A stretch of DNA of 64,000 nucleotides from Dudresnaya verticillata (Eukaryota): contig OZ374560.1 of NCBI GenBank assembly GCA_977862235.1, positions 992,001 through 1,056,000 of the forward strand, written 5' to 3'. A program made the position numbers and the translations under genes. Of the stretch, positions 1 to 64,000 are shown piece by piece. Numbering within the stretch: position 1 is the stretch's first letter; each line of letters begins with the position of its first letter. The notes beneath the pieces were generated by a model. The model saw only the letters and a list, made by a program, of their open reading frames with translations, had not been told where the DNA came from and searched no databases.

Positions 1-347
1 TGAGCCACGCCCGAGGACCAAAGCAGTGGAGTGCTTGACCGTCTCCGGAGGTGAGGCCGCAGTCTTACTTTGTGGGCGGAGAGTGTGCGGGAGCTAGTGC
101 GACGCAGTTGAGGACTTGGATGACCGGGGGGAGGGTCTGGCGCGGACGCAGAGTGAAGTTGCATGCTTTCGTGTGTGTGTGGACTGCACGCCGTCGCTCC
201 AGAACCACACCAGCGAGGCCCTGATTACATGATGGCTCTGGGCCATACAAAGCAAATCAGAGCGCCGGGATGACCAATCAGGGCCCTGGTGGTGGGAGAT
301 AATCTGCCGCCGCGACTTCCGCCGCCGTGTGTTTCAAAAGGAGGGAG

Positions 348-660
348 TGTCATTGGGCCGCCGCCCGATATTATATTTTGAAACGCGCTGGCCACGTGTA
401 CAACGCGGCCGGCGCGACGGCGGCGCAACCTTTATCACAGCTGCGTGAGCTCGCCCAGCTACAGCCCGCCGAGAGACAGAGACGAAGAATAAGCATAACG
501 TTGGACGTGGTCCGTTGTGCAATTGCCGCTAGGTCGTACGCCTGGGCTCCTTCGTCAGTAAAGTTTTATTTTCTCTACCCTCTCTTCTCTACTACTGTTG
601 ACTACCGTGCGTGATTGTACACGTTTCGCAACAGTACGGCTCAGAACACGTTACACGACA
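348..660 (+). repeat. Probable 3' LTR (313 bp) of an LTR retrotransposon inserted into the LINE RT
   Basis: Polypurine tract AAAAGGAGGGAG (336-347) directly precedes TGTC; the segment ends in GACA at 660 (4-bp terminal inverted repeat), and LINE RT-like sequence follows. The partner LTR is not in the window. Confidence 0.6.
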
Positions 661-1727
661 CTCGGGGCCACCGACGACAACCTACCGGGCCTCCTGTTTG
701 CCGATGACTGTATTTTCCATGTTGGCAACCCGGCAAAGCTGCGCGCTGCGCTTAAAGTATGCCATGCATGGGCCGAACAGAATGGAATGCAATGGTCTGC
801 CCCCAAGTGTGCCATCCTCCTCCCGAAACGACATCGCACACGCCCTAGCTCAACCACATTCCTCATTAATGGCCAACCAATCGACGTCACATGCTACGCA
901 CGCTATCTTGGCATCCAGATCTCGCCGGAAAGGGCTTTCGAATAAGCGACCCTACAATTCATAGCTGCTGCGAAGCGCCAACTTGGAACACTTGTCTCAT
1001 TAGGCCACATCTCCTCCTAGATGCCCGCACACGCTGCTCATTATATCTACCATACATTTGTTCGCCCCGTCTACGAACACGGCTGTGCCATTACCCCATA
1101 TACCCCAGCTGTATACCGCGCCATTGACAGCTTGGATTCAACCTTCTCCCGCCTTCTAATCTCCCAGAGGTCGTCTAGAATGTCTGCCCAACGCTTGCGG
1201 AAGCTCAGAGCCCTCTTCCGCCTCGAACCTCCTCTCCTGCGCCAGAAGATCGTGCAACGGAGCTTCTGCACTGCGCTACAATGTCTCGTCGGCTTAGCAG
1301 CGCTTCCTGCCTCCTGGCATGCAAAAAGAACGCTTTCTGCTCTCCAGGCCACACCGTGTATTGCTTGCTGGGATGCATCGCAACAATCCCGAACGCGGCG
1401 AGAAATCCGCGACTTGCTGCTACAGGAATGGCGTCCGGCGGTATCTGGTCGACGTCCTGCCTCGGTGTACAACTCGCATCGATTACCGCCAGCCCTGGAG
1501 CTACTGTGCCAGACCACAGAGACAGGAAACTAGCAATCCGTTGCACCTGGGGACGTTCCCTAATCCGCTGCCCTTCCCAATTGCCCGTGAGAACGTTCGA
1601 CCCCTCACCCAATCTCTCCAAGCCCTGTCGCTCCCAGAACCACTCGCCGCTTATCTCTGCGCCATCTCCGACACAATCTCATCTATCTGGGACGCCTGCA
1701 GCCACGCGTTTCCCCCGTCTACTTTAA
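661..1727 (+). pseudogene. LINE (non-LTR retrotransposon) ORF2 C-terminal fragment, RT thumb and C-terminal region, with stops and frameshift
   Basis: LLFADD, MQWSAPKCAIL, RYLGIQI, FVRPVYEHG, RKLRALFRLEPPLLRQ; clearly homologous to ORF 46800-47687. Confidence 0.85.
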
Positions 1728-3233
1728 GAAATACTTCTCACTCACAATCCAGTCGGTCCCCACGTAACTGATCCCTTTCCGAAGGATAGCTCCACCCCCT
1801 TTACCGGTGATAGGATACTTTTAATGGATGTCATTAAGAATAACCTTAACAACTGTAGCTTACCGGTGTGCTTGCCCATGGACCATCGTCGCCCGCACAA
1901 GACCATCCTAAACAAACATTAAAAGCAAACATCACCATTACCGATTCCTAATCACCCAACTGTCTACCTCCCCATCACATGAACTGCATCGCACCCTATT
2001 TCAATCCCCGCCCTCCCTCAGCTATCGTGAGCACGACGAGACTGAACTGACGACCGCGGCCACCCACGAAACGCACGCAATCACAAGCACCCACACAACG
2101 CGCGATCGCGGTGCTCGACGGGTATGCTGGAACTTCGGCCGCCAGGGCTTGTGCCAAGCTTGGAAGCGCTGGCGGTCCGACTGGTTGGTTGGCTCTCTGG
2201 ATGGGTGGTCAGTGGTGTTGCGCGTGCGGACTTGGGCGGGAGGTGGACGCGGTACTGCAGGGGATGGAATGGATGGGTAGATAGATTAGGAGCGCTGCGG
2301 GAGAGTGAATGTGTTAGTACCGTCTGCAGAGGAGGAGACTTGAGAACGGCAACAACGCGCGTACGGGTATACACGCGAGGTGGTGGAGGCGGCGGTGATT
2401 GTGGTGCGGAGGTCTTGGCAAGGCAGGAGATAGAGTGGGCGGAAGTGTGTGTATGTGTGCCCGTCGGGCGCGTCGCAATACAGACAGTGGTGATAAAGTT
2501 TGCTCAACAAAGTTACAGACAGTCGTGCCTGCGTCTCCGCGAGCTCGTGCCTTGTGCGCCGCGACGTCGAACAAAAGTTTTTGGTACTCACTGTACTGTA
2601 CTATTATTCGCGCTCTGCCGGGGCACCACTCTTCACGGGCGCTGTCGCTTCGCACCTACGTTTTTCACCTTTCTTGTGCCACTCCATTGCTTCCATCCAC
2701 GGCGGACACGAGGCACGCGCGCTTGCGAGTGACCAAAGCAGCTCAGCCCCATGGCGCCCTGCCACCGCCCGGGAAGCAGGCGCAGCAGCGACGGAAGGAC
2801 CCTGTGCAACCCGCGCGGGAATGCTTCCACGTCTTGAATTGGCACGCGTGCAGCAGCAGGGCCGTATTTGTGACTGACTGACTGGCATAAAATATAGGTG
2901 ACTTTTGACTGACTGACTCTCCCTTTTTCGCTAACTGACTAAACGCTGGATACACAAAAGACACGTGGTGATCTGTACATGTGTCCCCGGTGTGTCCCCG
3001 GTGTACAACGTGGAGAGCATGTGCTGGTGGCCGCCACCGGTCGTCCCCAGCCGCCGCCGGCGGAGAGCATGCCGCGTCAAGCCAATATACGATCTGCTGG
3101 GATGTGAGCACTGAACAAAGTATTACCCTCGACTTTAGCAACGATTGTGACGTTCGAAAACGATTCTCACACTCCCTTCCACGCGCCTTCATCCCACCCA
3201 CAGCCCCCATCAACGTCTTTCCCATCTTCTGAG

Positions 3234-6200
3234 ATGCAACGACGCTCCGAGACGCCTCCAGACTCACCGGACAACGGCAGCACAGTTGAAGTCGAAATAG
3301 CCGCCAAACGCGTCGTTCAAGAACAGCTGGAAACACAAAACGTCGCAGAACAGCTGCGAACGGCCGCGGTTCAAGCTCAAAAACTTCGGTATGGAGCACA
3401 GTTGCTGCCGCGCTCGACAGCGTTTATGGACGTTTCAGCTTTCGATGTTCAACCTTCGACTTCGTCGGTCGAATGAATAAGAATCAATCGACAAGTAATA
3501 TCATCGACCATTACAAGACCCATCACTCCGCACTTTATCTTGCATTCCTGGCCCTTAACAAGCAAAACGCCACACAGGCGACGATAGCGAACCGTATCAA
3601 CAATTATCGGCGGCGTTGGTTGGCTAAGCGTCAGAATGTTTCGGTGAGCCGCTTCTTTTGTAAGGGAAGGATCAGAGTTTCCGATGTTTCGCTCCCGTTG
3701 TGGTGAAGTGAAAGGCACACCTGTAAGGAGAGCTGATCAGGCAATCCCAATAAGGAGTGATCTCACACGGCACCGGGGTGGTAGAGCTTAGTTCGTAGAC
3801 CGAAGGGAGTACCTCGAGCGGCAACACCTGTAAGGAGTAAAGGGACGCAACAGACAAGGGGGACGGTACAGTGCCAGGGCAGCTACATCGGGACGGAGGT
3901 AAGAGGAATCCGTGCACGGGGCTGGCGAGGGGAAACCGTAAAGGAGTATGAGGGTAAGGCTTAGGGTAAGTCACTTTGCCCAGGGTTGCGTCCCCGTTTA
4001 CTGTAGGACTCGCGGTGGCCACCCATTAATATACTGGGAGATACGCCCCGCGGTCCGGTCCGTGTGGGCCAGACCCCAATGGGTCTGGTCCACCAGGTGG
4101 GTCCGGCCCTACTGGTCCCGGTCACCGTTGCGGACATGCTCGGCATTCTTATTGGCCGGCTGACACTACGTACTGTACAGCATGATTATAATTACCTAAT
4201 TACAAATAAATCAACTACTTGACTCCTATTGGTGGTGCGCGCAGACTCCAGCAAGGCGTACAGTGCTACTGTGTCGCTGCACTCCGTTTCGGCTTTTGGC
4301 GCCAGCTCACCACTGTGCACGGCGCGGGTCGGCTCAACCGTCGTCCGCACTCCGAAACGGCCGCTTCACCACACCCGTCCCCCGGGAATAACATATATCT
4401 CGCACCCCCGAAGACAATTCAAGCTGTCGCCGCTGTCATGTTTGCATGCGCAACGGAGGCTCCGTGTTCGAATATTGTTTCACCTATGCTGCAAGGCCTT
4501 GTCGATGTTATTGGTGGTCGAATGCAGTTTAGCAGCAAGCAAACCACGGAGAAAATTCTTTTCCAGACGTACGCTGCGGTCTGCAATGTTCTGGGATCGT
4601 CGGTGGCTGATTTGAAGTCCGGATGTATCACCGTGGATGGGTGGAGCGCTGCACTGCGGGCCCCAATTTTCGGGATCACCTGGCACTACGTCGATGAGAA
4701 CTGGAAAATGAGGTGCATTCCCATTGCCACACTAAACATGGGAACCGCGGCGAAGACAGGAGAACAGATGCGCTGCATCATTGAGGAAAATTTGTCGGAG
4801 AATGCTGTGGTTGGATCCGACGATATCAAGGTTCACACTGGAACAAGCGACAATGAGGCGGCAACAGCGCTAGCCGTCGATCTTCTCACCAACTACGTGG
4901 ACTCTGTGCGGTGCGTCGTTCATACCTTGGCCCTTTGCGTGAACGATGTCTTCGAGAACGGCACACCTTGGAAGAAATATCTCGATCATGTTAACAAGAT
5001 CACCTCGTATTTCAACCATCACCAGAAGGCAGCGCAACTACTGATGATGAAGCAATTGGAAGAGGGAGTGACGCGCGATTGTCTCAAGAGACTCAAACAC
5101 GATGTACCAACAAGATGGCATTCCAAACTGGCGGCCATGTCCGCATATTTGTGCAGGCTTGAATCCATATCGGCAGTTGCACAGGAGTTGAGCATACCCC
5201 CGGCCGACTTGCCGTCACTTACCTCCGAGCAGCAGGACGTGCTTGCAGAGTTCATTACCGTTCTCACGGAAGTCCGGCGTGTTGCAACACAGCTCGAGGC
5301 GGATAAGAAGGTGACAATGTCAAGGGCACCAAGACTTCTGCGGGAACTGTACGAAACGTTGTTGATAATGTCTGGCAGCATGCTGCTGTTTGGCAGTGGA
5401 TCCACAGATAAGTTAATGTTTGGCACAGACGTGAATGACACGGACTACATACTAGACGTCCGCGCACTGCCGTCGCGTAGCAGCGTCGCTTTATACGACA
5501 AAGAAAGGGATGGAGTTCGTCTGGTTCGTTTGCGTAAAACGCATCCGCAGTCCCTTGCTATCAAGCTTGCTGACCGCATTGAGTCGCGTCTCGAAAGCCT
5601 ATGGCAGCGTGCCGATCCTGCGGCAGCTTCATGGACCCCATTCACAACCGGAGGAGACCACCTTGAACGAGACATGCAGAAAGCGCGTCGCTTCATTCTG
5701 TTCCACATCGCTGCAGTTATGGACGTGAACGAGTGCGCTATCGATTTCTTGCACTGCTCGGGGGAAGACAAAGACGCATACGTGAAGTTCATTTGCAAGA
5801 CAGTGGTTCGGGAAGCTCTCGAGTTAGAAGAGTCGCTATCCCCCAGCGCCGCCGACCTGGAAGTTGTGCACAGTATGTTTTACAACCAAATGCGCGAATG
5901 TTTGATCAGAACTGGTAGGAAAGAGCCCGGTCGGGCGCTGTCGTACTGGAGGGACGTGAACCAAGAAAGAGGAATGATTAGCCCAGTGCCATTCAACACT
6001 GTTGCCAGGGCTGCACTTTCCGCTCAAGCTTCCTCAGCCCCAGCCGAGCGTCTCTTCAGTGATCTGGGAAGACGTGAAGGAAATCAGAGCCAGTGTTTGC
6101 TAACAAGTGCGCTGGAAATGTCTGAGATGATTCGCGTGTTCGTGAAAAGCGAGCTGCAGGAGATCAGATTACCTCAAGAGGGGTTGCTGCACCCGCAGGC

Positions 6201-6255
6201 AGCCAACTTTAAGCGTTTTGTGCATAAAGTTGCCGCGAAAGTTGTAGATATGTAA
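3234..6255 (+). pseudogene. hAT transposase, interrupted by a solo LTR (3659-4393) and with an N-terminal break near 3475
   Basis: ITVDGWS, TSDNEA, RCVVHTLAL, DVPTRWHS and ASSAPAERLFS (catalytic residues and dimerization domain) in ORF 4219-6255; N-terminal pieces in 3234-3658. Confidence 0.9.
3659..4393. repeat. Solo LTR (735 bp) inserted in the hAT transposase
   Basis: TG...CA termini (TGTAAG...AATAACA). Removing it plus 5 bp rejoins the transposase in frame (RFF|LAPPKT). The TSD is degenerate (TCTTT/TATAT). Confidence 0.65.
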
Positions 6256-6642
6256 AGATGACTGCTATTTTACTGAATATGACTGACTTGGTATAAAAAG
6301 GGTATGACTATGACTTTCCAAACCTCTGTTTTCGGTAGTCACAAATACGACCCTGTGCAGCATTACACTGCCAACTGACACCAACCACTCTTCCTTCGCG
6401 TCTAACATGCCTCCCGAATTCGAGCGGCCGATTGACTTGCCCAATCCCGGCGTGCGAATGTGTATGTGCAGGTAGGAAGAGGAGGGCACGCGGCGGGGGA
6501 GCACGGTGACCATCTGGAGTGAAATGGCGGGATGGCTCGTTTGTCGCAACGCGACTTGGTCTGCTCCGCAAAACAAGCACCTGTGGATCACATGCACAGC
6601 GCACTGTCTTAAAAGCGGTGAACGAGCAAGGTAGATTGTGAG

Positions 6643-6954
6643 TGTTGAACTGCCTAGATTGGAGGTGGGGAAGCCCAGAGCCCGGCTTTTATGTTGTATT
6701 GTAGTTCAGTGAATTGATAGTTACGTAAATAATTGAAGTAGTACAGTACGAATGCAACGGATTGTTGCAGTAGTGCTCTTCAAGGGCAGAAGGGAGAGTC
6801 AATTCACCGAATTGCAGTTGTGGCCGCATGCATTGGCGGACACAGCGAAACTGACAATGCAACACACATAAAGTGTCGCACGTCACCTCGATTCTAATTG
6901 CCACGCGCAAAGTTGTAGCTCGTTCTCCATTGTTGGCTCATCGATTCTCCGAGA
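6643..6954 (-). repeat. Possible degenerate 3' LTR of the Copia element
   Basis: Minus-strand polypurine run GAGGGGGG at about 6955-6962 just after the RNase H stop. The boundary reads TC rather than TG, and the left end is a guess. Confidence 0.35.
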
Positions 6955-6987
6955 CCCCCCTCGAGCAAAACTCGGTACGTGTGTAAC

Positions 6988-8291
6988 TTACTCCAAGGAA
7001 ATACAGCCGATCCAGTTCCGATTTTGTTGGAATGCAGACCCAGTTAGAGCCTTAGTGAAGCCATCGGCTTTGTTAGCTTCGGAGGCTGTGTAGTCGATAT
7101 AGACGTCGCCTTGTTCAACTGTGTCAAGAACATGCCAATGCTTAATGTCAATATGACGAACGGGGTGGAGATTGTAGGCACCAGCTGACCAGCTTATGGA
7201 GCCCAAATTGTCTTGGAATATAACTGTGGGACCATTTTGGCTGAAGCCCAGTTCATTAAGAACATTACGGATCCACGAAACTTCTTTCACACAGCTATAT
7301 AAGGCAATAAATTCAGCTTCTGCCGTCGAAAGCGCAGTGCAGGTTTGCAACTTGGAAGTCCACATTATTGGGCTTCTGTTGACCATGACGAGCATCCCAG
7401 AGCGCGACCGGCGCTTAATCTTATCATGTCCCCAGTCCGCATCGCACCAGACTTCTAAATTGATTTTTTCCAGACGTGGTACACGACTGGGATGGTTTGT
7501 GTGGAAGGACACCGAATTGTTTTGCTCCACGCAGATACTTGATAACGTGCTTGAGGGCAGCCCAATGGGCCGGAGTAGGGGCTGCCATATGCTTCCCAAG
7601 CATTGAAACGGCAGTGCTGATATCGGGGCGCGTTCTTGTACAGAGGTAAATGAGACTACCCACCAGACTGGCGTATGGGACTGCTTTCATCCTTTCCTTA
7701 TCGTCTTGAGAGAGCGCAGAGGGAATGTCACAGAGCACATGTCCAAGCGGTAAGGGCCAGGGCTTAGCTTTGGCGCTATCCATACTGCACTGTTCAATTA
7801 AACGCCGTGCGAAGGTTTCCTGTGATAGAAAAATACCTTTCGGAGTTTCTTGAAGCTTGACACCGAAGAAGAATCTAGGGGTGCCCAGGTCCGTGACTTG
7901 GAACACAGTTTCAAGTTTTGTTCTGACGGCTTGTATTAAGCTGGACTTTCCAAACATCAAAATGTCGTCTACGTAGGCCAAAAGATAGACAACTCCATCT
8001 GCAAGGTTCCATACAAACACACATTCAGTCGTCTTCAGCGCACGAAAGCCAATAGACTTGAGATATTGGCTAAGTACCTTGAACCACAACTTAGGTGCCT
8101 GTATTAGACCATATAGGGACTTCAGCAAGCATACGATTCGTCCGTTGGCTTCTGGAACACCCGGGATGGTTGGAAGCTTGATCCAAATTCGAGACGATGG
8201 TGGGAGCGCAGCATAAAGGAAAGCGCCCTTAATGTCGATATGCTTCCGGTCCCAGTCGAACGCAACGGAAAGGGTCAGTAGCAGTCGAATC
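6988..8291 (-). pseudogene. pol: Ty1/Copia pol, RT and RNase H (3' part), frameshifted near 7500
   Basis: HIDIKGAFL, KSLYGLIQAPKLW, AYVDD, PYASLVGSLIYL, TRPDIS, CDADWG, STAEAEF, RHIDIK, ADGFTK. Confidence 0.95.
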
Positions 8292-9157
8292 TGTGGTGCA
8301 AACGTCGTGGACGATGGACCGCCGAGTAGTTCGGGGCTCGGTGGGTAGCTGCGCCCTCGGCGGTAGGTAGTCCCGCCGTGGGCGACTTGGTGGTAGAGCA
8401 AAGGGGCACGCCTTGGGCGGACTGTAAACGCCCGAGGCGGAAAGGAAGGGAAAGGGCAACCGAAAGGGAGCACGTCAAGAACGATGGTAGACGTGGAAGC
8501 ACGGGAGGTAGACGCTTGAGCCGTAGGGCAGCGGTAGGAAACGCACGTGCGAAACGGGGAAGTCTGGACCAAGGCCGCCTTGCCCGGGGTTTACTCAGCG
8601 TCTCAGACGGATACCTCATATACTACGTGAGCGACGGCGGCGGGCGTGGTGCGCGGGAACTCAGGACGCGTGTCGCGCCGTCGAGTGTCTGACACGTCGT
8701 CGTCGCCATGCAGCCGTGTGCGCGGGAGCTCAGGAGTAGCTTACAGGCGTGCGTGCGAGTAATGGGTGACTTACAGGCGCATACGTGTAGCAGTGCGGAT
8801 GATCCGGATTCGGATCCAGATCCCCGCCAGCATTGCTGGCGCGCGGCCATTACAGGCGCGCTCCTTACATCCCTGTGGATCCGGATGCCGGATCCCGATG
8901 TCCCATCCGGATCCGATCCGGATCCGGGCCAAGCTTACGGGCGTGCGCCTTGCGCCCGGCCGATCGGGATAATGCATCCGGATCTGGCCGTACAGTGTGC
9001 GCGTGCGCCGCGCCACGCGGGGTAACGGCGGCCGTATGCCCGTGGGCCAATCTTCGATGACGTGTTCGCGCGCCAACGGCGGTGGACGTTCCGTCGGTAG
9101 ACGTTGGCATATAATACGCTCAGAGCGAAAAAGGGGCAGCCCTTGCCTTGCACCACA
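8292..9157 (-). repeat. 3' LTR of Gypsy A (866 bp)
   Basis: TGTGGTGCAA...TTGCACCACA 10-bp terminal IR; direct repeat of 20935-21801; adjacent PPT (minus strand GCGAGGGGGTCG, 9158-9169). Confidence 0.97.
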
Positions 9158-9604
9158 CGACCCCCTCGCAAAACGCGAACACGTCCGTCGCAAGCTTGCG
9201 TTTCTCTGCGGGTCCCACTTTGTCGTGCGTGCGTTCCTGCGTTCCGGCTGTGCCGTGCTAACTTCGCGTGCTGCGCGTTGCGTCCGGCGAGCTCTCGCGC
9301 TCTCTTCACCGTTCTTCATCGCCGCTGGCGCATCGTGAATCCCGTCAACGACGCCACATCCAATTCGTCGCCTGGGGCGTGTCAGCTGCATCGTCGTCGA
9401 CGAGTTGTGTGAAGTTCATCGCCCAAGGCGCAGGTGTTTCCCGTCTGTGATGCAGCTTCATCGTAGTCGCCCGTGGCGCAGAACAAAAGGCGTCTTTGAC
9501 GTAAGCAAAAAGTATAACCGCCTGTGGCGTGGGGCAAGAGTCGTCGTTGACGTTTGTTTAACCTTAAGCGCCAGTGGCGTAAACGAAGTTGCGTCGTTGA
9601 CGAT

Positions 9605-11963
9605 ATGCCGACGTTCAATGGTGTGCAGGTCGCGGCGCCCTCGGCCGGGCCGGTATACTTATCTCCATACGACTTCGTCGGGAAGAACCCGCAGGATCAC
9701 GGGGACCTCTTCGCGCAGGCCCCCTGGTTTGACCAGGAGGCCTTGCGCAATGAGGAGCTCATTGCTCATTACGCTATTAGCGGATTTTTGCCGGGGGGGA
9801 CTCCCCCTTGCCGTCGTCTGGACGATGGATTGGAAGTTGCGCTGCGCGGTGCCGCCCGAGTGGCTTTGGGTTCGCGCAGGGAAATCTCGTGCGGATGTTC
9901 ATGCCAAGTTCGTCGCAGACGTGTATCGTCGCTCGACGCGTTATCCGTGCTCGGCGTTAACGCTGGCCATTTTCGAGTTTGATGCCGGTCAATACCGGAC
10001 CAAGGGCGAGATCGAATATGGGAATCGTCTAGGGACGTTATCGCTCAAACATCTGAGCGTTTCGGCAGAGCCGCGTATCAGGCAGGAGGCGTACCTCCTG
10101 GAAGTACGCTTGAAAGCGGATTTCCGTTACCAACACCGAACGGGGACGTTCTTTTGGGAACGGTGCATACGTTGGGAATGTGAAACGCGTCGCCGAAAGG
10201 GCGTTTTTGTGGCCTACCAGGATATGCAGGTCGATCATATCGAACGCAGTAAGTTGCCTCACTGCTTCGTGAAGGTACCGCCTGTTTGGCAAGAGTTCGA
10301 AATTTGCGAAGGTTTCGCTGCCGAACGTCCTCCGTGTCTCACGTATATCGGGTCGGAGTTAATGACGGACCCGTACTCCAAATGGTGGGTGATGTTCTAC
10401 ACCGAATGGGTGGCAAACGTAGCGTACGCATGGATGTGGGAGGTGTATGACACCTTCCGCATTTATTATCTGCCACTTCGCGTAGTCGCGTCTCTTGGTG
10501 GCCTGGACCTGGCTGAGATAATCGGCGGGTCGAGGAATAGCCAGGAGTTCTGGGATTTGCGCTCAGTAGCGGATGAAATTAACTGGAACGACCCGGCGAT
10601 GGTGCCACTAGGGAACAACCGTCGTAAGACGAACCGCCCGCGATTCGCGATGAGTCGTACTCACTCCGCCTATGGCGATTGGATCCATTATTAACCATGG
10701 ACGAAGCGTCGTACGACGAAGAACGTTGCGGAGCGCCATCGCAAAACGGACCGCTTCACACCGGGTAATCACCCGCGTGGTTTGCGTAAGAGCTGCGACT
10801 TTGTCGGTGATTTTCCTCCGCATTTGAGTGTCTTGATGGCTGAGGAAGATTCTTTTAACGCCGATGGCGAACCGGGGAACCCGTCTGGGACGGCTGTCGC
10901 TACGCCTATGGCGGTTGAGTCATCTGCCGAGGCTGCGGCTCCACCATCAGCTTTGCCGCAAGGGTCTGCTGGTGGTGTTGGGGTGTCAGCTGGCTTGCCA
11001 GCTGTGGCACCCTTGGACCTTGCGGCTCCCGTCTCGGACGTTGATGGCGATGCCGTTATGGCGACGCCAATAGTCGAGTCGGCTCCGCCGACAGTAACGT
11101 CTCAAGGCGTAGTATCAAACGTCATAGACGGATCTGTGAATGCGCCCTCGGTGCCAGTCTGGACCGAGGAACAGCGCCGCACCGTGCTCGCCTTATTGCG
11201 TGCAGCTGGAGTCGCTACTAGCGGTTTGAGTGGCTCGCCCACTGAGTGGGTGAGCCAGGCGCTGGCGGCTGCGTCGCGACCCCAGGGTGCTTCGGTGCCG
11301 GTGCCGATGGTTGGTGTTGGTTCTGTGTCGAAAGACGGTGCAGACGGAAAGTCGTCATCGCCCAAGGCGACTGGTTCGGCGTCCAAGGACGTAAGTGCTA
11401 CTGTACCGCCAGTGGCGAGCGAAGCAGATGTCGCTACAACGTCTCCGACGGTTGAGGAGGGTCCAGTGGCTCCTGCGTTGATGACGGATATAGACCCAAT
11501 GACGCCAAAGGCGGGTGAGGGGTCTACGTCGGTTCAGACGGTTGCGACAGTTGCGCCGAAGGCGGTAGGTTCTGCGACGACGCCGAAGGCGAGTGATGAG
11601 TTGAACTCTACGCCAGAGGCGGTTCTGGTTGCTGCGTCGTCCAAGGGGACAGTCCCTGCAACGGCGCCGAAGGCGGATATTATCGGTGCAGCGCCGGAGG
11701 CGAATGACCGACTTGGTTCTGCGCCATCGGCGGTTGGCAAAGCCAAAGAGGCTTCGCCGCCTAAGGCGGGTGGTGAGTCGAACTCTTCGCCAGCGGCGCA
11801 TATTGCTCCTTCAGCTGTGGCGGTGGCGGTTCGTTTGCGGTCCGTCCCAGCTACTGCTGTGGGTGTGCCGTCGGTGACGGAAGATGACCTCTATGAAGAG
11901 GCATTGAGGGAGTCCGCCGAGGGCGATGGTGCGGTGGGCTCAGCGAGGCCGCCTGCGACGTGA
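9605..11963 (+). pseudogene. Antisense accessory ORF of Gypsy A, unknown function (about 785 codons reconstructed)
   Basis: ATG at 9605, one frameshift in the G7 run at about 9793-9799, one in-frame TAA at 10692-10694, then open to 11963. Aromatic-rich core followed by an Ala/Pro/Ser tail with PKA repeats. Homologous to 58114-60022 and 34037-36518. Confidence 0.8.
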
Positions 11964-13509
11964 CGTAGTCGGCGTCGTAAGAGGCGGTGGTGAGCATAGT
12001 GGTAACTTGTCGGCTCCCTTGCGGAGTCGGCAGGTAGGGGATCATACGTCGTTGACGAATAATGTGGAATGTCCTGCGGCGTTAGCCGCCGTAGCTTAAG
12101 AGTTTGGGTGCGGGGGTTCCCCGTTGCTTAGCCCGATAAACTGCATCGTTGGTAACGTAGTTTGTTTTCGTCCGCTGCGGCCGTCGCGTCGTCGCTGACG
12201 AGTCTTGCGGGCGCGTTAGCGAAATGTTTGTCTCGTCGTGGCGACGTGCTCGGGGCGTTGTACTTCCCCTCGTTGCTCGCTGCCTTAGCGTTGTGTAGTG
12301 CGCCTGAGGCGTTATTCTCGTCGTCGTTGACGATTAGCGTAGCTGTAATGGTTGTTTGTTAGCGAGGGCGAGGGGTTGTCCCCGTCTGTTTTAAGCCCCG
12401 TAAACTTCGGCCATTGTCAGCGTCTTCCCGTGTCGCGTTTCGCGTTGGTCTTAAGGTGTGACTTGTGGTCCCACTTCGACTTTGCGTCGTGTTTTTGATG
12501 GTCCGCTACAGTAGCGTTGGCTTTTGATGCCATTGGCCTTAGCCGTGCGTTGGCACTTGGCTGTGTTTGCCCAGTAGGGTCCGCTGTAGTAGCGTTGTTC
12601 TTCGTGTTTCACGTGCGGCGGTGGCGTATTTCCGCTTACTTAGCGTTTTTGGGATGCATATGTCGCACTGCGCCTTGGGCGTGGTTTGTCGGCGTCTTCG
12701 ACGAGGGTCGAAGGCGGTGAGGTAGGTGTTGACGTCTTGGCGTTGCCGCCCCTTTCGTCTTCGACGGTCCTCCTTGGGGGTAGGGTAGAGTTGTCGGTCG
12801 CGCTCGCGCGACTGCGGCAGAGCGGTCGCAGGCAGCGGCGGAGTCGTTGGCGATTTGTTGGCGCGTCGTGCAGGGAACCCGCAGCAACTGCGTCTTCGAC
12901 CACCTTCCCCCCTTCGGGGGTGGGTTTGTCGGTGCGCCCCTTCTTGGCGAGTTACATCGGAGACGTTCGGTGGGTCTTGCGCGCGAGACCGTGGCCGGCG
13001 GGGTGGCGGTCCCAGGGACTTGGCCGTGGGGCGAGTGCCCGTCTCGACGTCGGAGACGGTGGGTGTGCGCTGCCACTTGCCCCTGTCGTCGCTGGGGCTC
13101 GTAGCACCTGCTCAGCCACTTGGCATTATTGAGTTCGTCGTGCTTTGACGTCGGGGTGGTGCGCGCCGCCGTGTTTGGAAATTAAAATTTTGACCAACTG
13201 TTGTTGCCTATTGCCCGAGGGGCGCCAGCGATGGATCTCGATTTGCGATCTGGATCCACTGTCAACAGCGCACCCATCCAGAGGTTCCGTATGGGGGCTG
13301 CTGCGAGGTGGCGTGCGCGAGGTGGTCTATGACGCAACGACTTGCGTCCGCGTTCGTCCCTGGCGTGCACACGTGTTTGGTGGCGCTGTCGCTCTGGCGA
13401 CCGCGTCCACAGGCCATGGGTTGAGCTTCCGCGCCTTTGGCGATCGTTGGTCGAGCCCGCGGTCTCGATCGTCCGTCCATTCGCTTCCAGCGGTATTTCC
13501 GGATTAGGG

Positions 13510-16500
13510 TTAGCCGCGCTGCGCGTCATCGACGTTTGGCGGCAGCGGCGTACGTTTTCGACGGTGGTACCGTGTGACGTGGGATCGCGGCAAACTGGAG
13601 ACTGGCTCCCAGGTGTTCGCTGAGGCGGGGTATCCAAACCACTTGACGCGGTAGAGGATCTCATCATCATCCGCGTACGCGTGCGACTCGATGCGTTCAA
13701 TCACGTATTCTTTTCCGCTCACGGCGTTCGGCTTGGACGTGGGCCTGTCCAGCGCCTTTGGCGGTTTGACTCGTTGCGTGATGGGCGTCTGTTCCGGTTC
13801 GGCGAAACTTACTCGACGAGTTGATCGCCGAAGGCGTTGGCCTTGGGCCTCGGACGCTCGATCAGCGGTCGGTGGGTTGTTGCGTCTGAAGACGCGTCTT
13901 GAGACGAGTTCATCGCTTGCAGCGCCTTTCTTCGTGCTTGCACGGTTAACGTCTTCGTTATCGGACGCGCTTGCAGCGGAGTCATTGTTCTCATTCGGCG
14001 GTGCCGTAGCGACGTGTTCCAAACGGGTTCGGACCCCTGGGGTGTTGTCGTCGTTGGAGACGGATTGCGAAGCGCGGTCGTCGGGATCGGCGGCGAAGGG
14101 CGAAAGCTCTGCCAACCCACGACTGCGCGACGCTGTGATCGTGCGCTCTTGCGGATCTCCCGCAGTATGCGAAGTCTCTGCATCCCCCTCCAGGTCCGCT
14201 GGTGGCGTGCTTGGGGTGGTCGTCCCTTCGTCTTGTGACGTGGGGGCGACCGCTTCCTGCTCCTCAGGCGGGCCTAGTGGTACGACGATTGGAGGGGCCG
14301 CCAGACCCGGTGGGGTCGGCGCCCAGACCACGGGGTTTCGGGACAAACGTTCCCGCTCATCACGTCCCTTGTCGACGGTTACCGTCTCGTTATCAACGTG
14401 AGTTACCCGGTATGGTCCGTCTGCCACTGGCGCGAGCTTATGCTTACGCTCTGCGCGGTCCGTGCTCCCGCCTCGGCGAAGTGTTCCTTACGTACGAATA
14501 CGAAGTCGCCTACGGCGATTGCTTCCTTCGATTTCCGTAATCGGGTGTCAAAGTTTCGTTTGTAACGTGCTTGAGTCTTCTCTAACGACGCTTTAGCGGT
14601 TCCCATCAGTGCGGCCAGCCAGGTTCGCCACTTGGTGTAGTATTGCCCCGCGGTGGGTACTTTTTCGAGCGACGGTTCCGCTTCGAGCGACAGTGGCCGT
14701 GGTGGCTTAGACAGCACCAATTCAAACGGAGCGAGATGCGTAGAAGAATGCAACTGTGTGTTGTATGCGAACGTCAAGGCATCCGTGAACAGGTCCCAGT
14801 CTCGCGGATGATCCGCAACGTAGTGACGCAGCGAGGCCAGGATAGTTCGATTAAATCGTTCTACCTGGCCATTGCGTTGCGGATGGTACGTCGTGGTGAA
14901 GAGATTCTCCACTCCCAAAAGACGGCAGATATCCTGAAACAGCTTAGCCACAAACTGTGGTCCGTTGTCGGACAACATTTTCTTGGGGGGGCCGTACACG
15001 AAGACCCAATGTCGTACGAACGCCTTAGCGATTTCCAATGCCGTAATACTACGCAGTGGGACCGTCCGGACCACCTCGAGAAGCGGTCCACAATGACGAG
15101 TAGGAACTTGTTTCCTCGCTTCGTGCGTATGAGTTCGCCCAGGATGTCGATCGATAAGAATTCGAGAGGCTTGGTTGCCGGGAACAACTTCAATTGCTTG
15201 GTGTTCTTTCGCAGTAATACGCGATTCTTAGCGCAGGTTACGCAGTTGCGGACGGTCGCATAGGAGCCCACTGGCATCGATGGCCAATAGTTTTCGCGTC
15301 GAAGCGTATGATATAACTTACGCCCTCCTGGGTGCCCTGCCAACTTGGCGTGGTGCCGGAGGTGGAGTAAGCGAGCGCGTAACGCGGAGGGTACGACTAC
15401 TTGCGGACGGACTTCCACTGTTCGGACCAACAGGCCCTGTTCATCCGTTGCGAACGGTAAGATGACCCCGTCATCCAGACGTTTCCTGACATCGTTACAG
15501 TATTTGTCATCGCCTTGGGCGTGTATCAACTCTTCATGCGTCACTTGACGAAGGAGTACCTCATCCGTCGGTGGCGTGATGTTGATCAACACTTGGTCGA
15601 ACTCTTCGAACTATCGTTCGGCGAAGTCGACCTCGCCTTCGGCGCCTGACGCATCGTCTTGTGACGTTTGATGTCCGTCTTCGACGTAGCTTCCGTGATA
15701 GCACGGTATACCATCGTCAATGGGCTCGACGGTTTCTCCCTTCGTCTGTAGACGCGAAAGGGCATCTGCCTGAGTATTCAGGTACCCCTTTTTGTACTTC
15801 ACGACAAAGTCGAACTCGGAAAGGCGAAGACGCCACCGCATTAACCGTCCGGAGGGGTCGCTGATTTCCATCAGCCACCTCAATGACGAATGGCCCGTAT
15901 GGACTGTGAACGACTCCATCTGGAGGTAAGGTCGCAGCGTCATGACGGACCATACTACTGCGAGGCACTACTTTTCGGAGACCGAGTAGTTACGCTCTGG
16001 AGCGGTGAGCGAGCGGGACCAGAAGCCGAGTGGCTTACGTTCCCCGTCGGGCTGCGTGTGAAAGAGAGCGCAGCCGATCTGATACTCGCTTGCGTCGCAA
16101 TCGACGGAATAGGGGAGACCCTGCTGTGGTAGCGCCAGTATAGGCGGATGAGTTACGGCCTCGACGAGCGTACTGAACGCTTTGGCTTGTGTCTCATCAA
16201 ACGGTTGTAACTGGAAGTCCTGTTCCTTCCTCAGCAACTTGTTGAAGGGGGCAGCGACATGCGCGTATCGCGAGACGAACCGTCTGTAGACGTTACAAAG
16301 ACCGAGGAAACTCCGTAGCTCCTTCTGATCCCGTGGATGCTTGTCTTCGCGTAGCGCGGCAGTGACAGTTCGGTCAACTTCTAACCATCCGGGACGTATG
16401 ACGTGTCCTAAGTAGTTGACGGTCGGGGTGAAGAAGTCACACTTGGTCAACTTCAGGGTCACCCCGGCACGGTGCAATGTCGAAAGGATCTCATCAACAT

Positions 16501-18235
16501 GACGGAAGTGACTGTCGATGTCACTGGAGAAGATTATGACGTCATCGAGGTAGACGAGGCACGAACGCCACTTGTAGCCAGCAAGCAGTATGTCCAACGT
16601 TCGTTGAAACGTAGCGGGTGCGTTCGTGAGACCGAATGGCATACGCTTATAGCGGAACAGACCGGCGTGGCACGTGAACGCAGTCTTATCGCGGTCTCGC
16701 GGATTGATCGGCACTTGCCAGTACCCACTGTTACAGTCTAGGGTGGTGAAGACGTTTGCTTCTCCTAGACTGTCAATGCATTCGTCGATACGCGGCAGCG
16801 GGTACGTGTCCCGTACAGTTACTGCGTTTAAACGATGGTAGTCTACGCAAAAGCGGAGGGTCCCGTCCTTCTTGGCGGCGAAGACCACTGGTGACGCCCA
16901 CGGCGATTGTGCGCGTTCGATAACCCCTTGATGCAGCATGCGGTCCACTTCCGCTTGAGCGAGTTGTCTTTGCTTCGGCCCCGCTCGGTAGGGCGGGGAC
17001 GATATCGGTCTAGAACCGGGAAGCAAGTCGATGTAGTGCTCCGTGGTTGAGATATCTCCCAACGACCCGTCCCACATAGACGATTACTTGCGCAACATCT
17101 CCTTAAGCCGGCCTTGATGCTCGGCGGGGAGATGTCCCAGGTCTAAATCGTCTACTGACGGAGGTGTGGCAGTGGTTGCCTCGATAGACTTCGTGAAAGT
17201 ATCCGGCTGTGCCGCAGTGTTATCGTTCGTTTGAAAACGGAAATCTTGGATTGCCTTCTCTTCCTCGGCCTGTTCCTCTGTGAGGCCCAAAACATCGGCT
17301 AGACTTACGTGACTGGGGAACACTGCTGTCGGATGTGGTAACGCCGTCGCGACGACTTGGCCCTTGGCCAGCGCCTGCGGACGGGGAGAGAAGTTGGCAA
17401 CCAGAATGCGAAACGCTTTTAGCGGCTCCACTTGAGCAATCCCGTTCGTAACGGCCAGACCTTGTTTGTCGTACAGCGTTCCGAACGGTTGAATTGTGAT
17501 TATGCCGGCGCGCTCGGTGGTCACCGATACCCATTGCTGCGCCTTAGGCGGGATGATCGCGCGCTCGGCAACTCGGATCTTGGGCGACGTCCTTCCTTCG
17601 GCCTTGCCGTACTCCTGTTCCGTTGGTAACGGAGGATACGACGGGGGTCGGCGCAGCGGGCGGCGCGTTATAGGGACACGAGTCCCGTCATCCAATTCGA
17701 CCTCGCGACTTCGCGGATATTGCTTCGACGAAGCGGTCGCAAAAGTCGCAACCGAGTATAACCGGCGCAGCGAGTCGTTCGCAAACGATCAGTTCCAACT
17801 TGACGACTCTCCGTCCTAGACGAACGACCAGGTCGATGGTGCCTCTTGTCTGGATCGCCTTATTGTTGGCGTCGGCTATGATGGGGAGGCTCTTTGCCAC
17901 GATGCGCGATCGCGCTTCCAGCGGAATGTCGTCAATGCGAATGAAATTCGGACCAGCCCCCGTGTCGAGGACAGTGAGTTTACGTGCCAAGGTACTAACG
18001 GTTGCGCCCAAATCGGCGTACACCTTATAGTTCCTCTTGGCCATTACGAACAACTGCCCTCGCGCCTGTGGGGGCTGGTACCTTCGCCATGGGCGTTTTA
18101 ATGACATCTGTGACGACTCTATCCGCCCGTTGGCGTCATCTGTAACTAACTTCGGGCCCTCCTTCCGTGTCAGCACCCGAGGCCTAGGCCTCTCTTCGCG
18201 GTGCGACACCCCAGTGTTGGGATTTGGTGCCCGAG
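13510..18235 (-). pseudogene. pol: Gypsy A pol (protease, RT, RNase H, integrase, chromodomain) with several frameshifts and stops
   Basis: VLDTGAGPN; LRFCVDY, MPFGLTNAPATFQR, VYLDD; DCDASEY, NYSVSEK; GHPGG, CVTC, SDNGPQF, YHPQRNGQVERFN; GPY; EYVIERI...YRVKWFGYPASANTWEP. Confidence 0.96.
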
Positions 18236-20807
18236 TTAGTTTTTCGCCTGCGGCGGTGGTTGCGGAGCTACATAGCGGTTGATCCTCGTCGGATGACGTT
18301 CGGCCGCGTGCGGCATGGGTCCGCCTCGTGGCGATTGTGGTCGTGCAGCACGGCGAGCAGCGTCGCGGGTCGCGCGTTCCTTGCAACGTACATACGCATC
18401 AGCAGGGACACTAGCCTTCTCGGCTTCAGTTAGTCCTTCATAGTTGGTAATAACCTTCATGAAGTCGCTCATGCGGAGGAAGCAGTCCGGTGCGATGTGT
18501 CCGCGGGCGTAGCATTGGTGGCATACCAGCTGCCGACGCGCGTCTTGACGCGGCGGGCCTCTGTCCTGCCATCCGGGCCTGGCTCGGTGAACGTGTGGAG
18601 CATACTCGGAATATGGGACGCGTGGCGCGGGTACGACAGAGCGCCCAAAGGCGAGAGCAGGGTCCATATCCCTTTCGTCCTCGTCGTCGACGTAGCTGTC
18701 CGTCGGTAGAGCCGAGGTTGGCACCGACGCTTGCTCGTCTGCCAAGTACAGATCGCCTTCGGCGTGTGTTTCCATGTCATCGACAGGGCGGCTAACGTCT
18801 CAGAACTCGACGGAGGACTCCGCTATCAGAGCGCGCGCTCCAGGCTTGGCGCTTCTCTTCTGTGGACGCAGTACTCCTCGGGCATCGCCGATGGCGGATC
18901 GCGATGTGGGCGGATCGCGATGTGCGTACGGCTTGAGCCGGTGTCAGTAGGTCACGTCGTGCTGACGCGGAACCGGCCCTGCCGTGTCGTGCGCGGTTGG
19001 CATCCACTTCTTCCTGTGCGAAGTGAACCAGCCGCTCAAATGATAACTCCGCCCTTGGCGTTTCTTCTCGGAAGCGAGCGACCAGGGACCTGATCGACGG
19101 GTCTAACCCGTCGATGTACAGTGTCATCTTTTCCCAGTCAGGATATACGTTACCGCAACGAATACACGCACCGGCTAGCCGCATCCCATAGGTCGTCTCT
19201 TCCTCGCCTTGCTTCTGGGCCATCGACCGTAGGGCGAGGACAGCGTCCCTGATCGCCGCTGGCGTAGCATACGTACGGAGGAGGTACTGTACCGCCTCCG
19301 GATACGAGGACACCCCGCCACGATGGCGAGAAGACGTCGACTTGACGGAGCGGAATTGCGTGGCTGCCGTACCTCGCAAGAAGTACGGCAGTGCAACGAA
19401 CGCTTGGGCTTCGCTCATATCCAGCGTATCGGCTTCATCCGCGTAACGCGTCAGGAAGTCGAGGACCATGACGGGGTCGCTGCCGTTGAAGGCGGCGTCC
19501 TTCATGGTCCGCTTCAAGCGCTTAATATGGTCCTTGACCTTACCCGTATCGCGCTAGTTTTTGCCCTACGTCTTTGAGACGGTACGTCCTGTACGATAAT
19601 AACTGATCGAGAAGGGGTTGGAGGGGCGTAGCTCCTTCAACCCCTTGAACCGCTTTCCGCGAGGTCTTGCGGCACTGCAGGTAGTTGGGAAGTCGTCGTC
19701 CTCAGACGAAGAGTCTGCTGACTCTCCGTCACTTGACGAGTCTGAAGAGGACGAGGATGAGCCCCCACGTCGATGACGGTTCTTCTTCCGTCTCTGACGC
19801 AGCTTACGGCGGCGTCTCTTCCGATTCTTACGTCTGTGACGATCTTCGCATGAGCTCTCGTCACCCGACGGTGGACCGTTGCGCCACTTGGCGGTTTCGA
19901 GACGCTCTAAGCGAGTCGCAAGTCGCTGGAAGCGTTCGCGCGAGCTAAGCTAAGAATGCGAATGAACCGTTGCTGCCGGCGGTGGTTGTGTACCCTCGCC
20001 TTGGGCGTTTTGGTTCGTCAAAAGACGGTCGAGGTTGGATCGAAGCCCTTGTAGGGCGCCGTTCCGATCCTCTTCCAACGTCTGTAGAAGACTTGCGATT
20101 CCTCCGACACTGTCGTCCAGCAACGCGGCGAATCTAGCGAGCATCGCATCGTCCTCCAAGACGCACACCTCTCGGATCCGTTCGCGTGGTATCGATAAGT
20201 TACTCACGCGGACGGCCTAGGGTGACGCCGTTGGCGGTACGCTTTCGCGGTTGGACCGGTCGGGCGTCCCTTGCGCTCTTTGACTTGGCGACTTCGGCTT
20301 AGCCGGCGAACAACCAGCACTGCCGTGGGGAGTGGGGCAACATGCCCCTTGTGTCAATGGTTCGTCAGCGACGTTGCGCTCCGCGGAGTGCGCTTGATCG
20401 TCGTTGACGGGGATGGTTGGTTGATACGGGCGTTCCGGTTGTCCCTCGATGATGTCGGCTTGTGTTCCGTCTACGACGTCCTGTTGCTCGGCTTGTACTG
20501 TATCAGCCGAGTCAACGTAGGAGCGGTAGGTGCGGAGGGCCGATCCCTCGGGGTCGGAGGTGCGGACGACGACGGGGTTGCGCGTCGGCGGGGGAGGTAA
20601 CTCTCCTCCGTTGAGCGACGCGTGGGAGCCTGCGTGGCCGTGGCCCGGGGGTAGCGTCAGGAACGCCGACGCGATCTCGGGGCTCACGAGGCGCCCAGAC
20701 CTCGTTGTCATCCGCTGTAGCGACCGTGCAGACGCGGGTACACTCCCATGCGTCGAAGACGGTCTTCTTGAACTTGGGCCTCGCGACGGCGGAGGTCGTG
20801 AGGCCAT
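18236..20807 (-). pseudogene. gag: Gypsy A gag, fragmented
   Basis: FNGSDPVMVLDFL capsid-like region homologous to Gypsy B gag; zinc knuckle CHQCYARGHIAPDC; lies between PBS and protease. Confidence 0.88.
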
Positions 20808-20914
20808 GATACAATCGTAGAGTTGCTTGAACGTCGTGGACGATTAGCGACAAACGTCTGAAGACGGAGAGTCGGACGTCGCACGACGGAGTAACTCGTT
20901 GAAACGTAGCACAA

Positions 20915-20932
20915 TTCTAGGTCGGGAGACCA
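20915..20932 (-). promoter_or_regulatory. Primer-binding site of Gypsy A, TGGTCTCCCGACCTAGAA
   Basis: Begins with TGG 2 nt inside the 5' LTR; the identical 18-mer occurs in Gypsy B. Confidence 0.9.
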
Positions 20933-20934
20933 GA

Positions 20935-21801
20935 TGTGGTGCAAACGTCGTGGACGATGGACCGCCGAGTAGTTCGGGGCTCGGTGGGTAGCTGCGCCCT
21001 CGGCGGTAGGTAGTCCCGCCGTGGGCGACTTGGTGGTAGAGAAAAGGGGCACGCCTTGGGCGGACTGTAAACGCCCGAGGCGGAAAGGAAGGGAAAGGGC
21101 AACCGAAAGGGAGCACGTCAAGGACGATGGTAGACGTGGAAGCACGGGAGGTAGACGCTTGAGCCGTAGGGCAGCGGTAGGAAACGCACGTGCGAAACGG
21201 GGAAGTCTGGACCAAGGCCGGCTTGCCCGGGGTTTACTCAGCGTCTCAGACGGATTACCTCATATACTACGTGAGCGACGGCGGCGGGCGTGGTGCGCGG
21301 GAACTCAGGACGCGTGTCGCGCCGTCGAGTGTCTGACACGTCGTCGTCGCCATGCAGCCGCGTGCGCGGGAGCTCAGGAGTAGCTTACAGGCGTGCGTGC
21401 GAGTAATGGGTGACTTACAGGCGCATACGTGTAGCAGTGCGGATGATCCGGATTCGGATCCAGATCCCCGCCAGCATTGCTGGCGCGCGGCCATTACAGG
21501 CGCGCTCCTTACATCCCTGTGGATCCGGATGCCGGATCCCGATGTCCCATCCGGATCCGATCCGGATCCGGGCCAAGCTTACGGGCGTGCGCCTTGCGCC
21601 CGGCCGATCGGGATAATGCATCCGGATCTGGCCGTACAGTGTGCGCGTGCGCCGCGCCACGCGGGGTAACGGCGGCCGTATGCCCGTGGGCCAATCGTCG
21701 ATGACGTGTTCGCGCGCCAACGGCGGTGGACGTGCCGTCGGTAGACGTTGGCATATAATACGCTCAGAGCGAAAAAGGGGCAGCCCTTGCCTTGCACCAC
21801 A
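20935..21801 (-). repeat. 5' LTR of Gypsy A (867 bp)
   Basis: Direct repeat of 8292-9157 with about 7 differences seen by eye. Confidence 0.97.
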
Positions 21802-21806
21802 GAATC

Positions 21807-22950
21807 ATCTCGATGCAAACGACAGGAGCGTATGTCTCAGCCGCAGATAAACCAGTCCTTCGTTGAAGGTTGCCCCTGGCAACAAGACGGCCTTTAAATC
21901 TCGCTGGCTTGCCATTCTCATCACGCTTTAAGCGAAGAACCACTCCCGCAGGAACGACCTCTGCATTAGCGGGAACGGATTTAGCCTCTTCATAGGTGGC
22001 TGCGGCCTTTAAAGTCTCGAACTCTTCATTAATAGCTCTGGTCCATAAGGGTGCTTCCGGCGATTCGAGGGCTTCTCTAGCCGTAGGTTCGTCCGAGGTT
22101 GTGACCGCGGCTGGTAATTCAGCAAACAGGTAGCTGAAGAGATTGAGGCTTCGAAAATTGTATCGCGAGCCGGAACGACGGCCGTTGTTCTCAACACGTT
22201 TTTCATTGCCTGGTGTATCATCGTCAATGCCGCTTGGTGCATCATCGTCACTGCCAATTGGTGCAGCAGAAGCATGCCCTCCAGCGATATCGTTACCAAT
22301 CTCGGAATCATCCGGGTTGAAGGTACTGGGGTGCTCTGGAATATGAGTGAGTATGTCAGGTGCACCACGGGGTGCGGCACTGTCGTCAGAAGTGCCCGTT
22401 TTAACGAACTCCGATATGTCAATCTCAACAGAGCGTTCGGAGTCACTTGAGGTTGAGGATAAGTCTTCATTGTCATTAGAAGTGCTGCCAACATGTTTCA
22501 CCACAGCAGCATATCCAGGAAAAGAAGACTCCTTAAAAACCACATGATTTGTACGGACAATGCTTCCTGTCTCATTCAGGACCTTGTATATGCCACCCTG
22601 TACATGGCCGAGGTGAATACCGTTGGAAAGCCTCTTCTGGAAGGGTCGGAGTTTTGGGACCGTAGGGACGTACCTGGCGAGACACCCGAAAGGACGAATG
22701 TACTTGACGTGTGGGGATTGCTCGCCAAACATGGCATTATACGGTATCGCCTTCGTCACTGAATGGATGACCATGTTCTTGGCTTGACTGACATGTTCAA
22801 CAGCGTCAGGCCAGTAGGACAATGGGAGTTTTGCTTGAGAAAGTACCGCCCGATTTAGTGAAAGTAGAGTGCCAATCGTTCGCTCCGCCAAACCATTTTA
22901 AGATGGTGTATGAGGTGTAGTCTTGGAGGTGTTAATACCTTCAAAGTAAT
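21807..22950 (-). pseudogene. pol: Ty1/Copia pol, integrase C-terminal half and RT N-terminus; upstream continuation of 6988-8291
   Basis: TPHTPS*NGLAER, LPLSYWPDAV, RPFGC, VVFKE, EPTAREAL, RFKGRLVARG, ETYAPV. Joining across the GAATC TSD gives EMIRLLL. Confidence 0.93.
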
Positions 22951-24310
22951 GTTCACAACGATTGGGCAGGAGCCACTTATGTTAGATTCGGGCACAACGT
23001 CTCATATGACGCCCTTCATTGATGACGTTCAACAACGAGAGCACTGCAATGTACCAATTGCTCTAGGGGACGATTGGAAGGTGACTGCCAACCACAAAGG
23101 GGTGCGGAAAGTTTCTTGGAATGGAGATGATGGCGTTACCAAGGTATCCCTGAGTAATACGCTTGTCGCTCCCGACCTCTCCATGAGTTTATTGTCAATC
23201 CCTGCTCTTGCTGCAAAAGGTATTTGTACACTTTTTACCCCTGAGGTCGCTTTACTAATCGATGCAGATGACAAGTGTCATGTAATTGGCTATGCCCCTC
23301 GGGGACCGGATGGCCTGTACTATATTGGTACAAACCAAACCCAGGCCTGCAAAATTGCAATCTCCGACCCAACTTATCTCGGAAGGGCTATGATGGCTGT
23401 CGTTAAGAAGATTTTATCACCTTCTAGGAACAACCATGCCTCTCAGTGCAATGTTGGCAAGCCTGGCTACCAGCCATCTGCGGAAGATACCCCACCCCTA
23501 AACTCTAGGGATTCCAATTCTGATTCCAATTCTGATTCGAGTGGTGCATTCTCATCTGACGATGGTACTCCATCTCTAGTTGAGACGGATGACGACGATG
23601 GATATTCTAGCTCTTCTGACTCGTCATCTACGACATCCGAGGGAAGCTCATTTGATTGTCATGATGAAGCTGTATTGACCAGTCTTGACATGCCACTGGA
23701 AGGTATCGGCTATACCCCAGATTCTGAAGCGGACACTGAATCGATTCCTGCTGTCAACCAGGATACACACACATCTAGGCTTGTGTCCTTCTCTGGTACA
23801 CAGGAGAGCACATGTCCAGGTCCCAACGACAAAGTTCCGGAGCACTATCTCAAAACCTGGCATAATCGCATTGGGCATGTTGGAAGCCTTGGAAAGATTC
23901 GCTCCCTAATCCGCAGTGGAGATTTACCGAAACCGACTTGCAAAAAGCAATCTTGTGAGCACTGTCTCACTGGAAAGTATAGAAAGCCGTTCTCTGGTTC
24001 CCTCACCAAGGCCCAAAACCTGGGTCACTTGCATGCCGATGTTAAGGGTCCTATAACACCATTATCGCCGTCTGGTCACGGCTACATTCTTGCTGTGACG
24101 GATGAGAAGTCCCGAGTAATTATGCCTTCTATCTTGAAGACTAAGGGTGATGCCAGTCGCGCTCTTCTATTTGATGTCAGGAGAATTGAGCGCCAATCAG
24201 GACATCCTGTTTTATCATGTCACTACGACGGTGGAGGTGAGTTTAAGAAAACTGCAGTCGCCCTTGAAGCAGAAGGTTTGCGCACCTCCCGCGCTCCCTC
24301 ATTCACCCCC
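22951..24310 (+). pseudogene. pol: Second Copia pol fragment, protease plus integrase N-terminal half, opposite orientation
   Basis: MLDSGTTSHM, WHNRIGH, CEHCLTGK, HADVKGP, VTDEKSR, YDGGGEF. Confidence 0.9.
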
Positions 24311-24352
24311 AACCGCTTGGCTGCCGGTACCACCACGCAAGTTATGCCACGC

Positions 24353-24976
24353 TGTGGAATAATGAGCGCCCGAGCGCTGTAAGCACACACGTGTACAGAC
24401 GACGCCTGTAAGGCGTGAGGCGCCCGAGGGTGCGATGGTTGAGATGGCTGAGTATCATTGGTTGATTAATCCTGGTCACCCATATTTTTGGCATTGCGCG
24501 CCAGACAGCAGCGCGCCTGTACCTCGTAGTGGTACTACCACTCATTCCTATCATTGGATTGTAATCCACCATTTAGTGTACAGTATTAGGTAACTGTCGG
24601 TATTATAACTCTAACATAGAGTGGGTAGCATTTCCGGCTTCCCGCCGTATTTATTGGGCCCCTGAGTAGCAGGGGCCCCGCACTAAACCGGCAGCGGTGT
24701 GTACTTTGGGCTGTACCCATTTTCTGGTCTTCCTACGGTGCCACCGTTGTTCCCTTGCCTTGGGCGTTTACAAGCCCTATCGTGTACGACGATTGCTCTA
24801 CGCTGTAGGGTTGGCCTTCCCTTTTCTTTGTTCCTGGGTATTACAACCATTACAAGTCTCTACCACACCCCTTTTCCCTTTTCCTTTGAGCTACCGCCCA
24901 CCGTGAGTGTTTGTCCCCAGTACAGCTGTCGCGCCGTTTTATCGCCGAGTACCTGGCCGAGGGCCATTCTACTACA
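24353..24976 (+). repeat. 5' LTR of Gypsy B
   Basis: TGTGGAAT...CTACTACA; direct repeat of 37082-37705. Confidence 0.97.
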
Positions 24977-24977
24977 G

Positions 24978-24995
24978 TGGTCTCCCGACCTAGAA
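24978..24995 (+). promoter_or_regulatory. Primer-binding site of Gypsy B, TGGTCTCCCGACCTAGAA
   Basis: 1 nt after the 5' LTR; identical to the PBS of Gypsy A. Confidence 0.9.
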
Positions 24996-25410
24996 CAAGT
25001 TCTCAGGGTCGGACCCTTTTTCTACCTTTCCATCGACAGGCCGAATCGAGAAGTCAAGCCATGACGGAGTTTCCGTTGGTTTTCAAGGTTCCAACCTCTC
25101 GAAGGGCAAAACCCTAGTCGTCTTACTGTCGAAGGTTTCTACGCTTCACGTTAAGCTCCAGAGTAGCGTCAAATCTGTGAGCAAGCACACGTTCGTTTTA
25201 CGGTTTTATCCGTTTTTAGAAGTACCCTCTCACGGCGGAGTGACGCCCGGAGTGAGACTACCTCAACAGGTTTTCCGTGCATCCTGAGAAAACACGAAGT
25301 ATAATACGGTTTCTACCGTCGAGGAGCCTGGGAAGAAGTCCCCGCTACCACATCGGCTGAACCGAGAAGAACGTCGTCAGACCGACGATACAGGTCCTGT
25401 TGAAGTCAAG

Positions 25411-28120
25411 ATGCCTACATCTAACGGTGATACAACGCGCCCCGGCTTATCTAGTCGAGGCGTCAGTCGTACAGGCAGTCTGGCCTCCGTAAGAACGGTA
25501 GGCGCCCGCACCCGTGCGGTCGTAACCGCTCTTGCAAACAATCCGGCAACGGAGGGGCTGGGACCCCCGCCCCAAACGACCGGCGTCCCAGCCGAAGAAG
25601 AACCACCTGGCCTGGTAGGGATCAGGTCCCTGACGGAGAAAACACGGTCCGAACGGTTGGAGAAGCCCCGCTGACATCGGAGAGAATGACGGTTCAGGCC
25701 GTAGAATGATGCCGCCGCCCCTGGCGTTAGCCAGTGTTCAAGCTTTGGGCGGACGAGCCCAGGAAGAAGAAACTCCGGCAACCCCGGACGAAGGGTTGCC
25801 AATTCGAACGAAGTATCATTCGTCTGATATCCGCTGCTTCACGGAGCGTGAGATTGGACGAATGGCCGAATTAGGCATCGAGAGATCCTTGACGACGAGC
25901 GTCGTGGTACTGTTGGAAAGCCAAGCCGATGATACCTTTTTAAAGATCAAGAGGTATATTGATGAGGCATCCGCGCGCCGTGATGATCGCCTCCTGGCGA
26001 GGTGTCAGCAAGAGATTGAATCTCGAGGTCGACCAGGTCCTCCCAGAGGATTAGACGAAGAAAGGGTCGAAACCCTGCAGGCGCAAGTGGACTCCCTCGG
26101 GGACCAATTGGATACCGTCCACGAGGAACTACACGCGCTCAACAAGGTCACAGACCTAACAAGAACAGAAGCCGTAATGGCTATACAAGACGCGTAACGG
26201 AACGTGGACGACACAAGGTGTGTCGAACAAGATCGAGCCATCGAGCGCTTACGCAAATATATCGATGGAGAAACACGGAAGGTCGCGTTGCTAGAAGCAA
26301 AGATGAGGCGACTTAATCGTGAACGGGATTTACTCCCTGAAGTCGAAGGACGACGCTCCCCTGTGCCTCGAGCCACCAGGGACCGTCGCAAGACGTCTCC
26401 GCGACGTGACTCGGGAGGGGAGTCTGGAAATGACGACTTTGGTCGTGAGAGGACGGAACACCCTCGGTGTAATTGCCGGGCGACGCACGGTTCCAACGTG
26501 TGCCCCAGCCGGATTGACTCACGTCAAGACCGGTACTCAAGCCGCAAGGCTGAGGATCAACGCCGAAGTAATTCCAACCCCGCTCCGAAACACTCGGATG
26601 AAGATGAACCCACCTCGCAAGGTCTTTCCCGACCGTCCTGGAGCTCTTGGAGAGGACCACGTCGGACGGGACTTAAGTTGTTGGCTCCCCGAAACCCTGC
26701 CTTTGTACGGGTTCTTTCGTACCGACGCTATCGGTTGTTGAATGTCGATTCATATCGAGGACCGGAAGTAACGGAAGCCAAGTCCAAGAAGATTAAACGG
26801 GTTAAATCCGTAATGAGGAGTCGCCGTTTTGATGGGAGTGACCCAGTTTCCATAATTGGCTTTCTGGCCACGTTGAAACGACAGTTGGATCAAGCCCAAG
26901 TCAGTGAAGGCGCTGCCATTCTGGTTATCCCAGAGTTCTTGGAAAAAGACGCTAAGGACATGTTCGAAGCCAATTTCGATGTAGCAGGCGACGACAATGG
27001 GGGTTTCAATGAGTGGCCGGAAGCCATTAATTACCTCCTGCGTACTTACGCAAAGGACGTCTACATCGAGAAGATTTCTGCTGAGATGGACACGATGATT
27101 CAGGAGTCTGATGAGGAAGAGGTTACGTTTTCAAGACGTTTGCAGAATAAAGCGCGAAATATCGCAGGTGTTTACTCAGAGCAAGACCTGATCACACGTT
27201 TTATACGAGGGTTACTACCTGCGGTCAAACCGCTTTGGAGTACGTCATCACTGGACCCTCGCACGGCGCGACTGGCAGACTACGTTGAGCTCGCAACGGC
27301 TCAGGGAGATTCCCACCGAGCCCTTGTGGGTGGTGGACGCTCCAAGAAGAAGAGCTCAATGCTACCCCGAAAACCCCTCTCCAGGGTGAAGACGCACAAG
27401 TCTGGTCGAGCTCTTCTCATTCACCAGAATAGGACGCAGATGTCCTCGGATTCCGATTCATCAAAGATCAGTAGCTCTGACGTGGATAGCGAGTACGCTG
27501 TGATGGCTGCCTTCGACCACGAAGCGCCTCCATCCACGGTGACCCAATCAGACTCGTGGTCTGGGGCACCCAGTGACCAACCACACTATGGTGAAGTGGA
27601 AGCGGTTCTACAGAACTACAACCACCGATTACTTGGATGAGCACAACCAACAAGGACTCAGCGTCCTGGGTGGGTAACAGTCGAAGATGCACCCAATGAC
27701 ATTTGTTTCGAGTGCTATGGCGTGAGCCACAAAAAACCGAATTGCCCATATCTGGCTCGCCCGGATGAACCGTCACTTGAGGCGCTAAAACGCGGACAGT
27801 TTTATCACCTGATGCGCGAGCAGAAGACATGGTTAGCCACCATAGGGCGCCTACCCCAGTTCGCAAACGGATATACCCGTGGGGACCACCGCGACCACGC
27901 ATCGTCAGGACGGGCCAGTGGGCCGCCGCCAGGCAGACATCAACATTTGGGGTCAACCCCAGGCAGGAACGGACATGTCCAATTTAAAGCGGGAATTAAT
28001 GACCCGGTTGACACTCCCAGACACCCACCGTCGGCGCCACGCTCGCCAAGACCAGGGTCACGAACCCTTCCGCCGCCTCCACCGCTTCCGCGGTCGCCTG
28101 ATAGCAGGGCGAAAAAATAG
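25411..28120 (+). pseudogene. gag: Gypsy B gag, fragmented
   Basis: YRRYRL, FDGSDPVSIIGFL, WPEAINYLLRTYA (matches Gypsy A gag); coiled-coil-like N-terminal part; zinc knuckle CFECYGVSHKKPNC near 27705. Confidence 0.88.
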
Positions 28121-31100
28121 CTAGGGGGGAACCGGTTTCGGTTCACTGGGCAAACCCCAGTCGTATCGGAACCCCCCAATCGTTCAGAGGGATGTGACTT
28201 CTTAAGCGTCTCCTCTACCGACCGATCGGTGTCGCGGGAAACCCCACCTTCGCTTCCAAAGAAGATTTTAGAACGCCCCGTGGGCCTACCGCCCGGGTAT
28301 ACGTATCATGAGTATGTTAAGGACCCCGTTTGCTCTCTTTCGAGATACAAATATAAAGTTGTCGCGTCCGTGGGGACTTCTGTTGAGAAACGTACTCAAG
28401 TGCTATCAGTCTTAGACACTGGGGCGGGCCCAAACCTCATCCGAGCCGACGTTCTCTCTTTTGAAGAACGGAAGAAGGTATCTTCGACCCGATCGATCGT
28501 GAATTTGACATCCGCGTCAAGTCACCGCTTAACAACTATGGGAATGATCTCCCTGCCCGTCAGAATTGGCTCCTACACGGTACGACAACCGTTCGTCGTA
28601 GTCAAGGCATTAGCCGTTGAAATGATCTTAGGATGTACCTTTATCGATACCCATGTCGAAGCGTTGCGTGTACGCAAACAAACCATCGCGCTACGGGACG
28701 GCTCGATACACCCGATTCTACGACGCCGGTGCGGTATCCCGAGAGCCACGAACTCTGGCGAGCCCATGGAGGTCCCTCCCCTACCCAACTCGCGACTCGT
28801 GAGAGTTGCCCAAACAACTAACTTACTACCCGGTTCAGAAACCTGGATCTCCGTCACGTGCACGGCCAAAGGAACGCACTTCCTAGATTCGTTCCAATGT
28901 CTATACGACCGTCAACAAGTGATCATTACGAATGGCATCGTCACACTCCAAGAGAACGTTCTCTTCCGGGTCAAGGTTGCCAACTTTTCTTCCCGCACAC
29001 AACGGTTGAACAAACACCAAGTGATTGGTCGCGCAGTTCCCGCTCCCACGGCCACGCCTGTATATTCGGTTTCCATCGACGACGTCTGCGAGGATAAAGT
29101 CTCACAACAAAAGGGCACGAATCCTCACACGGAGACATCCTTCGATGTAGGGGGGCAGGGCTGGCTGCTGCTCTTGGCGTGACCAATTCCAAACCGGGCG
29201 TTACAACCGCCGCTGAGAAGCTAACAGTCGATGACTTAGCCCTGGAACACCTCTCTACGTCTGAAAGACGTCTCGTGCGCAAGATGTTGCGACCCTTCGC
29301 AGATATGTGGAACGGGAAGCTCGGGACCATAAAGGTCACGGAGCATCGCATCAATCTCACTGACGGGGCAAAACCCGTGTTTGCACAACCATATCGGTCT
29401 GGACCGAAGGCGCGACAAGCGGAGCAAGATGAAGTCGACAAGATGTTGAAGGAAGGTGTCATAGAGCCAGCGCGTTCTGAGCTCGCAAGTCCAGTGGTAC
29501 TGGTGAAGAAGCCAGACGGATACCTCCGTTTCTGTGTTAATTACAGAAAGCTTAACGCGATAACCATCAAGGATTCTTACCCTCTCCCGCGAATGGACGA
29601 GTGCTTAGACTCGTTGGGCGACGCCCAATATTTTACAACCCTTGATTGAAATTCAGGGTACTGGCAGATACCAGTCGCGGCGGAGGATAAGCCAAAGACC
29701 GCTTTTACCTTTCATGCAGGTTGCTTTCAGTTCTGCCGAATGCCATTCGGTCTGTGCAACGCACCAGCAACGTTTGAACGAACAGTTGAGATTTTATTAT
29801 CGGGATTCCTATGGGAGTCTTGTCTCGTCTACTTGGACGACATCATAGTCTTCTCTAAGAGTGTCACCGAACACTTAGGCCACGTTCAAGAGATCCTCTC
29901 TGTTTTGAAGGAAGCGGGTGTGTCGCTCAAGTTGAAGAAGTGTAATTTCTTCACAAAAAGCGTGGACTACCTCGGACACGTGATCCGACCTGGTCTCCTG
30001 GAGGTAGGTACCAAGAATACACAAGCCATCGAAGGCTTCAAGGAACCTACGACGCAAACGCAACTACGGTCGTTCATTGGGCTATGCAACGTCTATCGAC
30101 GTTTTGTACCGAACTTGGCACGCGTAGCGTCTCCGCTAAATAGGCTCCTACAGAAGGACGTTGGTTTCGAACTACCTCCATTCGATGAACGGCAACGCGA
30201 AGCTTTCGCTTTACTGAAGAAAGCCCTCATCGCGCCGCCAATCCTCCGACTTCCTAAGGAAGACAGACCCCTTTCCGTCGATACCGACGCGTGTGACTAC
30301 CAAATAGGGTGCGCTCTAATGCAAATGGAACCCGACGGGACTCGACACCCTATTGGCTTTTGGAGTCGGGGGCTAACACCAGCAGAACGGAATTACTCCG
30401 TCGGCGAGAAGGAATGCCTCGCTGTAGTCTGGGCTACAAAAATGCTCAGACCATATTTGGAAAGGTCTCATTTGGACCCCTACACCGACCATCAGGCTCT
30501 CAAATGGATGATGAGCATGACGAACGCGTCCGGACGCCTAGCGCGATGGCGCTTGCGTCTCTTAGAGTATGACTTCACGGTTCAATACCGTAAGGGAAAG
30601 AAAAATCAGATTGCTGACGCTGTCTCACGTTTACCTACCTATGGGTTTACTAAGTGGGAACCGGATCTCGAGATCCCCTGCTTCATAATCGCTGATAGCG
30701 ATGGGGAAGATCCCCCTGACCCTTCAGCGAATGAAAAATCGCGAGCCAACACCAGGTCGCGACCTTTGGAAGAATGGGAGATGGAACCCGAAGACAATTC
30801 GTTCGAGTCGGGTCTCGAGGACGAGCAATTGATAGCTAACGTGGCTGAAAAGGAAATGGACGAGAAGAGTCTTTCACTCCTCACAATAGAGGAACTTCTT
30901 CGCGCCCAACGAACAGACGAATTCTGTAGGGGTATCCGATTAGCCATCGAAGCGGGAAAACCGGGATGTTATCTGGAAGACGAACGCGGACTCCTAGTCC
31001 GAAGGTCTTACATTGACCGAGCCTTACAGATAGTCATACCTAGAGTTATTCAGGAGAGAGTCCTACATCTTGCGCACTACCCGGATATGGCTGGCCATCC

Positions 31101-32716
31101 TGGTGGCACACGGATGTACCACAGCTTGAGAAGGCAAGTGTATTGGCCAGACATGGCCCTTGCCGTTTACTCGACAGTGCGTAACTGTGTCAAGTGCGCG
31201 ATGGAACGAGTCCAGTTGAGGAAACATACTTCGCACATGAAGTTATTTCCGGCTACTATGCCGCTCGAATTCCTAGGAATTGATATCTTGGGCCCGTTGC
31301 CGCGATGAAGCAAAGGGAACGAGCATCTTCTCGTCATCACCGATCGTTTCTCGAAACTTACACGGGTAGTCCCGTTGAAGACGGTAACGGCTTATACCGT
31401 AGCGAGAGCATTCTGCGAACACTGGGTGTATATATACAGGCCACCCCGTTACGTTTTGTCCGACAATGGATCGCAGTTTGCTTCTAAGTTCTTTATTGCC
31501 GTCTGCGGCATCCTCCGTATTCGGAATATGTTCACCTCTACATATCATCCGCAGACCAATGGTCAGACCGAGAGGTTCAACCGCACCCTTCTAGCAGGGT
31601 TGAGACACTTCATCGCAGATGATCAAAAAGGTTGGGACGAGTTCACGTCGGCACTAACGTACGCGTATAATACGACCGTTCATCGTGCTACGGGATTCGC
31701 GCCCGTTGACTTGGTTCTATCCAACCCACCGACTTCCATCCTCATGGAGAAAGCTGAAACGGTCGACGTGGCTAACGCACCTGCGACTAATTTAAAGAAG
31801 CGGCTGACCGCTAGACTTGAGAAGCTGATGGATACAGCGTTGCCTCGGCAAAAATTAGCGCAACGTCGCTACGAAGCTAACTTCAACAACCGCATGCGTC
31901 TGAGCAATCAGAAGATACGCCCGGGGCAATGGGTCTTTCTCGAAAGAGAAACTAAGATGAAAGACACTAGAGGCGTAGCGCGAGAAGGAAAACTTTCCCA
32001 AAGGCTCTGGGGCCTTATAAGTTCCTCGAGAGAGGAACGCACACAGTCTTGCTTGAAGTCAAGGGCGAGCGAGAGTCAATCTCGTTGGACCGCGTGACCT
32101 TGGCGCCCTCGCCAGACGAAGAGCTCGGAGCTCTAGGACAGGACTCCACGATAGTTGGTGAAGCACCAGAAGCTGGAAATCATATGTAACCACCTTCTGG
32201 GCCAGAGCCCACTGATGAATCTCCCACTGAAGGGGCAAGAAGAAAGCAAGATGAGGAACGCTCAAGAAAGGCCGTTGGACCCGCAAATGCGACGACTGTC
32301 CCCCTCCATTAATTGGAAACACAGACAATATCGATAACACCGTGGGCCCGGTTTCTCCCAACATACCCCCTACAGAGGTACCTGTTTCCCTATCGCAAGG
32401 CGGTAACGCCCCACAACTCTTACAGGAGTCAAATCCACCTGCCGCTCCGACGGCAACGCCGGCGATTGAGGACAATGTGACGGCGCCTCGCCGTAAGTTT
32501 TCCCGCTATAAGAAAGCACCCCCACGTGAGTTCGTGTATGACAAAATCGTCGACTATGACGCCGATACCCATAAGTACCGTATCCGGTGGTTCCAATGCC
32601 CAGCGTCGCAAGACACCTGGGAGCCAAAGAGTCACCTCCCTGAAAATTTAGTCAAACGGTATCACCGTTCCAAGAAGATCCTCCTTCCAGGAGTAACTGC
32701 CGACGCAGTGGCTTAA
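28121..32716 (+). pseudogene. pol: Gypsy B pol (protease, RT, RNase H, integrase, chromodomain) with stops and frameshifts
   Basis: VLDTGAGPN; LRFCVNYRKLN, MPFGLCNAPATF, VYLDD; DTDACDY; GHPGG, CVKC; SDNGSQF, YHPQTNGQTERFN; EFVYDKIV...YRIRWFQCPASQDTWEP. Confidence 0.96.
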
Positions 32717-32949
32717 TCGATAGGCGAAGACGTGGCGTCTCGGGAAAACACAGCCCTAGGGCTCTACAGAAAGAGGCTGTCGGCTTAGAATAGAAAATGA
32801 GGAGCCAATCTCCTGCGGCAAGGGCTGGGTTGCTTGTTGAAGCTGTCTTTATATGAAGCGTGCGTGCTCCGCGGAGCACACGGAAGTTATCTGAAACGTG
32901 AAACACGTATGCTGATGAAGAGAAAGTTGACACCTTGGTTGGGTTAGAA

Positions 32950-33070
32950 GATATGGATAGATGAACGAAGATTCAAGATATGGATAGAAGACATGGATAG
33001 ATGTGGATAGATGTACAGAAGGTCCAAGACCTGGGATAGATGAGATCAAGGGAAATCTGGACATGGGTAG
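32950..33070 (+). repeat. Short degenerate array of (A)TGGATAG motifs in the Gypsy B spacer
   Basis: ATATGGATAG twice, ACATGGATAG, ATGTGGATAG, TGGGATAG, ACATGGGTAG. Confidence 0.7.
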
Positions 33071-34036
33071 AACCCTGTAATAACAAGACTTGAGCCAACG
33101 CTCACATGTATAGAAAGAAATACTGCCCCCGGTAGGAAGGAAGCCTTATGCTAATATGGTATTAAGTTATGGGGAGAGGCTGCAGCCACTCATGGATTGA
33201 AACCCAGAAGTGAGGATCTGTCCTCATGTTGGACACCCCCACCACTGCAATAATCGTGATGGGAATCCACGAAACTACACTCGTCTGCCCTAGCAGAGTT
33301 TCTATAACTTTGTCGCCATTACGAGGCCGTCGCGGGTGACGCTCATTACCATGGAGAAGTCGCTTCACCATAACGGTGACCTGCCTGCAGCAGCTGTGGC
33401 ACAAACACCCTCGTCGACGACGATTAGGGGATCAACATCGATGTTAACGACCCTCTTCGAGGGAAAGGACGGTGTGTTGCTCCAGACGCTTTAGAGGCGA
33501 ATTGACCTGCAAATCAGCTATGGCTGAAGAGCCCCTACATCGGTTGGCGCCAACAAGAGCGCAGCTCTACAGTATGTTTTTGTCTACTGTAGATTCGCCT
33601 CTATCATTGTTGGCATTAAATTATTTGGCGAAGCGCCAAGGGAGGCGGATTGACTCACGAATCACAATCGTTTGGCACCACAATCCACGGGACTCCCCCT
33701 ACATCCCGGGCTCTCGCCACCAACTCCCTTGAGGAGTATGCCGCGCAAGTGCGCGCGACCCCCCTCCGAGTGTGAAGGACTTAGACAAGAAAAGGCGCGA
33801 CGGCCTTGAGTTAAGGCAGTCACTCGACGAACGTCGACGGGGGCTCCTTCGGAGCCTAGTCGCAGAGGCGTGTTATTGAGGGCCACCTCAGTGGCTTGCT
33901 CTACTTACGGAAATCGGCTATACCGAAGTGACACAATCAACAACATGTCACTTTACTTCAGCGGATAAGCCGCTCTTGCCCAAGTGTGGCGAATTACGTG
34001 GCTCACGAGCCATTACTCGAAGAAGGAAAACTTCGG

Positions 34037-36518
34037 CTAATCCGATAACAGGTCAATAACCTCATCCTCAACCAACGGAGGATTCGGCTTGGGTGCCGAG
34101 TGAGATACGACGACACGTCGCACGTCGCGCACGACGTGACGACTTTCCCCTCCGCGACGCAGACCACGACCACGCCGACTCCCCTCTAACTCGTTTAACG
34201 CACGGCGACTGGCCGTTGGCTGGTCCACTTCCATGGCATCAACGCCATCAGTCTGGCTACCCTATACGAGTGGGGCTACTTCGTCTTCTTCCTTAACAAC
34301 GAGCTCAGTCTTCACGACGACGGCATCTTGAGGGGCCACGCTAGACTCGCCAACAGTGGGCGAAAGCCCAGTCTCGATATTCGCAGGCTTCTCGCTCTCT
34401 TGGCCGGTGCCACTTGGTTTAACCACCAGGGCGTCACACTTAGAACGACTAGCATCGGGCTGGCCCCGAGAATCATCTCGGGGAGAGATCGTGTTGAGAA
34501 ACTCGCCAGTAGCGACGAAGCCAGACATGTGCGTCGTAGGAGCAGCCGGCGCCATCGTCGATGATGAGGCGCCCGCTGTATTGATCGACTTGGGAGCCGA
34601 GTGGGATATGTCCGTCCCATGACTGGCCGAAGGTGCCTCAGCTGACTCTTCACGAGGAACCACCGAGGTGTCACCACCTGTCACAGCGCGTGGATCCAAA
34701 CCCTCGACCTTAGCCGATTCCTTCTTCACTCGCGGCGTCGCAGAGTGGCCAACGCCCAAACGCGGTCTGATGTCAACATCATCGGGGTATGCCTTCAAGG
34801 GCGGGAACCTTGACAAGTGGGCACGAAGTTTCTCTAAACGCTCCACAGGACCCGGAGTCCTCATCCAATTGGACTCATAGTCCACCATAACCTCCTCGAC
34901 CTAGCCGGCGAGGCTATTAACGGTGAGATTCCGTAGTTCCCAATGCACCGCGAGGCGGATAACCAACCCTCGTATGTTGAAGACGTCACGCAAGACGTGA
35001 TTGGCCTTACCGTGGCCAGTTGACGCCGGCGCGTACGGACCTTGAGACTGACCATCGACAGTGTCGTCGAATGACGGGACGTCCCCTGGAGTCTCCGGAC
35101 CGGGGTCCTGCCAACTGGCGCTCACCCACCCGTGAGTCACACCGGTGATGCGGGTTCCCTCATCCAAGACCAGGGGTCTCTCCTCTGTCGGCTCAGGCTG
35201 AATCAAGAAGTCCGGCAACACCGGATGCCAATCTTCTGGGTCAAATTCCACCCAATCTCCTCGGTCATATAGAGGAGTGAGATGACCGGTGTTCTCCGGT
35301 AGATGACGATTCCGTTTGGAGATTCGGCTCCACCGAATGCGGTCTATAAAGACCAAAAGGGCCTTCAAGTCCTCTGCATCATTGGCGTCCGCCGACAGAT
35401 TGTCGATACCCATCTCCTTTATGGCAGCGCGAAGGGGCTGGTTGATGAAATACAGCACCCCATGACGGGCCTCATAGACGAGAGTCTGAGCGACTAAGAC
35501 GATCCACTCGTGTCGAAAAAGACTCCAAAGGACACTCTCGTCCATGGCTCGCGCCACCATGTTCAACCCGAAGTAAGCCACAATAGTGGGTGTTCCGACG
35601 GGCATAGAGTATGACACTTCGTACGACGCATGGTCGTCAGGGATCTGAGGGTACTTCGCCCTATAATATTCTGGTTTGATGGCAGCCACTTCTTGACAGT
35701 GACACGGGATGAGGCACCCCGTCTTGTGGCGCTGACGTCGCTCGAAACGCGAATACGCTAATGGCTTGGCCGTTTGGGGATTGTCAAGGGCGTACTTGAG
35801 ATTCGTGGACTCATCCCCGCGAACTATGCGGGCTAACGTATACGGGTAATTATCCCGGCCCTTCCGAATCAGCGGACGAGCGTGGTTGACCATACGCAGG
35901 TCCCACCCTCCACGCGAGTGGATTTCACGCAACATCTCCAAGTGGTAGTTTAGATTCCCCGCCACGCTGTTCGTGAAGAACACCTCATGCCTGAATCGCA
36001 CATATGCGAGATCCCACAGATAGCATGACGCCTCTCCCTGAAGGCCGGGAACGAAACGGTTTGTGCCGGTCAACATCTCAACCCGCGCACGGCTCACGCT
36101 GTTCCACATCCGGCTTTGCGCCACGCGTCCACCGCGTCGTTGGATATCTTCCCGACCAGCCCCAGCACGGGTTTTGATATGTGCCAGGTCGGTACGGACC
36201 AACCAGTCGCGACTGTGCTTGATGGCCATCGGCACGCCCGCCGAATCCACTTCGTGGCCGAGGACGCTCGCGCTAGATCCAACCTCCCCATACGCAAGGC
36301 CGGAGTTATTCATCACAGAGATGAGCGCGCGACAACGTTCCGAGACGTGGCACGTTTCTTGGACCGCGAGTGGGGTAGTCCCCCAGATATTCTTCTAAGG
36401 CACGGAGGCCTTGTCTTCGGTATCCGCGTCGGCTCCAGAGCCGAACCCTAAGGTGGCGAGCGCGACCTGAAAATACTTCTAAATCGCGGAGGCCTTTCTT
36501 GAAATACGTCGGCTCCAA
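34037..36518 (-). pseudogene. Antisense accessory ORF of Gypsy B, unknown function (about 825 codons reconstructed)
   Basis: ORFs 36316-34901, 34888-34262 and 34234-34037 share one frame, separated by single stops; the probable N-terminus 36518-36306 needs a frameshift. The core aligns by eye with the Gypsy A extra ORF. Confidence 0.75.
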
Positions 36519-37081
36519 AGCCGATCGTCAGAAAGGCGAGCGCGACCTGAATCGCTCGAGCGATGCTTCTGGGCGAAACGACGCCAGTCGTCGACGCACG
36601 CGTTTTTGCCACGATACAAAGGTGAAACGCTCCCGTGCGCTGCGCAGCACTGCAGGAAGACGCGCCAAAACACGGCGCGAGTCGTTGCGAAGTGGCTAGG
36701 GTGAAGGGGGGAGGAAGTGCGATGAAGGAAGCGGGCAGACTCGCGGGAGTGTTGAGGTTGCGAGCCGAGTCGGTGGATGACCGAGAGCGCGAAAGGGTCT
36801 AGGCGGCTCTGCGCCGAGTTTGAAATAGACGCCCTGTCAGGCGCGTCTATTTCAAACTCTTGTCGATCCCAGTCGTGGCGCCACATACGAGCCACCGACG
36901 ACGGTCTCCCCGGCTGCTCTGGCGCATGCGCCGAAGACCGTTGGAGGATGCTTCTAGAACCCCGGAAACCCCGCGCTTGGCTGGGCCAATCTTTCGACGA
37001 GATTTCAGATCTCCACGGTCGGAACCGTTGGAAACAGCATTGCAGTACTGAGCGGGGTCGCTCAGTTTTAAGAGGGGGCCG

Positions 37082-37705
37082 TGTGGAATAATGAGCGCCC
37101 GAGCGCTGTAAGCACACACGTGTACAGACGACGCCTGTAAGGCGTGAGGCGCCCGAGGGTGCGATGGTTGAGATGGCTGAGTATCATTGGTTGATTAATC
37201 CTGGTCACCCATATTTTTGGCATTGCGCGCCAGACAGCAGCGCGCCTGTACCTCGTAGTGGTACTACCACTCATTCCTATCATTGGATTGTAATCCACCA
37301 TTTAGTGTACAGTATTAGGTAACTGTCGGTATTATAACTCTAACATAGAGTGGGTAGCATTTCCGGCTTCCCGCCGTATTTATTGGGCCCCTGAGTAGCA
37401 GGGGCCCCGCACTAAACCGGCAGCGGTGTGTACTTTGGGCTGTACCCATTTTCTGGTCTTCCTACGGTGCCACCGTTGTTCCCTTGCCTTGGGCGTTTAC
37501 AAGCCCTATCGTGTACGACGATTGCTCTACGCTGTAGGGTTGGCCTTCCCTTTTCTTTGTTCCTGGGTATTACAACCATTACAAGTCTCTACGACACCCC
37601 TTTTCCCTTTTCCTTTGAGCTACCGCCCACCGTGTGTGTTTGTCCCCAGGACAGCTGTCGCGCCGTTTTATCGCCGACTACCTGGCCGAGGGCCATTCTA
37701 CTACA
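37082..37705 (+). repeat. 3' LTR of Gypsy B
   Basis: Direct repeat of 24353-24976 with about 4 substitutions seen by eye. Confidence 0.97.
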
Positions 37706-38575
37706 CACGCGTGAAGCGCACTAGCTCACTGTTGTAGAATGGAAAATGGACAGGAAAACATGCATTTACTGAGAGTACAACCTCTCCACAAACGCGCGGG
37801 TTGCGTACCTGGGAGTTCGAAAGCGTCCCTTGACACCCATTACAAAGTCGGTGACTTGTCCTCTAACCCGTCCCCCGAGCGGCGACTGAATGCTATGGTG
37901 GGGCGGGGGTCCGACGGGCCGAGGTCCATTTGGCTCTGTACCGGCACGACGGAGCCCATCGAGGGCGACAACGCTTATTCACCAAGGCGTTACTCCTTCT
38001 TTGTGGCGGTAGTTTTTGTTCTTCAGGTTGTTCGTTGGCCGGGAAGAGGGGGGGGAGGGGGGTCCTACTGCAGTTTATGCAGCAAAACATGGTCGCACTT
38101 TGTGCTTACGGAAGCGAGCGAGTGCCTCGTTTTGATTCTATGGCACTCACAGATTTCGAGCTGTCGGTGCTGGCAAGGAGAGCCGAGCAACAAAGCGGAA
38201 TGGAATGCTCATCCGCACCGCCGGTCACACAGCGTCCACCGCACTGACCGTGCCGCTGGCTCACTTGCACCGAGGCCGCGGGTATGTCTCCCACGGGGTT
38301 CCGGTCCGTGGTCAGAGAGTAAGTGAGATTGCCAGAGATCCAGGCACCACGAATGGGCGAACGAGCGGGCGATGCCGCACGTTCGCGCTCACACACCGAC
38401 AAGGCCGACCGAACCAAGAGCAGCCTCATTGTTCCCAGCGCCGCACGGCGCCGTGTGCGGTGCGGTACCTCCTTGCGTTTTTTCCATCACGTCACGCCTT
38501 ATTAAAGAATTTACGCACATGGAACTTCACATAGCATTCATAAATTATTCACAATGCCGCAAAGCTACAAATATC

Positions 38576-39347
38576 TGTAGTATAGCTGTCAGCACACTAT
38601 CAGCAGCGGCTGTAAGGTATGTTGGCAGCCCCGCACTGCAATGGTACAAACGATGACGCCCGCTGGCGAGTCGTGGTTGGGCAGCGTGCCCTTAGTTTTT
38701 TCGTTGATTTAATAGCGGTCGACCGCATTTCTGCCGGCAGCGGCCGCGCGCCGTGCCGCACATGGCGCGCCCCAGTGACGCTCTCCGGCATCGAGCCGTT
38801 GAGAGGGCCGCTGCCCGTTACGCCCCGCGCGCGCTCACGGGTAGCCGTTACCCGGACGTGTCGACACGTGTATGGGCGCGCTCGCACACCTCCTGCGTTG
38901 GTGTTGTGGGGCGCACCTACTGTAGAGTAGCCGTAGTGTACATAGCGTAGGGCATTAAAGGCCGTCTGCCATCGACGGCTCAGTAAACCGGGCAAGCAAC
39001 AGCTCGCGCTGAAGCTTGCCCCCAGCCTCTTCGGGTTCGATCCCTTTGCCTTACGCCAACGGGTGGTTTCCCTTTTCCCCCTTGCCTCGCTAGGCTTTTC
39101 CCCTTTCCTTTTCCTTTCCGTCGGCTTCGTGACGCCCTTCGACAGGGACGCTCGGATTCGGCCGCTGCCTACCCGCGTACGGTACGCCCCTTGCGCGCTC
39201 CGAAATCGACGCTGTCGATCCGCACCTGCGGGGCGCACGCGGCCGACACCGCTCTACCAACCACAACAGCTACCCATCGACGGGTCTGTGTGGCAGCTTC
39301 GGACCAGCAAGTATTAGACGTCGGATCGACCCGACGTCTATACTACA
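38576..39347 (+). repeat. Solo LTR (772 bp)
   Basis: 10-bp terminal IR TGTAGTATAG/CTATACTACA; the 3' half is homologous, inverted, to 39532-39900; TSD degenerate (ATATC/ATTGC). Strand is inferred. Confidence 0.7.
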
Positions 39348-39531
39348 ATTGCAACAGAATTCTGGTACAGAAAAGCTTACGCACCTTCGGAATTCTATAC
39401 TGCATGAGTGTTATAGTTCGACAGTCCTACTAGTCCTAAACCTATTCTCGCAACGGGTGGCGATCTTCCACCTTGAAAGCCCTTTGCAAGTTTCACCCGC
39501 TCCTCCAGCATGCCGCGACGCTCTACCTTGG

Positions 39532-40367
39532 TGTGGCATAGACGTCAGGTCGAACTGACGTCTAGCGCGGCCGGTCTTGTAGTCGCATCCAGACCCGTCG
39601 AAGGGTGGTAGCGGTGGTGGTAGAGCGGTCATGTCGGCCGCCCGCGCCGTCGACGGTCGCGGATCAACGGCGTCGAAGCCTGATCGCGCACGGGGCGGAC
39701 CGTACGCGGGCGGAAACAGCTGGATCCCTGCGTCCCTGTCGTGGGCCGGCACGAAGCCGACGGTAGGGAAAGGAAAAGGAAAACCTAGGCGGTTAGGGAA
39801 AGAGGGAAGCCGTAGGGCGAAGGACTGGGAAAGAAACCCAAAACAGAAAGGGGCAAGCATCACGTAGGCTGGCTTCCCTTGTTTACTCAAGCACAGAGGG
39901 GCGACTACTAAATATACTACAGGGCCTGTGGCGGCACCAACCCGGGAGGTGCGCCAGCGCGCCCCGACACGCGTCGACGCGTACGAGTAACGGTAACCCG
40001 GGGGCGCGCGTGGACGAAACGGTCCACACGTACTAAACGGCGGACGCCAGAGTACGCGCGCGCGTGTCACGCACTCAACGCCTCTACACCGGAGTGCGTG
40101 CACATGGCGCGCGGAACAGCAGGGCGTTCGACCGCCGCTTACACTAGACAGTGCTGTACACTACACAAAAATAAACGTAGAAATTACATGGGAGTTTCAG
40201 TGTCACACTCGTACACGTGCACGCGCGGGCGCTACAGCTCACGTCCTTACAGTTCAGCGGGGCTTCGGCGCCACCGGCTTACAGCGTGCGCACAGCGGTG
40301 CACAAGTGGCGCAGCTGGTCTTACAGCTGCGCTTGCGTGGCACAGCTGGTCTTACAGCTATGCCACA
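39532..40367 (-). repeat. Solo LTR (836 bp)
   Basis: TGTGGCATAG/CTATGCCACA terminal IR and perfect TSD CTTGG. Strand is inferred. Confidence 0.9.
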
Positions 40368-40499
40368 CTTGGCACACCACACAAAGCGAAATGCACATCA
40401 CTGTCACACGCGCTGGCGCATTATGTTGATGAAACTACTTGAGCACCGAGAGTAGGGCGTCTTCATGAGCCCACTCTGCTCGAAAAGGCCTTCAAAGTC

Positions 40500-41527
40500 T
40501 ATCGCAGCCACAGCCACAACCTCAACGGCTTTGTTATTCGCAACTCACTAATCGCAACAACATCCTTCTCTGACGTTTTCAGTAGCCTAAGTGACCACGC
40601 CTGTCAATCGCATTTCAGGTTTCTCAAGGCGGATGTGGTAAAGCTATCTTCTGTTATCTGTACAAGAGCGTCTTCCTATACTACTGAGCGCAACAGATAT
40701 TCCTCGTCACCCTTACTGACTACCTTATCGTTCTGGGCCGTCTAGCTACGCCTTACAGATGGACGGACCGTGAAATGTTTTACCGCAATCATTCGTCGCA
40801 TCTCAGCGAGATCTTCTGGGAGAGCATCGATGAATTTCTCGACACCTACGAGCATCTAGTAACCGGGACTCTTCATGCCCCTTACATAAAACAACGGGCG
40901 GCAGCACATTCACAAGCTATAGAAGGGGGCCCTTCTGTGCTTAGCAACTGCATTGGCTTCATCGACGGAGCCGCAATCAAGATAGCAAGGCCAAGCAACT
41001 ACGAGTTGCAGAATGTGGTTTACAACGGGCACAAGCGGACTCATGCTCTAAAGTATCAGGCTGTAGTTTGTCCTGATGGTATTATAGTGCATGCCCATGG
41101 CCCCGTAGAAGGTCGTCGCCACGACTGGATACTATACAGCAGGTCTGAGTTAGATGAGCAGCTGGAAGTTGTGCTGGAGGTAGACGGCGTGCAGTACTGC
41201 ATCTACGGCGACAGCGGATAAAAACCCACGCATGTACCTCCAAGTACCGTTTCAAGGTGCTCATTTGTCGGCTGCAGAGGCAGGCTTCAACACGCCTATG
41301 TCAACTGGCCGCATAACCGTAGAGTGGATCTTCAAGGAGGTGAAGCTCTACTGGATAACGGTTCATCTTCGCCGCAAGATGCGCGTTCTACAAGCGCCAG
41401 TGGGTGCCCTGTACATGACTGCGATACTACTGTTGAACGTCCGTACATGTTTATACGGCAATCAGGTGTCCTCATACTTCAGGTGCCCCCGCCTTCTTTG
41501 CAAACATACTTGAACTCTCTTGGATAG
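40500..41527 (+). pseudogene. Harbinger (HARBI1/DDE_Tnp_4-like) transposase, disrupted; start approximate
   Basis: HFRFLK, CIGFIDG, YNGHKRTHALKYQAVVCPDG, GPVEGRRHD, YGDSG, RITVEWIF. Confidence 0.92.
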
Positions 41528-41542
41528 TCTTGGAGCCAATGG

Positions 41543-42568
41543 TCAAGACTCCGCGAAGAGTGCAAAGTCCGTAGCGGCGAAGGCGCGAGGAACAAGCGCC
41601 AAGGCACGAAGGGCTTGCCGCGGAGTCTTGATCCTTTGAGGGCCCGGAGGGAGCTGCGGACTGTCCGTCACGGAAAAGCTCGAGCATTTTATGATGATGT
41701 TATTAAGGGGAAACTTCTGCAGCTCCAGTTTGGCAGCCTCCGCGCGAACCTTTTTGCGCTCCTCCCTATCCATGGCACGCTCTAGTTTCTCAGCCTCAAA
41801 CCGTTCTTTTCAAGCTCCAACCGCTCGCTTCCCAGTTGATGTCGACGGGCATCACCCTGTGCGAGCGCTTCAGTAAATTCTGCAGCTTCTTCGTCCACAA
41901 CGCAAACATCTGTTTCGGAGCTCCTTCGTGGCTTCTTCGCAGAGGATTGCGCACAATACACAGTACTGGCATCGTTTTCCAGCTCTCTGTCCTTCCTCTT
42001 TCCTTCCCGCCGCTTTGTCGCGCGTTGCCTGATGAAGGCGCCGAACCTCTCCTTCTTCTCCTCCTCCTCAACCTTCTTCCTCCTTCGTTCGTTCTTCGCC
42101 TCCAGCATGTCATCCCGTACCTATTTCATCATTCCAAGGAGCGCTTCCATTTCCCCTACCTCGCCTCCCACATCGCTCATCCTAGCTTCCATGCCGTCGT
42201 ACTTTTCAAACCGCTCTTGTAGTCTCTGGTAACGGTCTTGCACAGATTTCCACGTGACGCTAACAGAAAGACGTTCTGTTGCGTTCGATTTCGATGCAGC
42301 CACCTCAAAACGCTCCCGCGTTTGTCCGTTCGGAGCAATGTGGGCCTTCACCGCTGCCACCTCTCGCACCAGGAGCCAGTCATCGTCCTTGTTGAAAGCG
42401 GGACCAACGACCGCTGTGTCCTGGTTTACGCGCAGTTTTGGCAGCGGGAGCAGAATCGGGTGACGCAGTGAGCGTAGCTGGAGGAGGAGGGATGGAAGAT
42501 GTGATCTCCGGAACGAAAAGCGCCGCGGCGTCGCGGTTGAGGATGGGGGTTGTGTCTGGGGAAGGCAT
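41543..42568 (-). pseudogene. Harbinger ORF2, Myb/SANT-like DNA-binding protein with charged coiled-coil tail, disrupted
   Basis: REVAAVKAH...TWKSVQDRYQRL and E/K/R-rich C-terminal pieces; convergent with the transposase, as expected for Harbinger. Confidence 0.75.
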
Positions 42569-44062
42569 TGGAGTAGGGATTGGAAGACCTTCGGACTATA
42601 ACTTCACAAAGCCCGGGAAGAAGTCGTCGTGTGAGCTGTCCATGGTGGGTCGGAAGGGATGTTGGACTTAACGCAAGCCGAAGATGTTGTGGCCTAGCGG
42701 TTTCGGAATCCCCCAGCTACGAGTGCCAGTTTCCCCACCAAATAGCGCCAAAAGCGGGTCTCACGCAGCTGCACTATTTCCGCATATTTCAGGCAAGATA
42801 CTCACGCCGTTGTGTGCCGGTTCTTTTCTCTGGTGCAATGTGTGCGACGTGTATCTCCATTTTATCTCATATTTTTGTGAAGCTCCGGTGCGCAAAATCC
42901 CTATTCCCTGCGCAAAAATTCAGTCCGTCCGTCCCGAATGAAACTGCCGCTGCGCCGTTCCCGAGTGGACCGCTGGACCGCTGGACCGTTGGACCGTGCA
43001 ACGCGGCCTGTCACAGGCCTCATCACCTTCCCAATCTTTCGGTTTCCGCCCAGAAAAGAGGCTTAAGAGTCCAATACAGTATTCTCAGTCATACCGTTGT
43101 CTCTATGCAAAACCTCTGCGCTACCATCGCCTCCCAAATTCTCGCTCTAACCTTCTAAACAGCGCCTCATGATCTGCCTGACTGCGCTAAAACTAGGTTA
43201 GTCGCAGCAACCAGTGCCACTACACATACACTGCCGCTTCTTTCTCGTACCTACACGCACTTTGTATATGTCTATGTCATTCCACATCGCCCTGAATCCA
43301 CTGCGCACTCCGTCCGTGTGCATCTGCCGCTCCTTCCGTCACACATCTTAACATGGCCACTGCGCAGTTGTCCCGTTTCCACTGTGCCGTTGAGGCCACC
43401 TGCTACACATTTCTGCTGCGCAATAAACAAACGGCGAACTTGAAAATCTTCCACCCGACCCTACTGGGTTCCGGGAACGACCACTCCTCATTGCCAGCAT
43501 TCTACAGCACAAAGCCTGTCGTACCTAATCGCCGGAATGGCAAAGCCCTCCCAGTAGATACCTGCTGTTCTACATCTCCCCCGAATCCCTGCAACGAAGT
43601 CACTACCTACAAATATTGTAACTATTACAACTAACACAAAACACAACACATAACACGACTCCTTTTTATCTCCTCGCTTTCAGAACTTTACAAAACCAGC
43701 CAACCAACTGATGTTGCCACCTATGGGACGCGATCTCCCTGAGACCGTTCTGCACCTACGTCCTCGCAAGCGAGCGTTTTTGTGCGAAATACACTCACCC
43801 AGAGTGCACTTTGATAGAGCTAGAGTATACAAGCTGACATATCAAAGTGGAAGGCAGAATTCTGACGCAAGGCCCAAATTCGCCACCAGGCGTCGGGTCT
43901 ATCAAACTGAGGTCACGAACTGCGGATCGACGCAACGTTCAAAATAAAACTCCTGCTTCCAGTGTTTGAGCCTCAGCTCACCATACGGGTCGTGCGCATT
44001 CTTTGTCTCCCCCTCCGTCGACAGCAGCGAAGACCTTGCTTTCGAACAAGTCAGGGTGTGGA

Positions 44063-44370
44063 TGTTAATCCGCTAGCGCCGTAGTTGGAGGAAACACCCC
44101 GACGGCGGGGTGATTTACTGAGGTGGCGCCGGCAAGGCGCACGACCGCAGTTTGCAAACAATATTCCTCTACCCAACCTCCCCGCCCAGCTAGCCTGGTA
44201 GTCGGGGGACTTATACAAAATGACAGTCTAGACTTGCGGCGCACGCCGATAACCCCGGGCACCTTGCGAGGTCACCCGAGGTGCAGAGACACCAACCGAT
44301 AGTTTGGTGGCCCAGCCGGGTTGCGACAGATGTAAAAGCCCTATTGGCCTGCCTCCTGAAACGTTCTACA
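44063..44370 (-). repeat. Probable 3' LTR (about 308 bp) of the third Copia
   Basis: On the minus strand, the RNase H stop is followed by AGTCCGGGGAG and then TGTAGAACG; candidate end ...ATTAACA. Confidence 0.55.
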
Positions 44371-44381
44371 CTCCCCGGACT

Positions 44382-46445
44382 CTACTTCCGAGCGAGGTTA
44401 CCCCGGACGACCCACTGCTCGACGGGGGTATCGTCAACTCCGTTCGATAACAGTGCTTCAAGCGGTTTGCACGTCTTCGGCTTAGTGAGAACATCTGCGA
44501 TATTGAATTCGCCGCGCACGAACCCGATACTTGATACCTCATGCGCGTTGTAGGATTAACGAACGGCGGCGACGTCAATCATTAGGCGTCACTCTTTCGT
44601 CCTTGAGCCCTTGGTTACCACGTCAAAAATCTGTCGAGAGTCTGTGCGCATCTGCAGCGGTATGTGACGATTCAACATTCGTTGGAGGTCATGACGCAGC
44701 ATGAATGCGCTGCCAAAGCCTTCTGTGAAAGCATACAGCTCAGCTCCCAAGATAGACCTTACAACTCGTTTGCACTTTCTGCTCGAGTAGTCTGGGACGT
44801 GTCCCGGTTTTGGTCATCACATAATAGGATGATGAATCGCAGTTGGGAGCTACAGTCCGTGTTGGTCGCAAAGGACACGTCTTTGTAAGCACGGATGTGT
44901 AGAGTATGCTCATCAAGGGGTCCGTAGCTCAAGCATTGATCCGCAGTTGCTTTCAGTTTCTTCACGACTTTGATAAACTCCTTAATTACCTCGATCCCGA
45001 AGAGCTTTTCAGTAACCTGAGCAGCCTTGTTGATATAGCAGCATACATCTGGACGGGTATGAGAGACCCAAGCCAGTGATGCTCTCGCGCTCCGGAAGTC
45101 CTTGAAGGATGCTTCTACCGGTAAGGCCATCAAGTTCCGAATGTAGGTCGACTGTTCGATTGTTCGCCTACCCTCTTCATGCAGTTCGATTTGAACTCCA
45201 TAGAAAGAAGAGCTATCGAAGCTTCTTGGATTTGACTTGAACCTTTCAACCATTCGCTCTGTCAGCGATAGGAATGATTCATTCCCGATGCCCAATGAGT
45301 CATCAACGTAGATTCCAAGCATTCCAGTAACGTTTTCTCTGGCCTCATCGCTTGGTTCCGTATGGACGAACACAGCGGCGTCCCCTTCCAAAGGTTCCAT
45401 CTCGAATTCACTTTCCACGAACCTAGTGTAGGTTTGTTGCCAGTAATCCCCGGAGTCACATAGGCGATACAGGGGGCGTAGAAGCTTGAGCGCTTCGTCT
45501 TCGTGCAGGCGGAAGTACTGTCGGTCTCGTTTCTGTCGGATAAGGTATACCTCTCGCTGTAAAGGTTCGTCGCTCTGTAGGTAGGCTTGAGTCACGTCGG
45601 GGCTGAACATCCTGTACCCCTTAACTGCAGAGAAGGAAACGATGAGTCGGGTATACCGCTGCTGCATTGGCAAGCTATTGTGCACGGGCGTTCCATTTTC
45701 GGCGTCTTTGTGTCCTTGGACGAGAAACCTTGCCTTATGCCTTTCTTTATCGGTCCCAGAATCCTTTATAGCAAGTGCGAAACGACCACGACGGACATTA
45801 GCACCAATTGGTAGTTGCTCCTTCTTCACAGGGGTCCAGGTTGATAGAGCCTCTAGTCGTAGATATCCTTCTGCTTTGCCCTCTCGAACTCCTGTGAGTT
45901 ACCTCGCGGGTCTCCTATCTCAAGACGTTCGGTCAGATAGGTCGGTAGCTCTACACCGTCGCTTGAGGCGGTGTCGTTGATGGTGGCGACGAATTCGCTG
46001 GGATAGATTTGGTCACTAAGCGTGGTGTGCTAGAGTTGCTGTTGCGATGTGGCCTGGAGTTCAAGTGGGTTCATAGCACTGCTCGATGGTCTTGCAGTAC
46101 TATTATTCGGGTTTTCGACGGCAGTAGGTGATACACTCTGTGACGTGGGCGTATTGTAGTGTTTGACCTTAGTGACCGAGAACGTCTTCAGCTCTCCCTT
46201 GATCTCTAAGTCAACCATCTTTTCCCGTACAGCAACCACTTGGAATGGCCCAAACCATTGTCCATTCGACCTCTTGAGTGCCTCTCGGTACACTAATACT
46301 TCGTCTCCGGCACGAATGTCTCGGACAGTGGCGACAGGGACGTTGGAACGCAGGGATGTGTTCACCCTTCTCTTTGTCACTAGCTTGAACATCTCTGACC
46401 GTGCGTCCTTCATAGCCTTCACCCTCTCTTCCTGAGCTGGGTGGT
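44382..46445 (-). pseudogene. pol: Third Ty1/Copia pol fragment (integrase C-terminus, RT, RNase H), 5'-truncated and decayed
   Basis: KARFLVQGH, DVTQAYLQS, RPLYRLCDSG, GIYVDD, HTRPDV, RLMIDV, NIADVLTK. Confidence 0.9.
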
Positions 46446-46504
46446 GTTGTGTGACTGAGGCGTTTTAAGTAGTCCAAATTGTTCTTCTTGGAACGCCGAG
46501 CCAT

Positions 46505-46779
46505 TTATTCCGGGTTCACACCCACACTCGTGCGAATACTCTGCCAAGAGGAGTTGGAGATGTCAGCCCCTTTGTTTTCCAGCAACTCCTTGGCATGTTG
46601 GAATACATTTTGAAGACGATACTGCTTCTCAGTAGTTGCGCTGAGAACACCGGGATCAACGCAGTAACCTTCGGACTCCAAATGATGGTAAGCATTTACT
46701 AATTGTTTAGGGTGGTCCCCCACGGGCAACTAAGACCCATTAGCAGGCGCACCAGCACAAAGTGCCAGATAAGCAAAGA
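46505..46779 (-). pseudogene. Probable downstream part of the unknown ORF interrupted by the LINE
   Basis: Reads FAYLALCAG...PVGDHPKQL, plausibly continuing ...VLFLSAF at 51987. Confidence 0.4.
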
Positions 46780-46799
46780 GTTATACGCAACGAAGGGGG

Positions 46800-49771
46800 C
46801 TAATCGGCGTCGATGGTTCTGGACACGGATTGGAGATCAGCTGCAGTAGGGTGGAGGGACGATAGTGTGCGAAGGGCTTGGGTGTGGGTGCGCAGTAAGC
46901 TGCGTTTGGTCGGACACGAGGGGGGAATTGGGAACGTACAAAGGTGCCAACGGATGGCCAAAAGCCGGCCGCGGTGATCTGGAAGCATGAGGGCCAGCAC
47001 AAACTGGGACGGGGAAGGGGCAGCAGGGCGACTCCCGTGTAGAGCTACCTGCCATTCCAACGAGCATTGGGCCAGCAACGCCGAGCGTGACAGCGGGTTT
47101 TGTAGTGCTTTGTATAGCGCAGGGAAATGGTGGAGGGCGTGGAGTGTCTGTCGAGCTTGCCAACCGGGAGGAGAAGAGTTCTTTGACCGGCAGTGCAGGG
47201 CGGTAAGGAGTTGGTGCTGCAGCGCTCGTTGGCGAAGAAGCGGTGGCTCGATGCGAAAGAGCGCTCGGAACTTCCTCAGTCGCGTGCGCGACATGCGGGT
47301 AGACGTTTTTGAAATGACCAGACGGAAGAACTCGGCATCTAGCTTGTCCAGAGCAGTTATGACGGCGTCGTTGTCTGTTGTGAGGGAACAGCCATGTTCG
47401 AAGGTCGAGCGGACAAATGACTTATACAGAAACTGGACTGCTCTAGCGGGCATCTTCGAAGAGACAAAACCGAGTGCCGCAAGTGACCGCAAGGTCTTTG
47501 TCGCAGCGAGGATTCTTTTCAGTACAGTAGCAACACCAGCACCGTCAGGGGTGATATCAACGCCAAGGTAACGAGTCACAGCGCGGTGCGGGATGTTAAT
47601 ACCGTTGAGGCGGAACAAAGAAGAGGTTGGGCGACTGCGGTGGCACGTTGGCAGGATGACGGCGCATTTTGGGACCGACCAGGTCATCCCATATCACCTA
47701 CCCCAGTCTCGGCAGACCTCCAGAGCCTTGCGGAGTTCATATGCTGAACTGAGGTGCAAGAGGGAATCATCGGCGAAAAACGCCCAGGGAGGCGAGCATC
47801 TGAGCGACTGAGCTTCTCACACAAAGAGTATGCAAGCGTGTCTATGAAAAGGTTGAAGAGTACAGGGCGAAGTGGAGAGCCTTGGACAACACCACGGCGT
47901 ATCTGTGCAAATATGGAGGTAGCACCTCCAGCAGTGTGTACCGTAAGTTCGCTGAGAATTGCGTTAATCATGACAAACACGTGAGGTGGGAGACGGTCTT
48001 TGCACAGCTGTAAGAGGGTGTGTCTCTCAACCTGATCGTAGGCGCTCTTCAAATCTAGAACGGCGATGTAGTCGTCGCCCAGTGTCTGGGCGCCGAGGGT
48101 AAGAGCAACGGCCATGTCGGCACGCAAATGGGGCTGGAACCCTAGTTGAATGCAGTGGGGGGAGAAGACTGCTTCGACATCGTAGGCAATTGCGCGCTCG
48201 ATAACCTTGCGGAGGTGGGACAGCATGAAAAGCGGGCGGTAGTTAGATGGCACATGATGGGGTCCAGATTTGTGGACCGGGACTAGGACGCCAGATTTCC
48301 ATGCGTGGGGTATGATGCCAAATCGTTCGCAGCAGGTCCACAAGGCAAACAGAAGGTGTGTAGACAGGGCGGGACAGAGCTTTAGCATTTCTAAATGAGT
48401 GTTATCTGGACCAACTGCCTTCCCACTGGCCGCTGCGGAGATGGTGCGTGCGATGAGGGCCTTGAAAGAGAACGGGACGTAGAACTCGCTTGGCATTGGG
48501 GCGGGTGGCGTGGCATCCGGGGAGCGCATGTGCCTCGTGAAGCTTGCAGATGCAAGAGATGGGCGAGAAGCGGACAGCATGCGAAGTCGACGTTTCAGCT
48601 TCCGTTGTTGAGCGCGTATCGCGCGGGAGAGCTCGGAGTGGGGGCGTTGGAGAAGTTCTTGTTCAGAGCGTTCTTGCTGCTGCCGCTTGATGGTGCGCAC
48701 ACGGGAGTGGATGGCCCGCTGCAGGAAGCGGTACTCGGCTTCAGCAGCAGCCCGGAGCGGTTCGGATTTGGTTTGCTTCAAGCATCCGAATGCACGGCCT
48801 CTCTTTCTGCGAATATCGTCCAGCTCGAATGTCCAATGCGGCTTGAAGCATCGCGGATGTTGTGGGGCTACGTCTTTCCAAGGTTGGCACAGGATATCAG
48901 GGAGCTTGTCTAGGACGGCGTGGGCTTCGGCGGGGGTGGAGATATTGGCCAATGCAGCGATGAGCGGTGGGAACAAATCTTGGTAGCATTTGATGACCGC
49001 TCCGTGGTGCTTGGGGTTTGCCAGGGTTGTCTTGGTCACACGGTGGCGCGAGAGGGGTTCAAGTGTGTCGCCGGTTACTGGGAAGGGTGCTCTTGTGTGG
49101 AGGTTGACTGACACGGGGGCATGATCGCTGGCTCCATCCCAGGGGCCTTGCAGGATACCGGGCTGCAGGGTGTAGGTGTAGTTGGAAACGCACAGGTCGA
49201 TTGTGCTGTAGCCTGCAGTACCATTATTGCTGCGGAAGGTAAGTTGAGGGGGGGCGGCGACGGAGAAGGGATTATGGGAGCACCATGAGGCCAAGGCTTG
49301 GCCCCGTACGTTGCGGGTGGAGCACCAGGAGGGGTGGCGGGCATTCAAGTCACCCATAGGAAGTGTTTCACAAGAGGAACGAGCCTTTACCTGACGAAGA
49401 ATATCCAAGACCGTTTCTTGGTCGACACGTGGACTAATGTAGACCCCGATGATGTCACCAACGCCCGGCACATGGACGCAGATAAGTTGGTAGAGAGCAG
49501 GGTGTAGGGGAGAGGGAGGAAGCAGGGTATAGCGTAGGGAGGCGTGGATGGCTGGGTGGGTGACGACGGCAACGCCCCCGAGCCACGGGCCGCGGGTGGA
49601 TGCTCTGGCACCAGGGGCGTCGAAGGTAGGGTGAGGGAGCGAGAGGCAGGATAGCGGCGGAGCATGGGTTTCGGTTAGGATGAGAACGCTAGGGATGGCA
49701 GTGATAAGTAGATCCGTGACATCGGGGAGGGTGGATGACAGCCCAGCAACATTCCAAGTGGTAATGATCAT
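46800..49771 (-). pseudogene. LINE ORF2, APE endonuclease plus reverse transcriptase, frameshifted near 47690-47790
   Basis: TWNVAGL, LTETH, GDLNARH, TIDL, SDHAP; KAVGPD, NYRPL, QLGFQ, LDLKSAYDQV, GVVQGSPL, LFNLFID, RYLGV. Confidence 0.95.
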
Positions 49772-51956
49772 TTAGGGCGGGTGTCCTGTGGTCCCACGGC
49801 AGTGGGTGTCGTTGTCGTTGGAAGCAGGGTGAGGTAGCGGCGCTTCGTGGTTGGATCGGGGGTCGGAGGCAGCTGCACGTCCATATTATCGGGGCAGACT
49901 GTGGCGTCGGGGGTTGCAGGTTGGGTAGACGGTGGAGAGGTCGGCACGGGATCCCAATGGAAGGCATGGATCACATGGGGGCGGTCGGGGCGTGTGCGGA
50001 GACCGAGAGCTTCATCCATCCCATCACGGTTGATTCGGGCCTGGAGCCTTTGCCGAACAGGGGGATGGGCTAGGGCGAGTGTGCGAAGTTGTTGCTGAAA
50101 CCACAGGGCCGTGGGAGAGTGTGGGGTGAGCTTTCCATTGCGCCACCATCGGGTGGCGACCGCAAGAACATGGGCATCAGGCGTTGTCGTGGTAGAGGAA
50201 GCAGCGGGAGGGGTCAAGGGATCGAAGTCAGCAGGTACAGGGCTCATGAACCTGTTCAAACGCGTTCGTACCAGTTCGCTGGCACTTTCTGCGTGCACTA
50301 ACGCAACAACAAACGGAGCGGTAGTGCTTTGGTACGATATATTCCGTAGCCCACGGCGGTTCCCTTCCATGACGTCGTGTGGGACACAGCGTTGCAGATC
50401 GCTGAGGCGCACCCACTTGTCATAGTGGAAGTAGGAGACAGTCAAAGAGCTGTGGAGTTCCCACGAGGTTGTGATTGGGCGGGCGTCCGATGGATAGAGG
50501 CGGTGGAGATCTTGCATGGTTTCGGGGGTGGAGAAGGTGCAACGACAGTGCGAGCGGCGTCGAGGAACGTCGGCGGGGTGGTGGGTGGGCCAGGCGGTGG
50601 ATGTGCGGCGAACTGCGGATGCGGTGGCTTAGCGGCCAAGTCGGCAACTGTATCGGCGTCGCCGCCGTCGGCGGTAGAGCTTGATGGACGTACGTAAACG
50701 GAGGGAGAACGTGCTAAGCGAGCATTGATGAGGGAAGCCAGAGACTCCGTTTGCTGCTTCGCAATGCGGGATGCCTCTTCACGCGTCTGACGGGCATTGC
50801 CATTGATTTGCGTTGAGAGGCGATTTGACACGCCCTCAAGCTTCTCGTGTAAATCTGTAGCAGTGTCGGTGATTCGGGAAGAGAGAGCGTTTTGCGTTTG
50901 GTCCAGGTTTGCCTCGAGAGCAGACATGCGGTCGCGCTGGGCTGAGAGCTCGTGGCGGGTCTCCAGGAGGCCTGTCTTCTGGCGTTCGATCGAGGCCTCG
51001 AGGGACGCGATGGCCATGTCAGTGGCACGGGCCCGTAAATCGTTACGGGGGGCCGCGCGCGGCTTCTCCAGGAGTTTGGACATGTGTGCTGCTGTGTGCC
51101 GGAGTGCGGCACCGATGCGGAGGGTTTGTAGGAGCGGGGCGTCGCGGAGAACAGAATGACAGAGCTCACAGGAAAGGGCCGAACCGTTGGCGAGGAGGAA
51201 TAGTGTGGACGGATGAGGGGTGGCACAGCCGGGGCAGACACAGAAAGGGACGGTTTCGGGGCTGAACAGGTCGGGCTCAAGCTGAGCGGCAAATTTGGTA
51301 AGGTTGGCAAGCGACTGGGACTCCAAGGCGACAGGGTCGGGGTCGCGATTGGCTGCTGCAATGTCGGTGCCACAGACTGCGCTGGCGGCTCCGGGATGGG
51401 GGTTTGCGGCTTGAGGCTCAGCAAATTGCTGGGTGGTAGCAGTCCGGCTAGGAGGGGGGTCGGCGGGACGAATTGTGTGACAAGGTTCTCTCGTTCCCAA
51501 AGTGATAGGCCAGGGGCAGTGTCTGCCTGCAGGATACATACATTGCGTGACAATCGGTCCGGCAGGAGTTGGGCACGTGGAGGCAGGTGTGAGATCGGGC
51601 GGACAGGATGTGCTTGAGCCAGTAACCGGATCGACAGCGAGGTAGCCGGGGCAGAATCGACGACGATGGAGGGGGTGGCGGACGGGGCAAGGGTCTCGTC
51701 GGTGACGATGGCGGTGTGGGCACGGGTGGAGTCAAGGGCAGCCACAGCGGCAGAGGAGATGGTGCGGGCAGCGGTGGCGGATCGTGGGTGCGTGGGGATG
51801 CTGGTAGGGGCAGGAGCAGAAGAGGCTTGCCTGGTCACGACAGTGGGTTGGGTTGCGGTGGTGGGGCGCTGCGAGCAGGGGATGGCTTGAGAGAGCGAGC
51901 AGCTGCGAGGAGCTCTCCGAGCGCCAAGGCGCCTCGTGCTCTGTGCTAGCGGTCAA
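49768..51956 (-). pseudogene. LINE ORF1, frameshifted (Pro/Ala-rich N-terminus, Cys cluster, coiled coil)
   Basis: Overlapping ORFs 51838-50714, 51539-50442 and 50517-49768; CVCPGC...CELCH followed by a heptad-rich segment; directly upstream of ORF2. Confidence 0.75.
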
Positions 51957-51986
51957 GTCGGCAACGGAAGTGCTTGAAACACGTCA

Positions 51987-53467
51987 AAAGGCGCTTAAAA
52001 ACAACACAGGATTGTGCTGTCGAGATAGAAAAAGAGGAAGTTTGAGAGCATCGAAGAAATGTTCACCATAGTGGCCGTCATTGTCATCCAAGTGCTTCCT
52101 CTGCATAGCCATGTAGAACAAACTGCTGTTCACTCCCATAGACATCGCAGAGCCAACCAATGGTAATGTAAGGGTTGGTCTGGCAGCCTTGGCGGTTGAT
52201 TCCAGAGCATTTCTGTTGATTCGAGCCATTTCCAGCTGATCAACGTAGTACTCTTCTCGAGCCTGAGACCTGAATCCAACGGGAAGTTTCCTTGTGAACT
52301 TGTGAGAAGGAATGTTTGGTGACTTTGCATTCAACGAGTCATGCCGCTCCTCCAACGCCCACTTCCATGCCTTCAAAGACTGCTCGTCAAAGAAGGACTT
52401 GTACTTGTTGATCGGGTCGAGCAGAGGGTTCGCCACAATGTAAGGGGACGCGGATATTGTGACTTTCCGTTCAGGTATGTTCACAACTGCTCTCCTGAAA
52501 TAACTTGGAGGAGTGTTGGGGGCTTTGGGTCTAGTCATTGAAGGTGGCTGCCGTTTGCGTGCAACTTCTACAGGACGGGCCGTACCGCTACCATTTTCTT
52601 CCTCTTCTGTAGTCTTACGCATCTGCAGTAAGCGACCGTCCCCATCCGCCCGGAGTAGTACCGTTGCAGTAGCCTTCCTTTTCACTACAGTAGGAGTAGA
52701 ACCACCCGGTACTGCGAAACCTCTTTCTTCTGCTCCCAGAGAAGGCGCAGCTTCCTCTAAGATACTACTATCTTCTACTGCTTCAAAAACAGCATGAGGA
52801 CGAGGAAAACTGACCCTTCTTGGCGTAGTATGCGACGCGGATCCAGTAGTGCCCGGGGTGTGGGTTTGTGTGCGAGCTGCAGAATAGGTCATGAAGGAGG
52901 GTTCTCGTAGAATGGATTTGACATGAGCAGCAGCAGTAGTTGTCTACTGACCAGCAGGAGTGGTCGGTGCTTCTAAATATTCAGTATCGACGTTTTGCGT
53001 TGGTCGTGTTGTGTGGGGGGAGACGGCTCGCGTATACCATCATATGATGGATTGCGGGATGAGTATTTGAAGCTGTTTGAGCCACTTCTTGGCACAGTAT
53101 TGATATCAAGAGTACCAGATGATTCAGGATGGGCACGCGGAGCAGAATCAAGAGTCTCACGAGCTCCTGATGTGTTATGTCGTGGGATCGAGCGGGTGGT
53201 CATATTCGCATTTCCATCAACCCGAGGGGAAACAGGTGTACTCTTTCCGACGTGTAGCAGTCCTCTACGTCTTACATTCCTTGCCTGAGTATGTGCGGAG
53301 GAACTCCCCGGGGTACTACTATTAAGATTATTGGTAGGTCGAACCTCTGAATCTGTGGGGGCATCAACTGCACGTGTGTCTTCGTTCAGCAACGACGGAC
53401 CGCCCTGGTCCGTCACGGTCTCCTCCACACACCCATAACTGTCACCCTCTTCCATTGGCTCACCCAC
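51987..53467 (-). pseudogene. Unknown protein (low-complexity N-terminus, then a more ordered region), disrupted
   Basis: ORFs 53467-52973 and 52892-51984 on the same strand; no recognisable motif. Confidence 0.4.
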
Positions 53468-53469
53468 AT

Positions 53470-55295
53470 TCAGGCGCTAGCTAGCGGCCTCGGCGTGCGC
53501 GTACGCGTCGCACGAGAACTCGGGACACGTTTTGTCCCGAGGCGCGTCTGATAAGTTCCGTCCGTCATGCAGCCGCGCGTCTGACAGAGTCATGCGTAGC
53601 TCGCCACGTGAGCGCTTGCACGTAAAGTTGGATGTATTTCCTTACAACCGCACGCGTTCTGTAGAGCCTGCGATCTTGATTCATACCAATCCCGATGCAA
53701 TCTGGATTCGTGCCAGCCGTGCGGATACGCCAGGCTTACAGGGGCGTGCCTTACACTTCTCGATCCCGATGTCTGTTCTCGATGCGGGATCCCGATTCAA
53801 TCCGGATTCGGGTGAAGCTTACAGCGGACGTTCCCGCCACTGTGCCACGCGCGTACTCGTGGCGCCGTACAGTGCTGCGGCGTCGGGCGCGCGGTCTGTA
53901 CGCCAATGAGCCGTTCTGGCCCGGGTGGCCAGCGGCATGCGTCCGTGACGTTGTGGTATAGACGCTGTGCGCAAAACGACTCCGTGGTCTACGTGAAAAT
54001 AATCGAGAAATACGAATTTCGAAGTGATTCCCTGAATGCGCACGCCACGATGGCAAACATATTACAGTGTGCACGCCATACGAAGTCGCTGACACCCCCG
54101 GACGAATTCCGAGCTGACTTCGTGATCGCGCGCGCCACGATGGGAATCCGCATTACAGTGCGCACCCGATACGAAATCGCTGACAACTTCGTGGTTCTCC
54201 CGTTGTTCCCCGCGCGTAACGGCTGCGATGCCCACGACGCGTGTTCCGTATGCATTGCTGGCGCACTTCGTAGCCGCCACCATTCGTGAGACGACCGTTC
54301 GTTGGCACCGAGGCCGTTACGAATCACTCGAGTACGAACCGTCTCCCGCGTTGACGTGTATTAGTGATCACGTAGTAGTACTAAGCCAGTCGTCTGGCAC
54401 AACCGCCGAGGGTGTCCAGCAAGCGACTAGCGCCCGGACCTCGGAGTCTTCGGTAAACGCCTGTTTCTTAGAGTTCGGTGTCTTCGTCTTCGTGACCGCG
54501 GAACGGTCGAGCCCCGCTTTCGATAGCCCCGCACACCCGGAGTCATCCCCGGTGATCGATCGCTCGAGTTCTCCCTTCCGCGCACGAATACGTTGAAACC
54601 GCGGTCCTTCGTGTTGGTCGCTCCGCTCTACCACGCTACCACCCCTTCCTCTCTCCGTTTTACCTTAGGCGACGAGGCCACACGTTAGGCTCCGAGGCCA
54701 TTCCTTACAGTGCGAGACCTCCCCGCGTCTCCGTGGACATTCGTTACACCACAGACGTGTTTCCGCCAAGGGCGGGTTTAGCGCGCCGTTGGCGGTTGCC
54801 CGTCGGTAGACGCGTACTTTGTCGATTTGGACCCATCTGTGTCGTAGAGTCGCACTGTAAGATACCTTACAGTGCTCCCGTCATCGGCGACCACCGCGCC
54901 GTCCGCGCGCGAGGCGCGCGCCCGACTGCAACTGGCTGGGCTACTTCAAGCCCCGCTGACCACTGCAGACCACCCCCCACTCCTCTCTGTACGATCGAAG
55001 TAGAAGAGTAAGCAGCGTTGATGAGAACGTCCGTTGCGTCAGCCGCAGTGGTCTGCCGTAGCCCTCTTCCCTTGCTTCGATAAACCTCGCCCGTCTGTCT
55101 CACCCGCTCGCTCCGCTCGCACCCCACTTCGCCCCGCTGGCGCCCCTCTCTCCGCGTTCCGCGAACCTGCGCGCCGTTCCCGCAGAGCGGTGATTGTACA
55201 CCACTCTCACTCCGAGCGCGCGTGTCGACCGGCTACGGACGACATACTTATCAACCCCCTCAGAGCGAAAGGAGGGACCCACCTCTGACACTACA
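53470..55295 (-). repeat. Diverged LTR related to the Gypsy A LTR, interrupted by a solo LTR; left end approximate
   Basis: Shared blocks CATGCAGCCG, GATCCCGATGTC, AAGCTTAC, CCGTCGGTAGACG, CTCAGAGCGAAA; ends in ...CACTACA. Confidence 0.6.
53952..54753. repeat. Solo LTR (802 bp)
   Basis: TGTGGT...ACCACA termini and perfect TSD GACGT (53947-53951 and 54754-54758). Confidence 0.88.
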
Positions 55296-55510
55296 CACTA
55301 CACATAAAATGGACGTAGAAATTACACGAGAGTGTCGTCACACGCGTACGCGTGGGTGGCACAGCGCACTGACTTACAGCGCCAGCGGGGCTTCGGCGCC
55401 ACCGGCTGACAGCGTGCGCACAGAGCGGCTGGTCTTACAGCCGCGTGCGCGGCGCAGCTGGTCTTACAGCTGCGCATGCGTGGCACCGCCAGTCTTACAG
55501 CTATGCCACA
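55296..55510 (-). repeat. Terminal fragment of an LTR of the same family as 39532-40367
   Basis: Matches 40160-40367, including GGGGCTTCGGCGCCACCGGCT and the end CTTACAGCTATGCCACA. Confidence 0.85.
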
Positions 55511-56941
55511 CGAAGAGAGCGCGCGTCTGCCCACACGGCGCGGCATGCGCACCAGAAGCTACAACCTCCCTGATGATGACAAGGTCTTACGCTGCGGAAA
55601 ATCTCGAATGTCGGCCACTCTTCACCTTGCGCTCGTCGCAGTTGCTTGAGGGGAACACACTAGGTGTCGGCTGAGTACAGGGCGCTTTGTCGGGTGTCGC
55701 GGGCACAACTGTCGCCATCTCGTTGTGGTACAACTGCTTGAGGGTGGCGGAGAGAGGGGTGCGGCGAGGTGCACGCGCTTTTCACAAGTTGTGGGCCGCC
55801 TGCAGACTTCCCGCGAAACAAATGGACATCTGCTCTCAAATCAATACACACGGCTCTTCACTAACGGAGCAGTTTTGAGCATCCCTTGTTGGAATGCAGC
55901 ACCAGGTGTGCCCGACGACAGAAGAATTAAAATCAAATGGTAGTGTATAGTTGCGTTAAGTAAGGGATATACTACGACTGTTCATGTTGGCTAAAACAAC
56001 CCGCAATTAGAAGTAGGGAAATAGGATAGTATTGACTAGCAAACGAAAGCGCATATAAGCCGCCGCCTCGTGCCGCGACTTGCGCTAAAGAAGTAGAACA
56101 AAAACCAACAGTTAAGGCAGCGTGTCTCAAAATCAGGAAGCCACACAATACGCCCAATTCGACTGGCGTGTGTGACATCCCCCCTTTTCTTTTTTGACGA
56201 CATTCATGAATTTTCGTCAACAAACACCATCATCTCAGTAACCTCTACTAACCACAAAAACTCTGTAATCGACAATCATAGCTCTGTCTCACAGTTGAAA
56301 TTGATCCTGATTGATCATTTCACTGTGTGACATCTCATACTGCCATTAATTAGCTTGTCGTTTAGTAGAGTCAAAACTAAGTTTATTACTGCAACTATCT
56401 CCAACAGCTATAAGCACTACTTGACACAGTTCGACTAACCAAGAATCTCAAGCTCACAGTGGCAATCGTCAAACGAGCAGCGAATGACCCAGAAGTCTGT
56501 GGTGCAACGGCAAGGGGGCCAACGAAAGGAAGCAACTCGACGGGCCAACTGTACGATCGGCCCAACCAAACGAAGACACTTGGCCAATGAAGTCGTGACG
56601 TCGGCGCCCGGACGGCGGTGAGCGCGCGCAAGTATGAAACGTGGGCACCGATTGTACACGTGGCTCACACGTGGCCACCTACGACACCCAAGCGCACCAC
56701 GTGTCCCGCTGTACACGTATGATCGGATCTGGAGTCAAGCGCAAAGAGGAAAATCGATTTGGCCGCAAACGAAATCCAGGGGAAGACAGCGGAAAAATGA
56801 AGGGAAAATCTCACTCATCTGGCCAACAAGTAACACACAAGTACTTGATTTAGTATGGTAAGGGCATCACATTGGCCCGACGCCGGAATGCAAGTCGATA
56901 TTATTACCGACGGGGAGTAACCTTGGCCACTAACTATAGAA

Positions 56942-57779
56942 TGTGGTGCAACACCCGAAGACAACGGGGATTGCCCCTGACGGTGTTCGAACGGTCTCCC
57001 GCCAGGTAGTAGCAGACACCACGCGATAAGCCGGGCATCGGCAGCTGGGTAGAGCAGATGAGGCACGGGGTGTGCCCCGGGTGGTTGAGACGTGGACGGG
57101 GTCGACTGTAAACCCCCGACCCACGTAGAAGTGCTGCAGTGCACGTAGGACGGCAAAGGCGGTTATGCCGGTGAATGCCGTGAATACAAGCAACGGAACA
57201 GGGTGCGTAGGCCCAGGCCGCACACGGTGCTGTCATCGGGAGCAAAGTTGGGGGTATCCTCAGGTCCCAAAGCCAGCTTGGCGCTTTATTGCCAAGGGGG
57301 TTCACCCCGTATACTATGTAGCCCCCGCGGGAGGTGCGCGTTCGTGGGTGGCGCCGTGCGCCTGACACTTGGCATGCGCGCGCACCGTGAGCTGACTAAA
57401 ATATCACCCAAAATATCTAGCGTAAAAATAGTAATATCGCAGTGTAACCAGTATAAACTAATGGTGCGCATTGCTGGCGCGCACCCGAGCGAGGACTCCC
57501 TCGGATATATTCGTCGCGCGTGTCGCTCGTGTACACGTGGATTCGTGTCACCCGTGGGTGCTGTTGGGGCATACTGTACGGGCGCACGCACACGGTGCCA
57601 AGGGCGCGTTACCTATTGGCCGGATCTCGCGCGCCGCATACGCGCACAGGCCCATTCAACCCGCCGGTTATCGGCGTATGCTCCGTTCGCGGTTGAGCCG
57701 CGTGTGCCGTCGTCCGCTCACCGCGCGAGCGGGTGTAGCGATATAAAAACGGGGCTTATCCCCGGGGTCTTCCACCACA
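56942..57779 (-). repeat. 3' LTR (838 bp) of truncated Gypsy C
   Basis: Starts TGTGGTGCAA as in Gypsy A, ends CCACCACA, followed by TCGCCCCCCTC (minus-strand PPT). Confidence 0.8.
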
Positions 57780-58113
57780 TCGCCCCCCTCTTTAGAGCGA
57801 AACCCGCTGTGCCGACCCACTGACTCCGGGAGCAGTCTCAACCTTGCGGAGGCTTCTCCGTTGTTTCTGCGTAGCAACACCCCCGCAGTCGACGCGACGG
57901 CTTACTGTTGTACTGACCGCGGTTCTCCGCTTCCCTGTTTGTGCGCGTGAGCACCCCCGTTTCTGTGTGTGGCAACTCCTGCTACGCTTCGCGGTACCCC
58001 GCTTTCCAAAGTCGCAACGTGTACGGCGCAGTGTGCGCGCGTAGGTTTGCTTCTTCCAGACTTGCCTAGGGGTCTGGCCCCATTCATTCTCCGCGGCTGT
58101 CTGCTTCACCGTC

Positions 58114-60022
58114 ATGAGTCCCCTGCAGCCTGCAGGGGGTAACCCTATTCCTGAAGAAGACTTCTCCGACATTCAACCAAACGTGCCGTTGGCGGCGTCT
58201 TCTATCGCTCCCACGGGGGTTACCCCGGTTACTCAACACCCGCCCTCTGTGGGGCTCGGAGCGGGCGGGCTGCCACCTATCCCGCGGGTGCCAACTAGTT
58301 CGGTGCCGCCGTCCTCGGGTGCGCTTTTGTGGTCACCGTCACCGATTCGCGCGTCTTCCCCCATGTCGCTAACGGCGCCGATGCTGAACGAGACGGGGCG
58401 TACCCCGGAAGCGCATTCGCAGCCGTCGTCGGCGACGTATGGCGCGGCGTCATTGTCAGGGTTTGTCCCCTTTCCAATTGCGCCCGCTCCGGCGTCCATC
58501 GAATATCCCCGGCCGGCGGAGTTCGTCGGCGTAGATGTGGCGCAGGAGCTCGACCTATTCGCTCGCTCCCCGTGGTTGCACCCACGTGACTGCCACTCCA
58601 TGGATATCATCGTTCGTTATGTGCTCGGGGGTTGCCTTCCTGGGGGCCTTCCCGTTGAGGTCCTTGCGACGGAAGATTGGAGGTTGCACGGGGCAATTCC
58701 CATTCATCACCTTAACGATACGCATCGATCGTTGGACGCGGTTTTTCGTGCGTGGGTTCGTCTGGTGTATGGACGTCATACACGCACTCTTGGTCGTGGA
58801 ATAATCGCGCCGGACTTCGGCATGGACTACGTGGTATACCGTACCAATGGAGAAGTCGATTACGTCTGATATCTTGCCGACTTCGATATACCATTGTCAT
58901 GGCGCGGGCGTGAGCCGCAAGTGTCACAGTCGGCATTGCTGCTGGATGTGCCACTCCGGAATGAATTTCGCTGCTTGCGCAAACACGGCAGTGCCTTCTG
59001 GGACAAAATCCGCTTCGAGAGACGTGGACGTTCTCGTTTAGGCATTTTTGTCCCGTATCCTCACGTCGAGGCGTCCCTATTCCGAATGACGTACGGCCGT
59101 CGGTATTACGTTGGCATCCCGCTTGCCTCAGCGTTCGTCGAGACGTGCGAGGGATTCCTCGTGGAGCTGCCCAACGTATTTGGGTATTGCATGAGCGAGT
59201 TTTTGCGCGACCCGAACACGGGGTTATGGACAGTGGCCTACACCGATTTCGTTGCCTAGATTGCCATGCATTGTCTTTGGGAAACGTACGACACCCTACG
59301 CCTGTGGTTCTTACCCCCGACGGTGACGTCGCTCCTGGATGAGTAGGTTCTCCGCACTGTGCTCGGGGGTCAGAGTAATGACGACGAACTCCGCAGGTTA
59401 CTGCGATCCCATAGTACCATAGACTGGAATGCCCCCGCGGTGGTGCCGCTGACGAACCACAAACGCAGTGTGCACACGCAGTAATCTGCGGCGCAATTTC
59501 TCGCCGGGTAGACGTCATCCCATTTGTGGGGATTTCGTCTGGTATGCCCCGTGGCGACTCCAGCTCGTTGGCGAACAAGAAGCGTGGTTTCACCACGAGA
59601 ATCCCATGCAGATACCGGGCTGACTACCCATGTGGGTACCTCTATGACACCATGGAGCGGGGCGTCGATGAGGAAGAGAGCGGAGGTTTCTCCGGTGCTA
59701 ACGTCGTACACCCGTCGATTCTCAACTTTCCTGCTCCACCGGTGTGACACCGGCATCATACGCCGACTTAGACGGCCCACGTTCCCGTGCCCAGCACGAG
59801 TTGCGTGCGGGTGCTAAGTCAGTGAGTAGGGTCGGTACGCCGCAAGGCGCACATGCGTCGTCAGCGAAGAGGACTTCGGGTTCAATTGGCCCTCCTTCGA
59901 TGCCTATGCTCACTCCTCCTTCTGTTGCCACCAATGGCTTCAACGCCGACAATCCTGGGCCAACCCGACTTGCCATGGCTGACTTCTTGCGACGTTCGGG
60001 GATTGACCTCGGTTTAAACTAA
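58114..60022 (+). pseudogene. Antisense accessory ORF of Gypsy C, homolog of 9605-11963, with multiple stops
   Basis: DLFARSPW, GCLPGGLP, EDWRLHGAIP, YRTNGEVDY, ETCEGF, SEFLRDP, WETYDT and IDWNAPAVVPL all match the Gypsy A extra ORF. Confidence 0.85.
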
Positions 60023-61731
60023 TCTGAGCGCGAACTACGCGAGCGACTTCAGGAAATTCTCGCGGCGTCCCCGCTTGGCATGAACAGCGCGGCTCCCAGT
60101 GGGGCTGTCGTGGAAAGGACTGCGGAGGTAAAACACTGGTTTCCCGCGTTTCAGAATGTACTTTCAAAAACGGATTGAAATAAAAACCCTTCCACAGTAC
60201 ATGCGTTGGAAAGCGGGGCGTCCCTGAGCACGCTGGTGCAAAAGGAGTAGAGAACTAAGTAATAGTTCGCGAGTTATGTTGGTTGGCGTGCCAACCCGAC
60301 AGTGAGTCTGAAATAATAAATTTTTGTGTAATTTCTGAGATTTTTTAATTCGGATTTTGAGGTAACCTAGGCTACTTCCATGGGCCCCTAACCGAGCAGT
60401 ATACGCTGCCCCAACAGTGCAGAGCTACTCCTCAGTTCAATGCCGCTCTCCCCATGACATGCAGAGTACTGCAGGACTGTCATGAATTCCCTTCCCGGAC
60501 TCACTCCGAGGCAACTTCGGGCATTCGTCAGCTGGAAACTGTACGCAACCTCTCTACTGCCATGCACTCTCTGCTCTTCCCTAGGCTTCAGGACTTGCTC
60601 TGCGCAGTCGCATTCGCCCGCTACACTCTCCATCCTCACCGACACATCGGCTCGTTGTCCTCCGCGACAACCAAAAACCCCACCCGAGTATTGTAATCCC
60701 TGTTTCACCAACGTTACAGCGTGTGCTGCACAGTGCGACGGCATTCATGTAGCGCTCTCCGCCATCCTCTCCGTCGGCCTACTCCATGTGGTTTGTACTT
60801 GGCTCCGGTACTGAATTTTGCTCCACATTGCCGTGAATTCGCCGTGGTCATAAGTTAGACTTCGTTCCCCGCTACGGACACCTCGTACTTCACCCGTGCA
60901 GTTCCCTATACATGTAGCGAGCTTCAGCTCTCCAGACACCCCGATAACGCCCATTTCTAGCCGTGCACTTGAACCAACTTCGAAAGTGCACTCAAAGCCG
61001 TCTCCCGTAGTAAGTAGTCCACACCACGATTCCTTACTTGCGCCCGTTCCCCTCTTCAAGAGCCTCAGCATGATAAACATACACAACAACCGCTCCTGTA
61101 CTCACTTTATTTGTAACTAACACTCCTCAACTGCCTTTACCCTAAACCTCAGTCCACTTCAGACTCCGGGTCTTCTTCATCGACTTCCACCGCCCACCAC
61201 CGAACAAGACCAGTATTCCCTCCAGCACCACCTTCACCGCCTCCCCAACTGCAACAGCATCCGCAATCATGACCCGTGCTCTCTCCACCAAGTCCAGATG
61301 AAGCCATATGGCGTCACTGGTATGAGGCATGGCTCGCGCCCGAGCTTCTTCTAGCTCGGAGAGCAGTCTCCGCACCTCCAGCACCTACGTTTCCGGTGCT
61401 TCACCGCAACGCTCCATCTAAATCGTCTCCACCAACCCTCAAACCGACACTGTACCTCTCACTTTTATAGACGGAACCGGGCACCATTCTGAAGTTTAGT
61501 CGACCTCGTTTACACCAACTCTGCACATCTTTTCCCTATGGCGACACCGTTGCAACGTCGGGAATCGTTAGCATGCAAACCGTTCTTGGTCCGTAGTTTT
61601 TATTCTGTTTGCGGACGCGACGAATCCCAATCTATGGGAGTACCTGGTGGAGGAATATTCACAATGTTCATCCTTGAGATTCTGCGCTTCTCTTCATGGA
61701 CTTTGCGAACTGCTGTCTCATACTGTCGAAG

Positions 61732-62238
61732 TTATCGTGCTGACATCTTATCCATGTCTATAAGCAGAGGGTTGGGAGCCATCTCACGCAGCTTCTGCAT
61801 TCCTCTTTCCCTCGCATCCCTGAGGAAGTTACTCAATGCGAAATCTTGCCCGCGCCCTGCAACATTGTATTTCGCTTCTTTCCCCATTACATCCGTCATG
61901 AAACTCTTGAAGACCGACCTGTCAAAGTGCTTCATGCCCAGCGTTTCTAGACCGATTATTTCCTTCCCTATGCTGCTGAAGTATATCAATATACTCTCTA
62001 ATCTTGCCGCTCCGAACCTTTTCACGATGTCCTTCGCACACGCCCCATCCTTGTACAAGTCGGCTACATCCAGGGACTCCATTTTCTGGCCCACTTCCAC
62101 CACATCAAATGTTACGTTCTGCAGCTCTGTCAGACATTGACGGTGTACAGCCGGGTTTCTGTGCTCCATTCTGTTCTTTTCGATAGTTCCATCCATTTGC
62201 CATGCACGATTCAAGTACAATGGCATGTAGTCCTGCAT
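61732..62238 (-). CDS. Hypothetical protein fragment
   Basis: 168-aa ORF with ordinary globular composition; no motif recognised. Confidence 0.3.
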   Translation of the reverse strand: MQDYMPLYLNRAWQMDGTIEKNRMEHRNPAVHRQCLTELQNVTFDVVEVGQKMESLDVADLYKDGACAKDIVKRFGAARLESILIYFSSIGKEIIGLETLGMKHFDRSVFKSFMTDVMGKEAKYNVAGRGQDFALSNFLRDARERGMQKLREMAPNPLLIDMDKMSAR

Positions 62239-62954
62239 AACGGAGCGTGAGCCACTTCCGAGACTCGATGAGGGGTGCTTCCTGTTCCAGCAGTCATCTC
62301 AATATCACGGTGGCGGGCTGTGGTCTTCATTATTGCTTCGTGCCGTAAACGGTCGTGAGAGATGTATTACAGGATCTATTGTTCCCGCTTCTCTCCACAA
62401 AGTATATGGGAGAGATACAGAACGCATCACATGAACCTGGGATTCGGATTGCCCACGTACTACTTCGCACGCGTCTTAGCACACGTTGTTGTCCTACCCA
62501 AATTTGATTGACGAGAATCGGAATCTCCCGTCCACCACCGTTTCGGTTGCACTCAAACTGTACGGTCGTCTCCTGGGCAGTTACAGGACGTAAAGACACG
62601 TATCTTTATTCCGTCGTTGAAAGAAAGCACACAGGATCCCCATGCGATATATAGTGTGATGCCGGTCTTCAAGGCCTAGACTATAGCGGTAGTCTGTGCG
62701 GTCAACGCGGGAAGGCTCACTTGCCACCTTGCACGCCTCTTCTGGGGTTTGACTAAGTTCTTGACTTCGCTCTACAATCCTTCACGGCCATCTAGGTAAT
62801 CACCTTCATATTCGGAATGGGTGGTGGGAAGTGAAAGTCGAGAGGTGCTGGACCTAAACATATTCCTCGATCGACACAGACCGCAAAAGCTCCATTCACC
62901 GACAAAATAGATGGTTCCGTCAACACAAGAGTAGAGCCCGCTTCCTGTATTCAA

Positions 62955-64000
62955 TTGACGGCCATTCGTCCTATTGTGAGGTCTGGAGTGGAGCGTTTAA
63001 AGGCGCGCCTTGATGTACCCAGACATTTTAATTACGATGGGAGCGTCAGAGACAGCATCATATCCAATTGCACTAGCTCGAGGACCGCCGCGATCCTCGA
63101 GCTAGTGCAATTGGATATGCTGCTGTCTCTGACGCTCCCGTCGTAATTAAAATGTCTGGGTCCTTTCGATCTTTAGTAATTGAGCACTTCCAACAAGAAA
63201 GACGGAACGTCATACGCGCAAAAGGAATCCGTGGAAATGTCAAACAATCGAGCGAAATGGTATGGAGTAGTGGACGGGATGCACAGACTTATAGCTATCA
63301 CAGAACTCCGGGAGGAGGATTACGAGACGTGGAAACCTTTTTCATGGCCTGTTACTGTTCTTAGAGGGAGCCATGAATTGTAGTCACTTCAAAAATTCGC
63401 TCGTCACCAGAATGACAAGCATGATTCTTCATTCTACATCGAGACTACTTTCTTCGATACTCTTCGAGGCCTGAGAGAGGACGCAGATCGTCTCACAGCG
63501 GGGAATGGCGAAAAACGTCAGACCGCCACGAGGATTGCTGAAGCTTTTGACGGATGCAACCATTTCAGGGACAATACTGTTAAACAGACTGCCCAGACTG
63601 TCCTTAGACTTGCCCGCGCAGTGATTGACACAGTCGGAGCCATTATAAGCGAGGAGAGGGCTGATTTGTTGTCAATTCGAACTACAACTGTGTATCACAA
63701 CGACATCAATAAGAGTATGGACTGTCGAGTGTACCGCAAGTTCATCAATATAACATCTCTCAAGTCCACAACAGTGTTCATGAACGCGTCGAAAGCACCG
63801 GATGGTGTACAAGCACAGATTGCGACTTTATACCGTTTGCGATAATTGCACCGCTTACAAAACTTCAAACCGCTGTCTTACCGGTACGCTGTGGAACAGT
63901 TTCAGAAGGCCACCGCTACTCTTCGCGAGGTTCGTAGGTTTGAAGCTCTCCGGGAAAGTCACAAGTGGTCAGAGGCCATGCAGGTGCTTCACTCGAACCT
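62955..64000 (+). pseudogene. Decayed ORF with a ParB/Sulfiredoxin-like N-terminal domain, running off the window
   Basis: IRPIVRSGVERLK...APVVI...WYGVVDGMHRLIAI...FARHQNDKH; stops and frameshifts present. Confidence 0.55.

Follow-up and report, generated by a model that had tools for sequence, protein, structure and literature searches.

An antisense-encoded protein family beside the 3′ LTR of chromodomain-bearing Gypsy elements

Does the long open reading frame that runs against the coding strand of several Gypsy elements, starting close to their 3′ LTR, represent a gene of its own, and if so, which elements carry it and what might its product do? The question is raised by a 64,000-nt stretch of DNA, the whole of which we refer to as the window, that is a nest of transposons and in which a preliminary description had recognised three Gypsy elements, A, B and C, each with such an antisense ORF (aORF). 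The parts of the three elements are as follows.

8292..9157, minus strand: element A 3′ LTR, 866 bp, TG...CA, 99.2% identical to 20935-21801, TSD GAATC on both flanks
9158..9175, minus strand: element A polypurine tract (PPT), a purine run adjoining the 3′ LTR
13510..19553, minus strand: element A gag-pol, with Gag, RT, RNase H and integrase (Pfam), several stops and frame breaks
13561-13707, minus strand: element A chromodomain, within gag-pol (Pfam)
20935..21801, minus strand: element A 5′ LTR, adjoining the PBS
24353..24976, plus strand: element B 5′ LTR, 99.4% identical to 37082-37705, TSD CACGC
26198..32716, plus strand: element B gag-pol (Pfam), chromodomain at ~32555-32668
37082..37705, plus strand: element B 3′ LTR, with a PPT directly before it
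56942..57779, minus strand: single LTR of element C, the second copy absent from the window
57780-57797, minus strand: element C PPT, adjoining the LTR

A and B are complete Gypsy elements of young age, each with a chromodomain. Pfam places Gag, RT, RNase H and integrase in both as well as that chromodomain, and both show the PR-RT-RH-IN order together with LTRs and a TSD, the pol of B, like that of A, carrying stops or frame breaks. Their LTRs are unrelated and their primer binding sites (A, 20917-20934, minus strand; B, 24978-24995, plus strand) are an identical 18 nt, which differs from the PBS of related GC-rich loci and which we take to resemble the acceptor end of tRNA-Tyr, not the usual initiator-Met type. 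"Chromodomain-bearing" denotes domain content here and not placement in the chromovirus clade, as our RT tree holds no named reference RTs and chromodomain Gypsy lineages are described outside chromoviruses in the available part of PMC12477816. For C, neither pol nor chromodomain was found in 56000-64000, nor a second LTR within the window, so that "Gypsy element C" stands on an LTR, a PPT and a broken antisense ORF alone. A second TGTGGTGCAAC start, ~440 nt to the left of C's LTR (56498-56941), is possibly another LTR end.

Copia-type remnants (6988-8590, 21764-22897, 22868-24382 and 44759-45898) flank A and B, from which it follows that A, and probably B, inserted into Copia elements. The window further contains a LINE at 46800-52943 (minus strand) with endonuclease and RT domains and long unannotated ORFs ahead of them, a second partial LINE copy at 685-1656 (plus strand), a hAT-like transposase at 4210-6255 (plus strand, weak Pfam match) and a Harbinger-type DDE_Tnp_4 fragment at 40688-41221 (plus strand). 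A dispersed repeat with short internal tandem units (40158-40368 and 55295-55511) and a pair of inverted repeats of 74% (39065-39811) are possibly the ends of non-autonomous DNA transposons. At the end of the window (63017-64000), a 145-bp near-perfect palindrome (95%) closely precedes a plus-strand ORF that is broken and contains a DGxHR motif; this ORF has no Pfam match and is reminiscent of the ParB-like accessory genes (PAG3) of red-algal transposons.

In both A and B the aORF lies antisense between the chromodomain and the 3′ LTR. Its first ATG is found 447 nt (A), about 770 nt (B) and 334 nt (C) inside the LTR edge, in keeping with a start a few hundred bp inward, and the three copies comprise the following pieces.

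9605..9805, plus strand: aORF-A N-terminal core piece, with the first ATG and DLFAQAPW; deep HMM positions 3-59, E 2e-8; matches intact relatives
9780..10787, plus strand: aORF-A main core; deep HMM positions 51-384, E 7e-96
10788..11963, plus strand: aORF-A low-complexity tail, with an LRSVP motif and a weak small-helical-unit match at ~11160-11276
34262..36310, minus strand: aORF-B, antisense to gag-pol; core 35210-36241 uninterrupted, deep HMM E 6e-56
58114..60160, plus strand: aORF-C relic; core 58486-59620, deep HMM E 9e-97; tail with a small helical unit; no pol beyond

All 22 motifs searched from those listed for A, B and C in the preliminary description were found at the expected places and strands, and each core is indeed followed by a low-complexity tail. 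The motif GFLPGGLP of A was searched and found as GFLPGG, the full motif being readable only across a frame break, and the claim that 9605-11963 forms one ORF fails, because the frame changes at a G run near 9793-9800 and an in-frame stop at 10692-10694 lies inside the conserved domain. One near-invariant arginine is also substituted in aORF-A. The C copy is interrupted by three in-frame stops (58867, 59257 and 59344) and shifts frame near 59470-59490, and in aORF-B the stops are confined to the tail, with 16 of 24 checked conserved positions unchanged. The A and C copies are broken, and the sole uninterrupted core among the three is that of B.

The three proteins align, strongly between A and C (tblastn E 5e-42, 34% identity over 271 aa) and more distantly for B (A against B, blastp E 2e-6), with shuffle z values of 66.6 (A-C), 9.5 (A-B) and 10.5 (C-B); none of 1000 shuffles reaches the real score, and in each comparison the aORF frame pair scores top among 36 frame pairs. 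Nucleotide identity between A and C is 53% at the first, 53% at the second and 33% at the third codon position, a signature of protein-level selection, and there is 1 stop in 713 codons of A and 1 in 682 of B, where 1000 shuffles gave minima of 7 and 8. That the aORF is a genuine gene under selection we consider close to certain.

A profile of the three cores, run against 1.84 billion proteins, retrieved 717 clusters (50% identity) at E<=1e-3, with 313 clusters at <=1e-10 and 59 at <=1e-30. Many of these are intact proteins of 500-900 residues; family analyses used the best 150 of the 717. No named relative was present among 23 clusters looked up (sources ENA, Logan and JGI). Genomic context was examined from the RT towards the aORF only, in loci fetched independently with the RTs of A and B (best 80 of 432). 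The related contigs have 60-69% G+C, a marine origin is named on some, and a chromodomain is present in 7 of 8 related loci checked. The G+C content and the marine origin, taken with the ParB-like motif ORF at the end of the window, would point to a red seaweed as the host. An antisense core lies 0.65-3.6 kb beyond the integrase in 30 of these best 80 loci, 49 of the 80 being scored as too short to judge, and, among the 23 loci where the sequence past the integrase runs to 3.5 kb or more, it is there in 22; the 30 loci amount to about four families and are therefore not 30 independent cases. In the one exception (L004) the entire 3′ part is inverted, so that the aORF is still antisense to its own chromodomain. 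A same-strand match in L066 belongs to a neighbouring minus-strand element, and a second same-strand match in L014 resembles the same family.

Seen from the RT side, the antisense position thus holds in nearly all of the long loci, and two loci call for separate mention. L003 (140-8126), one of the loci scored too short, is compact yet complete: a Gypsy element with a chromodomain and a polyprotein of 1345 residues, related to A and B by RT (57%), it has no aORF, which indicates that the gene is dispensable in a relative. In L073 (481-1203) a divergent member of the family lies upstream of a pol gene and in its orientation.

The gene has descended together with the RT and is under purifying selection. 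Over the 42 pairs that join two sister groups, NG86 dN/dS of the aORF core (0.28) is like that of RT (0.31), and within groups the values (aORF 0.42-0.50, RT 0.36-0.60) are as expected of decaying copies. Both genes are available in 27 elements, namely A, B and 25 of the 30 loci. In this set the distances of the aORF correlate with those of RT (Mantel rho 0.72, inflated by family clumps; 0 of 2000 permutations), all five aORF splits with support of at least 0.95 also occur in the RT tree, and none of eight RT splits conflicts with the aORF tree. A and C group together in the aORF tree and B falls in another subfamily, whereas A and B are sisters in the RT tree among the rows sampled; sparse sampling, faster evolution or old exchange could account for the difference. 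The proposal of a third gene under selection is thus sustained by the size of the family, its fixed antisense position, RT-like dN/dS, congruent trees and a confident fold.

This fold is seen in an AlphaFold model with 390 residues at pLDDT >=90 and a pTM of 0.68, from which the product is predicted to be a soluble, folded core of ~390 residues with a disordered tail and a tail unit of 2-3 helices. The tail unit is a candidate LEM/SAP/HeH-type helix-extension-helix unit, and was matched in the aORF-A tail with an HMM iE of 0.008, against 2.9 for a reversed control. For the core no Pfam match was found, and Foldseek with the model, in which the core spans residues ~46-445, gave no match at E<=0.001 in the PDB and viral libraries. 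The earlier statement that no Env or other known domain is recognisable agrees with these searches, as nothing matched in any sequence or structure library searched, the core being weakly tested in the wide structure search, which ran with core and tail modelled together and was filled by the tail unit. With a median pI of 6.7 and a net charge of -1 the core is not basic, and conserved Arg and conserved Asp/Glu are equal in number (11 each at >=60%), a balance that would fit a salt-bridge network as well as a nucleic-acid surface. In the tails, NLS-like motifs occur in 12 of 61 (5.0 expected), SIM-like motifs with an acidic flank in 8 of 61 (1.1 expected) and SUMO sites in 6 of 61 (1.8 expected), counts that concern a minority of proteins and come from 24 pattern-region tests, with several patterns picked after reading examples.

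As for expression, the preliminary description had placed an antisense promoter in or near the 3′ LTR, and two sites come into consideration.

9109..9116, plus strand: TATA-like run in the A 3′ LTR, a candidate antisense promoter, 6/7 match to TATAWAW
57742-57747, plus strand (the aORF strand): TATAAA in the C LTR, 7/7 match to TATAWAW

The run in A is the only A/T run of at least 6 in the 866-bp LTR, and in A and C the site lies 38-50 nt inside the LTR edge on the aORF strand. The B LTR has no TATA-like site; among 16 related LTRs it is missing in most and at best weak in some, one family showing no more than a 5/7 variant at the same place. The sites make an LTR promoter for the aORF plausible in A and C.

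We tentatively favour, at somewhat less than even confidence, a product that acts as a nuclear self-regulator, likely sustaining element expression. The reading draws on a product that is predicted to be soluble, on a disordered tail with its motifs and on the shared descent with pol, and it follows two precedents, maize Grande GENE23 and the VANDAL anti-silencing proteins, by analogy with which the role would be regulatory or anti-silencing; GENE23 is described as a nuclear protein with its own promoter in the available text of PMC7264820. The aORF would be transcribed as its own mRNA, with a start close to the U3 edge of the 3′ LTR or at that edge, the tail motifs would provide nuclear entry and SUMO-type contacts, and the protein, once in the nucleus, would probably act on the chromatin or RNA of its own element, so keeping the element expressed. 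In its boldest form, which we regard as doubtful, an algal chromodomain Gypsy lineage would carry an antisense-encoded, self-targeting anti-silencing factor or chromatin/nucleic-acid enzyme with a fold absent from the PDB, a counterpart of VANC in LTR retrotransposons that spans more than 700 divergent clusters and is as old as the RT lineages of its carriers.

If the core were instead an enzyme with a fold not yet described, for which nucleic acid or chromatin marks would be the likely substrates, its putative active site would be formed by near-invariant Asp, Arg, Glu and Tyr residues (D172, R177, E181, Y184, E236, R237, R240, E277 and Y292 in P0005), which are 85-97% conserved despite an overall identity of about 30% in the family and which A, B and C retain, all three or most of them at each position. 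The size and confident folding of the domain would suit this, as would the accessory enzymes carried by other algal transposons (10.1101/2025.02.11.637652, in the part available). However, no enzyme family was matched by sequence, and no His, Cys or Lys is conserved at >=60% (Cys makes up 1.6% of the core), which argues against a metal, thiol or P-loop site, and we consider an enzyme unlikely. To the same degree unlikely is a life-cycle factor that binds genomic RNA, Gag or the integration complex and serves RNA export, packaging, nuclear entry or insertion-site choice, a role that the available text of PMC7264820 proposes for such ORFs: co-inheritance with pol under equally strong constraint and the NLS-like tail motifs are consistent with it, but the complete relative L003 does without the gene, and an ORF off the genomic RNA strand would be uncoupled in its expression from Gag-Pol.

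Less likely still is a gene that limits its own element, either in copy number or by superinfection exclusion, with the protein as the agent and antisense-derived dsRNA as a possible second one. Antisense transcripts over the 3′ region could feed silencing (PMC7264820) and HBZ offers a retroviral precedent for an antisense regulator (PMC11963269, both in the parts available), but RNA alone does not explain protein-level selection and a fold, and the carriers seem numerous and diverse. An Env-like protein was considered and rejected, since the ORF is antisense and its products have no membrane segments: hydropathy stays below 1.5 in A, B and C and reaches at least 1.8 in 3 of 75 near-complete relatives, and a signal-like N-terminus occurs in 2 of 72 family proteins. 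More broadly, it is very improbable that the ORF encodes a protein of Env type or one for cell-to-cell movement, was captured from the host or belongs to an unrelated transposon nested here, for while the slot between pol and LTR is one used by env and the window is full of nested elements, the ORF is antisense without membrane or signal segment, the 23 clusters looked up yielded no named relative, the position is fixed and the tree agrees with that of the RT.

PMC7264820 and PMC11963269 pose the function of antisense extra genes in LTR retrotransposons as an open question. For this question the family offers a tractable case, with hundreds of divergent clusters, many intact members, a confident model and near-invariant residues to mutate, and with L003 as a natural control. 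The aORF core may add a new fold, and if the host is a red seaweed, the family bears on retrotransposon expansion in red seaweed genomes.

The antisense layout itself is already known, being of the aORF-3R kind (Grande, RIRE2, Retand, Boty); of the protein family within it we found no description in the full-text literature open to search, to which this negative result is limited. As the preliminary description had noted for Retand- and Grande-type elements, antisense ORFs between pol and the 3′ LTR occur in maize Grande (GENE23), rice RIRE2 and Silene Retand (PMC7264820; PMC11963269) and also in the fungal Gypsy element Boty (PMC7264820), and, so far as the available portions of these sources go, the aORF resembles the class in position, antisense strand, a start a short way inside the 3′ LTR, presence in most copies (here the long loci), pol-like conservation and a function that for the class is not established. 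Retand, in contrast, is a non-chromovirus lineage of flowering plants with TRP28 (PF04195) and often tandem repeats, according to the same portions. The elements here have chromodomains, in A, in B and in most of the related loci checked, and no tandem array in the region, and PF04195 was found in none of 65 intact relatives (E<=0.1), 27 core segments (E<=1) or the window proteins, on which grounds membership in the Retand/Tat (TRP28) aORFs was rejected. The extra ORFs of plant chromoviruses are described as 5′ ORFs (PMC11728184, in part). Comparable in setting, by its description, is brtn of Boty/BcGypsy1 in Botrytis (PMC7264820; PMC8365987), likewise a third gene that follows pol in antisense, in a Gypsy element from outside the plants. 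Our ~390-residue core has no conserved Cys, and the aORF protein is not TRP28, not Env-like and not Cys-rich.

HBZ of HTLV-1 is a small bZIP protein of a retrovirus, whereas no bZIP match was found in the aORF family, and homology is not implied; it is alike in its antisense position, at the 3′ end of an element with LTRs, and, on the reading favoured here, in the part of a nuclear regulator (PMC11963269). The VANDAL elements with VANC and the red-algal Plavaka elements with PAG1-3 are DNA transposons, and in PAG2/PAG3 one recognises methylase, SET, ParB or oxygenase domains, no counterpart of which was found here, but they too have accessory genes that became a fixed part of one transposon lineage and for which action on the element's own chromatin has been proposed or shown (10.1101/2025.02.11.637652). 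With the present family the antisense layout reaches a third element group, where an unrelated protein fills the same slot, suggesting repeated recruitment of regulators there.
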